Assembly (NCBI GenBank): GCA_964654285.1 | Contig: CAZZJC010000021.1 | Span: 5,249-69,248 of the forward strand | From: an uncultured Candidatus Kuenenia sp. | GTDB lineage: Bacteria > Planctomycetota > UBA11346 | Reading direction: 5' to 3' | Length of the DNA stretch: 64,000 nt | Part shown: positions 1 through 64,000 of the stretch, one piece after another | Layout: every line of letters begins with the position of its first letter | Numbering within the stretch: the first letter of the stretch is position 1 | Notes under the pieces: model-generated | What the model was told of the DNA's origin: nothing | Databases searched by the model: none | What the model saw: only the letters and a program-made list of their open reading frames with translations | Position numbers and translations under genes: made by a program

Positions 1-3000
1 CCGAGAATGTCGCCGTCTTCCCCAATGTGACCGCCTGATCCTCGGGCATGCTTGTCATTGCGGGTGCGGTCCCAGTCGGCTTCACGGTCAAAGTCGCAGC
101 ATTCGTCATGGTGATTCCGATGCTATTCGAAACGACCACCCGGAACAACGCACCATTATCCATGATGGATGCCGCGTTTGTGGTGAAGCTCGATGCCGTT
201 GCACCGCTTATCGTGGTCCAGGTCTTGCCAGCATCGTTCGAACGCTGCCATTGGAAGGTCATTGCAGACGCGCTCGTCGCAGAGCATGAGAACATCGCCG
301 GCTTTCCGACAGTAACCTCGTAATTCGCTGGATGTGAGGTGATCGCTGGGATCTCCCCGGGACTCGTTACAGCCAGGACCGCATCATCCGAGACCACACT
401 GCCCGCACGGTTGCTGGCAACCACGCGGAATCTGGCGTTGTGGTCGCCGATGACGGTTGCGGCGGTGATGTACGTCGCCGCGGTCGCACCGCTGATGGCC
501 GTCCACGTTTTGCCAGCATCGTTCGAACGCGACCACTGGAAGGTCGGCGCCGGCGTGCCGCTGGCCGCTGCGGTGAAGGTCGCGGTCTGGCCGACCGTGA
601 CCGACGCGTTGGCGGGTTGAGTGCTGATCGCCGGTGCCACCGTGGGGATGGTGGCCGTCAGGACGGCTACGTTCGATGTCGCGCTGCCTGCACTGTTGCT
701 GGCGACCACGCGGAATCGGGCGTTGTGGTCGCCAATGACCGTTGCCGGGGTGATGTACGTCGCTGCCGTGGCACCGGCGATCGCGGTCCAGGTGCCTCCG
801 TCATCGTTCGAACGCGACCACTGGAAGGTGGGCGCCGGCGTGCCGCTGGCCGCTGCGGTGAAGGTCGCAGTCTGGCCGACCGTGACCGATGCGTTGGCGG
901 GTTGAGTGCTGATCGCCGGTGCCACCGTGGGGACGGTGACGGTCAGGACAGCCGCATTCGACGTGGCATTGCCGGCGCTGTTGCTGGCGACGACGCGGAA
1001 TTGGGCGTTGTTGTCACCGATGACCATCGCGGCGGTGGTGTACGTCGCCGCGGTCGCACCGCTGATGGCCGTCCACGTTTTGCCAGCATCGTTCGAACGC
1101 GACCACTGGAAGGTCGGCGCCGGCGTGCCGCTGGCCGCTGCGGTGAAGGTCGCAGTCTGGCCGACCGTGACCGATGCGTTGGCGGGTTGAGTGCTGATCG
1201 CCGGTGCCACCGTGGGGACGGTGACGGTCAGGACAGCCGCATTCGACGTGGCATTGCCGGCGCTGTTGCTGGCGACGACGCGGAATTGGGCGTTGTTGTC
1301 ACCGATGACCATCGCGGCGGTGGTATACGTCGCCGCGGTCGCACCGCTGATGGCCGTCCACGTTTTGCCTCCATCGTTCGAACGCGACCACTGGAAGGTG
1401 GGCGCCGGCGTGCCGCTGGCCGCTGCGGTGAAGGTCGCGGTCTGGCCGACCGTGACCGACGCGTTGGCGGGTTGAGTGCTGATCGCCGGTGCCACCGTGG
1501 GGATGGTGACCGTCAGGACAGCCGCATTCGACGTGGCATTGCCGGCGCTGTTGCTGGCGACGACGCGGAATTGGGCGTTGTTGTCACCGATGACCATCGC
1601 GGCGGTGGTGTACGTCGCCGCGGTCGCACCGCTGATGGCCGTCCACGTTTTGCCAGCATCGTTCGAACGCGACCACTGGAAGGTGGGTGCAGGCGTGCCA
1701 CTGGCCGCTGCGGTGAAGGTCGCGGTCTGACCGACCGTGACCGACGCGTTGGCGGGTTGAGTGCCGATCGCCGGTGCCACCGTGGGGACGGTGACGGTCA
1801 GGACAGCCGCTTTCGAGGTCGCACTGCCGGCGCTGTTGCTGACCACGACGCGGAATTGGGCGTTATGGTCGCCGATGACCGTCGCCGGGGTAGTGTACGT
1901 CGCTGCCCTGGCACCGACGATCGCGGTCCAGGTGCCTCCGCCATCATTCGAACGCGACCACTGGAAGGTGGGCACCGGCGTCCCACTGGCCGCAACCGTG
2001 AAGGTTGCGGTCTGGCCAACCGTGACCGAAAGGTTGGCGGGCTGAGTGATGATCGCCGGAGCCGCGATGTTGTTCCCCCCCTGGCTGAGTCCGGTTACGG
2101 CAAGCGAGTAATCCTGATTGCCGTATCTCAGCGACCCCTTGTGGCTGACCGTCAGCGTGTAATTCCCCTGCATCGGCGCACTGATCAGAACCTGTTCCAC
2201 GTTATCGGTCGTATTGTCACCAGGAACAGCCTTGCAGTAGATTCCACCCCAATCCGTGTTCAGCGAACCCCGATCGAAGGGCGGATAGAAATCGCTGCCT
2301 ACGACAAATGGCATGACGAAGGGACGATAGACGCTGCCATCTGGGCCGATGAGTCGCAGGTCCAGATCATTCACCAGCGCCCCGGTGCGCGTGGTAATGG
2401 GCAAGCGAACGGAGGAAGCGGGTGCAGGATCAAGCCAGGCCAGGGTCACCCGGATCGGATTTGCTCCATCGCAGGTATAGCTTCGAGTGGAAACGGTTCC
2501 CTGAGCCAGGTTGGATTCCACGATGACCCCGGATGATGGCTGGTCAGCCTGGCGTTTCACGATGCTGCCCGCAGCCAGGACATTCACGTAACCCCAGCCG
2601 AAATTATAGTCCGGACCGGATACCCCCATGTCGTCCGCCGTGTTGATCAATAACGCCTTCAGGGTTGATGAGCGCAGATACTGACCGGGAAAACGTTTAC
2701 GGTAGTAGTCGATCAATACGACTGCACTTCCAGCCGCATTGGGTGATGACATGCTGGTACCGGTTCTACTGGCATAGTTATCATTGGGATAGGTTGATAA
2801 CAGACCTGAACCATTGGCAGTGAGATCCGGCTTGATCCGTCCACCAAAGGTTGGACCCCGGGATGAACTGGATTCCAATCCGACTGGTGCCACCACCCTT
2901 CCCTGGGCATCGCGTTCCAGGTCCAGGGCATTGGCGATGTCGAGACCGTTCTTGCTGATATTATTCATTCCAGCCATGGTATTTAAGGAATTTCCAGCGG

Positions 3001-4201
3001 AAAAGAACTGCAGATAGAAGGGGGTGTCGTATAATGCGCTATCCATGGATGAACTGGAATTATCGTAATAAGGTTCTTCAGTATGGCCATGACCGTCTGC
3101 CGGGCGTGGTCCGATGGCGCCCCAGCTCAGTGACGCATTGCCGACCACTGAACGATCGGGCTGTCCGGACGTATGCATGCCACCATTCAAAATGTGGGAT
3201 CCGTAGAGATTATAATAGGATCGGAACAACACCTCTGGCGCCATCCCCTTGGCCGCGGGATTGATGCCAGTAGCCCCGATGGTTCCAGCGACATGGGCGG
3301 CGTGTTCAGCATTGTACTGGGTACCGTAGCGGCCGATGATGCGCGAAACCGGGTTTGGCCCGGAAGTCATGAACTCGATATGGTCCGGGATCAAGCCAGC
3401 TTCATGCACCTGGACGATGAGCCCTGCTCCAGTAATGACGCCAACCGATGGATCGAAATCGAGGTTTTCCCGCACCCGGTTCGCATTCGTGCTGATGGCG
3501 GCATTGGCATTGGTGGTGGTCATCCACACGGGAACACCAGCCTCGAATCCGACCAGATGACGGCTCCTTCCGTCGGGATCCTGGCGGATCAGGGGGATGC
3601 CGCGATGAACCGCAACCAGGGGGATCAGGGCCGCGGACATGGTCTCCAACCGCTCCACCCAGGCCCCGTGACGTTGGCGTTCATCCGGTTTCAGATGCTG
3701 GCCATAGAGCTCGCGTGCAGCCAGGATGGCCCTGTGCAGGGTCGATTGATCGGTCGGATCCGCCTGGGGATTATCCCTGCGGAATTCCAGGTAACTTTGA
3801 TGATGCGGCGGTGGCAGAGCCTGGGCGATCGCATCCAGATCCTCAGGCATGACGGTTGACCTGCCGATCTGCGGGGTGCGAGCAACCCCGGATGCCTGGG
3901 GCCCGTCGACGGCTGAAAGTCCGCCCACCGGAATGACCCGGGTCGTATCGACTCGGGAACCTGAATCCGCCCCAGGATCAACGCCGACAGGCGTGGAGGC
4001 CGGGAATGACCTCTGCGCGCAGCCGTCCGGATGCCGCAACCCGGTTTCAACGGCTGGATGTTCCGACCCCATGGAACCGACGGCCTCAGGCACAGACGCT
4101 GCGGGTGCCTCCCGCTTCGAATTCCCCTGCTGCAGGAACAATGCGAGGATGAGTACGGCGACGATGGCAAGGCTCGTCAGCGCACGGGTGCGCATGGTCA
4201 T
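1..4201 (-). CDS. Secreted S8 subtilisin-like peptidase with C-terminal tandem Ig-like (95-aa) repeats; 3' end runs off left edge of window (partial)
   Basis: Reverse-strand translation from the ATG at 4199-4201 gives MTMRTRALTSLAIVAVLILALFLQ, which looks like a signal peptide. A GGAG RBS lies just upstream. Downstream are subtilase motifs: H-motif EHAAHVAGT and Ser-motif GTSMSSPNAAG. From about 2050 to 1 the protein is repeated ...PTVAPAISTQPANASVTVGQTATFTAAASGTPAPTFQWSRSNDAGKTWTAISGATAATYTTAA..., which is Ig-like. No stop codon appears before position 1. The gene is absent from the ORF track because no stop lies in the window. Confidence 0.8.
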   Translation of the reverse strand, partial: MTMRTRALTSLAIVAVLILALFLQQGNSKREAPAASVPEAVGSMGSEHPAVETGLRHPDGCAQRSFPASTPVGVDPGADSGSRVDTTRVIPVGGLSAVDGPQASGVARTPQIGRSTVMPEDLDAIAQALPPPHHQSYLEFRRDNPQADPTDQSTLHRAILAARELYGQHLKPDERQRHGAWVERLETMSAALIPLVAVHRGIPLIRQDPDGRSRHLVGFEAGVPVWMTTTNANAAISTNANRVRENLDFDPSVGVITGAGLIVQVHEAGLIPDHIEFMTSGPNPVSRIIGRYGTQYNAEHAAHVAGTIGATGINPAAKGMAPEVLFRSYYNLYGSHILNGGMHTSGQPDRSVVGNASLSWGAIGPRPADGHGHTEEPYYDNSSSSMDSALYDTPFYLQFFSAGNSLNTMAGMNNISKNGLDIANALDLERDAQGRVVAPVGLESSSSRGPTFGGRIKPDLTANGSGLLSTYPNDNYASRTGTSMSSPNAAGSAVVLIDYYRKRFPGQYLRSSTLKALLINTADDMGVSGPDYNFGWGYVNVLAAGSIVKRQADQPSSGVIVESNLAQGTVSTRSYTCDGANPIRVTLAWLDPAPASSVRLPITTRTGALVNDLDLRLIGPDGSVYRPFVMPFVVGSDFYPPFDRGSLNTDWGGIYCKAVPGDNTTDNVEQVLISAPMQGNYTLTVSHKGSLRYGNQDYSLAVTGLSQGGNNIAAPAIITQPANLSVTVGQTATFTVAASGTPVPTFQWSRSNDGGGTWTAIVGARAATYTTPATVIGDHNAQFRVVVSNSAGSATSKAAVLTVTVPTVAPAIGTQPANASVTVGQTATFTAAASGTPAPTFQWSRSNDAGKTWTAISGATAATYTTAAMVIGDNNAQFRVVASNSAGNATSNAAVLTVTIPTVAPAISTQPANASVTVGQTATFTAAASGTPAPTFQWSRSNDGGKTWTAISGATAATYTTAAMVIGDNNAQFRVVASNSAGNATSNAAVLTVTVPTVAPAISTQPANASVTVGQTATFTAAASGTPAPTFQWSRSNDAGKTWTAISGATAATYTTAAMVIGDNNAQFRVVASNSAGNATSNAAVLTVTVPTVAPAISTQPANASVTVGQTATFTAAASGTPAPTFQWSRSNDDGGTWTAIAGATAATYITPATVIGDHNARFRVVASNSAGSATSNVAVLTATIPTVAPAISTQPANASVTVGQTATFTAAASGTPAPTFQWSRSNDAGKTWTAISGATAATYITAATVIGDHNARFRVVASNRAGSVVSDDAVLAVTSPGEIPAITSHPANYEVTVGKPAMFSCSATSASAMTFQWQRSNDAGKTWTTISGATASSFTTNAASIMDNGALFRVVVSNSIGITMTNAATLTVKPTGTAPAMTSMPEDQAVTLGKTATFS
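48..2045 (-). repeat. Tandem array of ~285-bp near-identical units (at least 7 copies) encoding Ig-like domains of the S8 protein
   Basis: Plus-strand ORFs at 339-620, 621-905, 906-1190, 1191-1475, 1476-1730 and 1761-2045 are almost identical 94-aa antisense translations. Units 906-1190 and 1191-1475 differ by about one residue. A degenerate unit lies at 48-323. Confidence 0.9.
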
Positions 4202-4562
4202 GAATGAACTCCAGGAAGGAAAGAGCTGGGATTGATTTCCCGGCAAGCGGATCAGATTGTATCAGTGCGGGCCGGGATCGCGCGTGCCTATTTTGTCGGT
4301 TTCAGGAGGTTTTCATCGTGGCCGATCACACGCGCAGGGATCTGCGTGACATCATCCGGATCCGACCGTATGGCACCTGTCGCCGTGACGCCATGCGCTC
4401 GGCCGGCGCGAGCCGGCGAGACGGTATTCGTCAGGACATCAGGCAAATCATCCGGGCGCTCCTGCCCGTGGTCGCGGATCAGGCCGCAACCCCAACCCCG
4501 GCTTCATTCCCGCCTGGGCGGAGACGAACTGCCTTCCGCCGTCGCGAACGGTCACCGACGGC

Positions 4563-5567
4563 TCACCTGAGCCGCGTCCGCGCATCCCGTTCCAGCTGCT
4601 CCTGGCGCCAATGATCAGGGGATTTACCGAAGATCCGTCGGAATCCGGCGACGAACGACTGGACGCTGTTGAATGAGCACTTGCGGGCGATGAGCGCGAG
4701 CGACTGATCGGGATTCTCGAGCAGGTATCGGGCAGACGTCTGATAACGCAGATTGCGCAGATAGGCTCCGGCGCTCTGCTTCCTGGCCGCCAGGAACCGG
4801 GTGTTGAAGACCGAGGTGCTCAGGCCGACCATGCCGGCCAGCACCGGTACGGTAAGGCCATAGTCGAAACAGCGTTCGGCAATCCGGGTTGATTCCTCTA
4901 TGACCGGGTCGGCGCATGGTTCGCGACCGGGCAGGAACCGTCCTTCCAGGATTTCAGCGAGAATCCCTCCGAGCCGTCCCTGACAGGTCAGGACGCGCAT
5001 GCCGAAGGATCCTTCCGGACTCCACCACAAGTCACAGATCCGACGGATGGCATACGCGTATTTCCTGCCCAGATCGCCGGTGATGTGCATGGTCATATCC
5101 TGGCCAAACAGCTGCATCCCGGTGGGATGAGGAGGGGACAGGTTCACCGGTCGGTATCCGCCCACCTCCCTGGTCGGCTGCCTGGGTCGTGACACCAGTT
5201 CGAAATCCAGGCGCCAGAACAGAGATGGAGCCCCATTCACCAACCTGATCCTGGCACCATCCACCAGCAGGATCGAGTCCGGATCCAGCCGCAGCCTCCT
5301 GCCTTCGTCAGTCCGGAACTCCAGGGAGGCTCCGATGGTCGTCAGCAGCACCCAGTCACCATAAAAGGGGAACAGGAACTTTTCATGCAATAGACGATTG
5401 GCAAACGACGGGTTTCCCAGCTGCATATTGCGCCAGCGATGCGCCCGCATGATGACTGGCGTCAATGCATCCAACAGCATCGGATCCATGCGGACATTTC
5501 CCACCGCAACGCCTGGGAGACAACCGGCAGCGTCAGGATTGCCGATGACTGTACGGCGGTGTCCCAC
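4563..5567 (-). CDS. AraC-family transcriptional regulator (N-terminal ligand-binding domain, C-terminal AraC HTH)
   Basis: C-terminal ...IAERCFDYGLTVPVLAGMVGLSTSVFNTRFLAARKQSAGAYLRNLRYQTSARYLLENPDQSLALIARKCSFNSVQSFVAGFRRIFGKSPDHWRQ is a typical AraC double HTH. The start is ambiguous, with candidates at 5567, 5489, 5450 and 5426. Confidence 0.7.
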   Translation of the reverse strand: MGHRRTVIGNPDAAGCLPGVAVGNVRMDPMLLDALTPVIMRAHRWRNMQLGNPSFANRLLHEKFLFPFYGDWVLLTTIGASLEFRTDEGRRLRLDPDSILLVDGARIRLVNGAPSLFWRLDFELVSRPRQPTREVGGYRPVNLSPPHPTGMQLFGQDMTMHITGDLGRKYAYAIRRICDLWWSPEGSFGMRVLTCQGRLGGILAEILEGRFLPGREPCADPVIEESTRIAERCFDYGLTVPVLAGMVGLSTSVFNTRFLAARKQSAGAYLRNLRYQTSARYLLENPDQSLALIARKCSFNSVQSFVAGFRRIFGKSPDHWRQEQLERDARTRLR

Positions 5568-5627
5568 TCGGGCCGGACCGCACGGGAATGCGGGCTGGCT
5601 CCGCCGGACGGATCCAGGGGTTTCCGG

Positions 5628-6821
5628 CTATCGCGACCGCGGCGCTGTGCGCCGGACCGCATGATCCGTGTTCGACGCCGCACCCGGCGGACCGGCAGGC
5701 CGCAAACCGGAGCCGGCCATGCGCCACAGCGTCGGGGAAGCCCCATATCGCTTGCGGAAGGCTGCGGCAAACGTGGTCGGATGGGAAAAACCGGCGAGAT
5801 GCGAAACGCGTTCGATGGCGTCCTCGCCGTCGAGCAGCCTCTGCGCCGCCCGTTGCAACCGCTGTTCACGCAACCACTGGGCCGGAGGACAGCCGGTGGC
5901 AGCGGTGAACCGGCGCTGAAATTGCACGAGTGACAGCTTGGCCGACCGGGCCAGCCGAGCCAGGCGGATGGGCCCGTCCGAACCAGCCGCCATGCGCATC
6001 GCACGCACCACCGGATCGACCGCCAGCAGATCCGGGGTGGAATCATGGACTTCCAGCACCGGGGGGACCACCACCCGGCGGAATGGCCCGCGGTCTCCCG
6101 AGAATTGCCGATGCAGCAGCAGGGCGGCATTCCAGCCGACCACCGACATGGGAACCGCCAGCCGGGTCGGGATCGGCAGGTTTCCGAGGTCATCGGTCAG
6201 CGTGGATTGGCATCCGACGACCGCATAATCGCGCCCCAGCACCAGACCGACCGCCAGGCATTCCGAGAGGAACCACATCGCGGCGCGTTCCATCGGAATG
6301 AACATGGCCACCGGACCGGAGCGCGACCGCATCCACTCGCCCAGATGCCGGCGCTGAACCTCCTGGCTTGCGTCGCCGGCCAGGGGTTGGAACTGATCGC
6401 AGCTGCGGGCACGGGTCTGCAGGTGGTCGATGAAGGCTTTGCGCCTGACCTCGTAGTGAGGTCTGTTGACCACCCGGTTCAGGTAGGTCGAGATGGACTG
6501 ATACCCGCGCTCCAGCAGGAATTCAGCCGCCTTTCTTCCGATCGCCACATCATCGGAGATGACGCAGGGCAGGCCTTCGCGGTTGTGTTTGAGCGAGACG
6601 CAGGCGATTCCCTGGGCCTGCAGGTCGAGGATGCGCGTGTCATCGAGGCCGCCGACCAACCCATCGACACGGGGCCGGACCGCATGTTGCATGCCGGGAT
6701 CATAGACGACCTGCCAGTCGAGGGCGTGTTGACGGGCGTAGGCGACCGTTCCCCGGACCAGCCCCTGCGCCGACGACTCCAGCGGCTGGCAAACGGCAAT
6801 GATGCGTTTCCCTCGATCCAT
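5628..6821 (-). CDS. XylR-like regulator: periplasmic-binding-protein-like sugar-binding domain fused to AraC-type HTH
   Basis: N-terminal MDRGKRIIAVCQPLESSAQGLVRGTVAYARQHALDWQVV... resembles a LacI/PBP-type sugar-binding fold. C-terminal ...SLVQFQRRFTAATGCPPAQWLREQRLQRAAQRLLDGEDAIERVSHLAGFSHPTTFAAAFRKRYGASPTLWR is an AraC HTH. Confidence 0.7.
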   Translation of the reverse strand: MDRGKRIIAVCQPLESSAQGLVRGTVAYARQHALDWQVVYDPGMQHAVRPRVDGLVGGLDDTRILDLQAQGIACVSLKHNREGLPCVISDDVAIGRKAAEFLLERGYQSISTYLNRVVNRPHYEVRRKAFIDHLQTRARSCDQFQPLAGDASQEVQRRHLGEWMRSRSGPVAMFIPMERAAMWFLSECLAVGLVLGRDYAVVGCQSTLTDDLGNLPIPTRLAVPMSVVGWNAALLLHRQFSGDRGPFRRVVVPPVLEVHDSTPDLLAVDPVVRAMRMAAGSDGPIRLARLARSAKLSLVQFQRRFTAATGCPPAQWLREQRLQRAAQRLLDGEDAIERVSHLAGFSHPTTFAAAFRKRYGASPTLWRMAGSGLRPAGPPGAASNTDHAVRRTAPRSR

Positions 6822-7099
6822 GCGGCGAATTCCTAGCCAGGGCTGGGGCGAACACCGGTTCGGGCCGGCATGGAGAAGACCGGTCGGTTCAGATGATTAC
6901 CGTGAACCGCGCGTGGACAACCCGGGAGTGGGTGACTGATGGCGAATCCATCGGCGAGAACCGTCCACGTACAGGTCATCGGCCACGTATGAACCTGCGC
7001 CGTCCGGCAACCCCGGCCACAACACCGGTCCGCCTTCCCGCTGCCCTGCCTTCCCTGATTTTGGCGTCCTTGATTCCACCTTCGATCCGGAGCCCCTCC

Positions 7100-8767
7100 A
7101 TGCGATACGCACCCCTGGCGAAACCCTTCATCCTGTTGGCCGTCATGACGGCGGCGGCGCAGGCCGAGCAGACGGCCGGCTACGGGCGCGATGGCTCGCG
7201 CATCTTCCCCGACCGCAAACCGCCCACCGCCTTCTCACTGCCCAAGGATCTGCGTTGGGAATTCCGGCTGAAGGGCTGGGGGCATTCCTCGCCGGTCGTC
7301 GTCCAGGATCAGGTCATCGTGACCATCGAAGCCACACCGGATTGCGATTGGCCCCAGCTGGTCAGCGTCGACCTGAAGACCGGCAAGGAACGTTGGCGGG
7401 CCGTGCTGGATGGGGCCGAGGCCATCTCGGGTGGAGATGCCGCCAAGCGCAAGACGATCACCGACGACTGGCATCTCTTCCGGCAGAAGACCATAAAGAA
7501 CTACCGTTTCCGTGAGGCATTCCGGCAGAATCCGGACAAGGCCCTGAAGGACTGGATCGCCGAGGGCGGGACCTATTCGCCACCCGACCACAAGCCCAAG
7601 ATGTCGCATCCGTGCTATGCCCCGGCCGACGCAGCCCGTGACCGCTGCATCGCCGTCGGCCTGGTCGCGGAAACCTACCACGAGATACGCAACCAATCCG
7701 GCATCGATGCGATCGGCCATACGTTTTCCACCCCGGCCTCGGATGGCAAGACCATCTATGTGGCTACAGCCCAGGGATTCTATGCCGCCTTCGATCTCAC
7801 AGGGAAACGCCTCTGGATGACCTATTCGAAGGGGAACATCCACAACGGCGACACCTGCTACAACGGCCGCTCGCCCATCCTGTACCAGAACCTGCTCATC
7901 TCAGACCCGACCAACAAGCTCCGCGCCTTCGACGTGGTCAGCGGAAAACTGCTCTGGTCCGACGATGCCCCCGCTGGTCCGATGGGGGGGGACGTCGCGT
8001 CGAACAATGACGAGGGCGCGCACACGATCCAATCCCCGATGGTGATGACGGTGGGGGGCAAGGATGTCCTGATCGCAGCAGGCGGCCATTTCTATCTGCT
8101 GCCCGAAGGGAAGCGGGTGAAGATGGACGGGTGGCGCGAATTCGGGATGCAGACCCTGGTCAAGCATGATGAACGCGATGTGGTCTTCTTCGGTGGTGAA
8201 GGCGAACATTGCGGCTGGACGGGCAAGGGCATCTGTCCGACGCCCCCCCCGGCGGCGATCCGTTTCGCCTGGCAGGGTCAGGATCTCAAGGCGACGATCC
8301 TCTGGAGCGGGATCAACGGCAAGCCCTTTGGCGGAAACCTCCCCTGGATGGTCTACAATGCCGGGAAGCTGTTCTGCCCCGGCAGGGGCGCCGTCGATGG
8401 CAAGACCGGGAAGATCCTGTTCGGCGATTTCAACACCAAGCGCATCTATTCGCTGACTGAGACCCCGCGCACCGGCCACCTGCTGCAGATCGCAAACGGC
8501 CATGTCTACGGGCTCCACGGCACGACCAACGTCAAGCCGCAACAGGGGGCCGGATTCATGGATGTCTGCACGATCGATGGGAAGGGCGTCGCCTCCAGCA
8601 TCATCCCTCCCGAGGAGTTCGACGCGTCCGAAACGGCGGCCTGGAGCGGTTGCGCCCTCTATTACAACATCGTGGGCCGATTCTCGCATGGATGGCAGTT
8701 CACCTTCAGCAAGGATGCCATCATCCTGCGGAGCAATCTGCGCATCTATTGCATCGGCCCGAAATGA
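7100..8767 (+). CDS. Secreted PQQ-like beta-propeller repeat protein (BamB/PQQ-repeat family)
   Basis: ATG at 7100 gives MRYAPLAKPFILLAVMTAAAQAEQ, a signal peptide. Repeated W-containing blades follow (GKERWRAVLDG, SGKLLWSDDA). The gene is paralogous to the partial gene at 62869. The ORF-track start at 6893 is probably too far upstream. Confidence 0.6.
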   Translation: MRYAPLAKPFILLAVMTAAAQAEQTAGYGRDGSRIFPDRKPPTAFSLPKDLRWEFRLKGWGHSSPVVVQDQVIVTIEATPDCDWPQLVSVDLKTGKERWRAVLDGAEAISGGDAAKRKTITDDWHLFRQKTIKNYRFREAFRQNPDKALKDWIAEGGTYSPPDHKPKMSHPCYAPADAARDRCIAVGLVAETYHEIRNQSGIDAIGHTFSTPASDGKTIYVATAQGFYAAFDLTGKRLWMTYSKGNIHNGDTCYNGRSPILYQNLLISDPTNKLRAFDVVSGKLLWSDDAPAGPMGGDVASNNDEGAHTIQSPMVMTVGGKDVLIAAGGHFYLLPEGKRVKMDGWREFGMQTLVKHDERDVVFFGGEGEHCGWTGKGICPTPPPAAIRFAWQGQDLKATILWSGINGKPFGGNLPWMVYNAGKLFCPGRGAVDGKTGKILFGDFNTKRIYSLTETPRTGHLLQIANGHVYGLHGTTNVKPQQGAGFMDVCTIDGKGVASSIIPPEEFDASETAAWSGCALYYNIVGRFSHGWQFTFSKDAIILRSNLRIYCIGPK

Positions 8768-9117
8768 GCGGACCGCACCCCCGGTTCGGAGGCCTTCCGT
8801 AAGCGGGCCCGACCCGAAGCGATCCGCCCTTCCTCCGGTTCCGCCACCCTGCTTCCGGCGTCACGACCTGCCGGATCTCCCGGCGGCGGTTCCTGCCTGC
8901 CCCGGCGTGGGGCAGGCAGGGCGGTGGCCACGCCTGCCGCCAGGGAACTGGGACTCCGCCAGCAATCTGCCACGCCTGCCGCGCCGGCTCGGGATCGGCG
9001 GGGACGACCACAATCCACCACCGGCCTGCATGGGAGGCCTTTCGCCCACTCCGGGCCGGACCCAAGCACTCCCCATTCCCCCCCTGTGGACGGGACGGCG
9101 CAGGCACACAAGAGAAA

Positions 9118-9147
9118 ACCCTCGGATTTCTCCGAGGGTTTTCCGCT
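9118..9147. terminator. Bidirectional intrinsic terminator between convergent PQQ-propeller gene and glnA
   Basis: gaaaaccctcgga-tttc-tccgagggttttc has perfect 13-bp arms. An A-run lies on one side and a T-run on the other, so it reads as hairpin plus T-tract on both strands. It sits 21 bp downstream of the glnA stop. Confidence 0.7.
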
Positions 9148-9167
9148 GTTCTGCCGATCTCTACGGA

Positions 9168-10577
9168 CTAGGCGTCGTAGTAGAGGTAGAACTCGTAGGG
9201 ATTCGGGCGCAGCTTCATCGGCTCGACCTCGTTCTCGCGCTTGTAGGCGACGTAGGTGTCGATGAAGTCCTCGGTGAAGACGTCGCCGGCGGTGAGCCAC
9301 GACTTGTCGGCGAGCATCTCATCGATGGCCTGGCCGAGGCTGTCGCAGGTGCCGGGGATGGTGGCCAGCTCCTCGGGCGGCAGGTCGTAGATGTTCTTGT
9401 CCATCGGCTTGCCCGGATCGATCTGGTTCTTGATGCCGTCGATCATGGCCATGGTGATGGCAGCGGTGACCAGGTAGGGGCTGCCGCTGGCGTCGGGGCA
9501 GCGGAACTCGAAGCGGCGGGCCTTGTCGCTGCCGACGTGCGGGATGCGCACCGACGCCGAGCGGTTGCTGGCCGAGTAGGCCAGGTTCACCGGAGCCTCG
9601 TAGTGGGGGACCAGGCGGCGGTAGCTGTTCACCGAGGGGTTGGTGAAGGCCTGGATCGAGCGGCCGTGCTTGAGGATGCCGCCGATGGCCCAGATCGCCT
9701 GCTGGCTGAGCTTGGCGTAGGCGTTGCCGGCGAAGAGGTTCTTGCCGTCCTTCCAGATCGAGGTGTGGCAGTGCATGCCGCTGCCGTTGTCGCCGAACAT
9801 CGGCTTCGGCATGAAGGTCGCCGTCTTGCCGTGCTGGTAGCAGGTGTTCTTGACCGCGTACTTGTAGAGGTGGACCAGGTCGCCCGCGGTGATCGCGGTG
9901 CCGAACTTGATGCCGATCTCGCACTGGCCGGGGCTCGCCACCTCGTGGTGGTGGAGATCCACTTCCATGCCCATGGTCTGCATGTTGGTGGTGATCTCGC
10001 TGCGCAGGTCCATCAGGGTGTCCTGCGGGGTCGCCGGGTAGTAGCCCTGCTTGTGGCGGATCTTGTGGCCGAGGTTGACGCCGTCATCGACGCCCATGTT
10101 CCACGGGGCCTCGACCGAATCGAGGTGGTAGAACGAGCCCTGCGGCGCGCTCTGGTAGCGGATCGAATCGAAGATGAAGAATTCGGGCTCGGGGCCGAAG
10201 TAGATGGTGTCGCCGATGCCAGTGGACTTGAGGTAGTCCTGGGCCTTGCGGGCGATGGAACGGGCGTCGCGCGAGTAGCGCTGGCCGGTGCGCGGATCGA
10301 AGATGTCGCCGAAGAAGCAGATCGTGGGCTGCTCGCGGAACGGGTCGATGAAGACCGACGCCGGATCCGGCTTGATCAGCATGTCCGACTTCTCGATGCC
10401 CTGCCAGCCGCGGATCGAGCTGCCGTCGAACGGCAGGCCGTCCTCGAAGATCGACGCCTCGAGCCGGCGCGCGACGATCGTGAAGTGCTGGAGGGTGCCG
10501 AAGATGTCGCCGAACATGATGTCGACGTACTTGGCGCCGTGGTCTTTGGCGAGCTGGAGGGCTTTCGCAACGCTCAT
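9168..10577 (-). CDS. glnA: Glutamine synthetase type I
   Basis: MSVAKALQLAKDHGAKYVDIMFGDIFG... continues to ...KPMFGDNGSGMHCHTSIWKDGKNLFAG...NPSVNSYRRLVPHYEAPVNLAYSASNRSASVRIP, which are canonical GS-I motifs. A GGGAGAA RBS precedes the ATG at 10577. The ORF-track start at 10751 is an upstream extension. Confidence 0.95.
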   Translation of the reverse strand: MSVAKALQLAKDHGAKYVDIMFGDIFGTLQHFTIVARRLEASIFEDGLPFDGSSIRGWQGIEKSDMLIKPDPASVFIDPFREQPTICFFGDIFDPRTGQRYSRDARSIARKAQDYLKSTGIGDTIYFGPEPEFFIFDSIRYQSAPQGSFYHLDSVEAPWNMGVDDGVNLGHKIRHKQGYYPATPQDTLMDLRSEITTNMQTMGMEVDLHHHEVASPGQCEIGIKFGTAITAGDLVHLYKYAVKNTCYQHGKTATFMPKPMFGDNGSGMHCHTSIWKDGKNLFAGNAYAKLSQQAIWAIGGILKHGRSIQAFTNPSVNSYRRLVPHYEAPVNLAYSASNRSASVRIPHVGSDKARRFEFRCPDASGSPYLVTAAITMAMIDGIKNQIDPGKPMDKNIYDLPPEELATIPGTCDSLGQAIDEMLADKSWLTAGDVFTEDFIDTYVAYKRENEVEPMKLRPNPYEFYLYYDA

Positions 10578-10906
10578 GGGTTCTCCCGGGGGGGTAGGCA
10601 GCGAGCGCTGCCATGGAGGTGGGGTGGGCAAGCTAGACGGCCTTCGCAGGGTGGCAACCCTCAGGAAGGGTGGGAAGTGTTGCGCAGATATACAATATCT
10701 GATGACCTCGGCTGCCGACCTGGCCTGGATGGCAAAACCAGCGCAGGTCAATCGATGGCGGGCTCAATCGCTGGTTAATGCGGAAAAAGAATGGTTCACC
10801 CAGGCGGGCGGAGCAGACCACCAAAACAACATCAGGAGCCTCCTGCCCTGATTTGCGAGTCCACCATTCGCGGGTTACCCTCCCAGACCCAACCCACGGA
10901 GCCAAC

Positions 10907-11875
10907 ATGCGCCAATTCCATCCAGCGACCGCAGCTCTTGTCGTCCTCCTTGCCGGCTGGTCCGGTATCTCTGCCGGCGAGGCGGCGGGGGCGGCAGCAG
11001 GCAAAAAAGTCCTGTACCTCAACGCCTATCACCAAGGCTACGCCTGGAGCGATGAGATCCAGAAGGCCATCGAAACCAGGCTGGGTTCGGCCGGGGCCGA
11101 GCTGAAAACCATCCTGATGGACACCAAGAACGCTCCCGCCGGGGGCGCCGCCAAGGCGGAAGAAGCCAAGGGCCTGATCGAAACCTGGAAACCCAATGTG
11201 GTCATCGTCTCGGACGACAACCCGATGAAGCTGGTGGTCAAACCCTACCTGAAGGACGCCGCCACGCCGGTGGTATTCTGCGGCGTCAACTGGGACGGCA
11301 GCGCCTACGGCCTGCCCTACCGCAACACCGCCGGCATGTACGAGGTCGCCCTGGTGCAGCAGCTCGTCGCCACCCTGCGCAAGCACGCCAAGGGCGATCG
11401 CGTCGGGCTCTTGGCGGGCGACAACGAAAGCTCGCGCGCCGACGGAGCCGGCTTCAAGAAGCATTGCGGGGTCGCCGACCTGCAGGAGCTCTACGTGCCC
11501 GATCTGGCCGGATGGAAGGCGGGCTACATCGACCTGCAGACCAAGGTCGACATCCTGCTGGTCCGCAACGACGGGATCAAAGGCTGGCAAAAGGACGAAA
11601 TGGCCACGTTCTGCGAAGAAAACGCGCGCATCCCGACCGGTGCGATCCAGGAGGAGATCCGCTTCTTCGCCTTCGCCACCTACGCCAAGATCGCGGCCGA
11701 ACAGGGCGAATGGGCGGCCGACGCCACGCTCCAGATCCTCGGCGGCAAGAAGCCGTCAGAAGTCGGCGAAACCGCCAACAAGAAGGCCAAGATCATCCTC
11801 AACATGAGGATCGCCAAGCGCCTGGGCGTGATGCCCGATATCGCCCTGGTGAAGCAGGCCGAACTGGTGAAATGA
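10907..11875 (+). CDS. Periplasmic substrate-binding protein (ABC-type/COG2984-like sensor-associated SBP)
   Basis: [28 protein letters not shown] is a signal peptide. The body resembles an ABC substrate-binding fold ([24 protein letters not shown]...). It lies immediately upstream of a chemoreceptor gene. Confidence 0.6.
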
Positions 11876-11906
11876 ATGGCTCGATCGTTCCCCCCGGAGA
11901 GTCACC

Positions 11907-13385
11907 ATGCGTCTGTCACTGAACGCCAAGATCCTCCTGCCGCTGGTGCTGGGGGCGCTGCTGCTCGGGCTCTCCGCCGGGGTGGTCAGCTATTTCGGCC
12001 TCAAACACGTCACGGATGAACGCTACGAGAGCGATTTCGCCAACCGCATCGCGACCATCCGCTCCTTCCTGGCGGCGCAGCAGAAGGAACTCGACGCCAC
12101 CGGCATGGCCGAGGCCTATGACGAACAATTTCGCAAAAACGCGCTCGCCGCCCTGCGGGCCCAGTACTACAAGGAAGGAATGGCGAGCAGTTCCTACCCG
12201 TTCATCCGTGACGCCAAGGGAGCTGTGGTGCTGCATCCGGTCATGAAGGCGGGCGACACCACGGGGTCCGACGCTGACTATGTCCGCTTCATGCTGACGA
12301 CCAAAACGGGCAGCCAAATCTACTCCTTCAAGGGCGAGCCGAAGTGGATGATCTTCGACACCGATCCGCGCTGGGGTTGGACGCTCGGGTTTGGCGTGTC
12401 ATTGCAGGAGAAATACGGCGATCTCCGCAGCGTCCTGATCCAGCTCGGGGTTGTCCTGGGGGCTCTGCTTCTGATCGTCCTGGCCGTCACGGTGTGGGCG
12501 GTCACCCGTTCCGTCACCCGGCCGCTGGGGGCCATCGCCACCCACCTGCGCCAGGGTGATGGCGCTGCACTGCCGCCGGCGCTGCTCGCACGCCGCGATG
12601 AGCTCGGCCTGCTCGCCCAGGCTCTTGAACGCAGCCAGACGGCGACGCGGCAGGCGCAGGAGGAGCAGCGCGCCCACGCCGCCCGCGCCGAGGAGACCAT
12701 CCGTCGCCGCCTCGACGAGGTCCTGGGCGGAGTCGCCGGGCACAGCGACACGCTGAAGGGCACCAGCGGCACCGTGGCCAGCGCGGCCACCGAGGTGTCG
12801 AGCAGCGTCAACACGGTCGCGGCCAGCACCGAGGAGCTCGCCGCGAGCGTGAAGGAGATCGCGCGCAACACCTCCGAGGCCGCCCGCATCGCCGGCGAGG
12901 CCGCCACCATGGCCGGCAAGATGGACACCGTCATGGCCCGCCTGGCCAGTTCGAACCAGAAGATCGGGGCGGTGGTGCAGACCATCCAGGGCATCGCCGG
13001 GCAGACCAACCTGCTCGCCCTGAACGCCACCATCGAGGCCGCCCGCGCCGGCGAGGCCGGCCGCGGCTTCGCCGTCGTCGCCAGCGAGGTGAAGGAACTG
13101 GCGCGCCAGACCGCCACCGCCACCGGCGACATCGCCGGCAAGATCGCCGCCGTCCAGGGCGACGCCGCCGCGGTGGCCGAGGCGATCAAGCAGATCACCG
13201 CGACGATCACCAGCATCAACCAGATCCAGCAGACCGTCGCCAGCGCCGTCGAAGAACAGAGCGCCACCACCGACGAGATGTCCCGCAACGTCGGCGAAGC
13301 CGCGCGCGGCACCGCCGGGATCGCGCAACAGGTCAACGAACTCGCGCAACTGGCGGCGAAATTGCAGGAATTGGTGCGCCGCTGA
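11907..13385 (+). CDS. Methyl-accepting chemotaxis protein (sensor domain + TM + MCP signalling domain)
   Basis: N-terminal TM and periplasmic sensor region, then a second TM, then an MCP signalling domain ...[108 protein letters not shown] is present. Confidence 0.85.
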
Positions 13386-13734
13386 TCATCCGGTGGGAAC
13401 GGATTCCGGATGACGGACGGGAATCCTCATTTCGGCCCGCCGGGACGGGCACAGGATACGTCGCCTTGGGATCACCGACCGAATGGGGACAGGAATGCAG
13501 AGGGCCAGGGAGATCCCCTGGCTCTTTGCGTTTGCCTGGCGGATACGCCCTGCGGTAGCCGGATACGACGACACCCGGCCGCAAGGCCGGGTGTCGTCGT
13601 CTGTCATCAGTCAACAGAAGCCATGAGGAAAACGTCCAGAGCACCTCAGCTGCAAGGCGGGAGGTGGGATTTGGGCAGCGCCAGCACACCCGCGACCACC
13701 GCCGCAGATGCGGTGCTATGGACGTCTTCCGGGA

Positions 13735-14868
<1,134 letters not shown>

Positions 14869-14958
14869 CTATGCGCTCAGGGACGCGCGCAAGCCGACCA
14901 CGACCAGGCATCGTGCCAGGTATGTCCGCAACGGAGGTGATGCATGCTCCACATGCAA

Positions 14959-14983
14959 GAACCCCGGCAATCAGCCGGGGTTC
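14959..14983 (-). terminator. Hairpin (10-bp perfect stem) downstream of small basic protein gene; candidate intrinsic terminator
   Basis: gaaccccggc-aatca-gccggggttc. On the minus strand it is followed by TTCTTGCATG. It lies 50 bp after the stop of the 15034..15192 gene. Confidence 0.4.
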
Positions 14984-15033
14984 CTGGCGCAAACCTGGGA
15001 TGAGAAGAAGCGGCAGGCCACCCGGCCCGCGCG

Positions 15034-15192
15034 GCTCAGGTCATCTTGATGTTGCGGACCTTGGGCAGGTTGAAGATCGAGCCCTTCTCAGCCGACCAGC
15101 GGCCTTCGGACTTGAGGCGCTCGATGCGCTCGGCCCGGGACAGGACGTTGCGGTGCTTCGAGAAACCGCCCTTGCTGGCGAACGTACCGTGC
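15034..15192 (-). CDS. Small basic protein (52 aa; Sbp-like, PVC-type)
   Basis: Reverse translation gives MSMHGTFASKGGFSKHRNVLSRAERIERLKSEGRWSAEKGSIFNLPKVRNIKMT. A perfect GGAGGTGA Shine-Dalgarno sits 5 nt upstream of the ATG. The gene is missing from the ORF track, presumably because of its length. Confidence 0.65.
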
Positions 15193-15249
15193 ATGCTCAT
15201 GGATCACCTCCGGCGTGGGGGCGCGGAACATAGCAGGATCGGCCGGGGA

Positions 15250-16116
15250 TCAAGTCCCGGCTGCCACCTGGGTCGTCGGCCTGGAACCGGGACCGCCGCC
15301 GACGACGGGCGGACGGTGGGCCTCCTGCACCCGCCCCTTCACCGACTGTTCGAGATGGCGTTCCATCCAGCGCACCAGGCGCAGCACCGGGGTGTCGGCG
15401 GAGTCGGCCAGGCTGTCGCGCAGCTCTTCCAGCGCCTCGGCGCGCGGGCGGCTGCGGTCGTGGAAGAGGATGCGGTAGGCATCGCGCATGGCCGAGATCT
15501 GGTCTTCCGGGATGCCGGCGCGGCGCATGCCGATCTGGTTCACGTTGCGCGGCTCGGCCGGATTGCCCTCGGCGATCATGTAGGGCGGGATGTCGAACTT
15601 GATGCCGCACATCGCGCCGACGTAGGCGAGCTCGCCCACCGAGACGAAGTGGTGCACCCCGGTCATCGGCCCGACGACCGAGCGGTCGGCGAGGTTCACG
15701 TGCCCGGCCAGGTTCGCCGCGTTGCCGACGATCACCCGGTTGCCCAGGATGCAGTCGTGGGCGACGTGGCAGTAGGCCATGAGCAGGCAGTCGTCGCCGA
15801 CCACGGTCTTCATGCCGCCGCCCTCGGTGCCCTTGTTGACGGTCACGCATTCGTGCACGCGGCAGTTGCGGCCGATGATGACCTCGCTGTCCTCGTTCTT
15901 GAACTTGAGATCCTGGGGATCGCCGCCGACCACCGCGCCGGGGAAGACCTTGGTGCCGTCGCCGATGGTGGTGCGCCCGATCACCGTCACGTGGCTGACC
16001 AGCTCGACGCCGGCCCCCAGCACGACCCTGCCGCGCACCAGGCAGAAGGGTCCGACGGTGGCCTGGGGATGGATCTCGGCGGCGGGATCGACCACGGCGA
16101 GGGCATGGACGGGCAT
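15250..16116 (-). CDS. lpxA: Acyl-ACP--UDP-N-acetylglucosamine O-acyltransferase
   Basis: Left-handed beta-helix hexapeptide repeats. MPVHALAVVDPAAEIHPQATVGPFCLVRG...GNRVIVGNAANLAGHVNLADRSVVG...IGMRRAG is typical LpxA. There is a ~25-aa C-terminal extension relative to typical LpxA. Confidence 0.85.
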   Translation of the reverse strand: MPVHALAVVDPAAEIHPQATVGPFCLVRGRVVLGAGVELVSHVTVIGRTTIGDGTKVFPGAVVGGDPQDLKFKNEDSEVIIGRNCRVHECVTVNKGTEGGGMKTVVGDDCLLMAYCHVAHDCILGNRVIVGNAANLAGHVNLADRSVVGPMTGVHHFVSVGELAYVGAMCGIKFDIPPYMIAEGNPAEPRNVNQIGMRRAGIPEDQISAMRDAYRILFHDRSRPRAEALEELRDSLADSADTPVLRLVRWMERHLEQSVKGRVQEAHRPPVVGGGPGSRPTTQVAAGT

Positions 16117-16198
16117 GGGGCGGCTCCGGCTTCCCGCCTGGGCGGGATGGTTGGGTCAGGAAGGAAGCCGCACCGCTTAGTCGTTGGCGGGGGCGCGG

Positions 16199-16777
16199 TC
16201 AAGACGTAACGGGCGAAATCGCGGGATTTTCCGGGGCGCGCACCAGCAAGGCGACCCAGCTCCGGCCGTAGGCCCGGCGATCGCGCTCGACCAGCTCCGG
16301 ATGCTCCGGCAGATCCGCGCCGGCTTCGCCCCGGATGACCACGCTGCCGTCCGGCGCGAGCGCCGCCGCCGCGAGGCGCAGCAGCTCTGCGATCAGCGCC
16401 GGCTCCTCGGCGAACCACGGGAACGGCGGATCGGCGAATACCAGATCGAGTCCGGAGAGGCCCGGCAGTGCGGCCTGGAAGGGCCGGGGATGCAGGCGGA
16501 TCACCGGCGGTTCGCCGAGACGGCGCAGATTGGCGCGGATCACCGGGATGGCGTGGCGGCCGGGCTCGATGAGGTGGACGGCCGTCGCGCCCCGGCTGGC
16601 GGCCTCGATGCCGAAGCCACCGGATCCGGCGCAGATGTCGGCGACGGTCAGTCCGCTGAGATCCTGCCCGAGCCAGTCGAAGAGCGACTGCTTGATCCGG
16701 TCCGGCAGCGGCCGGGTCGCCAGGCCGTCGGGCGCATCCAGGGCGCGGCCCTTCCACTTCCCGGCGATCACCCTCAC
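16199..16777 (-). CDS. rsmD: 16S rRNA (guanine966-N2)-methyltransferase RsmD
   Basis: (V)RVIAGKWKGRALDAP...DICAGSGGFGIEAASRGA...LVFADPPF are RsmD motifs. The GTG start overlaps the aroA stop (GTGA). The ORF-track call 16199..17920 is an over-extended frame. Confidence 0.8.
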   Translation of the reverse strand: MRVIAGKWKGRALDAPDGLATRPLPDRIKQSLFDWLGQDLSGLTVADICAGSGGFGIEAASRGATAVHLIEPGRHAIPVIRANLRRLGEPPVIRLHPRPFQAALPGLSGLDLVFADPPFPWFAEEPALIAELLRLAAAALAPDGSVVIRGEAGADLPEHPELVERDRRAYGRSWVALLVRAPENPAISPVTS

Positions 16778-18108
16778 GCCGGAACCGTCGCCGCGACCGT
16801 CGCGAGATCGCGCCAGAATCCGGGATACGTCTTGGCGGTGCAGGCGGGATCCGCGATGGTCACCTTTCCGGTGAGCGCGCCGAGCACGCCGAAGCTCATC
16901 GCCATGCGGTGGTCGGCGTAGCATTCCACCGTGGCGGGGATGATCGGCCGGGGCGAGATGCGCAGCCAGTCGTCGCCGTGCTCGACCTGCTGCCCCAGTC
17001 GGCGCAGCTCGGCCACCGTCGCGGCGAGGCGGTCGGTCTCCTTGATGCGGATGTTGGCGATGTTGCGGATCACGGTGTCGCCGCGGCACAGCGGCGCGAT
17101 CGCGGCAAGGGTCATCACCGTGTCGCTGATGTGGTGCAGATCGGCATCGATTCCGGCCAGACCGCCCGCCGGCGCCGCGACGCTCGTGCCGCCGGCATCG
17201 CTGGTCACGCTCGCGCCCATGCGGCGCAGCAGCTCGACGAAGGCGTAGTCGCCCTGGAGCGACGTGGCGTCGAGTCCAGGGACGGTGATGCGGCCGCCGC
17301 CGGCCGCCGCGAGCGCGAACGGATAGCTGGCCGAGCTCGCGTCCGGCTCGATCGCGTAGCCGCGGGCGCGGTAGGCGCGGATCGGCGTGGTGCGGAAGCC
17401 GGTCGAGACCCCGGCCTGATAGGCCGCGCCGGAACCGCCGAGCACGTCGATGCGGCCGCCGAAGTCCGCGACCAGGCGCCGGGTCATCTCGATGTAGGGC
17501 AGGCTGACCAGCTCGCCCTCGACGCTGATCTCCAAGGCCGCATCGGCAAAGCCGCTGACGAGCAGCAGGGCGGTGAAATACTGGCTCGAACGGTCGCCAC
17601 GCATGCGGATGCGGCCGCCGGGGATGCGGCCGCCGTGGACGGTCAGCGGCGGGCAGCCGGTCGCGCAGTCGACCGTGACGCCGAGCTGGCGCAGGCCGTC
17701 GACGAGATCCGCGATCGGCCGCTTCGCCATGTGCTGGTCGCCGACGAAGGTCGTCCTGCCGGGGATGAGCGCGGCGAGCGCGGCGCAGAACCGCACCGTG
17801 GTGCCGCTGTTGCCGACGAAGCACGGCGCAGACGGGACGCGCAGGCGGTCGCGGCCGCCGCGCACGATGAGCTCGTCCGCACCGCCATCGCGGATCGCCA
17901 CCCCCATCGCGCCCAGGCAATCGCGCATGCGCTGGGTGTCGTCGGAGGCCAGCACGTTGCGCAGGACGGTCTCATCCCCCTCGGCGAGCGCGGCGCAGAC
18001 CAGGGCGCGGTTGGTGATGCTCTTCGATCCGGGCACGGCCCAGGTCGTGTCGACGCGGCCGCGCAGGTGGGGGACGAGGAACGGGCCGGACGCTTGCATG
18101 GCGGCCAC
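16774..18108 (-). CDS. aroA: 3-phosphoshikimate 1-carboxyvinyltransferase (EPSP synthase)
   Basis: ...VPGSKSITNRALVCAALAEG...GNSGTTVRFCAA...DHRMAMSFGVLGAL are EPSPS signature regions. Confidence 0.9.
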   Translation of the reverse strand: MAAMQASGPFLVPHLRGRVDTTWAVPGSKSITNRALVCAALAEGDETVLRNVLASDDTQRMRDCLGAMGVAIRDGGADELIVRGGRDRLRVPSAPCFVGNSGTTVRFCAALAALIPGRTTFVGDQHMAKRPIADLVDGLRQLGVTVDCATGCPPLTVHGGRIPGGRIRMRGDRSSQYFTALLLVSGFADAALEISVEGELVSLPYIEMTRRLVADFGGRIDVLGGSGAAYQAGVSTGFRTTPIRAYRARGYAIEPDASSASYPFALAAAGGGRITVPGLDATSLQGDYAFVELLRRMGASVTSDAGGTSVAAPAGGLAGIDADLHHISDTVMTLAAIAPLCRGDTVIRNIANIRIKETDRLAATVAELRRLGQQVEHGDDWLRISPRPIIPATVECYADHRMAMSFGVLGALTGKVTIADPACTAKTYPGFWRDLATVAATVPA

Positions 18109-18140
18109 GATCGCAACAGGTCCGGGGCTGGCAATCGGAC

Positions 18141-20909
18141 GTGCCTGCCGGAGCTCGACCTGGACCGGACTTGCGCTCCGCCCTGGCGATCGACCCTGGG
18201 CTCATGGCCAGTTCCGCCCCGATCGCCGCCCATGTCGTCCATGTCCCGGATCCGCTGCACCTGCGCGATGAGCTCGCCGGCTTCGCCGACCGCCCACGGC
18301 CGGAGGTGGTGGCCGGGGTGAAGGCGCTGCGCCAGCGCGAACTCGCGGCGATCGCGCGGACCCAGATCGAGCACTCCAACGAGCTCACCGGCCTCGACAC
18401 CGCGCTCGCGATCTCGGGCATGACCGACGCGGTGGTACGCGCGCTCGCCCACCGCGCCTTCCTGCGCGCGGGCGCGCCGGGCGACTGGTACGACCAGGTC
18501 GGCATCTTCGCCATCGGCGGCTATGGCCGGGGCGAGATGAACCCGCACAGCGACCTCGACCTCCTGGTGTTCGCCCTCGACCGCCCCTGCCCATGGCTCG
18601 ACAAGGGCTGGGCCGAACTGCAGACCCTGCTCTGGGACGTGAAATTCCAGGTCGGCGCATCGAAGCGCGGCGCGGCCGAGCTGTCCCGCATCATCGATGA
18701 CGATTACGTCACCGCGACCGCGGTGATCGAAGGGCGCTCGATCCTCGCCAGCGCGGCGGTGGACGCGCGCTTCCTGGAGCTGCTCGCGCGCTTCCGCGAC
18801 CGCCGCAGCCTGCCTTTCCTGCGCTTCAAGATGGAGGAGCTCGCCAAGCGGCGCGAGGCCGCCGGCGCCAGCCCGTTCCTGATGGAACCCAACCTGAAGT
18901 CGAATCCGGGCTGCCTGCGCGACGTGCAGCTGCTGCGCAACCTCGGCTTCTGCGTCTCGGGCTCGCGCAACCTCTACCACCTGGAGGAGCTGGAGGTCAT
19001 CACCCGCGCCGACCTCACCGGGGTCGTCGCGGCCAACGACCATCTGCTGATGCTGCGCAGCCTGCTGCACTTCCATCACGGCCGGAAGCACGACACCTTC
19101 CAGCTCGCGGACCAGGTGCGCATCGCGAAGCAGCTCGGCTATGCCGACGTCAGCCGGCTGAGCGCGGTCGAGCACTTCATGAAGCTGCACTACGCCAAGG
19201 TGCTGCACGTGCACCAGATCGTCGACCTCGCGCTCAGCCGCGCCCGCGCCAAGGGGCACCTGGGGCGCCGGCCGATCCTGATCAAGACGCGGCGCAGGCT
19301 GGATGAGGACTTCGTCGCGGTCGACGGCCAGGTCTATCCCGGCCACGACGCCTGGTGGCAGAAGCCGGACTGGGTGCGCCGCATCTTTTCCGTCTGCCGC
19401 CTCGCCCAGGACCGCAAACTCTCGCTTTCACTGGAGTTCCAGCGCCAGATCCGGCACCACCTGGATCGCGTCACCGACGAGGTCCGCCACGATGCCGCCA
19501 CCGCGCAGGCGTTCCTCGCGGTGATGGGCAATCTCGGCCAGGTGCGGCCGATCCTCACCGACCTCCACCGCGCCGGGCTGCTCGGGGCCTACCTACCCGA
19601 GTTCGGCGTGCTGACCTGCCACATGCAGTTCGACAGCTACCACCAGTACACGGTGGACGAGCACACCCTGATCGCCCTCGGCAACCTCGACGCGGTCGCC
19701 ACCGGCCGCGCCCAGGGCGCCCCGGGCATGACCCGCATCCTGCCCGAGGTGCGGCGCAAGGACCTGCTCGCGCTGTCGCTGCTGCTCCATGACATGGGCA
19801 AGTACATGGGCCGCGGCCACGTCGCGCGCGGGGCGATGATGGCGGTCGGCGTCGGCGAACGCCTGCACCTGGAAAAGGATGCGGCCGACTTCGTGTATTT
19901 CCTCGTCGAACGCCATGTGATCCTGTCCGACGCCAGCCGCATGCGCGACTTCCACCAGCCGTCGTTCCTCGGCCCGTTCGCGCAGAAGATCGGCGACCGC
20001 GCCCGGCTCGACGCGCTCTACTGCATGACCTGGTGCGACGCCAAGGCGGTCGGCGAAGGCATCCTGACCGGCTGGCAGGAGGCCATCCTGGGCGAGCTCT
20101 ACGAGGCCGTCGCGGCCGAACTGGCCTCGTCGGGTGCACACCGCGCCATCGCGGTCGAGGACCGCCTCGCGCAGGAGCTGGTCGTCGCCAAGGTCGCCAC
20201 CCCCGAGGCGCAGGAGTTCATCCGCTCGCTGTCCGGCACCTACCCGCATCAGGTCGTCGCGGGCGAGATCGTACGCCACTGGCGCGTCCACGCCGAGGCC
20301 AAGCGCGACGGCGTCGGCCTGGATCCCGACTTCCGCGACAGCCACGTCCACCTGGTCGCCGCCGCGCCCGACCGCCACGCCCTGTTCGCCGATGTCACCG
20401 CGACCCTGTGCGGCCACGGCTTCGACGTGATCGACGCCCGCACCTGGGTCACCGCCAACGCCATGGTGATCTACAGCTTCCGCCTCGCCTCGATCTTCCC
20501 GGCGAAGCTGCGCGAGGATTCCACCTGGGCCGCGCTCAAACGCGACCTCATCGCGGTGGTCGGCGGCAGGCTGGATGCGCGCACCCTGCTCGAACGCCGG
20601 CGCAAGACCTTCACCGACAAGCCCGCCGACAGCGGCTTCGACGACCCGGCGGTGAAACTGGAAGGCGTCACCAGCGACACCCACACCATCGTCGACGTCC
20701 ACACCAAGGACGAGGTCGGCCTGCTGTCGCGCCTATGCCGCGAGATCAGCGACGCCGGCATCGAGATCGGCCACGCCTGCATCAACACCATGGGCGATGT
20801 CGCCGTCGACGTGTTCTACGTCCAGCGCCAGGGCCGGAAGCTGGATGAAGCCGAGGCCGAGGACCTGCGCGGGCGGCTGATCCGGATGCTGAACCTCAAG
20901 ACGGCGTGA
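18141..20909 (+). CDS. glnD: Bifunctional [protein-PII] uridylyltransferase / uridylyl-removing enzyme
   Basis: Nucleotidyltransferase domain (GGYGRGEMNPHSDLDLLVF), HD domain (LLLHDMGK...) and two C-terminal ACT domains. Length 922 aa. The start may instead be the ATG at 18204. Confidence 0.9.
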   Translation: MPAGARPGPDLRSALAIDPGLMASSAPIAAHVVHVPDPLHLRDELAGFADRPRPEVVAGVKALRQRELAAIARTQIEHSNELTGLDTALAISGMTDAVVRALAHRAFLRAGAPGDWYDQVGIFAIGGYGRGEMNPHSDLDLLVFALDRPCPWLDKGWAELQTLLWDVKFQVGASKRGAAELSRIIDDDYVTATAVIEGRSILASAAVDARFLELLARFRDRRSLPFLRFKMEELAKRREAAGASPFLMEPNLKSNPGCLRDVQLLRNLGFCVSGSRNLYHLEELEVITRADLTGVVAANDHLLMLRSLLHFHHGRKHDTFQLADQVRIAKQLGYADVSRLSAVEHFMKLHYAKVLHVHQIVDLALSRARAKGHLGRRPILIKTRRRLDEDFVAVDGQVYPGHDAWWQKPDWVRRIFSVCRLAQDRKLSLSLEFQRQIRHHLDRVTDEVRHDAATAQAFLAVMGNLGQVRPILTDLHRAGLLGAYLPEFGVLTCHMQFDSYHQYTVDEHTLIALGNLDAVATGRAQGAPGMTRILPEVRRKDLLALSLLLHDMGKYMGRGHVARGAMMAVGVGERLHLEKDAADFVYFLVERHVILSDASRMRDFHQPSFLGPFAQKIGDRARLDALYCMTWCDAKAVGEGILTGWQEAILGELYEAVAAELASSGAHRAIAVEDRLAQELVVAKVATPEAQEFIRSLSGTYPHQVVAGEIVRHWRVHAEAKRDGVGLDPDFRDSHVHLVAAAPDRHALFADVTATLCGHGFDVIDARTWVTANAMVIYSFRLASIFPAKLREDSTWAALKRDLIAVVGGRLDARTLLERRRKTFTDKPADSGFDDPAVKLEGVTSDTHTIVDVHTKDEVGLLSRLCREISDAGIEIGHACINTMGDVAVDVFYVQRQGRKLDEAEAEDLRGRLIRMLNLKTA

Positions 20910-20921
20910 ACCGGGGCGCAG

Positions 20922-21680
20922 TCAACGCAGGATCAACTGCATCCCCTCGAACCGGTGCGCGTCGCGCAACTGCCCCGCCGTCAGGATGCGGATACCACTG
21001 AGCGGATCCGCGATCTCCCAGGCATCGCCCTTGCGACCGAGGACGGCCACGAAGTGCCCGGATCCTCCGACCATGATGCCGATGATCGCGTTGGGGCGGA
21101 TGTCCTGGCGATCGAAGCGGAACTCGACGGCGAAGCCCAGCGACCGCGCATAGCGAGCCAGGTACCAGAGTTCGCTACCACTGCCGCTGGTGAAGCAGGA
21201 TTCCGCGATCCTGCGTTCATCGACGATGACGCCGTGGTGATGCAGAAGGCTGGCAAGCGACGCCGGACCGCAGGTGCTGCTGGTCGACTGCAGGCAGACC
21301 GGCCCGTTCCAGCGGTCGTGGAATTGACCCGGATCCACGGGGGACAGCAGCGGTTTCACCCAGGGCAGGCCTACGAAGACGAACGACAGGAAGGCCGTCA
21401 CCCCCACGCCGCATGGGCGGATCCAACCCTTTGCCGTGGCCACAAGGTGTCCGACCAGCAGGCCGGACAACGTCGGGACGAAATCAGTCCACACCCACGA
21501 ACGGTAGGTGAAGTAACCGGCCCAGTGGTCGAACCAGTGGGCGTAGTGGAGGGCATTGGCAGAGGCGACAAGGAAGAAGAGGAGACAAAGCGGTCTGACC
21601 CAGGCGGCTCGTCCGAGGTAAAACCCCAGGACCAGAAGCATCGACCAGATCAATGCAGAACAGCAGACGATGCTCGTCAC
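20922..21680 (-). CDS. Membrane protein with C-terminal C39-like cysteine peptidase domain
   Basis: About 4 predicted TM helices at the N-terminus. The C-terminal QSTSSTCGPASLASLLHHHG...GSGHFVAVLG pattern is Cys/His C39-peptidase-like. GTG start. Confidence 0.55.
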   Translation of the reverse strand: MTSIVCCSALIWSMLLVLGFYLGRAAWVRPLCLLFFLVASANALHYAHWFDHWAGYFTYRSWVWTDFVPTLSGLLVGHLVATAKGWIRPCGVGVTAFLSFVFVGLPWVKPLLSPVDPGQFHDRWNGPVCLQSTSSTCGPASLASLLHHHGVIVDERRIAESCFTSGSGSELWYLARYARSLGFAVEFRFDRQDIRPNAIIGIMVGGSGHFVAVLGRKGDAWEIADPLSGIRILTAGQLRDAHRFEGMQLILR

Positions 21681-21702
21681 GATTCCGCCCTGAGGGCTGC
21701 TT

Positions 21703-22116
21703 TCAGCCGTGTTTCGCCATGGAGCTGATCAGGAGCCACAAGCCCAGGATGACGTTCAGGCCCAGGCCGATGCCGGCGACGATCCGGTTCGAGCGTTTGA
21801 CGACCAGGCCGATGATCCCCAGCACGGTGCCGCCGATGGGGAAGAGCAGGGAGGCGAGTCCGATCAGTCCGCCTGCCGCAAGGCCGTTCAGGTTCTGGCT
21901 GCGGGCCGAATCCATCATCAAGCCCATGGCCAGGAACATTCCGAGCCAGAACAGCACGAAGCAGACGATGGACAGGATGCCCAGGGTCGGCCTGGTCCCC
22001 GTGGGCTTTTTCCGCCGGCTGAATCCCCGTGTCTGGGGCTGACGGCCCGGGGCCGGAACCCGGTTCTGGGTCGCGGGTCTGACGGTCCGATAGGAAGTGC
22101 GCGTGGCATAGGTCAT
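21703..22116 (-). CDS. Small membrane protein (DUF4190-like)
   Basis: MTYATRTSY...TLGILSIVCFVLFWLGMFLAMGL...GGLIGLASLLFPIGGTVLGIIGLVVKRSN...GIGLGLNVILGLWLL. An AGGAA-like RBS is present. The ORF-track extension to 22458 is Ala/Arg-rich and implausible. Confidence 0.5.
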   Translation of the reverse strand: MTYATRTSYRTVRPATQNRVPAPGRQPQTRGFSRRKKPTGTRPTLGILSIVCFVLFWLGMFLAMGLMMDSARSQNLNGLAAGGLIGLASLLFPIGGTVLGIIGLVVKRSNRIVAGIGLGLNVILGLWLLISSMAKHG

Positions 22117-22171
22117 GGGGGCGTTCCTGAAGATGCGCGGTGGAATAGCTTCCGGGCGATGATCGGCAAGG

Positions 22172-23095
22172 ATGGGCTGCTTCGCGCGTCCGTGCTCGGG
22201 CGCAGCGGCGACGATCGTGGCGGCTGCACGTCCGGGCCGGACCGGTGCCGGCTTTCGCCCCGGTGGCGTTTCCCGGTTTCGGCCTAGCCTTCCCGCCGTG
22301 CCGTCATCCTCGTCCCATGCCATCCAGGGGGGCATCGCCGCCGCCGCCCGCGCGCTGGCGGCGTGCACGCGCCTGCTCGTGCTGACCGGGGCCGGGTCGA
22401 GCAAGGATGCGGGCGTGCCGACCTTCCGCTGCGCAGATGGGCTCTGGCGCGACCACAAACCGGAGGATCTCGCCGCTCCGGAAGGGTTCGCCCGCGATCC
22501 CGACCTGGTCTGGGACTGGTATCGCGAACGCCGCCTGCTGGTCGCCCGGGCGAAGCCCCATGTCGGTCAGCGTGCCATCGCCCTGCTGCAGCAGCATTTC
22601 CCTGCACCGGGCCGGGTGCTGGTGGCGACCACCAACGAGGACGACCTGCTCGACCGGGCCGGCGTCGAAGGGGTCGTGCACCTGCACGGCTCGCTCTTCG
22701 AGACCGCGTGCGCCGCCGGGTGCGGCTGGCGGCACCAGGACGCCCTCGACAACGGCCTGAGCATGCAGCCGTGCCCGGCCTGCGGGGCGCGCACGCGGCC
22801 GGGTTCGACCTGGTACGGCGAGTCGCTGCCGGCCGGGGTGCTCGAAGCCATCGCCGCGTTCAAGCCGGACGGCTGCCTGCTGGTCGGGTCGTCGTGCCTG
22901 GTGCAGCCGACCTCGGTGATCGCACCCGAACTGATCGCCGCCGGCTGCCCGGTGGTCGAGATCAACCCGGAAGAGACCCCGATCTCGCCGCTCGCCGCGT
23001 GCAGCCTGCGCGCCAAGGCCAAGGACGCGATCCCGCCGCTCGTCGACCTGCTGACCTCGCCGACCGTGCGGGACCAGAAGCGGCGGATCACCTGA
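22172..23095 (+). CDS. cobB: NAD-dependent protein deacylase (sirtuin, CobB/Sir2 family)
   Basis: ...LLVLTGAGSSKDAGVPTFRCADGLW... and a zinc ribbon ...CPACGARTRPGSTWYGE... The true start is probably an internal alternative start about 40 codons downstream of 22172. Confidence 0.75.
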   Translation: MGCFARPCSGAAATIVAAARPGRTGAGFRPGGVSRFRPSLPAVPSSSSHAIQGGIAAAARALAACTRLLVLTGAGSSKDAGVPTFRCADGLWRDHKPEDLAAPEGFARDPDLVWDWYRERRLLVARAKPHVGQRAIALLQQHFPAPGRVLVATTNEDDLLDRAGVEGVVHLHGSLFETACAAGCGWRHQDALDNGLSMQPCPACGARTRPGSTWYGESLPAGVLEAIAAFKPDGCLLVGSSCLVQPTSVIAPELIAAGCPVVEINPEETPISPLAACSLRAKAKDAIPPLVDLLTSPTVRDQKRRIT

Positions 23096-23101
23096 CCCGC
23101 C

Positions 23102-24841
23102 GTGCTCGACGCCAGCCTCCTTCCCCCGCCGCCGGCGCGGCTGGTCGTCGCGGTAAGCGGTGGCGCGGATTCCTGCGCCCTGTGGGATCTGCTGCTGGCT
23201 GACGGCCGCTGGCCGCTGCTCATCTGGCATCTCGACCATGGCCTGCGACCGGAAGCGGCGGCGGACGCGGCGTTCGTGCGCAAGCGCGCGGAGCACTACT
23301 GCGCCCAGGGGAAGAGCGCGGACATCATCGTCGAATCCGCCGATGTGGCCGCGCTGGCCCGGGCCTGGGGCTGCGGCCTGGAGGAAGCCGGCCGCCGGCA
23401 CCGCTATGAGCGCCTGGCCGCCGTGGCGCTGGCCCACGGCGGCCAGGCGGTCTGCACCGCGCACCACGCCGACGACCAGGCCGAGACCGTGCTCGCGCAC
23501 CTGCTGCGCGGCGCCGGGCCGGTCGGGCTGGCGGGCATCCCGCCGCAGCGCGAGCTCGTGCCCGGCGTCCTGCTGGTCCGGCCGCTGCTCGGCGCCGGTC
23601 GGGCGCACCTGCGGCAGCACCTGGAACAGCGCGATCTTTCCTGGCGTGAAGACGGCAGCAACGCGGACGTGCGCTGGCAACGCAACCGCCTGCGCCAGCG
23701 CGTGCTGCCGGACCTGGAACGGGCCTGCCCCGGCATCGGCGCGGCCTTGGCCGCAGCGGCGGCCGACGCCCGGAAGCAGGTCGATCGCGGAGCGGCCCTG
23801 GTCGCTGCGGCCTGGCATGAGGACGCCGAGGGGCTCGATCTGCGACCGCTGCTCGCGCTCGATCGCCCGGTGCGGCTGCTGGCCTGGCGCCGGCTGCTGG
23901 TGCGGCTCGGCCTGCCGCTCAGCCGCCCGCACCTGGAGCGGCTGGAGGCGGTCGCTTCCGGGCCGCCGGACCGCCGGCTGGGACTCAGGGGGTGGGAACT
24001 CTGGCGCCGGCAAGGACGACTGCGCTGGCGCCCGGCCCCGCTTGCGCGCAAGGCCCCACGGACGCAGTCTGCTGCCATCATGTCGACCACCGCCGTCATC
24101 CTCGCCGCGGGCAAAGGCACGCGGATGAACTCCGATCTCGCCAAGGTGCTGCATCCGCTCGCCGGCCGGCCGCTGGTGGCGCATGTGCTGGATGCCTGCC
24201 GCGTCGCCGGCATCGACCAGACCGTGGTCGTGGTGGGCTGGCAGCGTGAACAGGTCGAGGCCGCGGTGGCGCGCTGGCGGCCGACCTGCGTCGTGCAGGA
24301 CCGCCAGCTCGGCACCGGCCACGCGGTGCTGGTCAGCGAATCCGCGGTGAAAGGCGACGATGTCGTGGTGCTCTGCGGCGACTCGCCGCTCATCCCCGGC
24401 CATCTCCTGCGCGAGCTGATGCGCACCCACAAGGAATCCGGCGCGGCCTGCACCGCGGTCGCGGCGCGGATGAAGGATCCCACCGGCTACGGCCGGATGG
24501 TGGTCGATGCCGCCGGCAACCTGGTCCGCATCGTCGAACAGCGCGACGCCAGCCCGGACGAGCAGAGGATCGATCTGATCAACAGCGGCCTCTACGCCTT
24601 CCGCCGCGCCGATCTGTTCCGCTGCCTGCATCAGGTCCGGCCGACGAACGCCCAGGGCGAATACTACCTGACCGACGTGGTGAGGATGCTGGTCGAGGAG
24701 CGCGCCAAGGTCGGCATGAAGGTCTGCGAAAGCCCGTCCCTGATCCTCGGGATCAACACCCCCGCCGATCTGCAGTTGGCGGCGCGCATCTACGCGGAGA
24801 AATCCGAGACGTTGGCGATGGACCCGGCCGACAGCCCATGA
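23102..24841 (+). CDS. tilS: tRNA(Ile)-lysidine synthetase (TilS, PP-loop) read in-frame into a GlmU-N-terminal-like sugar-1-phosphate nucleotidyltransferase domain (from ATG 24080)
   Basis: N-terminal LVVAVSGGADSCAL...HLDHGLRPEAAADAAFVRKRAE...HHADDQAETVLAHLLRGAG are TilS motifs. From residue 327, MSTTAVILAAGKGTRMNSDLAKVLHPLAGRPLVAHVLDA... follows the GlmU pyrophosphorylase-domain pattern. No LbH acetyltransferase domain follows. No stop codon separates the two. Confidence 0.65.
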   Translation: MLDASLLPPPPARLVVAVSGGADSCALWDLLLADGRWPLLIWHLDHGLRPEAAADAAFVRKRAEHYCAQGKSADIIVESADVAALARAWGCGLEEAGRRHRYERLAAVALAHGGQAVCTAHHADDQAETVLAHLLRGAGPVGLAGIPPQRELVPGVLLVRPLLGAGRAHLRQHLEQRDLSWREDGSNADVRWQRNRLRQRVLPDLERACPGIGAALAAAAADARKQVDRGAALVAAAWHEDAEGLDLRPLLALDRPVRLLAWRRLLVRLGLPLSRPHLERLEAVASGPPDRRLGLRGWELWRRQGRLRWRPAPLARKAPRTQSAAIMSTTAVILAAGKGTRMNSDLAKVLHPLAGRPLVAHVLDACRVAGIDQTVVVVGWQREQVEAAVARWRPTCVVQDRQLGTGHAVLVSESAVKGDDVVVLCGDSPLIPGHLLRELMRTHKESGAACTAVAARMKDPTGYGRMVVDAAGNLVRIVEQRDASPDEQRIDLINSGLYAFRRADLFRCLHQVRPTNAQGEYYLTDVVRMLVEERAKVGMKVCESPSLILGINTPADLQLAARIYAEKSETLAMDPADSP

Positions 24842-24857
24842 ATCGACCGGGGCCACG

Positions 24858-26411
24858 GTGACCACCATCCGTTTCGCCGATGGCACCCTGACCCTGCATG
24901 AGGCCGAACCGGCCGCGCTGGCGGCCCTGGGCGCGTTGGCGGTCGCCGACCCGCGCATCGGCGGCCACCGCGCCCGCGCCTGCGACTACGCCGAGATCCT
25001 GCGCCGCCTGCACGGCCGTCACGCCTACCGCGACGAGGCGCGGCAGTACCGCGAGCTGGACCTCACCGAGCACGAAACGCTGCCGCTGCGCGAGTATCAG
25101 CGTCTCGCCCTTGCGGCCTGGAGCACCGGACGCAAGCGCGGCGTGGTGGTGCTGCCTACCGGCGCGGGCAAGACCTACGTCGCCCTCCAGGCGATGCTCC
25201 TGGCGAAGCGCTCGACCCTGGTGCTCGCCCCGACCATCGACCTGGTGCAGCAGTGGGCGGGCGATCTCGGCCGCCGCCTGCGGGTGCCGATCGGGGTCTA
25301 CGGCGGCGGCGAGAAGCGGCTGGAGGACATCACGGTCTCGACCTACGATTCCGCCGTGCTGTTCATGCCGTTCCACGGCAACCGCTTCGGCCTGCTGGTC
25401 TTCGACGAATGCCACCACCTGCCCGCGCTGGTCACCGCCGGCGCGGCGGAGCAGTGCCTGGCCCCGTTCCGCCTTGGCCTGACCGCCACCCCCGAACGCA
25501 CCGACGGCCAGCACGCCCGCCTCGACGACCTCATCGGACCGGAGGTGCACCGGTCGCACATCGGCGAACTCGAAGGCCGATTCCTCGCGTCCTACCAGGC
25601 GGAGGTGCTGGAGGTCGCCCTCGATCCCGACGAGGCGGCCGCCTACCGCGAGGCGCGGGCCGAATACGTGGCCTTCATCCGCACCCACGGCATCGATTTC
25701 TCCGCCCCCGACGGCTGGGCCCAGTTCCTCGCCGCCGCCGGGCGCTCTCCCGAGGGCCGCCAGGCGATGCGGGCCTACCGCGAGCAGCGCCGCCTGGCGC
25801 GCTCCGGCCGCGCCAAGCTGCGCGCGCTCTGGCAGCTCCTGCGCGAGCACGCCGGCGAACGCTGCCTGGTGTTCACCGACGACAACGACACCGCCTACCG
25901 CATCGGCAGCGAGTTCGTCCTGCCGGTGCTGACCCACCACACCAAGGGCGGCGAGCGCAAGCGGCTGCTCGACGCCTTCCGCGCCGGCGCCCTGCCGGTG
26001 CTGGTCACCAGCAAGGTGCTGAACGAGGGGGTCGACGTGCCCGAGGCGTCGGTGGGCATCATCGTGAGCGGCTCCGGCAGCGTGCGCGAGCACGTCCAGC
26101 GCCTCGGCCGATTGCTGCGGCCGAAGCAGGGCAAGACCGCGATCCTCTACGAGCTCATCGCGGCCGGCACGGCCGAGGCGTACACCTCGCAGCGGCGGCG
26201 CTCGCACGCGGCTTTTGGCGAGCAAGTCCGGAACGGCGAGCAGGTCCGGACTGGCGACCAGGTCCGCAACGGCGGCGAAGTCCGCAGCTATGGCCCGAAC
26301 CGGATGGGCGGACCAGCGCGCAAGCCCCGCGAGGATCCCGGCGACGACGGGGTTCCCGAGGCCGACGCGGAGTGGCCGGAAGACCTCTTTTCCCACGCCG
26401 ACACCGACTGA
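24858..26411 (+). CDS. XPB/Ssl2-like DEAD/DEAH-box DNA helicase
   Basis: ...VVVLPTGAGKTYVALQAM...LVLAPTIDLVQQW...LVFDECHHL... are helicase motifs I to II. The C-terminal helicase domain contains VLVTSKVLNEGVDVPEASVGI. The overall architecture resembles bacterial XPB. GTG start. Confidence 0.7.
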   Translation: MTTIRFADGTLTLHEAEPAALAALGALAVADPRIGGHRARACDYAEILRRLHGRHAYRDEARQYRELDLTEHETLPLREYQRLALAAWSTGRKRGVVVLPTGAGKTYVALQAMLLAKRSTLVLAPTIDLVQQWAGDLGRRLRVPIGVYGGGEKRLEDITVSTYDSAVLFMPFHGNRFGLLVFDECHHLPALVTAGAAEQCLAPFRLGLTATPERTDGQHARLDDLIGPEVHRSHIGELEGRFLASYQAEVLEVALDPDEAAAYREARAEYVAFIRTHGIDFSAPDGWAQFLAAAGRSPEGRQAMRAYREQRRLARSGRAKLRALWQLLREHAGERCLVFTDDNDTAYRIGSEFVLPVLTHHTKGGERKRLLDAFRAGALPVLVTSKVLNEGVDVPEASVGIIVSGSGSVREHVQRLGRLLRPKQGKTAILYELIAAGTAEAYTSQRRRSHAAFGEQVRNGEQVRTGDQVRNGGEVRSYGPNRMGGPARKPREDPGDDGVPEADAEWPEDLFSHADTD

Positions 26412-26490
26412 CGCGACGCCCGGCCGGACCGCCCAGCGGCGGGCGGGCACGGTTGCACCCGTGCCGCGTCCGGCGTAAGGTGCCGATGGC

Positions 26491-27543
26491 ATGCGCCTCC
26501 TCGACCGAATCCTCGGCATGTTCAGCCTCGATCTCGGGATCGACCTGGGCACCGCCAACACCCTGGTCGCGGTGCAGGGACGCGGGGTGGTGATCTGCGA
26601 ACCGAGCGTGGTCGCGGTCAAGCGCGGCACCAAGCAGGTGCTGATGGACGGCAACGCGGTCGGCGACCAGGCCAAGATCATGCTCGGCAAGAACCCGGGC
26701 AACATCGACGTGGTGCGGCCGATGAAGGACGGCGTCATCGCCGATCTGGAGATCACCGAGGCGATGCTGCGCTACTTCATCCGCAAGGCCAACGGCCGGC
26801 GCGGGATGTTCCGCCCGCGCCTGGTGATCGCGGTGCCGTCGGGCCTCAACGAGGTGGAAAAGGGCGCGGTCACCAACAGCGCGATGAACTCCGGCGCGCG
26901 CGAGGTCTTCCTCATCGCCCAGCCGATGGCGGCGGCGATCGGCGCCGGCCTGCCGGTGGCCGATCCGATCGGCTCGATGATCGTCGACATCGGCGGCGGC
27001 ACGACCGAGGTCGCGGTGATCTCGCTCGCCGGCATCGTCGCGAGCGAATCGGTGCGGGTGGCCGGCGACGAACTCAACCATGCCATCATCAAGTACCTGA
27101 AATCGCAGTATTCCGTCGTGGTCGGCGAGAACACCGCCGAGATGGTCAAATGCCAGATCGGCTGCGCCCAGCCGCTCGCGGACGAAGCCAGGATGACCAT
27201 CCGCGGCCGCGACCTGCGCACCGGCATGCCGCGCTCGATCGAGGTCACCTCGACCGAGGCGCTGGAAGCCCTGCGCCCGTCGGTGCAGACCATCGTCAAC
27301 TCCATCAAGATGGTGCTCGAACGCACCCAGCCCGAACTCGCCGCCGACCTCATCGAACGCGGCATCGTCATGGCCGGCGGCACCAGCCAGCTGCACGGCC
27401 TGTGCGAACTCGTCGCCCAGGAGACCGGCCTGCCGGTGCGCATGGCGCAGGATCCGATGACCTGCGTCGCGCGCGGCTGCGCCGCCCTGCTCGACAACCT
27501 CGATGCGCTGTCCCAGATTCTGGAGACGGGGACGGAGCAGTAG
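26491..27543 (+). CDS. mreB: Rod shape-determining protein MreB
   Basis: DLGIDLGTANTLVAV...MKDGVIAD...IVDIGGGTTEVAVISL... are actin-fold MreB signatures. Confidence 0.95.
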   Translation: MRLLDRILGMFSLDLGIDLGTANTLVAVQGRGVVICEPSVVAVKRGTKQVLMDGNAVGDQAKIMLGKNPGNIDVVRPMKDGVIADLEITEAMLRYFIRKANGRRGMFRPRLVIAVPSGLNEVEKGAVTNSAMNSGAREVFLIAQPMAAAIGAGLPVADPIGSMIVDIGGGTTEVAVISLAGIVASESVRVAGDELNHAIIKYLKSQYSVVVGENTAEMVKCQIGCAQPLADEARMTIRGRDLRTGMPRSIEVTSTEALEALRPSVQTIVNSIKMVLERTQPELAADLIERGIVMAGGTSQLHGLCELVAQETGLPVRMAQDPMTCVARGCAALLDNLDALSQILETGTEQ

Positions 27544-27632
27544 CCGGCCCTGCACCGGTAATCGGTGGACGGGCTTGTCGTCGGAGCAGGAATTTCTTGC
27601 CTGCGGAGGCGATCCGCCAAGTCTACGCACCC

Positions 27633-28344
27633 ATGCCCAGAACCCTGATCGCCGTCGAGTCCATTCAGCGTTCGATCCACCACTTGCGCGGCCAGCGGGT
27701 CATGACCGACGCCGACCTTGCCCGGTTGTACGGCGTCACGACCAAACGCCTGAACGAAGCCGTGAAACGCAACAGCAAGCGTTTTCCCTCGGATTTCATG
27801 TTCGAACTGACGCTGGCGGAGGAGGATGGTTTGAGGTCGCAATCTGCGACCTCAAAGGCCACGCCACCAGCCAGGGGCGGTCGCCGCTATCGGACCCACG
27901 TCTTCACCGAGCAGGGCGTGGCGATGCTCTCGAGCGTGCTTCCAAAGAACTTCCCCGCTGCGCGGGGTTCCGGCTGGGCCGGAAGGGTCGGCTTCGCCGT
28001 CCCAAGTTCTTGTTTGTCCGGGGGCTGCCCCCCCGTAACGCGCCTCCGGCGCTCCCCCATGAGCAGCCTGATGGCTGCTCAACAGCCCGCGCGCCATTGC
28101 GGTCAATATCGAGATCATGCGCGCCTTCGTGCAGATGCGGAAAACGCTGACGGCGAACGTTGATCTGGCCAAGCGGCTGGCGGTGCTCGAAGCCGAGATG
28201 GGTCGCCACGCCGCCGAGTTCGGGCACCACAAGGCTGAGACGGTGCGGGCAATGAAAGTGGTCTTCGCCACCTTGAAAGCCCTGGCAGCCGAAAAGGCGG
28301 CGCCTGAACCCAAACGCAATCCCGTCGGATTCGTGCTGAAATAG
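27633..28344 (+). pseudogene. ORF6N (KilA-N-like) domain protein gene disrupted by insertion of a ~150-bp MITE-like element
   Basis: MPRTLIAVESIQRSIHHLRGQRVMTDADLARLYGVTTKRLNEAVKRNSKRFPSDFMFELTLAEE...RRYRTHVFTEQGVAMLSSVL is a canonical ORF6N domain. After the insert the protein continues in another frame as NSPRAIAVNIEIMRAFVQMRKTLTANVDLAKRLAVLEAEM... (ORF 28117..28344). Confidence 0.7.
27936..28084. mobile_element. MITE/REP-like multi-hairpin repeat element, copy A
   Basis: About 92% identical to 36893..37044. It contains the nested inverted repeat aagaacttcc...ccaagttctt and hairpins ccccgc-tgc-gcgggg, ttccggc-tgg-gccggaa, cggggg-ctgc-cccccg, gcgcc-tcc-ggcgc and gcagcc-tgat-ggctgc. Confidence 0.75.
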
Positions 28345-28384
28345 CGGCTTGTCCGCAGCCAGGGCGCGGGCACCCTCGACACCC

Positions 28385-30571
<2,187 letters not shown>

Positions 30572-30575
30572 CCAT

Positions 30576-30677
30576 AAAAATCGCAATTGCACCCCATCTG
30601 CCGCGTTGGTCGTCGGTCATTTGGCGCTGCCCAACTCCCTCCTCCCGCCTTGCAACTGGGGCGCACTTGCGATTTTT
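30576..30677. terminator. Long imperfect inverted repeat (20-bp arms, ~60-nt loop) starting 5 nt after the glgB stop, flanked by A5/T5; terminator-like structured element
   Basis: aaaaatcgcaattgcacccc ... ggggcgcacttgcgattttt. 18 of 20 positions are complementary. Confidence 0.45.
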
Positions 30678-30845
30678 ACGAGGAGTCGTGGGTGGGCTGA
30701 TTTCTCGCGCGGGGGCATTTCCGACCCTCCACGTACCTCAGAGCGTCCGGACCCCATTGCCGATTTGGTGCCCGCACAAGCCTGTTCAAAACCTCGTTCC
30801 GAGGCCACCTGGGGACGGAATCGCGGTTTTTCCGGGTTGTCTAGG

Positions 30846-31910
30846 ATGACCGGGTACCCGGCGGCGGACGACGACGCCGCGATCGTCAAGAACGAGGTCA
30901 AGGTCCTGAAGCGGCTGGATGAGCACCACCGCGAGGTGTCCTTCACCGTCGGCCGCCGGCACCAGACCTCGTGGCGGCTGGACGACTACCTGCGCGTGTT
31001 CTGTCCGCGCTATCCCAAGGAGCTCATCGCCCGCTGGTGCGCCGATGGCCGCCTGACCGTCGATGACGCGGCCTGCACCGCGGATCAGATCGTCGCCGGC
31101 GGCCAGCGCGTGCGCCTGCTCGCACCGCTGCCGAAACCCGATCCGACCTACGTCGTGCCGCCGCTCGAGATCCTGCACCACGACGACGATTGCATCGCCG
31201 CCAACAAGCCGGTGGCGCAGCTCGCGCATCCCGCCGGCAAGATCATGACCGGGACGCTGCTCAACCTGCTCGCCGACTGGGTCGCGGCGCGCGGCGGAGC
31301 GCCGGACCAGGTGCGCCTGGTCAACCGCATCGACCGCGACACGAGCGGGATCTGCCTTGCCTCACGGACGCTGGAGGCGCACGTCGCGCTTGCCACCGCG
31401 CTGGCCGAACGCCGCGCGGTGAAGGAATACCTCGCGATCTGCCACGGCGTCCCGGCCGCGCCGACGGGCGAGTGGACCGAACCCCTGGGCGAGGATCCGC
31501 GCGGCAGCGTGGCCCGCGTGGTGCGCGACGACGGCCAGCCATGCCGGACGGAATACCGGGTCGTCGCGGTCGCGCCGGCGACTGCCGCGGATCAGGCCCC
31601 GCGCTTCGCCCTGCTGCGCCTGGTCCTGCATACCGGCCGCCAGCACCAGATCCGCGTCCACTGCGCCCACCACGGGCATCCGCTCGTCGGGGACTGGGTC
31701 TACGGCACGCCGTGCGCCGAACTGCCCGGCCAGGCCCTGCACAGCGCGCTGCTGACGATTCCCCATCCACGCGGCGGCGAACTGGCGATCACCGCGCCGC
31801 TGACCTCAGCGCTGGAAAAACTCTGGCAAAGCCTGCTTGATGGCGGTGCGCCGACGCCGGTGCCGCTGAACCCCGAACAACGCTCGCGGCTGAAATTGCC
31901 GCCAGCATAG
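30846..31910 (+). CDS. RluA-family 23S rRNA pseudouridine synthase (S4 domain + catalytic domain)
   Basis: ...HRLDRDTSG... appears here as NRIDRDTSGICLASRT. The conserved ...HTGRQHQIRVHCAHHGHPLVGD... motif is present. The upstream 80 codons of the ORF-track call lack coding character. Confidence 0.8.
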   Translation: MTGYPAADDDAAIVKNEVKVLKRLDEHHREVSFTVGRRHQTSWRLDDYLRVFCPRYPKELIARWCADGRLTVDDAACTADQIVAGGQRVRLLAPLPKPDPTYVVPPLEILHHDDDCIAANKPVAQLAHPAGKIMTGTLLNLLADWVAARGGAPDQVRLVNRIDRDTSGICLASRTLEAHVALATALAERRAVKEYLAICHGVPAAPTGEWTEPLGEDPRGSVARVVRDDGQPCRTEYRVVAVAPATAADQAPRFALLRLVLHTGRQHQIRVHCAHHGHPLVGDWVYGTPCAELPGQALHSALLTIPHPRGGELAITAPLTSALEKLWQSLLDGGAPTPVPLNPEQRSRLKLPPA

Positions 31911-31916
31911 GCGGCG

Positions 31917-32840
31917 TTGAACCGGCGCACGGAGCGCGGATCTCCGGTCCGCAAGTCTTTTCGAGCGGACCGGAGGTCCGCGTTCCGGGATTGGCTGGCG
32001 CGCAACACCATTAGCCTGCGCTGCGTGCTGCGCGCCCTCAAGCTGGCCTGGCTGATGTTCACCGTCGTGCTCAAGCGGCGGCTGGCCTATCGCGGCGACC
32101 TGCTCATCCAGGCGCTGGACGAACTCCTGCGCGGGCTGGTCGCCTTCGCGCTGCTGCAGGTGTACGTCAGCAAGTCGCAGGATCTTGCCGGCTGGAACCG
32201 GGACCAGCTCCTCTTCGTGCTCGGCTTTTCCCTGGTGCCGATCGCGTTCTTCCACTGCCTGTGCGGCAACCTCTACCAGCTGTCCAGCCGCTACATCATC
32301 AACGGCGAACTCGACCGCATCCTGCTGCGACCGTATCCGAGCTACCTCCAGATCTGCTTCGACCGCCTGGCGATCGAGGATCTGTCGGGCGCGGTGTTCG
32401 GCTTCGCCCTGATGGCGATCGCGGCGGCGCGCCTGCCCGGCTTCGACTGGTCGCCGCTCAATCTCGGCCTGCTCGCCCTGATGCTGGCTTCGGCATTCGG
32501 GGTGGTGGTGGCGGTGTTCATGGCCTTCGCCTCGACCGGCTTCTGGTTCGAGGACCGCGTCGGCATGGTGCCGCCGGTCTACAACCTGATGGAGTTCGGC
32601 CGCTGGCCGGTCGACATCTACCATCGCCTGGTGCGGCTGCTCATCACCTGCGCCATCCCGTTCGGCTTCGTCGCCTTCTTTCCCGCCAGCTTGTTCGTGG
32701 GCGGGCCGGCGGGCGAGGCCGCCAGCCCCTGGTGGCACCACCCCGGCGTCTGGACCCCGGTGGTTGCCGCAGTCGCGTTGGCTGTGGCCATGTCGTTGTG
32801 GCGGATGGGCATACGCCGCTACAACTCGGCCGGCAACTGA
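31917..32840 (+). CDS. ABC-2 family transporter permease (ABC2_membrane_6-like)
   Basis: Six predicted TM helices. The start region ...LKRRLAYRGDLLIQALDELLRGLVAFALLQVY... is typical of this permease family. Start uncertain (TTG at 31917 or ATG at 32055). No cognate ATPase is adjacent. Confidence 0.5.
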   Translation: MNRRTERGSPVRKSFRADRRSAFRDWLARNTISLRCVLRALKLAWLMFTVVLKRRLAYRGDLLIQALDELLRGLVAFALLQVYVSKSQDLAGWNRDQLLFVLGFSLVPIAFFHCLCGNLYQLSSRYIINGELDRILLRPYPSYLQICFDRLAIEDLSGAVFGFALMAIAAARLPGFDWSPLNLGLLALMLASAFGVVVAVFMAFASTGFWFEDRVGMVPPVYNLMEFGRWPVDIYHRLVRLLITCAIPFGFVAFFPASLFVGGPAGEAASPWWHHPGVWTPVVAAVALAVAMSLWRMGIRRYNSAGN

Positions 32841-32922
32841 GCCTGAACCGTGCGTCGCGACCCGCGTTGACCCTCGTTTGACCGCCGACCGAATCCGCCG
32901 ACCAGCCGGACAAGGACACCCC

Positions 32923-34569
32923 ATGACGCAACCTCCTGCCCCGAATCCTGCCGGAAATCCCAACCAACCCGCAAAGCCGCCGAAACCGCCAAAGATGAAG
33001 AAGAAGGGCGGTTTCACCTGGCTTGTCCTGTCCGTCGTCATCCTGGGCCTGGCCGCGTTGTTCCTCCTCGCCGGCGACAAGCTGCGCGCCGCCTTCGGCC
33101 TGGGAAATCCGCAGACCGATGAAGGCCCCGATCCCAAGGCGATCGCCGGGATCAAGATCAGCGAAGGCGCCGGTCGTACCGGGGCCGGCGCGGCCGTGAC
33201 CTTCGAGCCGCGCAACTTCGGCACCGCCGAGACGAAGACGACCGAGCCGGTGAAGATCGCTCCCACGCCCACCGTGACCCAGGCGGCCAAGACCTTCAAG
33301 GATGAGGCGAAGGGCACCGAGTTCCTCGCCCAGGCGGAAAAGGCCCTGGCCGCGATGCAGTGGGACGCCGCCGCCAGCCAGGCCCGCCGCCTGGAAAACC
33401 TCGATGTGCCGCCGCGCCTGAAATCACGCGCCTACGACATCACCGAACGCGCACCGCAGATCGCCGATCTCTTCAAGCGCCTGGGCGACCGTGACGAGCT
33501 GACCCGCGGCTGGGACACCCATCCCGGCCTGGTCGCGCTGTCGGGCCTGAGTGGCGAAGGCAGCCGGTCGCTCGCGGTGCCCCTCGCGGACGGTTCGACC
33601 ACCGAGGGCGTGGCCGACGATCCGCTCGGCTTCATCGCGTCGAGACGCCGCATCGGCGAGGTGTCGTTCCTCCTCCAGGCCAAGAACCAGTTCATCCCCG
33701 GCACCCTCCCCGACGACAAGATCGGCACGGTCGAGAAGGTCGACGTGCGGAAGATCATCGCCGAGCGCACGCAGGAGCTCGCCGGCATGGCCGACCGCAT
33801 CCGCAACAGCGACCGCGCTGCCGACAGCCTGGCCTGGTACGACGCCGGCAAGTACGCCTTCCGCAACCGCATCGATGGGCGCGTCGGCGAACTGCTGGAG
33901 CGCACCGTCGCGCTCGACCCGAAGATCGCCGGCAAGATCCGCGAGATCCGCGCCGAGACGATCATCGCCATCGTGAAGATCCATCGCAACACCGGCAACA
34001 AGACCGCCGAAGCAGGCTGGACGGTGTCACTCAAGAAGCACTTCTCCGACACCGAGGCCTTCAAGGAATACGACGCCTGGGTGAAGGGCGAGAAGGACCG
34101 TCAGATCCAGCTGGCCAAGGAACAGGACGACAAGCGCCGGCGTGAAGAGGCGGAACGCATCGATTACCTGAGGAAGGAAGCCGAAAGGAAGGCGCGGCAA
34201 GGCGACGAGGAGGCCGCAGCCGCTGCCCGGACCGCCGTCACCATCGCCGTCAAGGAGGCCACGCCCGACCCCGCCGTTCCCGAAGCGGTCACGACCCCCG
34301 CCACGGGCCCTGTGCTTGCCGCGCTCACCGAGGACGAGAAGACCGCCGACGCCCTCAAGGCCGCCGCCGAGACCGAACTCGGCAAACTCGTCGACATGCC
34401 GCCCACCGCCGAACGCTCACGCCGCTACCACGCCCTCATCCCCAACGTCACCAAGGCCAAGGGCATCTACGACCGCCTGATCCGGGCCCACAAGGCCAGC
34501 CCTGATGCCGAGATGAAATTGATCGAGACCAGCAAACTCCTGTTCATGATCAAGAAATCGCCGATGTAG
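32923..34569 (+). CDS. Hypothetical membrane-anchored protein (basic N-terminus, single TM, Ala/Glu-rich coiled-coil C-terminus)
   Basis: MTQPPAPNPAGNPNQPAKPPKPPKMKKKGGFTWLVLSVVILGLAALFLLAG..., with a C-terminal KEQDDKRRREEAERIDYLRKEAERKARQG. No recognisable family. Confidence 0.5.
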   Translation: MTQPPAPNPAGNPNQPAKPPKPPKMKKKGGFTWLVLSVVILGLAALFLLAGDKLRAAFGLGNPQTDEGPDPKAIAGIKISEGAGRTGAGAAVTFEPRNFGTAETKTTEPVKIAPTPTVTQAAKTFKDEAKGTEFLAQAEKALAAMQWDAAASQARRLENLDVPPRLKSRAYDITERAPQIADLFKRLGDRDELTRGWDTHPGLVALSGLSGEGSRSLAVPLADGSTTEGVADDPLGFIASRRRIGEVSFLLQAKNQFIPGTLPDDKIGTVEKVDVRKIIAERTQELAGMADRIRNSDRAADSLAWYDAGKYAFRNRIDGRVGELLERTVALDPKIAGKIREIRAETIIAIVKIHRNTGNKTAEAGWTVSLKKHFSDTEAFKEYDAWVKGEKDRQIQLAKEQDDKRRREEAERIDYLRKEAERKARQGDEEAAAAARTAVTIAVKEATPDPAVPEAVTTPATGPVLAALTEDEKTADALKAAAETELGKLVDMPPTAERSRRYHALIPNVTKAKGIYDRLIRAHKASPDAEMKLIETSKLLFMIKKSPM

Positions 34570-34577
34570 GCGGTTCG

Positions 34578-36236
34578 TCATACCGCCATCAATCGCACCA
34601 GGGCACGATGCCGCTCGACCGTGTCGGTGGCTGAGCGCAGATCGCACTCGATCAGCCGCCATCCCGCCTGATCCGCGGCGGCGGCGGCAAGGGCGCCATT
34701 CAATCCCGCGCGGTCGGCCACGTGGTGGTAGGTCAGGCCGAATTGCGCGGCGATGTTGATGAAATCCAAGTCATGTGCCGTCCTCACCCAGTGCTGGTAG
34801 CCGGGCTCGTTGGCCACCGGCAGGTAGTCGAAGATGCCGCCGCCGCCGTTGTTGAGGACGATGATCGCACCCGGTCCCTGCACCCGGGCGAGTCCGGCAA
34901 GAGCGGGCAGATCGTGCAGCAGCGCCAGGTCGCCGGTGAGCAGCCACGTCGGCCCGGCCGCAGCGGTGCCGGCCAGGCCGATCAGCGTCCCGACCTGGCC
35001 GTCGATGCCGTTGACGCCGCGGTTGGCGAAAATCTGGAAATCCTTCGAGCGAGGAGCGCAATGCAGGTTGGCGTGGCGCACCGCCATGCTGTTGGCGACC
35101 ATCAGGCGACGCGGAGCCGCATGACGGCAGACGAGGTGCGCCGCGAGCGGTTCGCTCCACGGGCTGTCGGCCATGGCGGTGATCAGCGTCTGATCCGCGC
35201 GGTGATCCGCCGATCGCCATGCGGAAATCCAGGCCGGATCGACGCCAGAACACGCGGGCATTTTCCCGTCAGCAGGCAGCACGGTCTCCGCCCGTGCAAG
35301 CCAGTCGCGGTTGCGGCCATCGGGTTCGTCGCAGATCCAGGTCGCACCAGCGCGGTCGAGCCACTCGTAGACGGCGCGACCCAGCGGCACGTCGCCGCAT
35401 TGGATGATGGTGTCCGGCCGTTCGCGCCCGAGCGGGCCGGAGACCAGCGCATCCGCATGGCAGATGAGGTGCGGCACGTCGTCGCGGCGCAGCCCGCTGA
35501 TCGCATCCGCGAGCACCGGATAGCCGATCGCCTCGGCCAGATGCAGGACGCGGTCGGCCACCGCGCCGTGGCCGGCGGTGATCAGGCCGCGTCGACCCAA
35601 GGCGGGTTCGCTGACGCGCAGCCGGGTGTATGGCGCTGTTCCGCCTGGATTCTTCCTTCCGGTAACCGCTGAATCCGACAACCCTTCCGGCGCCGCCCAT
35701 GATCCCGTCGGCACCAGGGGATCGCGCAGCGGCACGTTGATCACGGCCGGGCCGGATCCCTGGGCGAGCCGGCTGATCTGCGACCGCAGGGCGCGCAGGG
35801 CGCGGTCGCTGGCGACCGGTTCGCCGAGGTCGCATTCGCGTCCGCCGACCAGACCGCGCAGCACCTGGACCTGCGGCATCGTCTGCGGCGCGCCGCAACC
35901 GTGCAGTTCCCACGGGCGGTCGGCGACGACGACGATGAGCGGCAAGTGCGCGCCTTGCGCCTCGGCCAGGGCGGGGGCGCAATTCGCCAAAGCGGAACCG
36001 GAGGTGACGCAGACCAGGGCCGGCCGGCCGGTACCGCGCGACGCGCCGAGCGCGATGAACGCGCCGCTGCGCTCATCGACATGGCTGACCGCATCGTCGC
36101 CGAACGCAGATGCGAGGGCGAACAGCAGCGGGCTGTTGCGGCTGCCCGGGCAGAGCACCGCCCGGCCCACGCCGCTGCGGCGGAGTTCCTCCGCCAACGC
36201 CCGGCACCAGAGGCCATTGAGATCGCGATCACTCAC
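34578..36236 (-). CDS. menD: 2-succinyl-5-enolpyruvyl-6-hydroxy-3-cyclohexene-1-carboxylate synthase (ThDP enzyme)
   Basis: ...AVLCPGSRNSPLLFALA...ALVCVTSGSALANCAPALAEA... is a MenD-type ThDP fold. GTG start at 36236. Confidence 0.8.
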   Translation of the reverse strand: MSDRDLNGLWCRALAEELRRSGVGRAVLCPGSRNSPLLFALASAFGDDAVSHVDERSGAFIALGASRGTGRPALVCVTSGSALANCAPALAEAQGAHLPLIVVVADRPWELHGCGAPQTMPQVQVLRGLVGGRECDLGEPVASDRALRALRSQISRLAQGSGPAVINVPLRDPLVPTGSWAAPEGLSDSAVTGRKNPGGTAPYTRLRVSEPALGRRGLITAGHGAVADRVLHLAEAIGYPVLADAISGLRRDDVPHLICHADALVSGPLGRERPDTIIQCGDVPLGRAVYEWLDRAGATWICDEPDGRNRDWLARAETVLPADGKMPACSGVDPAWISAWRSADHRADQTLITAMADSPWSEPLAAHLVCRHAAPRRLMVANSMAVRHANLHCAPRSKDFQIFANRGVNGIDGQVGTLIGLAGTAAAGPTWLLTGDLALLHDLPALAGLARVQGPGAIIVLNNGGGGIFDYLPVANEPGYQHWVRTAHDLDFINIAAQFGLTYHHVADRAGLNGALAAAAADQAGWRLIECDLRSATDTVERHRALVRLMAV

Positions 36237-36299
36237 GCCGGCATCACACCGGGGTCGCCGCGATGGGGAAGAGGGCGATCGGCGCCGCCATCCAGCGGT

Positions 36300-39200
36300 T
36301 CACCGCCGCAACCGGACCCGCACCGACACGATCGCCCAGGCCCCGATCGCGAAGGTGAATCCCTCGCCATCGATCGCGGCCGTCGCACCGGCCAGCGGCC
36401 GTTCGAGCAGATCGACCGGAACCGCCGCGGCGATCGCGCCCCACGCGGCGGCATCGAGATGGACGCGGGCGGTGGCAGCGGTGCCGATGAGTTCCTGCAC
36501 CCGGATGATCACGCCATCGCCGTCCTCGGCCGGCTTGAGCTGGGTCACCGCAACGTGGGCTGGAGTACAGGCGGTGACGGTCGGACTGGTGCCGGCCAGG
36601 CGTCCGGCATGGGCGTCGGTGACGGCCCAGCGCAGGGCGTGGTTGGCTTCGACGCCCAGGCGGTGCGGAAGTTCAGGCGCGAGCTTCGTTCCGACCTGGA
36701 AGAGGAAGTTCCAGGCGTGGTCGCCGATCTCGGGCAGCGGATCCGGATCCCAGGTCGCCCGCAGCAGGTGGACCACCAGGGCATCGGTTTCGAGGGCGTA
36801 GTTGGAAATACCGTCGTTGGCCAGCACCGCGCCGGCATCGCGGCCGCGCACCGCGACCCGGCGCAGGGTGGGCAGGGTGCGGCCCTTGGGTTCGCGCTTC
36901 CTAAGAACTTCCCCGCTATGCGGGGTTCCGGCTGCGCCGGAAGGGTCGGCTTCGCCGTCCCAAGTTCTTGTTTGTCCGGGGGCTGCCTGCCCCCGTAGCG
37001 CGCCTCCGGCGCTCCCCCATGAGCAGCCTGACGGCCGCTCCAGCGACCCGAAGGGGATCTCGGCGGTGGCGAGCGGCGACGATCCGTCGTCCGACAGGCC
37101 AAGCGGGAAACGCAGCGACAGGCGCGGAGTGCCCAGTTCCGCTGACCCGCGTTCGAGCCAACGCGTCTCGACCTTCAGCCGCAGGCGGTTTTCGCCGCCG
37201 GCCAGGGTCCAGGTCAGGGTGATGCGGCTGTCGCGGTGGCGGAAGACCGCCTGGATCACCGCGAGATACGGCCCGTGCTGGAGAATCTCGATCTTGTCGC
37301 AGCCGAGCGCCACGATGTCGCGGGTATCATGGATCACCCACGACGAAGCCGGAGCGGGCCGTTCGATGGTGACCACGGGCAGGCCCAGGCAGGCGCCGGC
37401 GGGGACGAACTCGCGACCGCTCGACCGCTCGACCAGGCTCCCGATGCCGCCGCGCACGGTGTCGAAACGCACGGTGAGATGCTCGTTTTCGAAACCCAGA
37501 CGGCCGAAGGGCGAGGCGATCTTCCCTTGGCTTTCCAACTGCCCTTCGTGGTCGCACACCGTGCCGACCGTACCCGGTCCGGCAGCGGCCTTCGCAACCG
37601 CGGGCGCGGCGGGATCGACGACCAGGGCATAGGCGGTCCAGCCGCCGGCCGCCACTCGCGCCGGCACGGCGAGGTCGGTCCACGAGTGCGCCCACCAGCG
37701 GCCGGTGCCCAGCACCTGGGCCCGGACCATGGTGCCCTGGGCATCGCGGACGGCGAACGCATGCGGTGGCGGCACCGGCTGAGCGCGATCGATGTTGCCT
37801 TCCCAGGCGCGCACGGTGATCACCTCCTGGCGGTCCCAGGCGCTGGGATTGGCGACCACGATGGCGAGCGGCCAGCCGTCGACCGCCTGCGCCGCGCTCG
37901 CGTTGCCGACGACGAAACCGGCACCGGCGCCCAGGTTCAGACGCGCCAGGTTGGGGACGGGGTTCCGGCCGGCGGTGCTGGCGCTGGGGGAAGGCTGACC
38001 GGCCCAGGACGTGTCGACCACCTGGGCGAGGGCGCGCAGGGCGGTGGACTGCACGCTCTGCGCTTCGGCCAGCACGCGCTGGGTCATGCCCACAGTGTAG
38101 GCCTTCGAGTCGGCGGTGTTCGATCCCGGCAGGATGTCATGGAAATGCGTGAGCAGCGCGTCGCGCCAGGCGGTGGCCAGGCGCGCGCGCGGCGGCTGCA
38201 CGCCGCAGGCGGCGAAGGCCAGCGCGCCGGCGCCATCGGCGTCGGCCAGCGCGTTCTCACCCTGGCGGTTGGCGCGCTTGACCGCCGACTGCGAGATCAG
38301 GCAGCCGGTCAGCTCGAAGTTGAGTTCGCGATCCCAGGTCGGCAGGCGGTCGCCGAGTTTTTCCAGTTCCGTGAAGAAGGTCCGCGCGGTCGAGAACTCC
38401 CAGCGCGGCCACACCGGCCAGGCATCCATGTCGAGGATGCGTTCGATGTGCCGCCGGGTCGGGCCGCCGCCGTGGTCGCCGACGCCGTAGACCATCATCC
38501 AGGTGCGCGCGCCGGTGGCGCGGGCGAAGGTCGTCACCGCTTTGATTTGATCCGGGCCGCAGAGGTTCATGTAGTCGGCGAGTTCGCGCAGGACGAGCAC
38601 CCGCGAGCCATCAGCGGTCTGCCACCAGAACGCCGGCGGACGGTCGTTCCCGCCGCTGCGTTGCAGGTAATAGTATTTCACCCCGGCGCGGGCATCGATC
38701 GCGGGGATGCTGGCGGCGTGGCCGAAGCAGTCCGGCACCCAGTCCACCGGCACGTCATCGGGCATCAGGCCGAGGTGTTCCTGCATCCAGGCGCGGGTGG
38801 TGAGCAGCTGCCGCGCGACCGCCTCGCCGCCGGCGGTGTTGCGTTCGCCCTCGACCCAGTGGCTGGCGGTGACCTCCCAGCGGCCCTCGCGGATGCGCGC
38901 CGCGACCTCGGCGAACAGGTCCGGATCGTGGTGGCGCAGAACCTCGTACAGCACGCCCTGCGACTGGCTGAAGCGGAAACCCGGATATTCGCGCATCAGG
39001 CGCAGCACGGTGCGGGTGGTGTCGAGCATGGTGCCGACCGTTTCCTGCCACGGCCACTGCCAGTTGATATCGAGGTGCGCGTGGCCGACGCAGTGGACGC
39101 GGTACGACCGCGCCGTCGCCGCCGCCGGCGCGAGCACGGCTTCGGCCTCGGCCAGCGCCGCGTCGACCGGCCGGCCGGCCTCGACCGCAGCGGCGAACCC

Positions 39201-39356
39201 GCGTTCGGCCGCCTCGGCCAGCGCCGGCCAGAGCGCGCCTTCGGCCGGATGCAGGGTCGCCAGATCGCGCACGAACCCGGCCTGCGCCCGCAGCCGTTCG
39301 GCGAAATGCTTCTCACGGACCTGACGGCGGGCGATGGCGGCGGCGGGCGTGGTCAT
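36300..39356 (-). CDS. Glycoside hydrolase family 38 alpha-mannosidase carrying an in-frame 49-aa insert derived from the MITE-like element
   Basis: N-terminal ...HCVGHAHLDINWQWPWQETV... is a GH38 signature. The C-terminal beta-sandwich runs ...AEIPFGSLER[PSGCSWGSAGGALRGQAAPGQTRTWDGEADPSGAAGTPHSGEVLRK]REPKGRTLPTLRRVAV..., where the bracketed segment is encoded by repeat copy B. The ATG at 39354-39356 has a GAGGA RBS. Confidence 0.75.
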   Translation of the reverse strand: MTTPAAAIARRQVREKHFAERLRAQAGFVRDLATLHPAEGALWPALAEAAERGFAAAVEAGRPVDAALAEAEAVLAPAAATARSYRVHCVGHAHLDINWQWPWQETVGTMLDTTRTVLRLMREYPGFRFSQSQGVLYEVLRHHDPDLFAEVAARIREGRWEVTASHWVEGERNTAGGEAVARQLLTTRAWMQEHLGLMPDDVPVDWVPDCFGHAASIPAIDARAGVKYYYLQRSGGNDRPPAFWWQTADGSRVLVLRELADYMNLCGPDQIKAVTTFARATGARTWMMVYGVGDHGGGPTRRHIERILDMDAWPVWPRWEFSTARTFFTELEKLGDRLPTWDRELNFELTGCLISQSAVKRANRQGENALADADGAGALAFAACGVQPPRARLATAWRDALLTHFHDILPGSNTADSKAYTVGMTQRVLAEAQSVQSTALRALAQVVDTSWAGQPSPSASTAGRNPVPNLARLNLGAGAGFVVGNASAAQAVDGWPLAIVVANPSAWDRQEVITVRAWEGNIDRAQPVPPPHAFAVRDAQGTMVRAQVLGTGRWWAHSWTDLAVPARVAAGGWTAYALVVDPAAPAVAKAAAGPGTVGTVCDHEGQLESQGKIASPFGRLGFENEHLTVRFDTVRGGIGSLVERSSGREFVPAGACLGLPVVTIERPAPASSWVIHDTRDIVALGCDKIEILQHGPYLAVIQAVFRHRDSRITLTWTLAGGENRLRLKVETRWLERGSAELGTPRLSLRFPLGLSDDGSSPLATAEIPFGSLERPSGCSWGSAGGALRGQAAPGQTRTWDGEADPSGAAGTPHSGEVLRKREPKGRTLPTLRRVAVRGRDAGAVLANDGISNYALETDALVVHLLRATWDPDPLPEIGDHAWNFLFQVGTKLAPELPHRLGVEANHALRWAVTDAHAGRLAGTSPTVTACTPAHVAVTQLKPAEDGDGVIIRVQELIGTAATARVHLDAAAWGAIAAAVPVDLLERPLAGATAAIDGEGFTFAIGAWAIVSVRVRLRR
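36893..37044. mobile_element. MITE/REP-like multi-hairpin repeat element, copy B (inside GH38 CDS)
   Basis: Same element as 27936..28084. Most differences fall in hairpin loops (tgc to tat, tgg to tgc, ctgc to ctgcct) with the stems preserved. Confidence 0.75.
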
Positions 39357-39458
39357 GGGGCGTCCTCGTCGCTTCAGCATGATTCCAGGCGGATCGGCGC
39401 CAGATGCGACAGGCCGTCCCGCCTTGCCCCGGCCAGGTCGCACCTAGCCTGCCCGGCC

Positions 39459-40700
39459 ATGTCCGAGAACGTCTTCGATCTGCTCACCGCCCGCGGGCTG
39501 ATCTCGCAGTGCACCGATCCCGAGGGCATCCGCGCCCGTCTGACCAAGCCCGTCACCGCGTATGTCGGTTTCGACCCCACCGCCGACAGCCTGCACATCG
39601 GCAGCCTGGTGCCGATCATGGGACTGTATTGGCTGCAGCAGTGCGGACACCGGCCGCTGGTGCTGGTCGGCGGCGCGACCGGACTGGTGGGAGATCCATC
39701 CGGCAAGACCGAATCGCGCACCATGCTCACCCGCGAGCAGGTCGACGCGAACGCCAACGCGATCGCGGCGCAGATCGCCCGGCTGGTGCGCTTCGACGCC
39801 TCGCCGACCGGGGCGAAGCTGGTCAACAACGTGGACTGGCTCGGCACGCTCAACTGGATCGAGATGCTGCGCGCGGTCGGGCCGCATTTCGGCATCAACC
39901 GCATGCTGAGCATGGATTCGGTGAAGGGCCGGCTTGAGGCGGGCGGCATGACCTTCCTCGAATTCAACTACATGGTCATGCAGGCCTACGATTTCGCGCA
40001 CCTGCACCGGGCCGAAGGCTGCACCGTGCAGTTCGGCGGCCAGGACCAGTGGGGCAACATCGTGATGGGCATCGAACTCGCCCGGCGCACGGACGGCGCC
40101 GACCTCGCGGGGGTGACCTTCCCGCTCGTGACGAAGGCCGACGGCGGCAAATTCGGCAAGTCGGAGAAGGGCAACATCTGGCTGTCGGCCGAGCGCACGC
40201 CGGTGCACGAGTTCTTCCAATTCTGGCGCAACGTCGCCGACGCCGACGTGCGGCGGTTCCTCGGCTTCTTCACCACCCTGCCGATGACCGAGGTCGACGC
40301 CCTGACCGCCGCCGGCGGCGAGGCGCTCAACCCCGCCAAGGAACGCCTGGCGTGGGAGGTCACCCGCCTGATCCACGGCCAGGCTGCCGCCGATGCGGCG
40401 CGCGAGGCGGCACGCAAGGCCTTCGGCGCCGGCCACGATGCCACCGCCGCCGCCGTGCCGCACGGCCCGCTCGCCAGCGCCGATCTGGCCGCTGGCGTGC
40501 CGTTCACCGTGCTGCTGGTGAAGGCGGGCCTGGCGTCGTCGAACTCGGAAGCCAAGCGCCTGATCAAGGGCGGCGGCGCCCAGCTCAACGACACCGTGAT
40601 CGCCGACGAGCAGCGCAGCGTCACCGCCGCCGACGCGGTCAACGGTCGCATCGTCATCCGGGCGGGAAAGAAGCGGCTGTTCCGGTTCGATGTGGCGTAG
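39459..40700 (+). CDS. tyrS: Tyrosine--tRNA ligase
   Basis: ...YVGFDPTADSLHIGSLVPI... is HIGH-like, and ...KFGKSE... is KMSKS-like. A C-terminal S4 domain is present. The ORF-track extension back to 37236 is an artefact. Confidence 0.95.
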   Translation: MSENVFDLLTARGLISQCTDPEGIRARLTKPVTAYVGFDPTADSLHIGSLVPIMGLYWLQQCGHRPLVLVGGATGLVGDPSGKTESRTMLTREQVDANANAIAAQIARLVRFDASPTGAKLVNNVDWLGTLNWIEMLRAVGPHFGINRMLSMDSVKGRLEAGGMTFLEFNYMVMQAYDFAHLHRAEGCTVQFGGQDQWGNIVMGIELARRTDGADLAGVTFPLVTKADGGKFGKSEKGNIWLSAERTPVHEFFQFWRNVADADVRRFLGFFTTLPMTEVDALTAAGGEALNPAKERLAWEVTRLIHGQAAADAAREAARKAFGAGHDATAAAVPHGPLASADLAAGVPFTVLLVKAGLASSNSEAKRLIKGGGAQLNDTVIADEQRSVTAADAVNGRIVIRAGKKRLFRFDVA

Positions 40701-40703
40701 GCG

Positions 40704-41180
40704 GTGAAGAGCATCCGAGTCCGCGAGGCCATCGCCGCCGACCAGGATGTTGTCCGCCGGGTCCACCAGCTGGCGTTCGCTCCGATGCGGGAGATCTATC
40801 GTCCCGGCCCCCGTGCGCAGTCGGCCACGGAACAGACGGGATCCATCGTTCGCCTCGTCGCCGAGGTCGAAGGGCGGATCTTGGCGACGGCCTGCTATGA
40901 ACAGATACCGGACCAACTGGAATTATTCTCCTTTGCTTGCGATCCTGCGCATCAACGGCAAGGAATGGCCCGCGCGCTGGTACAGCAGATCGAAACCATC
41001 GCGCGGCAGGCGGGCATCCGGCGGCTGCGCGCCGTGGTCGTCAGCGAAACCGGCAACGCCGCCATCTACGAGCGGTTGGGCTTCGCCAGCGTGACGACGG
41101 CACCATCGACGATTTTGATCAGCGACCGATTCCCTGTCATCCATGAGACGGTGATGGAAAAATCCTTGAGGGGGCCATGA
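40704..41180 (+). CDS. GNAT-family N-acetyltransferase
   Basis: ...CDPAHQRQGMARALVQQIETIARQAGIRRLRAVV... is the acetyl-CoA-binding motif A (Q/RxxGxA). GTG start. Confidence 0.7.
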   Translation: MKSIRVREAIAADQDVVRRVHQLAFAPMREIYRPGPRAQSATEQTGSIVRLVAEVEGRILATACYEQIPDQLELFSFACDPAHQRQGMARALVQQIETIARQAGIRRLRAVVVSETGNAAIYERLGFASVTTAPSTILISDRFPVIHETVMEKSLRGP

Positions 41181-41211
41181 ACCGACGCTCCCAACTTCAA
41201 CGGGACGCCCC

Positions 41212-41832
41212 ATGACCCTGGCCTGCGATTGCGACGGCACCCTGCTTGATTCGGAACGGGTGGTGAAGGAGGTCTTCCTCGGCATCCTCGCCGAGATCGG
41301 CCATCCGATGGATGGTGATCTCTACGACACCTTCATCGGGTCACCGGATCACGACATCCGGTACCTGCTCGCACATGGCATGGATCGGTAGACCCTGGAT
41401 CGGCTCTATGCCCGGTTCAATGAAGCCATGGACATCTGCGAGATTCCACTCAAGCCCGGTGTGGTGGACCTGCTCGATCATGGCCGATCGATCGGCCATC
41501 GTCTGGTGCTGGCCACCAGTTCGTCACGTCGCCATGTCGACCGCTACCTGCCGCGGGAGGTCGTGGCGCGGTTCGATCTGATCCTGACCAAGGAATCCGT
41601 GACGCGCCGCAAGCCGGACCCGGAGATCTACCGCCAGGCCAAGGCCTCCTTCCCGGATCAGCGCCTGGTGGTGCTGGAGGATTCGCCGCACGGGATCACC
41701 GCCGCGATCGGGGCCGGGGCGACGTGCTACCTCATCCCGGACCTCGCCCGCTGCGACGCCGCCTGCCGGGCGACCTGCGCCGGGGTGGTCGCTGCGGCCC
41801 GGGATCTCATCGGCCGCCTGCCGCCACCGTGA
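41212..41832 (+). pseudogene. HAD-superfamily hydrolase (beta-phosphoglucomutase-like) with in-frame TAG at codon 60 (41389-41391)
   Basis: Motif I is MTLACDCDGTLLDSE. Translation runs ...YLLAHGMDR*TLDRLYARFNEAMD..., and the same frame continues with motif II LVLATSSSR, motif III RRKPDPE and motif IV LEDSPHG. The ORF track only calls the downstream part (41428..41832). Confidence 0.6.
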
Positions 41833-41838
41833 ACCGAT

Positions 41839-42771
41839 CTACCGCACCTCGCACAACCGCTGCGGGGTGAGGCCATAGGCGATCTGCAGGGCGGCTGCGG
41901 ATCCGCTGCCATGGCGGATGGCGTCGAGCAGGTTCGGCAGAGCGGCGCGCTGGCCGGGTTGGACGAGCACGGCGACGATCGCGGCGGCCAGTTCGTCCTC
42001 GGGTTCGCTGGCGGTGAAGGTCGCGGCGATCGCGGCGGCACCCCGGCGCTGGCGCAGTTCCAACGCGGTCGCGGGGCCGGGTTCCTGGCCGGTGGCCTTG
42101 CGCATCGCCAGGACGCCCAGGCCCTGGACCAGCCAGGGTGGCCAGCCCTCGGCGGGCGGATCGGCAAGGGCGAGGTGGAGCGCGATCACGGCGGCGGCGA
42201 CGCGGCCGCGCAGCACGGCCGGGTCCGCCGCGTCCATGCCGACGCGGATGATCGGCAGGGCGGGACGCACCGCGACTCCGGGGGTTGGCTGCTCGCCGGC
42301 AACCACGACCAGCGGCCCGGCCCAGCGCGGCCAGGCATCGGTCTGGAGCAGTTCCCCGGCATCGCGCACACCCTGGCTGGTGGCGGTGATCAGCGCCTCG
42401 ACCTGGGCGGGGCTGGCGACCGCGATGTTGCCCTGCCGCACCGCGGGCAGGCCTTGGCGGCCGGCCTCGGCAAGGGCCCAGGTGGCGAGCACGCGTTGGC
42501 AGTTCGGCAGCGACGCGAGCGGTCTGTCCAGGCGCTTGAGCAGGGCGAAGGCGAGATCGATGCGGTTCGCCGCGATCGCGGCAGCGAGGCGGGTCTCGGG
42601 CGGGGTCCGCCCGTCCGCCAGCATCGGCGGCAGGCGCAACGCGGCGGGCACGGCCTCCGCCCGCACGACCAGCGGCAGCCAGGCTCCACGCCAGGCGACG
42701 GCGCGGGCGTCCGCCATCGCCGGCGGTCCCTGCAGGGCGAGGATCAGGGCGGCGTCCATGACAGGAAGCAT
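41839..42771 (-). CDS. Hypothetical Ala-rich protein
   Basis: Minus-strand ORF starting MLPVMDAALILALQGPPAMAD.... It is the tail of ORF 41839..43662. No recognisable family. Coding status is moderate. Confidence 0.4.
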   Translation of the reverse strand: MLPVMDAALILALQGPPAMADARAVAWRGAWLPLVVRAEAVPAALRLPPMLADGRTPPETRLAAAIAANRIDLAFALLKRLDRPLASLPNCQRVLATWALAEAGRQGLPAVRQGNIAVASPAQVEALITATSQGVRDAGELLQTDAWPRWAGPLVVVAGEQPTPGVAVRPALPIIRVGMDAADPAVLRGRVAAAVIALHLALADPPAEGWPPWLVQGLGVLAMRKATGQEPGPATALELRQRRGAAAIAATFTASEPEDELAAAIVAVLVQPGQRAALPNLLDAIRHGSGSAAALQIAYGLTPQRLCEVR

Positions 42772-42963
42772 CCGAGGCTCGGACGGGGTTGCCACCTGCG
42801 AACGGGATCGGGGCGGGGGGATGGCCGCAAAGTGAGCCAAAAGCACGAAGGTTTGGGATCCAATAGAAAGGATCCTGGTACAGACCGCTTCCCTGGGGAA
42901 TCGGAAGGCCCGCTCTGGCGTGGGTAGGGTCTGGCGGCACACTCGGCCGCACCGCAGCACCCC

Positions 42964-43755
42964 ATGTTCCGACGCAAGACCGATCAGATCTTCGACACGC
43001 TCCAGGCGGTGCAGCGGCGCATCACGGAACAGGGTGGTGCGCCACCACGTCCGCCGGTGCCGGCCGCCCCGGCAGTGCGCCCGATCCTGCCCATCGGCAA
43101 GGCCCGGCCGACGACCGAGATCCCGCCACCACCACCCGGCCCGCCACCGTCTCCGGTTCGTGCCGCAGGTCCGCCACCCCTCTCGCCGCCACCGGCTCCA
43201 CCGACGCTGTCGCCGCAGTCCGCCCTGGCGCGGGCCGCGACCCCGACCGCCTACACCCCCAATCCGCCAGGCGGCCCGCCACCGTTGATCACCTTGTCGC
43301 TGTCGCAGGTCATCACCGTGCTGATCGCCTGGCTGGGATCGCTCGCCCTGGTCTGGGTGGTCGCAGCCCGGTCGAGCGATCCCATCCCACCACGCGAACC
43401 CACGTCGTCCGGCAACGCCTACCAGCAGCAGCCGGCCGAGTTCCAGCCTAAACGCCACATCATCGTTTTGACCTCGGTGCCCAGCACGGAAGAGCGCTCG
43501 GTGAAGGCGCTGCAGGCCCAATGCGAGCAGCTCAACGAGCAGATGCGCCGCAGCAAATCCGGAAAGTACAAGCCGTGGTTCAGCGTCCGCCCGCACCCGA
43601 ACGGCCAGACCGAACTGATCTTCGGCGCGACCGAAGGCCAGGACGGCATCGATCGCAGCCAACCGCAGTGGGCGGACTTCTTCCGCTTGCTCGCAGCGCC
43701 GGCCAAGGACAAGGGCGCGGGGTTCAGCCGGGCGCAGTGGCGGCCGGTGAATTGA
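42964..43755 (+). CDS. Hypothetical proline-rich membrane protein
   Basis: A Pro-rich stretch (PPPPPGPPPSPVRAAGPPPLSPPPAPP), then a TM helix (ITVLIAWLGSLALVWVVAA), then a ~110-aa C-terminal domain. Confidence 0.5.
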   Translation: MFRRKTDQIFDTLQAVQRRITEQGGAPPRPPVPAAPAVRPILPIGKARPTTEIPPPPPGPPPSPVRAAGPPPLSPPPAPPTLSPQSALARAATPTAYTPNPPGGPPPLITLSLSQVITVLIAWLGSLALVWVVAARSSDPIPPREPTSSGNAYQQQPAEFQPKRHIIVLTSVPSTEERSVKALQAQCEQLNEQMRRSKSGKYKPWFSVRPHPNGQTELIFGATEGQDGIDRSQPQWADFFRLLAAPAKDKGAGFSRAQWRPVN

Positions 43756-43778
43756 AACATGACTTGAACTAGGGTGTC

Positions 43779-44249
43779 ATGATCCACAGCGCCGAGGAAT
43801 TTGTCAGACTACGTGACAGCACTGAATTGGCCGAGTATCAGAAGGCGGCATGGGATGAGGCCCCGATCGAAGTGTGGCAGGACGTGATCGCCAAATACCC
43901 GGACTACAAAAAATGGGTGGTTCACAACAAAACCGTTCCTTTGGAAATTCTCGCTCAACTCATCAATGATTCAGACGCTGAGGTCAGGTGCTGGATTGCG
44001 CAAAAACGGAAAATCACATTGGAGATGCAAATGAAATTGGCCAAAGACCCGGAAGAAAACGTTAGGGCGAAATTGATCTACAATGGAAAAATCAATCGAC
44101 AGGTATGGGATGTGCTGAGTCAGGATCCCAGCGCATTCATCCAAAAATCACTGAAAGAAAAACATCAAGCGGACACAGCTATTCATCCGACCGCGGATGT
44201 TGATGCTGGAACCCCCGCCACTTTCACTGCCCAACTTGGTGACCATTGA
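43779..44249 (+). CDS. Low-GC island gene: HEAT/LRV-repeat-like helical protein (possible immunity-type protein)
   Basis: GC drops to about 47% against a ~70% background. MIHSAEEFVRLRDSTELAEYQKAAWDEAPIEVWQDVIAKYPDYKKWVVHNKTVPLEILAQLINDSDAEVRCWIAQKRKITLEMQMKLAKDPEENVRAKLIYNGKI shows repeated xLExLAxDxDxxVRxxIA units. The stop overlaps the start of the next gene (ATGA). Confidence 0.6.
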   Translation: MIHSAEEFVRLRDSTELAEYQKAAWDEAPIEVWQDVIAKYPDYKKWVVHNKTVPLEILAQLINDSDAEVRCWIAQKRKITLEMQMKLAKDPEENVRAKLIYNGKINRQVWDVLSQDPSAFIQKSLKEKHQADTAIHPTADVDAGTPATFTAQLGDH

Positions 44250-44950
44250 CGATGGCCAAGCAGGCGTCCTTCCTCTCCCCCATCTTCCCCCGCCACAACG
44301 TCCTCTGGCCGCTGGTAGCCAGCCGCCTGAAACCGGGCGAGCTCGCGCACGACCGCCACCACCTGGAGCGCGTCTACGTCTGGATGCTGCGCCTCGCACC
44401 GGAAGCCGGCGCGGACGCCGATTGCTGCGGAGCGGCAGCGCTGGTGCATGACCTCGCGTTCATTCCGAAGGAATCGCCGGAGCGCCACCTGGGCGGCGCG
44501 AAGTCGGCGGAACTGGCGGGAGACCTGCTGCGCGCCGCCGGCTACGACGCGACCGAGGTCGACGCCATCGCGGCGGCGGTGGCGACCTCGTCGTGGTCGC
44601 GCGGCCTGGCGCCGGCGAATGCGATCGGCGTGACGCTCCAGGATGCGGATCGGCTGGATGCGATCGGCGCAGTCGGGCTCCTGCGCAACGTCGCCTGCGG
44701 CCAGGACATGGCGCTGCGAAAATCCCCTGACAATGCGGGTGGATTCTACCATCCTGAGGATCCGTTCGCGGCGGGCGGGCGGCCGCTGGACGACCGCACC
44801 TGGGTGGTCGACCACCTGCCGGCGAAGCTGCTGAAACTCGCGGCCGGCATGCGCCTGCCGTCGGCCCAGGCCGAGGCGCAGCGCCGGCACGCGTTCCTGC
44901 TCGCGTTCCGCGCCCAGCTGGCGTCCGAACTCGGTCTGACCCTGCCCTGA
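44246..44950 (+). CDS. YedJ-like HD-domain phosphohydrolase
   Basis: ...HDRHHLERVYVWMLRL...ALVHDLAF...LQDADRLDAIGAVGLLR...EDPFAAGGRPLDDRTWVVDHLPAKLLKL... matches E. coli YedJ-family proteins region by region (HD motif, DADRLEALGAIG, RPLDDK, HFQTKLLKL). Confidence 0.7.
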   Translation: MTMAKQASFLSPIFPRHNVLWPLVASRLKPGELAHDRHHLERVYVWMLRLAPEAGADADCCGAAALVHDLAFIPKESPERHLGGAKSAELAGDLLRAAGYDATEVDAIAAAVATSSWSRGLAPANAIGVTLQDADRLDAIGAVGLLRNVACGQDMALRKSPDNAGGFYHPEDPFAAGGRPLDDRTWVVDHLPAKLLKLAAGMRLPSAQAEAQRRHAFLLAFRAQLASELGLTLP

Positions 44951-45050
44951 CTGGGCGCAGGTCCGCCCTTGGGCCGGCTTGCCCGTGCCGGCCAGCGTCA
45001 CATGCTGCGCGACCCGCCAGAACCGCGATGCCGCGCTGAGGAATGACGCC

Positions 45051-47717
45051 ATGACCGAGCCGAAAGCCTACGAACCCGCCGTGGTCGAAGCGAAGTGGCA
45101 GCGCCAGTGGGAAGCCGCCGGCGCGCACGAGGTGCGCGACGACCTGCCGCGCGAGCGCTGCTACTACGTGCTGGAGATGTTCCCGTACCCCAGCGGCAAG
45201 CTGCACATGGGGCACGTGCGCAACTACACGATCGGCGACGCGGTGGCGCGCTACAAGCGCATGCGCGGCTTCGCGGTGCTGCATCCGATGGGCTGGGACT
45301 CCTTCGGCCTGCCGGCCGAGCAGGCGGCGATCGAACGCGGCATCCACCCCCGCAAGTGGACCTACGAGAACATCGCCTACATGCGCGACCAGCTGAAGCG
45401 CATGGGCTTCAGCTACGCGTGGTCGCGCGAGTTCGCCTGTTCCGACCCCGGCTATGCCGCGCGCGAACAGGACATCTTCCTCGATCTGGTCGAGAAGGGC
45501 CTGGTCTACCGCAAGTCGAGCCTGGTGAACTGGTCGACCGGCCTGAACTGCGTCCTCGCCAATGAACAGGTCGTCGACGGCAAGTGCTGGCGCACCGGCA
45601 CGGTGGTGGTGCAGAAGGAGCTGCCGCAGTGGTACCTGCGCATCACCGCCTACGCCGAGGAGCTGCTGGAGAGCACCTGGAGGCTGTCCGGCTGGCCCGA
45701 GGCGGTGCTGATCCAGCAGCGCAACTGGCTCGGCAAGAGCGTCGGCGCCGAGATCGACTTCACCGTCGATGGACACCCGGACGTGAAGCTGACCGCGTTC
45801 ACCACCCGGCCCGACACCCTGTTCGGCGTGACGTTCGTCTCGATCGCGCCCGAGCACGCGGCCCTGGCGCGCATCGTGCCCGCCAGCCACCGCGCGGCGG
45901 TCGACGCCTTCACCGCCGAGGTGCGCGCGGTGTCGGCGCATGAACGCCTGGGCGACGCGGCGGAGAAGAAGGGCTGCTTCTCGGGCGTGCACGTGATCAA
46001 CCCGGCGAACGGGAGGAAGGTGCCGCTCTACCTCGCCAACTTCGTGGTCGCCGACTACGGCACGGGCGTGGTGATGGCGGTGCCGGCGCACGACAGCCGC
46101 GACTTCGCCTTCGCGAGGAAGTACGGCATCGACATCGTCACGGTGATCCGCGCCAGCGACCCCAAGGACGCCGGCTGGCTGAAACTGCAGGCGGGCGAGG
46201 ACGCGTTCACGGACGCGGGCGTGATGCAGAACAGCGCCCAGTTCGACGGCCAGCCGAGCGAATCGGCCAAGGCCGCGATCACCGCCTGGCTGGAGGAGCG
46301 GAAGTCCGGCCGCAAGACCGTGACCTGGCGCCTGCGCGACTGGTGCCTGAGCCGGCAGCGCTACTGGGGCAACCCGATCCCCTACCTGTACAGCGACAAG
46401 CTGGGCGCGACCCCGCTGCGCAAGCAGGACCTGCCGGTGACCCTGCCCGACGACGTGGCCTTCGACGGCGCCGGCAATCCGCTCACCCGGCATCCGACCT
46501 GGGCCGCGACCGACCGCGACGGCAGGGCGCTCAGCGTGCGCGGCCCCGACGGCCCCGAGCCGGCGCGGCGCGAGACCGACACCATGGACACCTTCGTGGA
46601 GTCGTCGTGGTACTTCGCGCGCTACACCTGCCACGACAACCGCAAGGCGGATCTCGGCTGCGCCGCGCCGCTCGACCGCACGCGGGTCGACCACTGGCTG
46701 CCGGTCGATCTCTACATCGGCGGCATCGAGCACGCCGTGCTGCACCTGCTCTACGCGCGCTTCTTCCAGAAGGCGCTCGCGGATCTCGGCTACACCGGGG
46801 TGCGCGAACCGTTCAAGCGCCTGCTCTGCCAGGGCATGGTCTGCATGGAGACCTATTCGCGCGAGACCGGTCCGGGCAAGAAGCAGTACTTCTACCCGGA
46901 TGAGGTCGAGATCCGCACCGACGCCAAGGGCGCGGTGGTCGGCGCGACGCTGAAGGCCGACGGCCAGCCGGTGACCGTGGGCCGCATCGAGAAGATGTCC
47001 AAGTCCAAGCGCAACACCGTCGATCCGCAGCGTTTGGTCGATGCCTACGGCGCCGACACCGCGCGGCTGTTCACCCTGTTCGCCGCACCGATCGAACGCG
47101 ACCTGGACTGGGACGAGGAGAGCGTCAAGGGCTGCAGCCGCTACCTCAAGCGCCTGTGGACCCTGGTGCAGGAGCACCGCGAGCGCCTGGCCGGCATCAG
47201 CGCGTTCGCCGGCCACGCCAGGGAACTGGCCGGCCACGACCAGGCGGTGGTGCGCAAGGTGCACCAGACGATCAAGCGCGCGACCGACGCGATGGAGCGC
47301 GACTTCGGCTTCAACACCACCATCGCCGCCTGCATGGAACTGACCAACGAGCTGAAGCCCGACGCGCTGAAGCCCGAGGTCTTCAAGCTGGGACTCACCA
47401 CCCTGGTGCGCCTGCTCGCGCCCATGGTGCCGCACATCACGAGCGAGCTGTGGGCCGAACTCGGCGGCGGCGACGACCTGACCGGCGCCGGCTGGCCGGC
47501 GTTCGATGCCAGCCAGATCGATGCCGACGAGGTCGACTACCCGGTGCAGGTCGCCGGCCGGCTGAAGGGCCGGATCAGCCTGCCGCGCACCCTGGTCGGC
47601 AAGGATCTCGACGCCGCCGTCCTCGCCCACCCCGAGGTGGTCGCGCTGATCGCCGGTCAGAAGGTGCGCAAGCTCATCGCGATCCACGGCAAGATCATCA
47701 ACCTCGTCCTGGGCTGA
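45051..47717 (+). CDS. leuS: Leucine--tRNA ligase
   Basis: ...MFPYPSGKLHMGHVRNYTIGD... is the HIGH motif, and ...KMSKSKRN... is KMSKS. Length 888 aa. The ORF-track start at 44979 is 24 codons upstream. Confidence 0.95.
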   Translation: MTEPKAYEPAVVEAKWQRQWEAAGAHEVRDDLPRERCYYVLEMFPYPSGKLHMGHVRNYTIGDAVARYKRMRGFAVLHPMGWDSFGLPAEQAAIERGIHPRKWTYENIAYMRDQLKRMGFSYAWSREFACSDPGYAAREQDIFLDLVEKGLVYRKSSLVNWSTGLNCVLANEQVVDGKCWRTGTVVVQKELPQWYLRITAYAEELLESTWRLSGWPEAVLIQQRNWLGKSVGAEIDFTVDGHPDVKLTAFTTRPDTLFGVTFVSIAPEHAALARIVPASHRAAVDAFTAEVRAVSAHERLGDAAEKKGCFSGVHVINPANGRKVPLYLANFVVADYGTGVVMAVPAHDSRDFAFARKYGIDIVTVIRASDPKDAGWLKLQAGEDAFTDAGVMQNSAQFDGQPSESAKAAITAWLEERKSGRKTVTWRLRDWCLSRQRYWGNPIPYLYSDKLGATPLRKQDLPVTLPDDVAFDGAGNPLTRHPTWAATDRDGRALSVRGPDGPEPARRETDTMDTFVESSWYFARYTCHDNRKADLGCAAPLDRTRVDHWLPVDLYIGGIEHAVLHLLYARFFQKALADLGYTGVREPFKRLLCQGMVCMETYSRETGPGKKQYFYPDEVEIRTDAKGAVVGATLKADGQPVTVGRIEKMSKSKRNTVDPQRLVDAYGADTARLFTLFAAPIERDLDWDEESVKGCSRYLKRLWTLVQEHRERLAGISAFAGHARELAGHDQAVVRKVHQTIKRATDAMERDFGFNTTIAACMELTNELKPDALKPEVFKLGLTTLVRLLAPMVPHITSELWAELGGGDDLTGAGWPAFDASQIDADEVDYPVQVAGRLKGRISLPRTLVGKDLDAAVLAHPEVVALIAGQKVRKLIAIHGKIINLVLG

Positions 47718-47739
47718 AATCCCAGAAGAAAGTCGGGAG

Positions 47740-48031
47740 AGGGCACACCATGGCCGACCAGCCCGCCATCGTCTTCAACGGCACTGCGATCCCGGCGACC
47801 CCGACCACGCCGGGGAGCGATCTGCTCGGGCTGATGCTCGACGCCAAGGCGAACGTGCGGTTCCTCTGCATGGGCGGTTCGTGCCGGCAATGCCGGGTGG
47901 AACTGGTCTCGGGCGGCGAGCATCTCGAACCCAAGTCGGACGGCGAAGCGTGGGGTTGCCCGGATGATGGCGCGCGTCTCGCCTGCCAAGCCATCCATCG
48001 CGGCACCGGCACCGTGGTGCTCAAGCAATGA
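47740..48031 (+). CDS. Small 2Fe-2S ferredoxin-like protein
   Basis: MADQPAIVFNGTAIPA...CMGGSCRQCRV...LACQA has a CX4CX2C...C pattern. A GGGAGAGGG RBS is present. The stop overlaps the start of the next gene (ATGA). Confidence 0.6.
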
Positions 48032-50073
48032 TCGACCATCCCTTCGCCATCCAGATCATCGCCGAGCCGGAACAGCGCGGCACCTTGGCCAGCAGGATCG
48101 AACGCCTGCCCGACTCCGATCGGCCACGTTGGCGCCTGACCTTCACCGCCGGTGCGGAGGTATTCCGGGGTCGGTTGCGCATCGTGCTGCCGCTCGCCAC
48201 GCCGACGGTGCCGTGGTTCCTCATCCCCGGCTATTTCTACGGCCAGGGCCGCACCGATCCGAAACTCAACACACCGACGCTCGGTCGCCTCGGCGCCGAC
48301 CGCTGGACCGCGCCGGCGTGGGACATCGCGCTGGAACGCGCCGCGTATCCGTTGGTGCTCGCCTTCCACGGTGGTCGCTGGCGCGGCCTGGACGCCGAGC
48401 CGCACCATCGCCTCTACGGCGCCCCCGACCGGCCGGCGACCTGGGGCAACGACGAGCCGCAGATCGGTCTTGGGCTCGCCTGGGACGACGGTCAGGGCCA
48501 CGTCGCCATCAACCTGCCAGCGTTCGAGGGGCCGCTGCGCCAGGTGCGCCACCGCCATGACGGCGCGTTGGCGCGGCGGCTGACCCTGCCGGCCGGGGCG
48601 CGACTCGAACTCGACGTCGGCGTCTGGGATTTCCCTGGCGACGCCCACGGCTACCAGCCGGTGCTGGAACGGCTGTACCGCGAACTCAAGCCGCAGCATC
48701 CCAGCGCAGCCGAGGAACCGCACGACGAGCTCGCCGCCTGCGCCGCGCACGGCTTGAAGGCCTGGCACTGGACGCCGGCGGCCGGCGGCCGGCCGGGCTA
48801 CTTCGTCTACACCGCCGCGCTCGACCGCAGCGTCGAGTTCAACGCCAACGTCAACCGGAAGACCTCGCTCGGTTGGCACTTCGACGCCACCGGCTTCGTC
48901 GGCGGCTTCCCGGTCGCGTTCGGGCTGGCCTGGCAGGGTCTGCGGCAGAACGATGCGGAATCGCTGGCGATCGTCGACCAGTACGTCGACCGCCTCTGCC
49001 GCGAGGCGCCGGCGCCCAACGGCCTGTTCCGCACCAGCTACCATCCCGGCCGCGCGCGCACACCGAACGGCGAATTCGCCAACGGGCCGGACACGCCCGG
49101 TTATGGATCCTGTTGGCAGGGCGGCACCGCGGTGGCGCATGCGCGCACCACGGCGGATGCATCGTTCCACCTCGCCCGGCTCATCGGCCTCTTCGGCGCT
49201 GAACGCCGGCCAGCGTGGCGGTTGGCGCTCCGCCGATCGCTGGAGGCCGCCCTGCGGTTCCAGGATGCCGATGGCCGGCATCCGCAGCTGTACGACCTGG
49301 CCGCGGATCGGCCGCAGCAGCGCGACGGCTGCGGCGGCCTGACCTGGATCCCGGCGATGGAAGCGGCGCATGATCTCTTCGCGGACGATCCGGATCTCCA
49401 GGAACGTCTGCGCGATTCCATGCTTGCCGCCGGTGCGGGCTACGCCCGCGACATCGAGGCGGAACGCATCTACGGCGCGCCCGAGGATGTCAGCCTGTCG
49501 CCCACCAGCGAGGACGGCTACGCGGCGGTGATGGCCTATGCCGGTCTGCACCGGCGCTTCGGCGCTGCTCCGGGTGGAGGCGATCCGCGTTGGCTGCCGC
49601 TGCTGGTGCGCGCCGCCGACTGGATGCTGACCTGGCGCAAGGCCTACAATGTGCGCTTCGATCCGCGCAACATCCTTGGCGCAGGAGGACTGCGCACGGT
49701 GGGGGGCGACTTCGCCTCCATGAACAACAACCACCTGCACGTCTACGGCATGAACTGCCTCGGCGAGCTGCATCGGCTGACGGCGATCACCGGCAATCCG
49801 TACTACGCCGAGCGCGCCGACGACCATTTCCGCTTCACCTGCCAGCTGCTGTGCAAGGTCGACGGCCAGTGGAACGGCCAGCGCGGCATGCTGACGGAAC
49901 AGTTCTACACCTCCGACTGGTCGATCTGGGACGGCTGGGATCCGACCCCGGCGCACGTGCAGAAGGGCACCCTGATGGGCTTCAGCCATTCGTGGTGCAT
50001 CAACATGGTTCTGCTGGGGCTGTCTTCAGCGGGACACTGCCGGCTCTGCCCTGGACCCGGATTGACCAGATAG
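48028..50073 (+). CDS. Uncharacterised 681-aa protein, possibly (alpha/alpha)6-barrel hydrolase/lyase-like, translationally coupled to the ferredoxin-like gene
   Basis: A long ORF with coding character. Segments such as ...GGDFASMNNNHLHVYGMNCLGELHRLTAITGNPYYAERADDHF... and ...SHSWCINMVLLG... suggest a helical-barrel enzyme. No confident family assignment. Confidence 0.5.
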   Translation: MIDHPFAIQIIAEPEQRGTLASRIERLPDSDRPRWRLTFTAGAEVFRGRLRIVLPLATPTVPWFLIPGYFYGQGRTDPKLNTPTLGRLGADRWTAPAWDIALERAAYPLVLAFHGGRWRGLDAEPHHRLYGAPDRPATWGNDEPQIGLGLAWDDGQGHVAINLPAFEGPLRQVRHRHDGALARRLTLPAGARLELDVGVWDFPGDAHGYQPVLERLYRELKPQHPSAAEEPHDELAACAAHGLKAWHWTPAAGGRPGYFVYTAALDRSVEFNANVNRKTSLGWHFDATGFVGGFPVAFGLAWQGLRQNDAESLAIVDQYVDRLCREAPAPNGLFRTSYHPGRARTPNGEFANGPDTPGYGSCWQGGTAVAHARTTADASFHLARLIGLFGAERRPAWRLALRRSLEAALRFQDADGRHPQLYDLAADRPQQRDGCGGLTWIPAMEAAHDLFADDPDLQERLRDSMLAAGAGYARDIEAERIYGAPEDVSLSPTSEDGYAAVMAYAGLHRRFGAAPGGGDPRWLPLLVRAADWMLTWRKAYNVRFDPRNILGAGGLRTVGGDFASMNNNHLHVYGMNCLGELHRLTAITGNPYYAERADDHFRFTCQLLCKVDGQWNGQRGMLTEQFYTSDWSIWDGWDPTPAHVQKGTLMGFSHSWCINMVLLGLSSAGHCRLCPGPGLTR

Positions 50074-50414
50074 GCGCAACACCGCGTCCTTCCGCTACCT
50101 ACCCGCTTGCCCGGATGGGCGGGGGGCGCTGCGCTGCCCCGCCACGTCACAAATAGGCGCTACGCTGTGCTGTACTGCCCTGGCCGCTGGTTCTCATGCT
50201 GAATGAGGTGTCATCGGACTGGGTGGAAGCTTTGCCGCGCCCTACGGCTTTCTTCTGCGGGGCGCTGCCGGCAGAACCCCGCACGTCAGCGCGCGCGCCA
50301 AAGGGCAAACGGCTCCGCGTTCATCACTTCCCCTTCCCACGGCTTCAACCGGCCGGCGGCCGTGGGGTCGAGGGGCGATGGCCCCTCGCGGGGGCCGGGG
50401 CAGCGCCCCGCACG

Positions 50415-51383
50415 TCAGTTGCCGGTCCAGAGGAACGCCATGCCGGGTTGGAGCAGGCGGGTCAGGTCGCCGGCGTCGAGGTTGATGCCGTTGACGACCT
50501 GCGGGGGGTGGGTCTGGGCGTCGGCGATGAAGCCGAAGGACAGGGTGCTGCGTTCGTAGCGGAAGACGGCGGCTTCCTTGACCTTGGCCAGGCGGCGGGC
50601 TTCGGCGAGGGCTTCGGGCAGGTGGCCGAAACCGTCGACCAGGCCGAGGGCCAGGGCCTGTTCGCCGGTGTAGACGCGGCCGTCGGCGAGCGGGCGCAAT
50701 GTCGCTTCGGCGGCAGCGGTGTCGGCCGGCACCGGGCCTCGGCCCTTGCGGCCCTGCACCACCACCGCCAGGAACTGGGCGTACAGCTGGTCGATCATGC
50801 CTTGGATGAGGGCACGTTCGTCGTCCTTCATCGGGCGGAACATGCTGCCCAGATCCTTGCGCGGGCCGCTGGTGATGACGTTCATCCCGACCCCGATCTT
50901 GCCTGCCAGACCCATGATCTCGGGGCTCATGAAGATCACCCCGATCGATCCGGTGAGCGTTCCTCTGCCGCAGAGCACGGTGTCGGCAGCGCATGCGATG
51001 TAGTAGCCGCCACTGGCGCAGACGCTGCGCTGAAGAGCCACCACCGGCTTGCCCTTGGCACGCAGGGCGAGCACCCGGGCGTGCACGGCATCGCTCGCCA
51101 CCACGTCGCCGCCGGGCGTGTCGAGGGTCACCACGATGGCCTTCACCGCGTCATCCTGTTCGGCCATGCGCAGCTGCCGGCAGACTTCATCCATGCCGCC
51201 GCCTTCGCTGAAACGGCTGCCGCCAAAGCGGATCGGGCCCCTGATGTCGACCACCGCGATGCGGGCCGGGCCCGAGCCTTCCTCCTCGATGGCGGTCTGG
51301 CGCCAGCTGCGGTCGTGGCTGATGCAGCCGGCGACGAACAGGACGCAGGTGCAGAGGGCTGCGGCGGACAGGATGCGGCGCAT
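50415..51383 (-). CDS. sppA: Signal peptide peptidase SppA (36K type, S49 family)
   Basis: MRRILSAAALCTCVLFVAGC is a signal or lipoprotein-like leader. ...IVVTLDTPGGDVVASD... and ...SVCASGGYYIACAADTVL... match the S49 ClpP/crotonase fold. It is the real gene inside the artefactual 1387-aa ORF. Confidence 0.8.
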   Translation of the reverse strand: MRRILSAAALCTCVLFVAGCISHDRSWRQTAIEEEGSGPARIAVVDIRGPIRFGGSRFSEGGGMDEVCRQLRMAEQDDAVKAIVVTLDTPGGDVVASDAVHARVLALRAKGKPVVALQRSVCASGGYYIACAADTVLCGRGTLTGSIGVIFMSPEIMGLAGKIGVGMNVITSGPRKDLGSMFRPMKDDERALIQGMIDQLYAQFLAVVVQGRKGRGPVPADTAAAEATLRPLADGRVYTGEQALALGLVDGFGHLPEALAEARRLAKVKEAAVFRYERSTLSFGFIADAQTHPPQVVNGINLDAGDLTRLLQPGMAFLWTGN

Positions 51384-51629
51384 GGGACGGCTCCAGGTCG
51401 GGGATCCGCAGCGGGTGCGGACGGCAGAGAGGACTACCGGCCCGAGGCAGGGCCGGAAGGGTCCAGCCGTCGATCCTGCGGACGCATCGACGGGCTGCCC
51501 TGCCTGGGTATGTCCGCGGTCCAGCCGTTTTACGAACCGATCCGGCGCGGGATCCGGGCGGGATGCGGGTCTGCAGAGATACGGCGCACCGGGCCGCGCG
51601 GCCTGGACTTTCCTGGGGTATGCTGGTCC

Positions 51630-54600
51630 ATGCCTGAAGTTTCGACGAGCGGCCATGGCCGGGAATTGGCGAACGGGACCAGCGTCGGGATGTACCGCAT
51701 CACGGGGCAGCTGGGCAAGGGCGGCATGGCGGTGGTCTACCGCGCGGTGCATGCGGCGCTCGGGCGCGAGGTCGCGCTCAAGGTGGTCTCGCCGCAGTTC
51801 GCCGAGGATCCGACCTTCCGTTCGCGCTTCCTGCGCGAGGCGCAGGTGGCGGCGCGGATCAACCATCCCAACGTGGTGACCTGCTTCGATGCCGGCGAGG
51901 GCGACGGCCGGCTGTTCATGGCCTTGGAACTGGTCACCGGCGGCGATCTGCTCGATCTGCTCGATCGCCGTGGCGGCCGGCTCGACGAGGTGCTCGCGCT
52001 CGGCCTCATGCGCGACGCCCTGGCCGGGCTGGAGGCGGTCGAGGCGGCGGGCCTGGTGCACCGCGATATCAAGCCGGCCAACATCTTCATCACCGACGGC
52101 GGCCAGGCCAAGGTCGCCGATCTCGGCCTGGCGCGGGTCAGCGGCAACGACCAGGTCACCCAACCGGGCGTGATCATGGGCACGCCGGCGTACATCGCGC
52201 CGGAACAGGCCAACGGCGTGCCGGATCTCGACATCCGCGCCGATCTCTACTCGCTCGGGGCGTCGCTCTACCATCTGCTGACCGGCCAGCCGCCGTTCTC
52301 GTCCGACAGCGCGGTGGCGACGCTGATCAAGGCGCTCAACGAACCGGTGCCCGACCCCGCCATCCTGCGGCCTGACCTCACGCCCGGCTGCCGCACGCTG
52401 ATCCTGCGCCTGATGGAAAAGGACCGCAACCGCCGCCATGTCTCGGCCCGGCAGGCGCGCGAAGAGGTCGAAACGCTGCTCACCGGCCGCCAGCCCGAGC
52501 TCGCCTCCGGCGGCCATCCCGGGGTGCGCACCCAGCGCCTCGCCGCCGCGCCGGTGCGCGATCCGGCCCTGGTGCGGGCGGTGGAGCAGCGCGACGCCGG
52601 CCAGGTGGAACCGAACGCCGAGCGGCAGCGCACCACGGCCGCGCCGGCGCAGCCCACGACCGAACGGCGGCGCAGCGAGACCAGCCTCGCCCCGTCGCGC
52701 CCGGATTCCGGCAGCAACCGTCCGGCCTCGGCTTCGGATCGCCAGCGCACCCAGGCAGGCGAACGTCCGGCCACGCCGACGCCTGCGGCGCCAGGCCCGG
52801 GTACCGACCGCCAGGGCCCTGCTCCTGACCGCCAAGGCTCCGCCGCTGACCGCCACGGCTCCGCCTCGGACCGCCAGCGGGTGCAGACCGGGGATCGTTC
52901 GCGCTCCAGCCCGGCGGTGACCGCGAAGTCCGGCGGCCCGGCCACGCCGGCTCCGCGACCGGCCACGCCCGCCCCGCCCGGTTCCGGCCAGCCGCCGGCG
53001 AACCTGCGCATCGACCCGACCCAGCTCGCCCTCCTGGTCAAGCGCATCATCGTGGATTTCGAGGCCATGACGGCAGCGATCGTCCTCGCGCCCGGCGCCA
53101 GCTTCCCGCGCTTCCTCCTCGACCAGATCATCAGCGGGGCGGGCATCGTGCATGGCCTCATCCCCGGCGCGATCCACGAGACCACGCGCACCAGCCAGGT
53201 CGCGCGGCGGATCGTGCTCGCGCGCGGCGATCCGCCCAGTCCGGGCTTTCCCGGCCGCAACGTGCGCGGCGAGGACATCCCGGCGCTGGAGGTGCCGCTG
53301 ACCATCCGCATCAGCGACGACGCGATGACCGCGTGGGCGTTCAGCAAACCGAACCTCATCGTCACCCGCGAGGCGCTGGAGCCGATCCTCAAGCGTTCGG
53401 GCATCCGCTACGGACTCGACCTCGATGCGCTGCGCAAGCTCGTCGACGGGCCACCCGCCCCCGATGGCCGCCGCGCCATCGCCCGCGGCCGGCCGATGGA
53501 TCCGGGCCGCGCAGCCGGCTTCGTCCCGCCCGGACGCGAGGGCGGCACGCCGGATCTCGCGACCGTGGCCAACCTGCAGGAAGTGCCGGCGGGCACCGTG
53601 CTCGGCACCTTCACCGACGCCGAACCCGGCATCCCCGGCATGGACGTGCTCGGACGCGAACTGCCCTGCCCGAAGCTGGAAGCGATCCCGCCGGAACAGC
53701 TCGCCGGCGAGGGCACCGAGATCGGGCGCGACCGCGACGGCCGGCTCGTCCTGCGCTCCACCCGCCAGGGCATGGTCGTCCGCAATCCCGACGGCGTGGT
53801 GCGGGTGGTCGGCGTGTTCGAGGTCAAAGGCGACTTCGGCCCGGGCGACCCGCCGATCGAGACCAACGACGTGGTGGTCATCCGCGGCGCGGTGAAGGAC
53901 GGCGCGAAGATCAGCAGCGCCAGCGATGTCTTCGTCTGCGGCGACCTGCACGACGCCGAGATCAGCGCCGGCGGCAGCCTCCAGGTCGAAGGCGCCATCC
54001 ACGGCGGCGACCAGGCCCTGGTGGTCGGCGAGACCATCGTCGCCGAATCGTGCGAGGTCCGCCGCGTGCTCGCGAGCTCGGTGCGGATCACCGGCGAGGT
54101 GCGCAACTGCGAGATCCGCGCCACCGGCAAGATCAGCGTCGGCAGCATCGCCGGCGGCAGCCTGGTCGCGGGCGGCGATGTCGACATCGGCACCGCCGGC
54201 GACCTCGCCGGCACCACCACCGAGCTGTGGGCCGGCCACAGCCTGAGCTATTCCGAGCAGGAGCGCCTGTCGCGCCTCGACGACCAGCGCCGCGAGGCCG
54301 AACGCACCCGCCTGGTCGACGAGGCCAAGCTGCTGCACGCCGACCTCGCCGACGCCGAACTGAAGAAGAAGCGCCACGCCAGCGCCAGCTACGCCAACCG
54401 CGACCACCTCCAGGCGATCGAGGCCAAGCTGCGCCAGTTCGAATCGGCGCAGGAGAACCTGCGCAACGCCGCCGAGGAGCACCGCAAGGCGCTGGAGAAG
54501 CGCCGCGCCGCCAGCGACCGCCTGAGGAAGCTCGGCGACAACACCGAGGCCCGCGTCTCGGTGAAGGTCGTCGCGCACAAGGGCGTCGTCGCCCGCCTCG

Positions 54601-54659
54601 CCGACATCGAACCCGAGGTGCTGGGCGAATCCAGGCTGCGCTACACCTTGAAGATGTGA
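51630..54659 (+). CDS. Ser/Thr protein kinase fused to a C-terminal DUF342/FapA-like beta-helical domain via a long disordered linker
   Basis: Kinase motifs GQLGKGGMAVVYRA...VALK, HRDIKPANIF, DLGLA and GTPAYIAPE. Then about 170 aa of low-complexity sequence with a repeated (S/P)DRQ motif. Then ...VVIRGAVKDGAKISSASDVFVCGDLHDAEISAGGSLQVEGAIHGGDQALVVGETIVAE...CEIRATGKISVGSIAGGSLVAGGDVDIG, which are FapA-like G/D beta-helix turns. A coiled coil ends the protein. It is the real gene inside the artefactual 1487-aa ORF 50196..54659. Confidence 0.8.
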   Translation: MPEVSTSGHGRELANGTSVGMYRITGQLGKGGMAVVYRAVHAALGREVALKVVSPQFAEDPTFRSRFLREAQVAARINHPNVVTCFDAGEGDGRLFMALELVTGGDLLDLLDRRGGRLDEVLALGLMRDALAGLEAVEAAGLVHRDIKPANIFITDGGQAKVADLGLARVSGNDQVTQPGVIMGTPAYIAPEQANGVPDLDIRADLYSLGASLYHLLTGQPPFSSDSAVATLIKALNEPVPDPAILRPDLTPGCRTLILRLMEKDRNRRHVSARQAREEVETLLTGRQPELASGGHPGVRTQRLAAAPVRDPALVRAVEQRDAGQVEPNAERQRTTAAPAQPTTERRRSETSLAPSRPDSGSNRPASASDRQRTQAGERPATPTPAAPGPGTDRQGPAPDRQGSAADRHGSASDRQRVQTGDRSRSSPAVTAKSGGPATPAPRPATPAPPGSGQPPANLRIDPTQLALLVKRIIVDFEAMTAAIVLAPGASFPRFLLDQIISGAGIVHGLIPGAIHETTRTSQVARRIVLARGDPPSPGFPGRNVRGEDIPALEVPLTIRISDDAMTAWAFSKPNLIVTREALEPILKRSGIRYGLDLDALRKLVDGPPAPDGRRAIARGRPMDPGRAAGFVPPGREGGTPDLATVANLQEVPAGTVLGTFTDAEPGIPGMDVLGRELPCPKLEAIPPEQLAGEGTEIGRDRDGRLVLRSTRQGMVVRNPDGVVRVVGVFEVKGDFGPGDPPIETNDVVVIRGAVKDGAKISSASDVFVCGDLHDAEISAGGSLQVEGAIHGGDQALVVGETIVAESCEVRRVLASSVRITGEVRNCEIRATGKISVGSIAGGSLVAGGDVDIGTAGDLAGTTTELWAGHSLSYSEQERLSRLDDQRREAERTRLVDEAKLLHADLADAELKKKRHASASYANRDHLQAIEAKLRQFESAQENLRNAAEEHRKALEKRRAASDRLRKLGDNTEARVSVKVVAHKGVVARLADIEPEVLGESRLRYTLKM

Positions 54660-54926
54660 CCAGCGAGGCTTGCGCCCCAGCCCGACGGCGCCGCATGCTG
54701 CGCATGTCCCCGCTGCGCGGGGATCGGACTGCGGCGACGGTGGCTACGCCACCTTCCCGCTGCGCGGGACAAGCCCGCCCCCGCTCACTCGCTGGCGCTC
54801 CTTCGGGGGATTGCTCCTCGCGGGCTATGCCCGCCAGGGACTCTCGTCCCTGGACCCGCACAGACCCGACTCGTGCGGAAGTCTGACTTCCTGAATCAAA
54901 CCCCCTTCACTCAAGGACCCTCGCGC

Positions 54927-56075
54927 TCAGCCGAAGGCGCGCGTCAGGCGTTCCAAGGCGGTTTCCAGCGTCGCGCGCGGGCAGCCGAAGTTCAGGCGCA
55001 GCCAGCCCGGGGCGGCGAAATCGCGGCCGTCGGACAGGCCCACGCCATGCGCCACCGCATGCGCGGCCGGATCGGCGACGCCGCTCTGCCGCGCGTCGAT
55101 CCAGGCCAGGTAGGTCGCCTGGCCCGGTTGCCAGGACAGGCGCGGGAGCTTCGCCAACGCCTTGCCGACCAGGTCGCGGTTGCGCCGCAGGTGGTCGAGC
55201 AGCGCGTCGAGCCACGGCCCGCCGGTGCGCCAGGCGGTCTCGGCCCCGAGCATGCCCAGGCCCTCGGCGCTCGGCACGATGCCGGCCCCGGCGGCGCGGA
55301 AGCGCTTGCGCAGGTCGGCATCGGGGATGATCGCGATGGCGCAGCACAGGCCGGGCAGGTTGAAGGTCTTCGATGGCGCGTAGAGCGTGACCGTGCGCTT
55401 GACCAGGTCGGGCGCGGCGCACACGAACGGCTGGTGCCGGCCGTCCAGCACGAGGTCGGCCCAGATCTCGTCGCTGAGCACCCACAGATCGTACCGCCGG
55501 CAGTGCTCGGCCCAGGTCGCGAGTTCGCCCTCCGTCCAGACCCGGCCGGTGGGATTGTGCGGATGGCAGAAGAGCAGGCTGCGCGTGGTCGCGTCGGTGG
55601 CGGCCTCCAGCGCTGTTTGATCAAGCGCCCACCCCCCATGCCCGGACGCAGCGGATCCCTGGGCCAGGCCGACGCGCAGCAGGCGCTGGCCCTGATTGCC
55701 CGGCGCGCTGAGGAACGGCGGATAGCAGGGGGTCGGGCAGAGATGCCCATCGCCCGGCGCGCCGATCGCGCGGCAGAACATGTTGAATCCGGTCACCACG
55801 CCGGGCAGCGGCACGATCGCGTCCGGTTCGACCGTCCAGCCGTGGCGGGTCGACAGCCAGGCGCAGGCGGCTTCCGCGAACGAGCGCTGCGGCACGGAAT
55901 AGCCCAGCACCCCATGGTCGAGCCGCGCCCGCAACGCCGCCAGCACCGCCGGCGGCGCCGGCGTGTCCATGTCCGCCACCCAGGCCGGCACCACGTCGCG
56001 CCCGGCCCAGCGCTCCCACTTCATGCTGCCGGTGCCACGGCGATCGGGGCAGCGGTCGAAATCCCAGGCGGTCAC
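54927..56075 (-). CDS. PatB/MalY-type cystathionine beta-lyase (class I/II aminotransferase fold, C-S lyase)
   Basis: (V)TAWDFDRCPDRRGTGSMKWE... is the MalY/PatB N-terminal signature. A PLP lysine is present in ...LYAPSKTFNLPGL.... GTG start at 56075 (alternative ATG at 56024). Confidence 0.7.
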   Translation of the reverse strand: MTAWDFDRCPDRRGTGSMKWERWAGRDVVPAWVADMDTPAPPAVLAALRARLDHGVLGYSVPQRSFAEAACAWLSTRHGWTVEPDAIVPLPGVVTGFNMFCRAIGAPGDGHLCPTPCYPPFLSAPGNQGQRLLRVGLAQGSAASGHGGWALDQTALEAATDATTRSLLFCHPHNPTGRVWTEGELATWAEHCRRYDLWVLSDEIWADLVLDGRHQPFVCAAPDLVKRTVTLYAPSKTFNLPGLCCAIAIIPDADLRKRFRAAGAGIVPSAEGLGMLGAETAWRTGGPWLDALLDHLRRNRDLVGKALAKLPRLSWQPGQATYLAWIDARQSGVADPAAHAVAHGVGLSDGRDFAAPGWLRLNFGCPRATLETALERLTRAFG

Positions 56076-56343
56076 GATCTGATCCTGGGCAAGGGAGTGC
56101 TCGCGCTTCGCATGGCTCGCATCGTTGATGCCTGCCCTCTGCGTCAATGCGTGGCCGTTGCTGCGCGAACAAGGCAACCGGATCAGAGCGCAGGATCCGT
56201 CCGGCCCGACGCCAAGATCCGTGAATCGGGATCCACCAACCGGTTGACGGATGGCGCCTGGTCTCGCAGACGGCGATCCCGGAAAGCGACGAGCCCGGGG
56301 CGGCGGTGCCCTGCCGAGGCGTCGTGAACCATGACCGCGCTGA

Positions 56344-57162
56344 TCACGGCACGAAGGAGAAGCCGACCAGGATGCGGTTGGTCCGTTCGCGGTAGTTGAG
56401 CAGGGTCTCGCCGTAGCCGCAGTACCACTGGGCATGCAGGGCGAGGTCCAGGCGCGGCACCAGCCGCTTGATCGGGAAGCTGGCGTCGAGCTGCACGTTG
56501 CCGTAGCGGCCGCCCTCGCCGATCCGTCCCCACAGGTCGACATTGAACCAGCGATGATCCAGCAGCACATGGGCGTCGAACCGGCCCCGGTAGCTGGCGA
56601 TGTCGGGATTGTCGGAGAGCTGGCTGGGCAGCACCTTCCAGCGCGGATCCACGGTCAGTCGCAGACGGTCATCCAGTCTGGCGCGGATGGGAGCGCGGAC
56701 GAAGCCGTACCAGTCGATCGAACGCGAGTCCTCGCCCGACTTGCCGTTGGATTCGTGGCCGAGGCCGGTCGCCAGGCCGACATGCGGATCCTTGCCGAGG
56801 GCGGGCAGCAGGTCGGGGAACAGATGGCCGAAGTAGAACCAGCCCTCCGGCCGGTAGCTGCTGTCGTAGAACGGCTTCGATTCGTGATAGAGATCCCACC
56901 AGGAGGTCTGGGAATAGCTGAAGTAGAAGCCATCGCGCCGTTCCGCCCCGGCGGCGGCCTGGTTGTCCCAGCCCACCGTGCGCAGGGCGATGCTGAACTG
57001 GAACTTGGCGTTGATCTTCTCGACCGGTTCGACCAGGAAGTAGATCGGCTCGTAGGCGGTGACGTTGAGCGGCATGCGGCCGGGATCGTCGCCGGCGGAA
57101 ACCGGAGCAAGACCGGCAGCCAGGGCGGCGACGAGCGCGGCTTTAGGTACGCAGGAGCGCAT
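56344..57162 (-). CDS. pldA: Outer-membrane phospholipase A (OMPLA)
   Basis: MRSCVPKAALVAALAAGLAPVSAGDD is a signal peptide. ...YEPIYFLV...FSYSQTSWWDLY...GLGHESNG...VGFSFVP matches the OMPLA fold, including the HxSNG catalytic motif. Confidence 0.8.
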   Translation of the reverse strand: MRSCVPKAALVAALAAGLAPVSAGDDPGRMPLNVTAYEPIYFLVEPVEKINAKFQFSIALRTVGWDNQAAAGAERRDGFYFSYSQTSWWDLYHESKPFYDSSYRPEGWFYFGHLFPDLLPALGKDPHVGLATGLGHESNGKSGEDSRSIDWYGFVRAPIRARLDDRLRLTVDPRWKVLPSQLSDNPDIASYRGRFDAHVLLDHRWFNVDLWGRIGEGGRYGNVQLDASFPIKRLVPRLDLALHAQWYCGYGETLLNYRERTNRILVGFSFVP

Positions 57163-57314
57163 GGAGTTCCTTGGGCCACAGGGTTCACGGAACGTCCCTG
57201 GGCAGGCGGACGTTCGCTGCACCGGTCGCCCCCGCAACGACGAGCTTCCGACCTCGGCGCCGGCGCCGACTCCACCGCCCCTTCCCACGCCGACCGCCGC
57301 TCCAGCATGCCGCC

Positions 57315-58628
57315 ATGCCCTTCGCCCCGCCTTCCGCCCCGGTCGTGCAACTCGCCCTGGATTTCCTCAACCTCGAACCCGCGCTGCGCTGCGCCCATGA
57401 GGCCGAACCGGCCGGCTTGCAGTGGGTCGAGGCCGGCACGCCGCTGATCAAGTCGGTCGGGCTGGAGGCCGTGCGCCGCCTGCGCGCCGAGTTCCCGCGC
57501 GCGGTGGTGGTCGCCGACATGAAGGTCATGGACGCGGGCCGCACCGAGGTCGAAGCAGCCAAGAAGTCCGGCGCCGATCTGGTGATGGTGCTCGCCGCCG
57601 CGTCGGACGCGACGATCCAGGAGTGCGTCACCGCCGGCCGGCATCTTGGCGTCGCGATCGGCTGCGACCTGGTGAACTGCGCCGATCCGGTGGCGCGGGC
57701 CAGGCGCTGCGAAGAGCTCGGCGTTGACCTGGTCAGCGTCCACACCCCGATCGACGTGCAGATGACCGGCGCGGACTCCTTCGCACATCTCGCGGCGGTG
57801 GCCCAGGCCGTGCGCATCCCGGTCGCCTGCGCCGGCGGCATCAGCCCGGCGAGCGCCCCGCGTGCGGTCGCGGCCGGGGCGCGGGTGGTCATCGTCGGCG
57901 GCGCCATCACCAAGGCGCCGGATCCGCGCGCCGCGCTGGCGGCGCTCAACGCCGCCCTGGCCACCGGCACGGTCAGTGCGGAAGACGCCGGCCGCTTCCG
58001 CCGGCTCGGGCTGGACGAGATCCGCAAGGTGCTGGAAAAAGTCTCGACCCCGAACCTGTCCGACGCGATGCATCGCGGCGGCGGCCTGCACGGCCTGGTC
58101 AGCCGCAATCCCGCGAAGCGCCTGTGCGGCCCGGCGTTCACCGTGCTCACCGCGCCCGGCGACTGGGCCAAGCCGGTGCAGGCGATCGACGAGGCCAAGC
58201 CGGGCGACGTGCTGGTGATCGACGCCGGCGACGACTATCCCGCGATGTGGGGCGGCCTGGCGTCGCTCACCGCGGTGCAGCGCGGTCTGGGCGGCGTGGT
58301 CATCCGGGGCGCGTGCCGCGATCTCGCCGACATCGTCAGCTCAGGCCTCGCCCTGTGGTCGACCAGGACCTGCGCCGACGCTGGCGAACCACGCGGCCTG
58401 GGCTGCTTCGGCATCCCGCTGGTGCTCGGCGACCAGGCCATCCGCCCCGGCGACTGGCTGGTCGGCGATGAAGACGGCCTCGTCGTCATCCCCGCCGCCC
58501 AGGTGGTCGAGGTCGCCAACCGCGCCGCCGACGTGAACGAACGCGAGACGCGCCTCGCCGCCGAGATCCGCGCCGGCCACAGCCTTTCGACCCTGGCCGA
58601 ACTGAAGCGCTGGGAACAGCGGCGCTGA
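57315..58628 (+). CDS. Bifunctional 3-hexulose-6-phosphate synthase-like (OMP-decarboxylase fold) / RraA-family domain protein
   Basis: N-terminal ...VVQLALDFLNLEPAL...GTPLIKSVGLEAVRRLRAEFPRAVVVADMKVMDAGRTEVEAAKKSGADLVMV... matches HPS/KGPDC. C-terminal ...LSDAMHRGGGLHGL...GDVLVIDAGDDYPAMWGGLASLTAVQRGLGGVVIRGACRD... is an RraA/MenG-like fold. The ATG at 57315 is preferred over the ORF-track start at 57171. Confidence 0.7.
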   Translation: MPFAPPSAPVVQLALDFLNLEPALRCAHEAEPAGLQWVEAGTPLIKSVGLEAVRRLRAEFPRAVVVADMKVMDAGRTEVEAAKKSGADLVMVLAAASDATIQECVTAGRHLGVAIGCDLVNCADPVARARRCEELGVDLVSVHTPIDVQMTGADSFAHLAAVAQAVRIPVACAGGISPASAPRAVAAGARVVIVGGAITKAPDPRAALAALNAALATGTVSAEDAGRFRRLGLDEIRKVLEKVSTPNLSDAMHRGGGLHGLVSRNPAKRLCGPAFTVLTAPGDWAKPVQAIDEAKPGDVLVIDAGDDYPAMWGGLASLTAVQRGLGGVVIRGACRDLADIVSSGLALWSTRTCADAGEPRGLGCFGIPLVLGDQAIRPGDWLVGDEDGLVVIPAAQVVEVANRAADVNERETRLAAEIRAGHSLSTLAELKRWEQRR

Positions 58629-58678
58629 CCTGCGCATCCAGGGGCCGGATCCGGTGGCCTGGGGCCACCGTGCAGCCA

Positions 58679-59635
58679 TCAGCGCAGATGGCGGCGCATC
58701 AGCCGGCGGGTGATGGCATGCAGGCCTTCGGGATCCTCGTTGTCATGCCCATAGTAGTACACGGATAGATGGTCCGGCAGCGGCCCGGACAGATAGGCCT
58801 CGAGATTCGTCTCGTAGATGCCATGGCTCGAGGCCGGGGTCAGCATGTTCTCGACCAGGGCGAAGGTGCCGAGCCCGGCGGCCTCGGCCTCGGCGGCGAA
58901 GCGGGCGCGGATGCGCGGGTCATCGATGCGGTATTTGAACCAGCCGACCTCGCCGCTGCGACGCCACTGGGGCGCCAGGTTGCCGTCGTAGCCATGGAAG
59001 TTCAGACCCGCCGCCCGGCTGACCACCTGGGTGAAACCGGGCGGATCGGTGTCCTGGGCGAAGAGGGTGATGGACAGTTCCGGGCGCAGGCTGCGGGCCA
59101 GCAGATTCAGCTCGCTGAGCAAGTCGCGGTAGGCGACTGCCGTGTCGGCCGGGGTTCCGGGCCGGCCCAGGGCGGCGATGGTGTCGGGGTGGCTGCTGCC
59201 CAGCTTGGTGCCCTTGGGTTCGTCCCAGATGATGCCATCGACGCCGTGATCCGCGACGAGGGTACGTACCAGCTTGCGCAGGTGCTCGCGGTAGAGCGGG
59301 CTATGCAGGCAGGCGAGGGGCCCAGTGACCGGTTGGGGCCCGGGTTCGCCGCATTCCGGATGGGCGGCCAGGAACAGGCTCGGCATCAGGGGCGCACCGG
59401 CCATCCGTCCGCCGATCCGGCTCGGGATCGCCAGCGCCCGCATCCCCCTGGACTGGATCATGCGCACCTGGCGGGCGAAGGTGTGGTATCCGTAGACGTC
59501 ATCGCTCTCCGAATAGGACAGGGCGACCGCGTTGAAACCGCACGCCGCCATCTCCGCCAGATCCTCCTCGATCTGATGCGGGATGACGGTCCAGTTCTGG
59601 TAGCTCAGGGTGTAGGCGGATATCAGCGTTGGCAT
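58679..59635 (-). CDS. Hypothetical protein (possible TIM-barrel glycosyl-hydrolase-like)
   Basis: MPTLISAYTLSYQNWTVIPHQIEEDLAEMAACGFNAVALSYSE...GVDGIIWDEPKG.... It is the tail of ORF 58679..60802, whose upstream part is an artefact. Confidence 0.45.
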   Translation of the reverse strand: MPTLISAYTLSYQNWTVIPHQIEEDLAEMAACGFNAVALSYSESDDVYGYHTFARQVRMIQSRGMRALAIPSRIGGRMAGAPLMPSLFLAAHPECGEPGPQPVTGPLACLHSPLYREHLRKLVRTLVADHGVDGIIWDEPKGTKLGSSHPDTIAALGRPGTPADTAVAYRDLLSELNLLARSLRPELSITLFAQDTDPPGFTQVVSRAAGLNFHGYDGNLAPQWRRSGEVGWFKYRIDDPRIRARFAAEAEAAGLGTFALVENMLTPASSHGIYETNLEAYLSGPLPDHLSVYYYGHDNEDPEGLHAITRRLMRRHLR

Positions 59636-59887
59636 GGGTTCTCGTCGCGTACAGGAGTGACTGCCCGGTGCACCGTGGACACCGGCGAGGGTCCAGGCGA
59701 TCGCGCAGCAGTCAATCTTGACGCCCATGCCTGATCCGCCTGATGCGGATGCCAGCCGCCGACCCGCTCCTCCCCGGCTGGAAGCAGCCGCCGCTGAGCC
59801 GGCAGCGAAGACCGTTCTGCCAGGCGCAGGCGGGATGGTCCGGGTGGGCGTCTTGTCCGGATCCGGGGACGGCCCTACCGTCCGGGC

Positions 59888-60826
59888 ATGGCCCCGCCGA
59901 ACGTGCTCCCGCCCGGCACCGTCGTGTGCGGCTGCGTCATCGAACGGGCGATCGGGCGCGGCGGCATGGGCACGGTCTACCGGGCGCAGCAGGTGTCGCT
60001 CGACCGCGTCGTCGCGGTGAAGGTGCTGCACCCCGGGCGCTGCCGCGACGTGAACCAGCTCGAGGCCTTCCGCCGCGAGGCGCTGGCCACCGGCGCGCTG
60101 CTCCATCCCAACCTCGTCCGCATCCATCAGGTCGAGATCGATCCGGCGCGGCTGCTCGCGGCGTACAGCATGGACCTCGTCCCCGGGCAGAGCGCCACCG
60201 CGCTGCTCGCGGCGCGCGGGCCGTGCGGCCGGGCCCAGGCGCTCGACATCACGGCCCAGGTCGCGGATGCGCTCGGCTACGCCCACCGCAAGGGCGTGGT
60301 GCATCGCGATGTCAAACCGGACAACATCCTCATCGATGCCGAGTTCAACGTGAAGCTGCTCGATCTCGGCCTCGCGCACGACCTCTTCGCCGGTGCGTCC
60401 CAGGCCGCGTCGGTGCACCGCATCTCGCTGGTCGGCACGCCGCAGTGGTCGGCGCCGGAGCAGCTGCGCAACCCCAACCGGGCGGTGCCGGCGAGCGATG
60501 TCTGGAGCCTCGGCGCGACCCTGCATTTCCTGCTGACCGGTTCGCCGCCGTTCAGCGGCGAGACGGTGATCGACCTCATCGTGCGCATCGCCACCGAACC
60601 CCTGCACCTGCCCCTCAACCTGCCGGCCGACTGCGCCCGGCTGCTCCAGGCCATGCTGGTGAAGGATCCCGCGCACCGTCTGCGCGACGGTGCGGCGGTG
60701 GTCGATGCCATCGGCCGGCTCAGCGACGGCCAGCCGTTCGATCTTCCCGAAGGCGAGACCGCGTCGGATGGCCCCGCCGGCCCGGGCGTGGTCCGGCGCC
60801 ACCGCCGCCGCTTCAGGTTGCGCTGA
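59888..60826 (+). CDS. Ser/Thr protein kinase (kinase domain only)
   Basis: GRGGMGTVYRA...VAVK, HRDVKPDNIL, DLGLA and GTPQWSAPE. Confidence 0.8.
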   Translation: MAPPNVLPPGTVVCGCVIERAIGRGGMGTVYRAQQVSLDRVVAVKVLHPGRCRDVNQLEAFRREALATGALLHPNLVRIHQVEIDPARLLAAYSMDLVPGQSATALLAARGPCGRAQALDITAQVADALGYAHRKGVVHRDVKPDNILIDAEFNVKLLDLGLAHDLFAGASQAASVHRISLVGTPQWSAPEQLRNPNRAVPASDVWSLGATLHFLLTGSPPFSGETVIDLIVRIATEPLHLPLNLPADCARLLQAMLVKDPAHRLRDGAAVVDAIGRLSDGQPFDLPEGETASDGPAGPGVVRRHRRRFRLR

Positions 60827-60871
60827 CCGGCGTGCAGCGTTTCAGTTTGGCCGGCATGCGCCGTGCCGCGC

Positions 60872-61714
60872 TCAGGTCGTGCGGCGGTGCTCGGCGGGCC
60901 GCTGGCCGCGTTGGCGGCGCAGGGCCCGCGCCAGATGCGAGGCCGACGAGAACCCCGCCCGCCGCGCCGCCTCGGCCACCTTCATGGCCGGGTCGGCAAG
61001 CAGGCCGGTCGCGAGGTCGAGCCGGGCCTGGAGCACGTGGCGGTGCACGCTGGTGCCGATCTCGCCGGTGAAACGCTGGCAGAAGCGCGAACGCGACAGG
61101 CCGGCGAGGGCGGCGAGGCGTTCGACCGTCCAGCGCGCGGCGGGGTCGGCCTGGATCCCGCGCAGGACGGTCGCCATTTCCGGATCCTTGGGCCAGGCCG
61201 GCGGGGCGCTGGCCGGGGCGCCGAGGCGCAGCGATTCGCCGAGCACCAGGATCAGGGCCGCCCGCACCAGGGCCGGACGCAGGTCATCGGTCCGGCCGAG
61301 CTGCTGCAGGAGCAGGCGGAGCGGGATCTGCACCCCGGTCGCGCCGCGCAGGACGGACCACCGCCCGGCCGGCCAGAGGTCGAGGATGCCCGGCAGCTCG
61401 CGGCGGTAGCGCGCAAGATCGACCCCGAAAAAGAGGAAGCGGTGCCGCGGCTGGGGATTCTCCTCCAGCGCGTGCTCGACCCCGGGCGGAACGATGAGCA
61501 GGTCGCCCGGCCCGATCCGGACCGCCTCGGCCTCGGACCGCCAGCGCGACCAGCCCTCCAACTGCAGGTACCATTCCCAGATCCGGTGCCGGTGGGAGGG
61601 GATGTGCCGCCCGGCCGGCCACCAGTTCTCGCCGGCATGGGTGAGGCCGAGCTCCGCCGGCTCGACGGGGTCGATCCGGTATCCGAGCGGAGCGGTCTGG
61701 GAGGGTCGCGCCAT
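60872..61714 (-). CDS. AraC-family transcriptional regulator (cupin N-domain + AraC HTH)
   Basis: N-terminal cupin-like region (...HRHRIWEWYLQLEGWSRWRSEAEAVRIGPGDLLIVPPGVEHA...). C-terminal ...LSRSRFCQRFTGEIGTSVHRHVLQARLDLATGLLADPAMKVAEAARRAGFSSASHLARALRR is an AraC HTH. The ATG at 61714 is preferred. The ORF-track start at 62014 is upstream. Confidence 0.7.
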   Translation of the reverse strand: MARPSQTAPLGYRIDPVEPAELGLTHAGENWWPAGRHIPSHRHRIWEWYLQLEGWSRWRSEAEAVRIGPGDLLIVPPGVEHALEENPQPRHRFLFFGVDLARYRRELPGILDLWPAGRWSVLRGATGVQIPLRLLLQQLGRTDDLRPALVRAALILVLGESLRLGAPASAPPAWPKDPEMATVLRGIQADPAARWTVERLAALAGLSRSRFCQRFTGEIGTSVHRHVLQARLDLATGLLADPAMKVAEAARRAGFSSASHLARALRRQRGQRPAEHRRTT

Positions 61715-61814
61715 CGGACGGAAGTATCCGTTCCCTGGACGGAAGTACAACGCCGCCCGGCATCCTGCGCCGCCAGGTTCCGCGACGATACCGGCGCAAA
61801 CCCAGGAGAACCCC

Positions 61815-62828
61815 ATGAACAGCCGCGAGCGCGTCAAGCGCACCATCGAGTTCCGCAACCCCGACCGCGCCCCGCGCGACCTCTGGCAGCTGCCGCTGCT
61901 GCGCATGCGCCAGGGCGCGGCGGTGGTCGACGCCTTCGAAGCCCGCTGGGCGCGCGACATCCGCCAGGCGACCGGCCGCAAGAACAAGGCGGTGATGACC
62001 CGTGGCGACGCCACCGCCCTCGGCGAATACCGCGACGAATGGGGCTGCGTCTACGTCAACAAGACCGCCGGCCTCATGGGCGAGGTCAAGGATCCCGTCC
62101 TGGCGGACTGGGACTTCGACCGCATGCACGTGCCGACCGAGCTCCTCGATGTCGACCTTGAGAAGGTCAACGCGTTCGCCACCAACTGCGAGCAATACGT
62201 CCTGGCCTCGGGCTGGGCCCGGCCCTTCGAACGCATCCAGTTCCTGCGCGGGACCGAGAATGTCTACATGGATCTGGCGCAGGACTCGCCCGAGATCCGC
62301 AAGCTGATCGACATCGTGCACGGTTTCTACCTCAAGGACATGCAGACCTGGGTGAAGACCCCGGTCGATGCAGTCGTCATCATGGACGACTGGGGCATGC
62401 AGCGGTCGCTGCTCATCCGCCCGGCGATCTGGCGCAAGGTCTTCAAGCCGCTCTACAAGGAATACTGCGACCTCGCGCACAGCCACGGCAAGCACGTCTG
62501 GATGCACTCCGACGGCTACATCCTCGACATCCTGCCCGACCTCATCGAGATCGGGGTCAACGTCATCAACAGCCAGCTCTTCTGCATGCCGATCGAGGAG
62601 ATCGGTCAGCGCTGCAAGGGGAAGATCGCGTTCTGGGGCGAGATCGACCGCCAGTACGTCCTGCCCACCGGCACGGTGCGCGAGGTCGAGCAGGCGGTGG
62701 AGCGGGTGCATCAGAACCTGTGGCAGAACGGCGGCTGCATCGCCCAGTTCGAATGGACGGCCGAGACGCCACCGGCCAACGCCGAGGCGGTGTATGCCAC
62801 GTGGGATCGCCTGACCGCCACGCGCTGA
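61815..62828 (+). CDS. Uroporphyrinogen-decarboxylase (URO-D) family protein
   Basis: MNSRERVKRTIEFRNPDRAPRDLW... is the characteristic URO-D-like N-terminus. An AGGAGA RBS is present. It is divergent from the AraC regulator. Confidence 0.6.
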   Translation: MNSRERVKRTIEFRNPDRAPRDLWQLPLLRMRQGAAVVDAFEARWARDIRQATGRKNKAVMTRGDATALGEYRDEWGCVYVNKTAGLMGEVKDPVLADWDFDRMHVPTELLDVDLEKVNAFATNCEQYVLASGWARPFERIQFLRGTENVYMDLAQDSPEIRKLIDIVHGFYLKDMQTWVKTPVDAVVIMDDWGMQRSLLIRPAIWRKVFKPLYKEYCDLAHSHGKHVWMHSDGYILDILPDLIEIGVNVINSQLFCMPIEEIGQRCKGKIAFWGEIDRQYVLPTGTVREVEQAVERVHQNLWQNGGCIAQFEWTAETPPANAEAVYATWDRLTATR

Positions 62829-62868
62829 TACCCCTTCTGGCGCGTCGGTTTCCCATCCACATCAACAA

Positions 62869-64000
62869 GGATGCCCCATGCCCCGATGCCTCCACGCGTT
62901 CCTCGCCCTCGCCAGCCTGTCGGTCCTGCCGGCCGGCGAGGCGCCGTTCGGCGCCGATGACTGGAAGGCCTCGCCCACCGATCCGGTCGGCTTCGCCGGC
63001 CAGGGCGGCCACTGGTATCCAGGCGCGACTCCGCCGAGCGAGTTCTGGGAAGGAACCCCGGTCGAGACCGAGGTGAAGAACGCCGAGGGCAAGGTGCGGA
63101 AGGAATGGGGCTACGCCGACCAGAAGGCGAAGAACATCCTCTGGAAGGTCGCGGTGCCGGGCTGGAGCGACAGCCTGCCCGTCGTCGTCGGCAAGCGGGT
63201 GATCAGCCTGACCTCGCCGCACTACGTGACCTGCTACGATGCCGACACCGGCAAGGTGCTGTGGCAGGATGCGCTGAAATTCATGACCCTGCCGGTGCTG
63301 GCCAAGGACCGCAAGTCCATCGGACCGGTTCCCGACCCGGCGAAGGCCGTCGCGCAGCAGCAGCTGTTCGAACTCACCCTGGGCTGGTGGCGGGCGCGCC
63401 TGGGGGCGACGGCGACCTACCGGGACAACAGGGCGCCGGTGGATCTGACCCCGCGCAAGGAATTCATCCAGAGCCTGATCCCGGATCTGGAAAGGTGGAA
63501 GAACGAATTGAAGGGCGCCTACCCCGATATCGGGCCGGTCCTGGACGGCGAGATCGCCTTCCTCCAACGCTGCCTCAAGCCGGGCGAAGATCTCAGCGTG
63601 GTGCCGGCGGGCATGAAATCGCACCGCCACGCCGTCTACGCGGGCAAGGTTCCGGCGACGGTGTCCGCCGGTCCGGACCTGATCTTCTACGCCGGCGAGA
63701 AGCTGGGCGTGCCGGCGGACGACACCTTCTGCAATGGCTGGCAGGGGAACCACAGCGACACCATGGCCACCCCGGTCAGCGATGGCGAGATCGTCGGCGT
63801 CACCTTCGGCCATGGGCAGATCGCCGCATATGAGGTGGTCACCGGCAAGCGGCTGTGGGCCTGGCGCGATCCGCAATTGTTCGCCAGCAGTGCGGGACAT
63901 TGCCAGTCACCGCTGCTGTGGAAGGATCTGCTGCTCGTCCCCGGCGGCGGGATGAGCGCCAAGCGGGGCAAGTCGGATCCGGACAGCTACACCATGACCA
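62869..64000 (+). CDS. Secreted PQQ-like beta-propeller repeat protein, paralog of 7100..8767 (3' end beyond window)
   Basis: MPRCLHAFLALASLSVLPAGEA is a signal peptide. WKVAVPGWSDSLPVVVGKRVISLTSPHYVTCYDADTGKVLWQD parallels WEFRLKGWGHSSPVVVQDQVIVTIEA...VDLKTGKERWR in the first paralog. It reads openly to position 64000. Confidence 0.6.

Follow-up and report, generated by a model that had tools for sequence, protein, structure and literature searches.

To our knowledge, the FapA/DUF342 family has essentially one functional study system, namely flagellar assembly in Vibrio. FapA of V. cholerae is ~60 kDa in size, and FapA binds EIIAGlc only when the latter is dephosphorylated (PMC6877527); in Vibrio it is brought to the cell pole by HubP (PMC12918733). 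In other phyla, for example in Borrelia, fapA adjoins flhG, flhF, and fliA (PMC11607428). The Ser/Thr protein kinases (STKs) of Planctomycetota have been surveyed, with 105 accessory domains and 307 architectures reported, among which WD40 and TPR domains are common, and with ~80% of these kinases being membrane proteins (PMC11032199). Neither FapA nor DUF342 features in the text of that survey or in the supplementary tables examined. Here we describe a gene in which a Hanks-type kinase domain and a FapA module are joined by a predicted disordered linker (kinase-FapA), and which is a conserved gene of a deep uncultured lineage labelled Planctomycetota.

Gene and neighboring DNA

The kinase-FapA gene was found at 51630..54659 (plus strand, stop codon included) of the window, i.e., the whole stretch of 64,000 nucleotides that was analyzed. 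On translation the frame is uninterrupted, with 1009 codons and zero internal stops, in keeping with the single protein of ~1000 aa proposed in the sequence-only reading. The frame has a GC3 of 0.85, and codon-position GC agrees with it. A protein identical to the 1009-aa product is present in public collections (P0001), and an independent assembly also yields an identical product. The start codon may lie at 51630 or, less likely, at 51690; the upstream position is favored because the “IG” found just before the kinase G-loop is family-conserved.

As had been noted earlier, the gene is divergent from sppA (Peptidase_S49; 50415-51383, minus strand), which lies upstream. The intergenic region of 246 bp between them (51384..51629) presumably holds the promoter. 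Around the gene, including this region, no sigma-70-like consensus was found, nor were Rfam families, tRNAs or a convincing terminator detected around it. Two long ORFs overlapping the locus, of 1487 and 1387 aa, had been dismissed as artefacts, and this proved correct. The first (plus strand) is the true kinase-FapA frame extended upstream across sppA antisense, and the second (minus strand) is the sppA frame extended antisense to the kinase-FapA gene, both being run-on frames that stem from the scarcity of stop codons at 70% GC.

The genes surrounding kinase-FapA are of a housekeeping type (leuS, sppA, and an aminotransferase) rather than those of a defense island, and no FHA or PP2C genes were found in the window flanks. 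MreB is also encoded in the window, as is a methyl-accepting chemotaxis protein (11907-13385), from which the organism is probably motile.

Kinase domain and linker

Residues 20–290 (51687..52499, plus strand) form a Hanks-type Ser/Thr protein kinase domain, as originally assigned, with a match to Pkinase (PF00069) over residues 22–276 (E 3.5e-45; 154.9 bits, Pfam cut-off 31.7) and a pLDDT of > 90. The Gly-rich loop reads GKGGMAVV. The other kinase motifs comprise K51, E70, H144-R-D146, K148, N151, D164-L-G166, T185-P, and P191-E192, and their residues are strictly invariant in 71 aligned sequences with the exception of K51 (at least 90%). The activation-loop residue T177 is kept as Thr or Ser in 66 of these 71 sequences. 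As judged from its residues, the kinase is of the RD class with every catalytic residue kept, and is apparently active. The PknB/Stk1 equivalog model NF033483 matched residues 22–347 with 290.8 bits, short of its cut-off of 450 (NCBIfam), and no PASTA domain was matched in the protein (Pfam). A 19-mer scan revealed no TM-like segment (Kyte-Doolittle maximum of 1.66, in a segment with charged residues), and the protein is predicted to be soluble and cytoplasmic.

Strong PADLOC matches to the PD-T4-6 and mad6 models (lowest E 3e-87), along with a match to NCBIfam MADS6 (149.6 against a cut-off of 460), might point to an antiphage kinase of the PD-T4-6, Stk2 or MADS6 type which triggers abortive infection. 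However, the PADLOC matches do not go beyond residues ~15–390, taking in the kinase domain in its generic form (~15–300) and a portion of the linker, while the neighbors are housekeeping genes and conservation is lineage-wide rather than patchy. This reading was set aside, given that its matches are generic to the kinase domain, and is considered very unlikely.

The kinase domain is followed by a linker of ~165 aa (residues 292–456; 52503..52997, plus strand) rich in A, P, R, S, G, and T. Its pLDDT of < 50 in the AlphaFold2 model supports intrinsic disorder and bears out the ~170-aa disordered linker with DRQ repeats that had been recognized at the outset. A 21-nt (7-aa) tandem repeat with ~4 copies of xxxDRQG units was located within it by Tandem Repeats Finder (52789..52877, plus strand; period 21, 3.4–4.3 copies, 72–82% matches), and five DR(Q/H) motifs occur at residues 370, 393, 400, 407, and 414. 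Family-wide, the linker ranges from 29 to 171 aa in length (median 54) and consists of 19% Pro, 16% Ala, 13% Thr, and 9% Ser, among other residues, the long DRQ-repeat form (170–171 aa) being confined to this genome and its nearest relative.

FapA module

Both FapA models of Pfam were matched above their gathering cut-offs in HMM searches, which confirms the DUF342/FapA domain previously proposed. The match to FapA_N (PF20250) falls in three stretches, the best covering residues 558–718 (E 2.7e-22; 79.4 bits, cut-off 27), and that to FapA (PF03961) covers residues 731–992 (E 2.2e-24; 87 bits, cut-off 31), spanning profile positions 4–251 of 272. The C-terminal domain had been placed at residues ~620–900, where a FapA domain is indeed found, but the conserved module starts earlier, at ~457. 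By sequence comparison, residues 457–1009 (553 aa) make up a complete FapA unit. Kinase-less relatives of ~560–630 aa align over most of a 559-residue query (residues 451–1009), with P0147, for example, aligning over 5–546. The FapA/DUF342 family is large, a search with the module having drawn matches from > 4,500 representatives at 50% identity.

The module begins with two FapA_N-type alpha/beta repeats. The first (residues 457–556; 52998..53297, plus strand; hhalign and model) ends in ARGxPxxPG and is followed directly by the second (residues 557–652; 53298..53585, plus strand; PF20250 and hhalign). Comparison of the two with hhalign (probability 98.2%, E 2.9e-14) showed that they are homologous and confirmed an internal duplication, and the region of the first repeat is kept in kinase-less relatives too. 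A beta-rich connector (residues 653–723; 53586..53798, plus strand) with conserved GMDVLGR and GEGTE was delimited from conservation, from strands in the models and from its position inside the PF20250 match. It leads into a predicted beta-solenoid (residues 724–870; 53799..54239, plus strand; PF03961 and models), in which the models have short periodic strands and the family alignment many invariant glycines. DSSP on both models assigned an antiparallel helical hairpin (helices 874–918 and 924–965; 54249..54524, plus strand). These helices had been described as a terminal coiled coil; while helices are indeed predicted, they pair as an intramolecular hairpin inside the FapA Pfam domain. The C-terminal beta strands (residues 976–1007; 54555..54650, plus strand), in the region of which a VAHxGVVxRLAD motif is conserved, are predicted in the models to run back to the solenoid.

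In the AlphaFold2 monomer model, built with a 71-sequence alignment, the kinase (20–290) and the module (457–1009) are confident, mostly with pLDDT > 85, with values of 86–96 over most of the solenoid and about 82–92 over most of the hairpin; the full-length pTM is 0.55. Both a beta-solenoid and a helical hairpin, as expected of the FapA/DUF342 fold, are thus present in the predicted structure. No solved FapA structure was found by PDB sequence and Foldseek comparison or in the literature. Foldseek comparison of the C-terminal model with the PDB gave nothing below E 0.5, with only ribosomal L27-like and beta-helix noise, and the fold of the module is therefore without a tie to a solved structure.

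The beta-helix had also been described as bactofilin-like and polymerising, neither of which was upheld. Bactofilins and the C-terminal module are both predicted to be beta-helical, but the bactofilin Pfam family had no match at E <= 1 in the protein and this reading was rejected; the detectable relative of the solenoid is instead the MinC C-terminal domain. As for polymerisation, no tool result or literature showing it for FapA was found.

The RSGQ-type motif is MinD-binding in E. coli MinC, and the MinC N-terminal domain inhibits FtsZ; some members of the phylum Planctomycetota divide without FtsZ. MinC C-terminal domains were the only sequence relatives with a solved structure, chain 4v02_C (Aquifex) being matched with E 7e-4 by the single sequence and 1.7e-4 by the family profile, and chain 1hf2_A (Thermotoga) with E 0.027 by the family profile. 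These matches, a weak match to Pfam MinC_C (PF03775; E 0.016, 15.6 bits against a cut-off of 33.2) that also occurs in relatives, and the conservation of the gene across the lineage would fit a MinC-like regulator of division or polarity, whose solenoid binds a MinD/ParA-type ATPase and puts the kinase at the division site or pole. However, only ~46–56 residues are aligned, corresponding to the first rungs of the solenoid (residues ~747–802), and NCBIfam minC models were matched far under their cut-offs (E 0.013–0.096). Pfam gave no match to MinC_N in the protein, the RSGQ-type positions read KDGA here and xAGA in the family consensus as against RAGQ/RSGQ in 4V02/1HF2, and the adjacent genes include no minD, parA or fts, the window encoding MreB. 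A MinC-like role is therefore regarded as very unlikely.

Distribution and gene context in relatives

Some 71 protein clusters (90% identity) have the same kinase-FapA Pfam architecture, and among full-length representatives at 50% identity a kinase was recognizable in at least 20. All of the kinase-FapA genomic loci recovered (21/21) are in Planctomycetota MAGs. The same lineage has 85 LeuS clusters (60% identity or more) compared with the 71 of kinase-FapA; the gene is present in roughly one copy per genome, an estimate which comes from cluster counts and not from complete genomes. One MAG has two tandem copies. The LeuS relatives, too, are without exception from Planctomycetota MAGs, a placement to the level of phylum. 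The closest contig is labelled “Ca. Kuenenia stuttgartiensis,” a label at odds with its GC content of 69%.

Spurious ORFs of > 1000 aa occur in this window of 70% GC, and separate kinase and fapA genes could in principle have been joined by a frameshift, misassembly or high-GC read-through. A frameshift between the kinase and C-terminal parts was looked for and none was found, with 70 homologues aligning full length and continuously over both. The continuous architecture recurs in the ~71 independent clusters (NCBI, JGI, ENA, and Logan; GC 45–70%), and the GC3 of the frame and the identical product of the independent assembly likewise argue against an artefact. As the fusion is conserved, frameshift and misassembly were rejected, and the chance of such an error is practically negligible.

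No conserved neighbor gene of kinase-FapA was found across the loci examined. The sppA and aminotransferase neighbors are common only to the closest MAG, while a convergent yraN (UPF0102) recurs in 7/21 loci and a suhB-like gene in 5/21. These recurring neighbors look like residual synteny rather than function, and kinase-FapA is a stand-alone gene.

The gene context also bears on whether the protein is the FapA orthologue of its lineage, with the kinase phosphorylating the linker, the FapA module or FlhF/FlhG-type regulators and so governing the number or placement of flagella. Such a role would accord with the two FapA Pfam models having been passed, with the position of fapA beside flhG, flhF, and fliA in other phyla (PMC11607428) and with the chemotaxis protein of a probably motile organism. 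However, flagellar genes were absent within ~10 kb of the kinase-FapA gene in the window and related loci, no flagellar gene adjoins it in the window or in ~25 related loci, and the closest kinase-less FapA relatives also lie outside flagellar clusters. A flagellar regulator is thus considered unlikely.

No paper on the fusion came up in literature searches that combined DUF342, FapA or PF03961 with kinases, MinC or Planctomycetes; one candidate, PMC5182063, was rejected, dealing with DUF3426 rather than DUF342. The sequence-only reading had held that the fusion is not commonly described, which stands for the literature but not for the databases, where it is a well-populated single-lineage family with members machine-annotated by JGI as [quoted passage not shown]

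Pseudokinase-FapA sister clade

A sister clade of 845–897 aa proteins (P0133, P0134, P0136-P0138, P0142, and P0143) resembles kinase-FapA in its length and in having a kinase-fold domain, linker, FapA_N and FapA in the same order, with C-terminal modules which are 31–34% identical to that of kinase-FapA. Unlike kinase-FapA, these proteins have lost the G-loop and the DFG motif together with the VAIK Lys and the HRD Asp, and their Pkinase matches are weak or absent. Most also have a conserved RSxxFNxxDIxxH-like segment before the FapA module and no low-complexity tether. That such a clade exists suggests that the kinase fold may also act, beside the FapA module, as a scaffold or allosterically.

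Proposed function

By analogy with Vibrio FapA, we infer that the FapA module is probably a docking and self-association scaffold which places and activates a soluble, tethered kinase, a reading held with moderate confidence. The module would be the non-catalytic targeting and self-association part, docking on a partner protein or cellular site as Vibrio FapA does with HubP and EIIAGlc. Docking would concentrate the tethered kinase domains at that site. There, trans-autophosphorylation may take place at Thr177, a conserved residue of the activation loop, with the S/T-rich linker as a possible further target, and the kinases would phosphorylate those substrates which the flexible tether allows them to reach. 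The precedent for FapA docking is drawn from gammaproteobacterial flagellar biology, and no flagellar genes flank kinase-FapA.

It has also to be considered that the FapA module is a sensor input, binding a signalling protein and switching the kinase allosterically, which would make the protein a one-component cytoplasmic sensor kinase. The dependence of FapA-EIIAGlc binding on phosphorylation state in Vibrio (PMC6877527), the protein-interaction domains such as WD40 and TPR often carried by STKs of Planctomycetota (PMC11032199) and the two conserved ARGxPxxPG repeat modules, which look like interaction surfaces, are consistent with this. However, a disordered tether varying from 29 to 171 aa is ill-suited to allosteric signalling, and neither a PTS gene nor any other gene for a candidate ligand is a conserved neighbor in the loci examined. 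A sensor input is thus rather improbable, though the strongest of the alternatives; it is compatible with the docking scaffold, the two not being mutually exclusive.

A bolder reading would be that kinase-FapA and the pseudokinase-FapA clade form a core spatial organizer of the lineage. The MinC-like solenoid and the hairpin would then self-assemble or else use a MinD/ParA-type ATPase at the pole or division site as their docking partner, and the tethered kinase would write a local phosphorylation mark controlling division, polarity or appendage placement. If true, such a positional system based on a kinase would lack any described bacterial counterpart, but we regard it as speculative and distinctly unlikely.

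The covalent kinase-FapA fusion, being lineage-wide and accompanied by a dead-kinase sister clade, provides a “Rosetta-stone” hint which suggests that FapA modules may be general docking or assembly scaffolds, usable outside flagellar operons and linked to Ser/Thr phosphorylation. The protein also represents an uncatalogued soluble architecture within the kinase expansion of Planctomycetota, and a conserved gene of a lineage that lacks cultured members. The advance is a modest one, as both domains are known, the fusion is visible in automatic annotation and the function is proposed by analogy.

Comparison with known systems

Kinase-FapA shares with the PknB/Stk1 kinases its catalytic core, RD status, and conserved activation-loop Thr, and in both the kinase domain is followed by an S/T/P-rich segment. 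However, the accessory module of PknB/Stk1 is an extracellular sensor, whereas that of kinase-FapA is a FapA module predicted to be cytoplasmic, with no transmembrane helix and no PASTA domain. Its predicted solubility also sets it apart from the ~80% of STKs in Planctomycetota which are membrane proteins. It differs from MinC in having neither the MinC N-terminal domain, the RSGQ-type motif nor a nearby minD. With Vibrio FapA (V. vulnificus; V. cholerae VCA1085), a non-enzymatic docking protein, the C-terminal 553 aa have FapA_N, FapA, and a matching size in common. However, kinase-FapA also carries an N-terminal kinase and a disordered tether; it is found in Planctomycetota rather than Gammaproteobacteria, lies outside a flagellar neighborhood and has a clearly duplicated FapA_N.

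Gene structure and genomic neighbourhood

The kinase-FapA gene (51630-54659, +) was found to consist of 1009 codons with zero stops, and no frameshift separates the kinase from the C-terminal part. As the window has a G+C content of ~70%, long spurious ORFs are common in it. The six-frame listing of the window gave two long ORFs here, one of 1487 aa at 50196-54659 (+) and the other of 1387 aa at 50415-54578 (-), both of which the sequence-only reading had taken for frame artefacts, as translation of the two bore out. The first ~478 codons of the former are meaningless, with the kinase running from 'MPEVSTSG...MYRITGQLGKGG' onward, and the latter makes sense only in its last ~330 codons, which correspond to a lipoprotein-like SppA. 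An identical 1009-aa product was identified in an independent assembly beside a 322-aa Peptidase_S49 gene, which sets sppA at 50415-51383 (-), upstream of and divergent from the kinase-FapA gene as originally described, with a spacer of 246 bp. Every factual element of that first observation was confirmed.

On the other side of sppA lie leuS (44979-47717, +) and, between the two, a 681-aa ORF (48028-50073, +) which matched no Pfam family at E <= 1e-3 and has a coding-like GC3 of 0.86. Downstream, a convergent class I/II aminotransferase gene (-) is followed by genes for a phospholipase A1 (-), a 485-aa protein in which an OMPdecase/HUMPS-family domain is joined to an RraA-like aldolase domain (57171-58628, +; also present in relatives' loci L018, at 64% identity, and L025), a second Hanks-type kinase of 312 aa consisting of the kinase domain only (59888-60826, +; 5 kb downstream) and an AraC-type regulator. 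L025 likewise has a kinase-only gene close to the fusion.

Of the relatives, only L002, the closest MAG, also has sppA and the aminotransferase gene beside the fusion. Among 21 loci of relatives, just two genes recur next to it, a convergent yraN/UPF0102 gene (seven loci) and a suhB-like gene (five loci). The former lies tail-to-tail immediately downstream in L003, L006, L007, L010, L012, L015 and L025, in places overlapping the kinase-FapA 3' end, and probably represents residual synteny. Since neighbours differ between loci, the kinase-FapA gene is monocistronic and stand-alone.

This gene context bears on a possible role as a flagellar regulator, which FapA family membership and a methyl-accepting chemotaxis protein in the window (11907-13385, +) would favour. 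However, no flagellar, min/par, FHA or PP2C genes were detected on three long Pfam-annotated contigs with unrelated neighbours, and the closest kinase-less FapA relatives (P0147 and P0154, each of ~625 aa and with 28-30% identity across the module as a whole) also lie outside flagellar clusters. Such a role is distinctly unlikely.

The window also encodes MreB (26491-27543, +), which together with the chemotaxis protein indicates an actin-like cytoskeleton and chemotactic signalling in the organism, as well as glutamine synthetase (9168-10751, -) and GlnD (18141-20909, +). ORFs at 39444-40916, 41839-43662, 58769-59734 and 62566-63900 matched no Pfam family (E <= 1e-5). At 1-3200 (-), a frame that is open for at least 1066 aa extends beyond the window start; it encodes a subtilase-like Ser motif (GTSMSSPNAAGS) and, after this, six or more tandem 95-aa Ig-like repeats. 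The corresponding DNA repeat (397-2063; 5.8 copies of 285-bp units, ~90% identical) suggests recent expansion or homogenisation within a large secreted or surface protease.

Domain organization and predicted structure

Pfam profiles for both halves of the protein gave matches, namely Pkinase at residues 22-276 (E 3.5e-45), FapA_N (PF20250) at 558-718 (E 2.7e-22) and FapA (PF03961) at 731-992 (E 2.2e-24; profile positions 4-251 of 272). The Hanks-type kinase domain proposed from the sequence was therefore upheld, with NCBIfam returning generic kinase similarity only, all under equivalog cut-offs. The C-terminal domain had been called bactofilin/FapA-like, of which the FapA part stood and the bactofilin part did not, no bactofilin Pfam match being obtained even at E <= 1.

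A full-length AlphaFold2 model built from the 71-sequence family alignment (mean pLDDT 80) was confident for the kinase (20-290) and the C-terminal module (457-1009), with pLDDT below 50 for residues 292-456. A second model of residues 456-1009 alone (pLDDT 86, pTM 0.77) agrees with it in secondary structure. In the models, the module has two alpha/beta units (residues ~473-542 and ~559-629), each closing with an ARGxPxxPG motif, which are homologous repeats by hhalign profile-profile comparison (probability 98.2%, E 2.9e-14). These are followed by a beta-rich connector with conserved GMDVLGR and GEGTE motifs, a beta-solenoid (724-870) of short periodic strands with many invariant glycines, a long hairpin of two antiparallel helices (874-918 and 924-965) and closing strands (976-1007). 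As the hairpin falls inside the FapA Pfam match, the helices previously seen as a terminal coiled coil are present, but belong to the FapA domain and form no extra element.

The low-pLDDT segment agrees with the ~170-aa disordered linker with DRQ repeats anticipated earlier; it has a high content of A, P, R, S and G, carries five DR(Q/H) motifs and contains a 21-nt repeat (~4 copies, 52789-52877). Linkers in the family have a median length of 54 aa, and only those of this protein and of one relative, 88% identical to it, reach ~170 aa. A tether that is long and variable in length argues against the FapA module being an allosteric input domain, a reading which we regard as rather unlikely. No transmembrane-like segment was found in the protein, which is a soluble kinase with a disordered tether and a full FapA unit.

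Kinase domain and the pseudokinase clade

In the 71-sequence alignment, E70, H144-R-D146-x-K148-P-x-N151, D164-L-G166, G184-T-P and P191-E-Q are strictly invariant, and K51 (VALK) is at least 90% conserved although not strictly invariant. The protein has the complete active site of an RD kinase, and 66 of the 71 sequences have Thr or Ser at the position of its activation-loop Thr177, conservation of this kind usually pointing to activation through autophosphorylation. On these residues the kinase domain looks active. An antiphage kinase is extremely unlikely, the PADLOC matches being generic to the kinase domain.

A sister clade (P0133, P0134, P0136-P0138, P0142 and P0143; 845-897 aa) has the same layout with a weak or absent Pkinase match and, when aligned to the active family, is without the Gly-rich loop, VAIK Lys, HRD Asp and DFG motif. 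P0139 is intermediate between the two. Genes of this clade (loci L030-L033) are stand-alone in sulfatase-rich contigs; in L030 and L031, the gene 43 bp upstream, read in the same direction, encodes a low-molecular-weight phosphatase (LMWPc). This series of active, intermediate and dead kinases implies that the pairing of kinase fold and FapA is under selection even without catalysis.

Distribution of the family

A word-indexed search of 5.8 billion proteins, clustered at 90% identity, gave 71 clusters (P0001-P0071; 846-1009 aa, 35-88% identical to the query), and a survey of their precomputed architectures found Pkinase + FapA_N + FapA in all. The fusion is thus conserved across its lineage and not rare there; this conservation refutes an artefact, the chance of which is negligible. 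An exhaustive HMMER search with residues 451-1009 against 1.84 billion representatives gave 4,558 FapA-type proteins at E below 1e-3 and 57 below 1e-30, the top matches being mostly proteins of 845-897 aa with the match beginning near residue 300. Giant FapA-type proteins with 4-8 matched stretches were also seen (P0162, 3620 aa; P0203, 1775 aa; P0208, 1481 aa; P0200, 1219 aa), P0203 having seven FapA_N stretches and then a terminal FapA solenoid, which indicates that FapA_N behaves as a repeatable module.

Scanning species-representative genomes with the C-terminal profile gave the 21 loci, all labelled Planctomycetota MAGs, and, as a single weak match, an ordinary FapA of a Firmicute. The window LeuS has 85 relatives at >= 60% identity, all from Planctomycetota MAGs, with other phyla dropping abruptly to 52%; this gap places the window in a deep lineage without a cultured member. 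LeuS and kinase-FapA have similar numbers of clusters (85 and 71), which suggests about one copy per genome. One Planctomycetota MAG (L021) carries two tandem paralogues (4173-6797 and 6873-9548), both with intact kinase motifs. The contig of the closest relative (L002, CAMCMZ010000003.1), whose proteins are 86-94% identical to those of the window, is labelled as a 'Candidatus Kuenenia stuttgartiensis' MAG and has 69% GC. The G+C content of Kuenenia is ~41%, and the label is probably wrong.

Proposed function and comparison with known systems

We infer the function of the protein entirely, and consider it moderately likely that the FapA module acts as a docking and self-association part which gathers the kinase at a partner or site. 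Kinases concentrated there would trans-autophosphorylate, at T177 and possibly in the S/T-rich linker, and would phosphorylate local substrates. The fusion hints that FapA/DUF342 modules are general scaffolds tied to Ser/Thr phosphorylation; it also points to a gene that is conserved in an uncultured lineage, and the active and dead kinases form a useful comparison.

That the fusion is not commonly described holds for the literature searched, where no description was found, but not for sequence databases, in which the 71 clusters are visible, several under the JGI label 'serine/threonine protein kinase/uncharacterized protein (DUF342 family)' and some under the NCBI label 'FapA family protein [Planctomycetota bacterium]'. 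Each of the two domains belongs to a well-known family. Planctomycetal kinases, familiar for the range of their accessory domains, have been reported with 105 domains in 307 architectures, FapA being absent from the text and supplementary tables searched (PMC11032199).

In V. vulnificus, FapA reaches the flagellated pole through recruitment by HubP (PMC12918733). FapA is bound by dephospho-EIIAGlc only, the V. cholerae orthologue being ~60 kDa (PMC6877527). Borrelia fapA adjoins flgV and flhG, and fapA associates with fliA modules (PMC11607428). The earlier description of the domain as 'polymerising' is unsupported, no report of FapA polymerisation having been found in the literature.

A Foldseek search of the C-terminal model against the PDB gave nothing significant, indicating that there is no solved FapA structure. 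By sequence search, the only solved-structure matches of the module are MinC C-terminal domains, from Aquifex (4V02_C; E 7e-4 for the single sequence and 1.7e-4 when the family profile was used) and Thermotoga (1HF2; E 0.027), both aligning to the first solenoid rungs, and MinC_C matched residues 750-793 below the Pfam threshold. A MinC-like division or polarity regulator is nevertheless highly unlikely, as the similarity is local and sub-threshold. Where MinC has RAGQ/RSGQ, the kinase-FapA protein has KDGA and its family the consensus xAGA.
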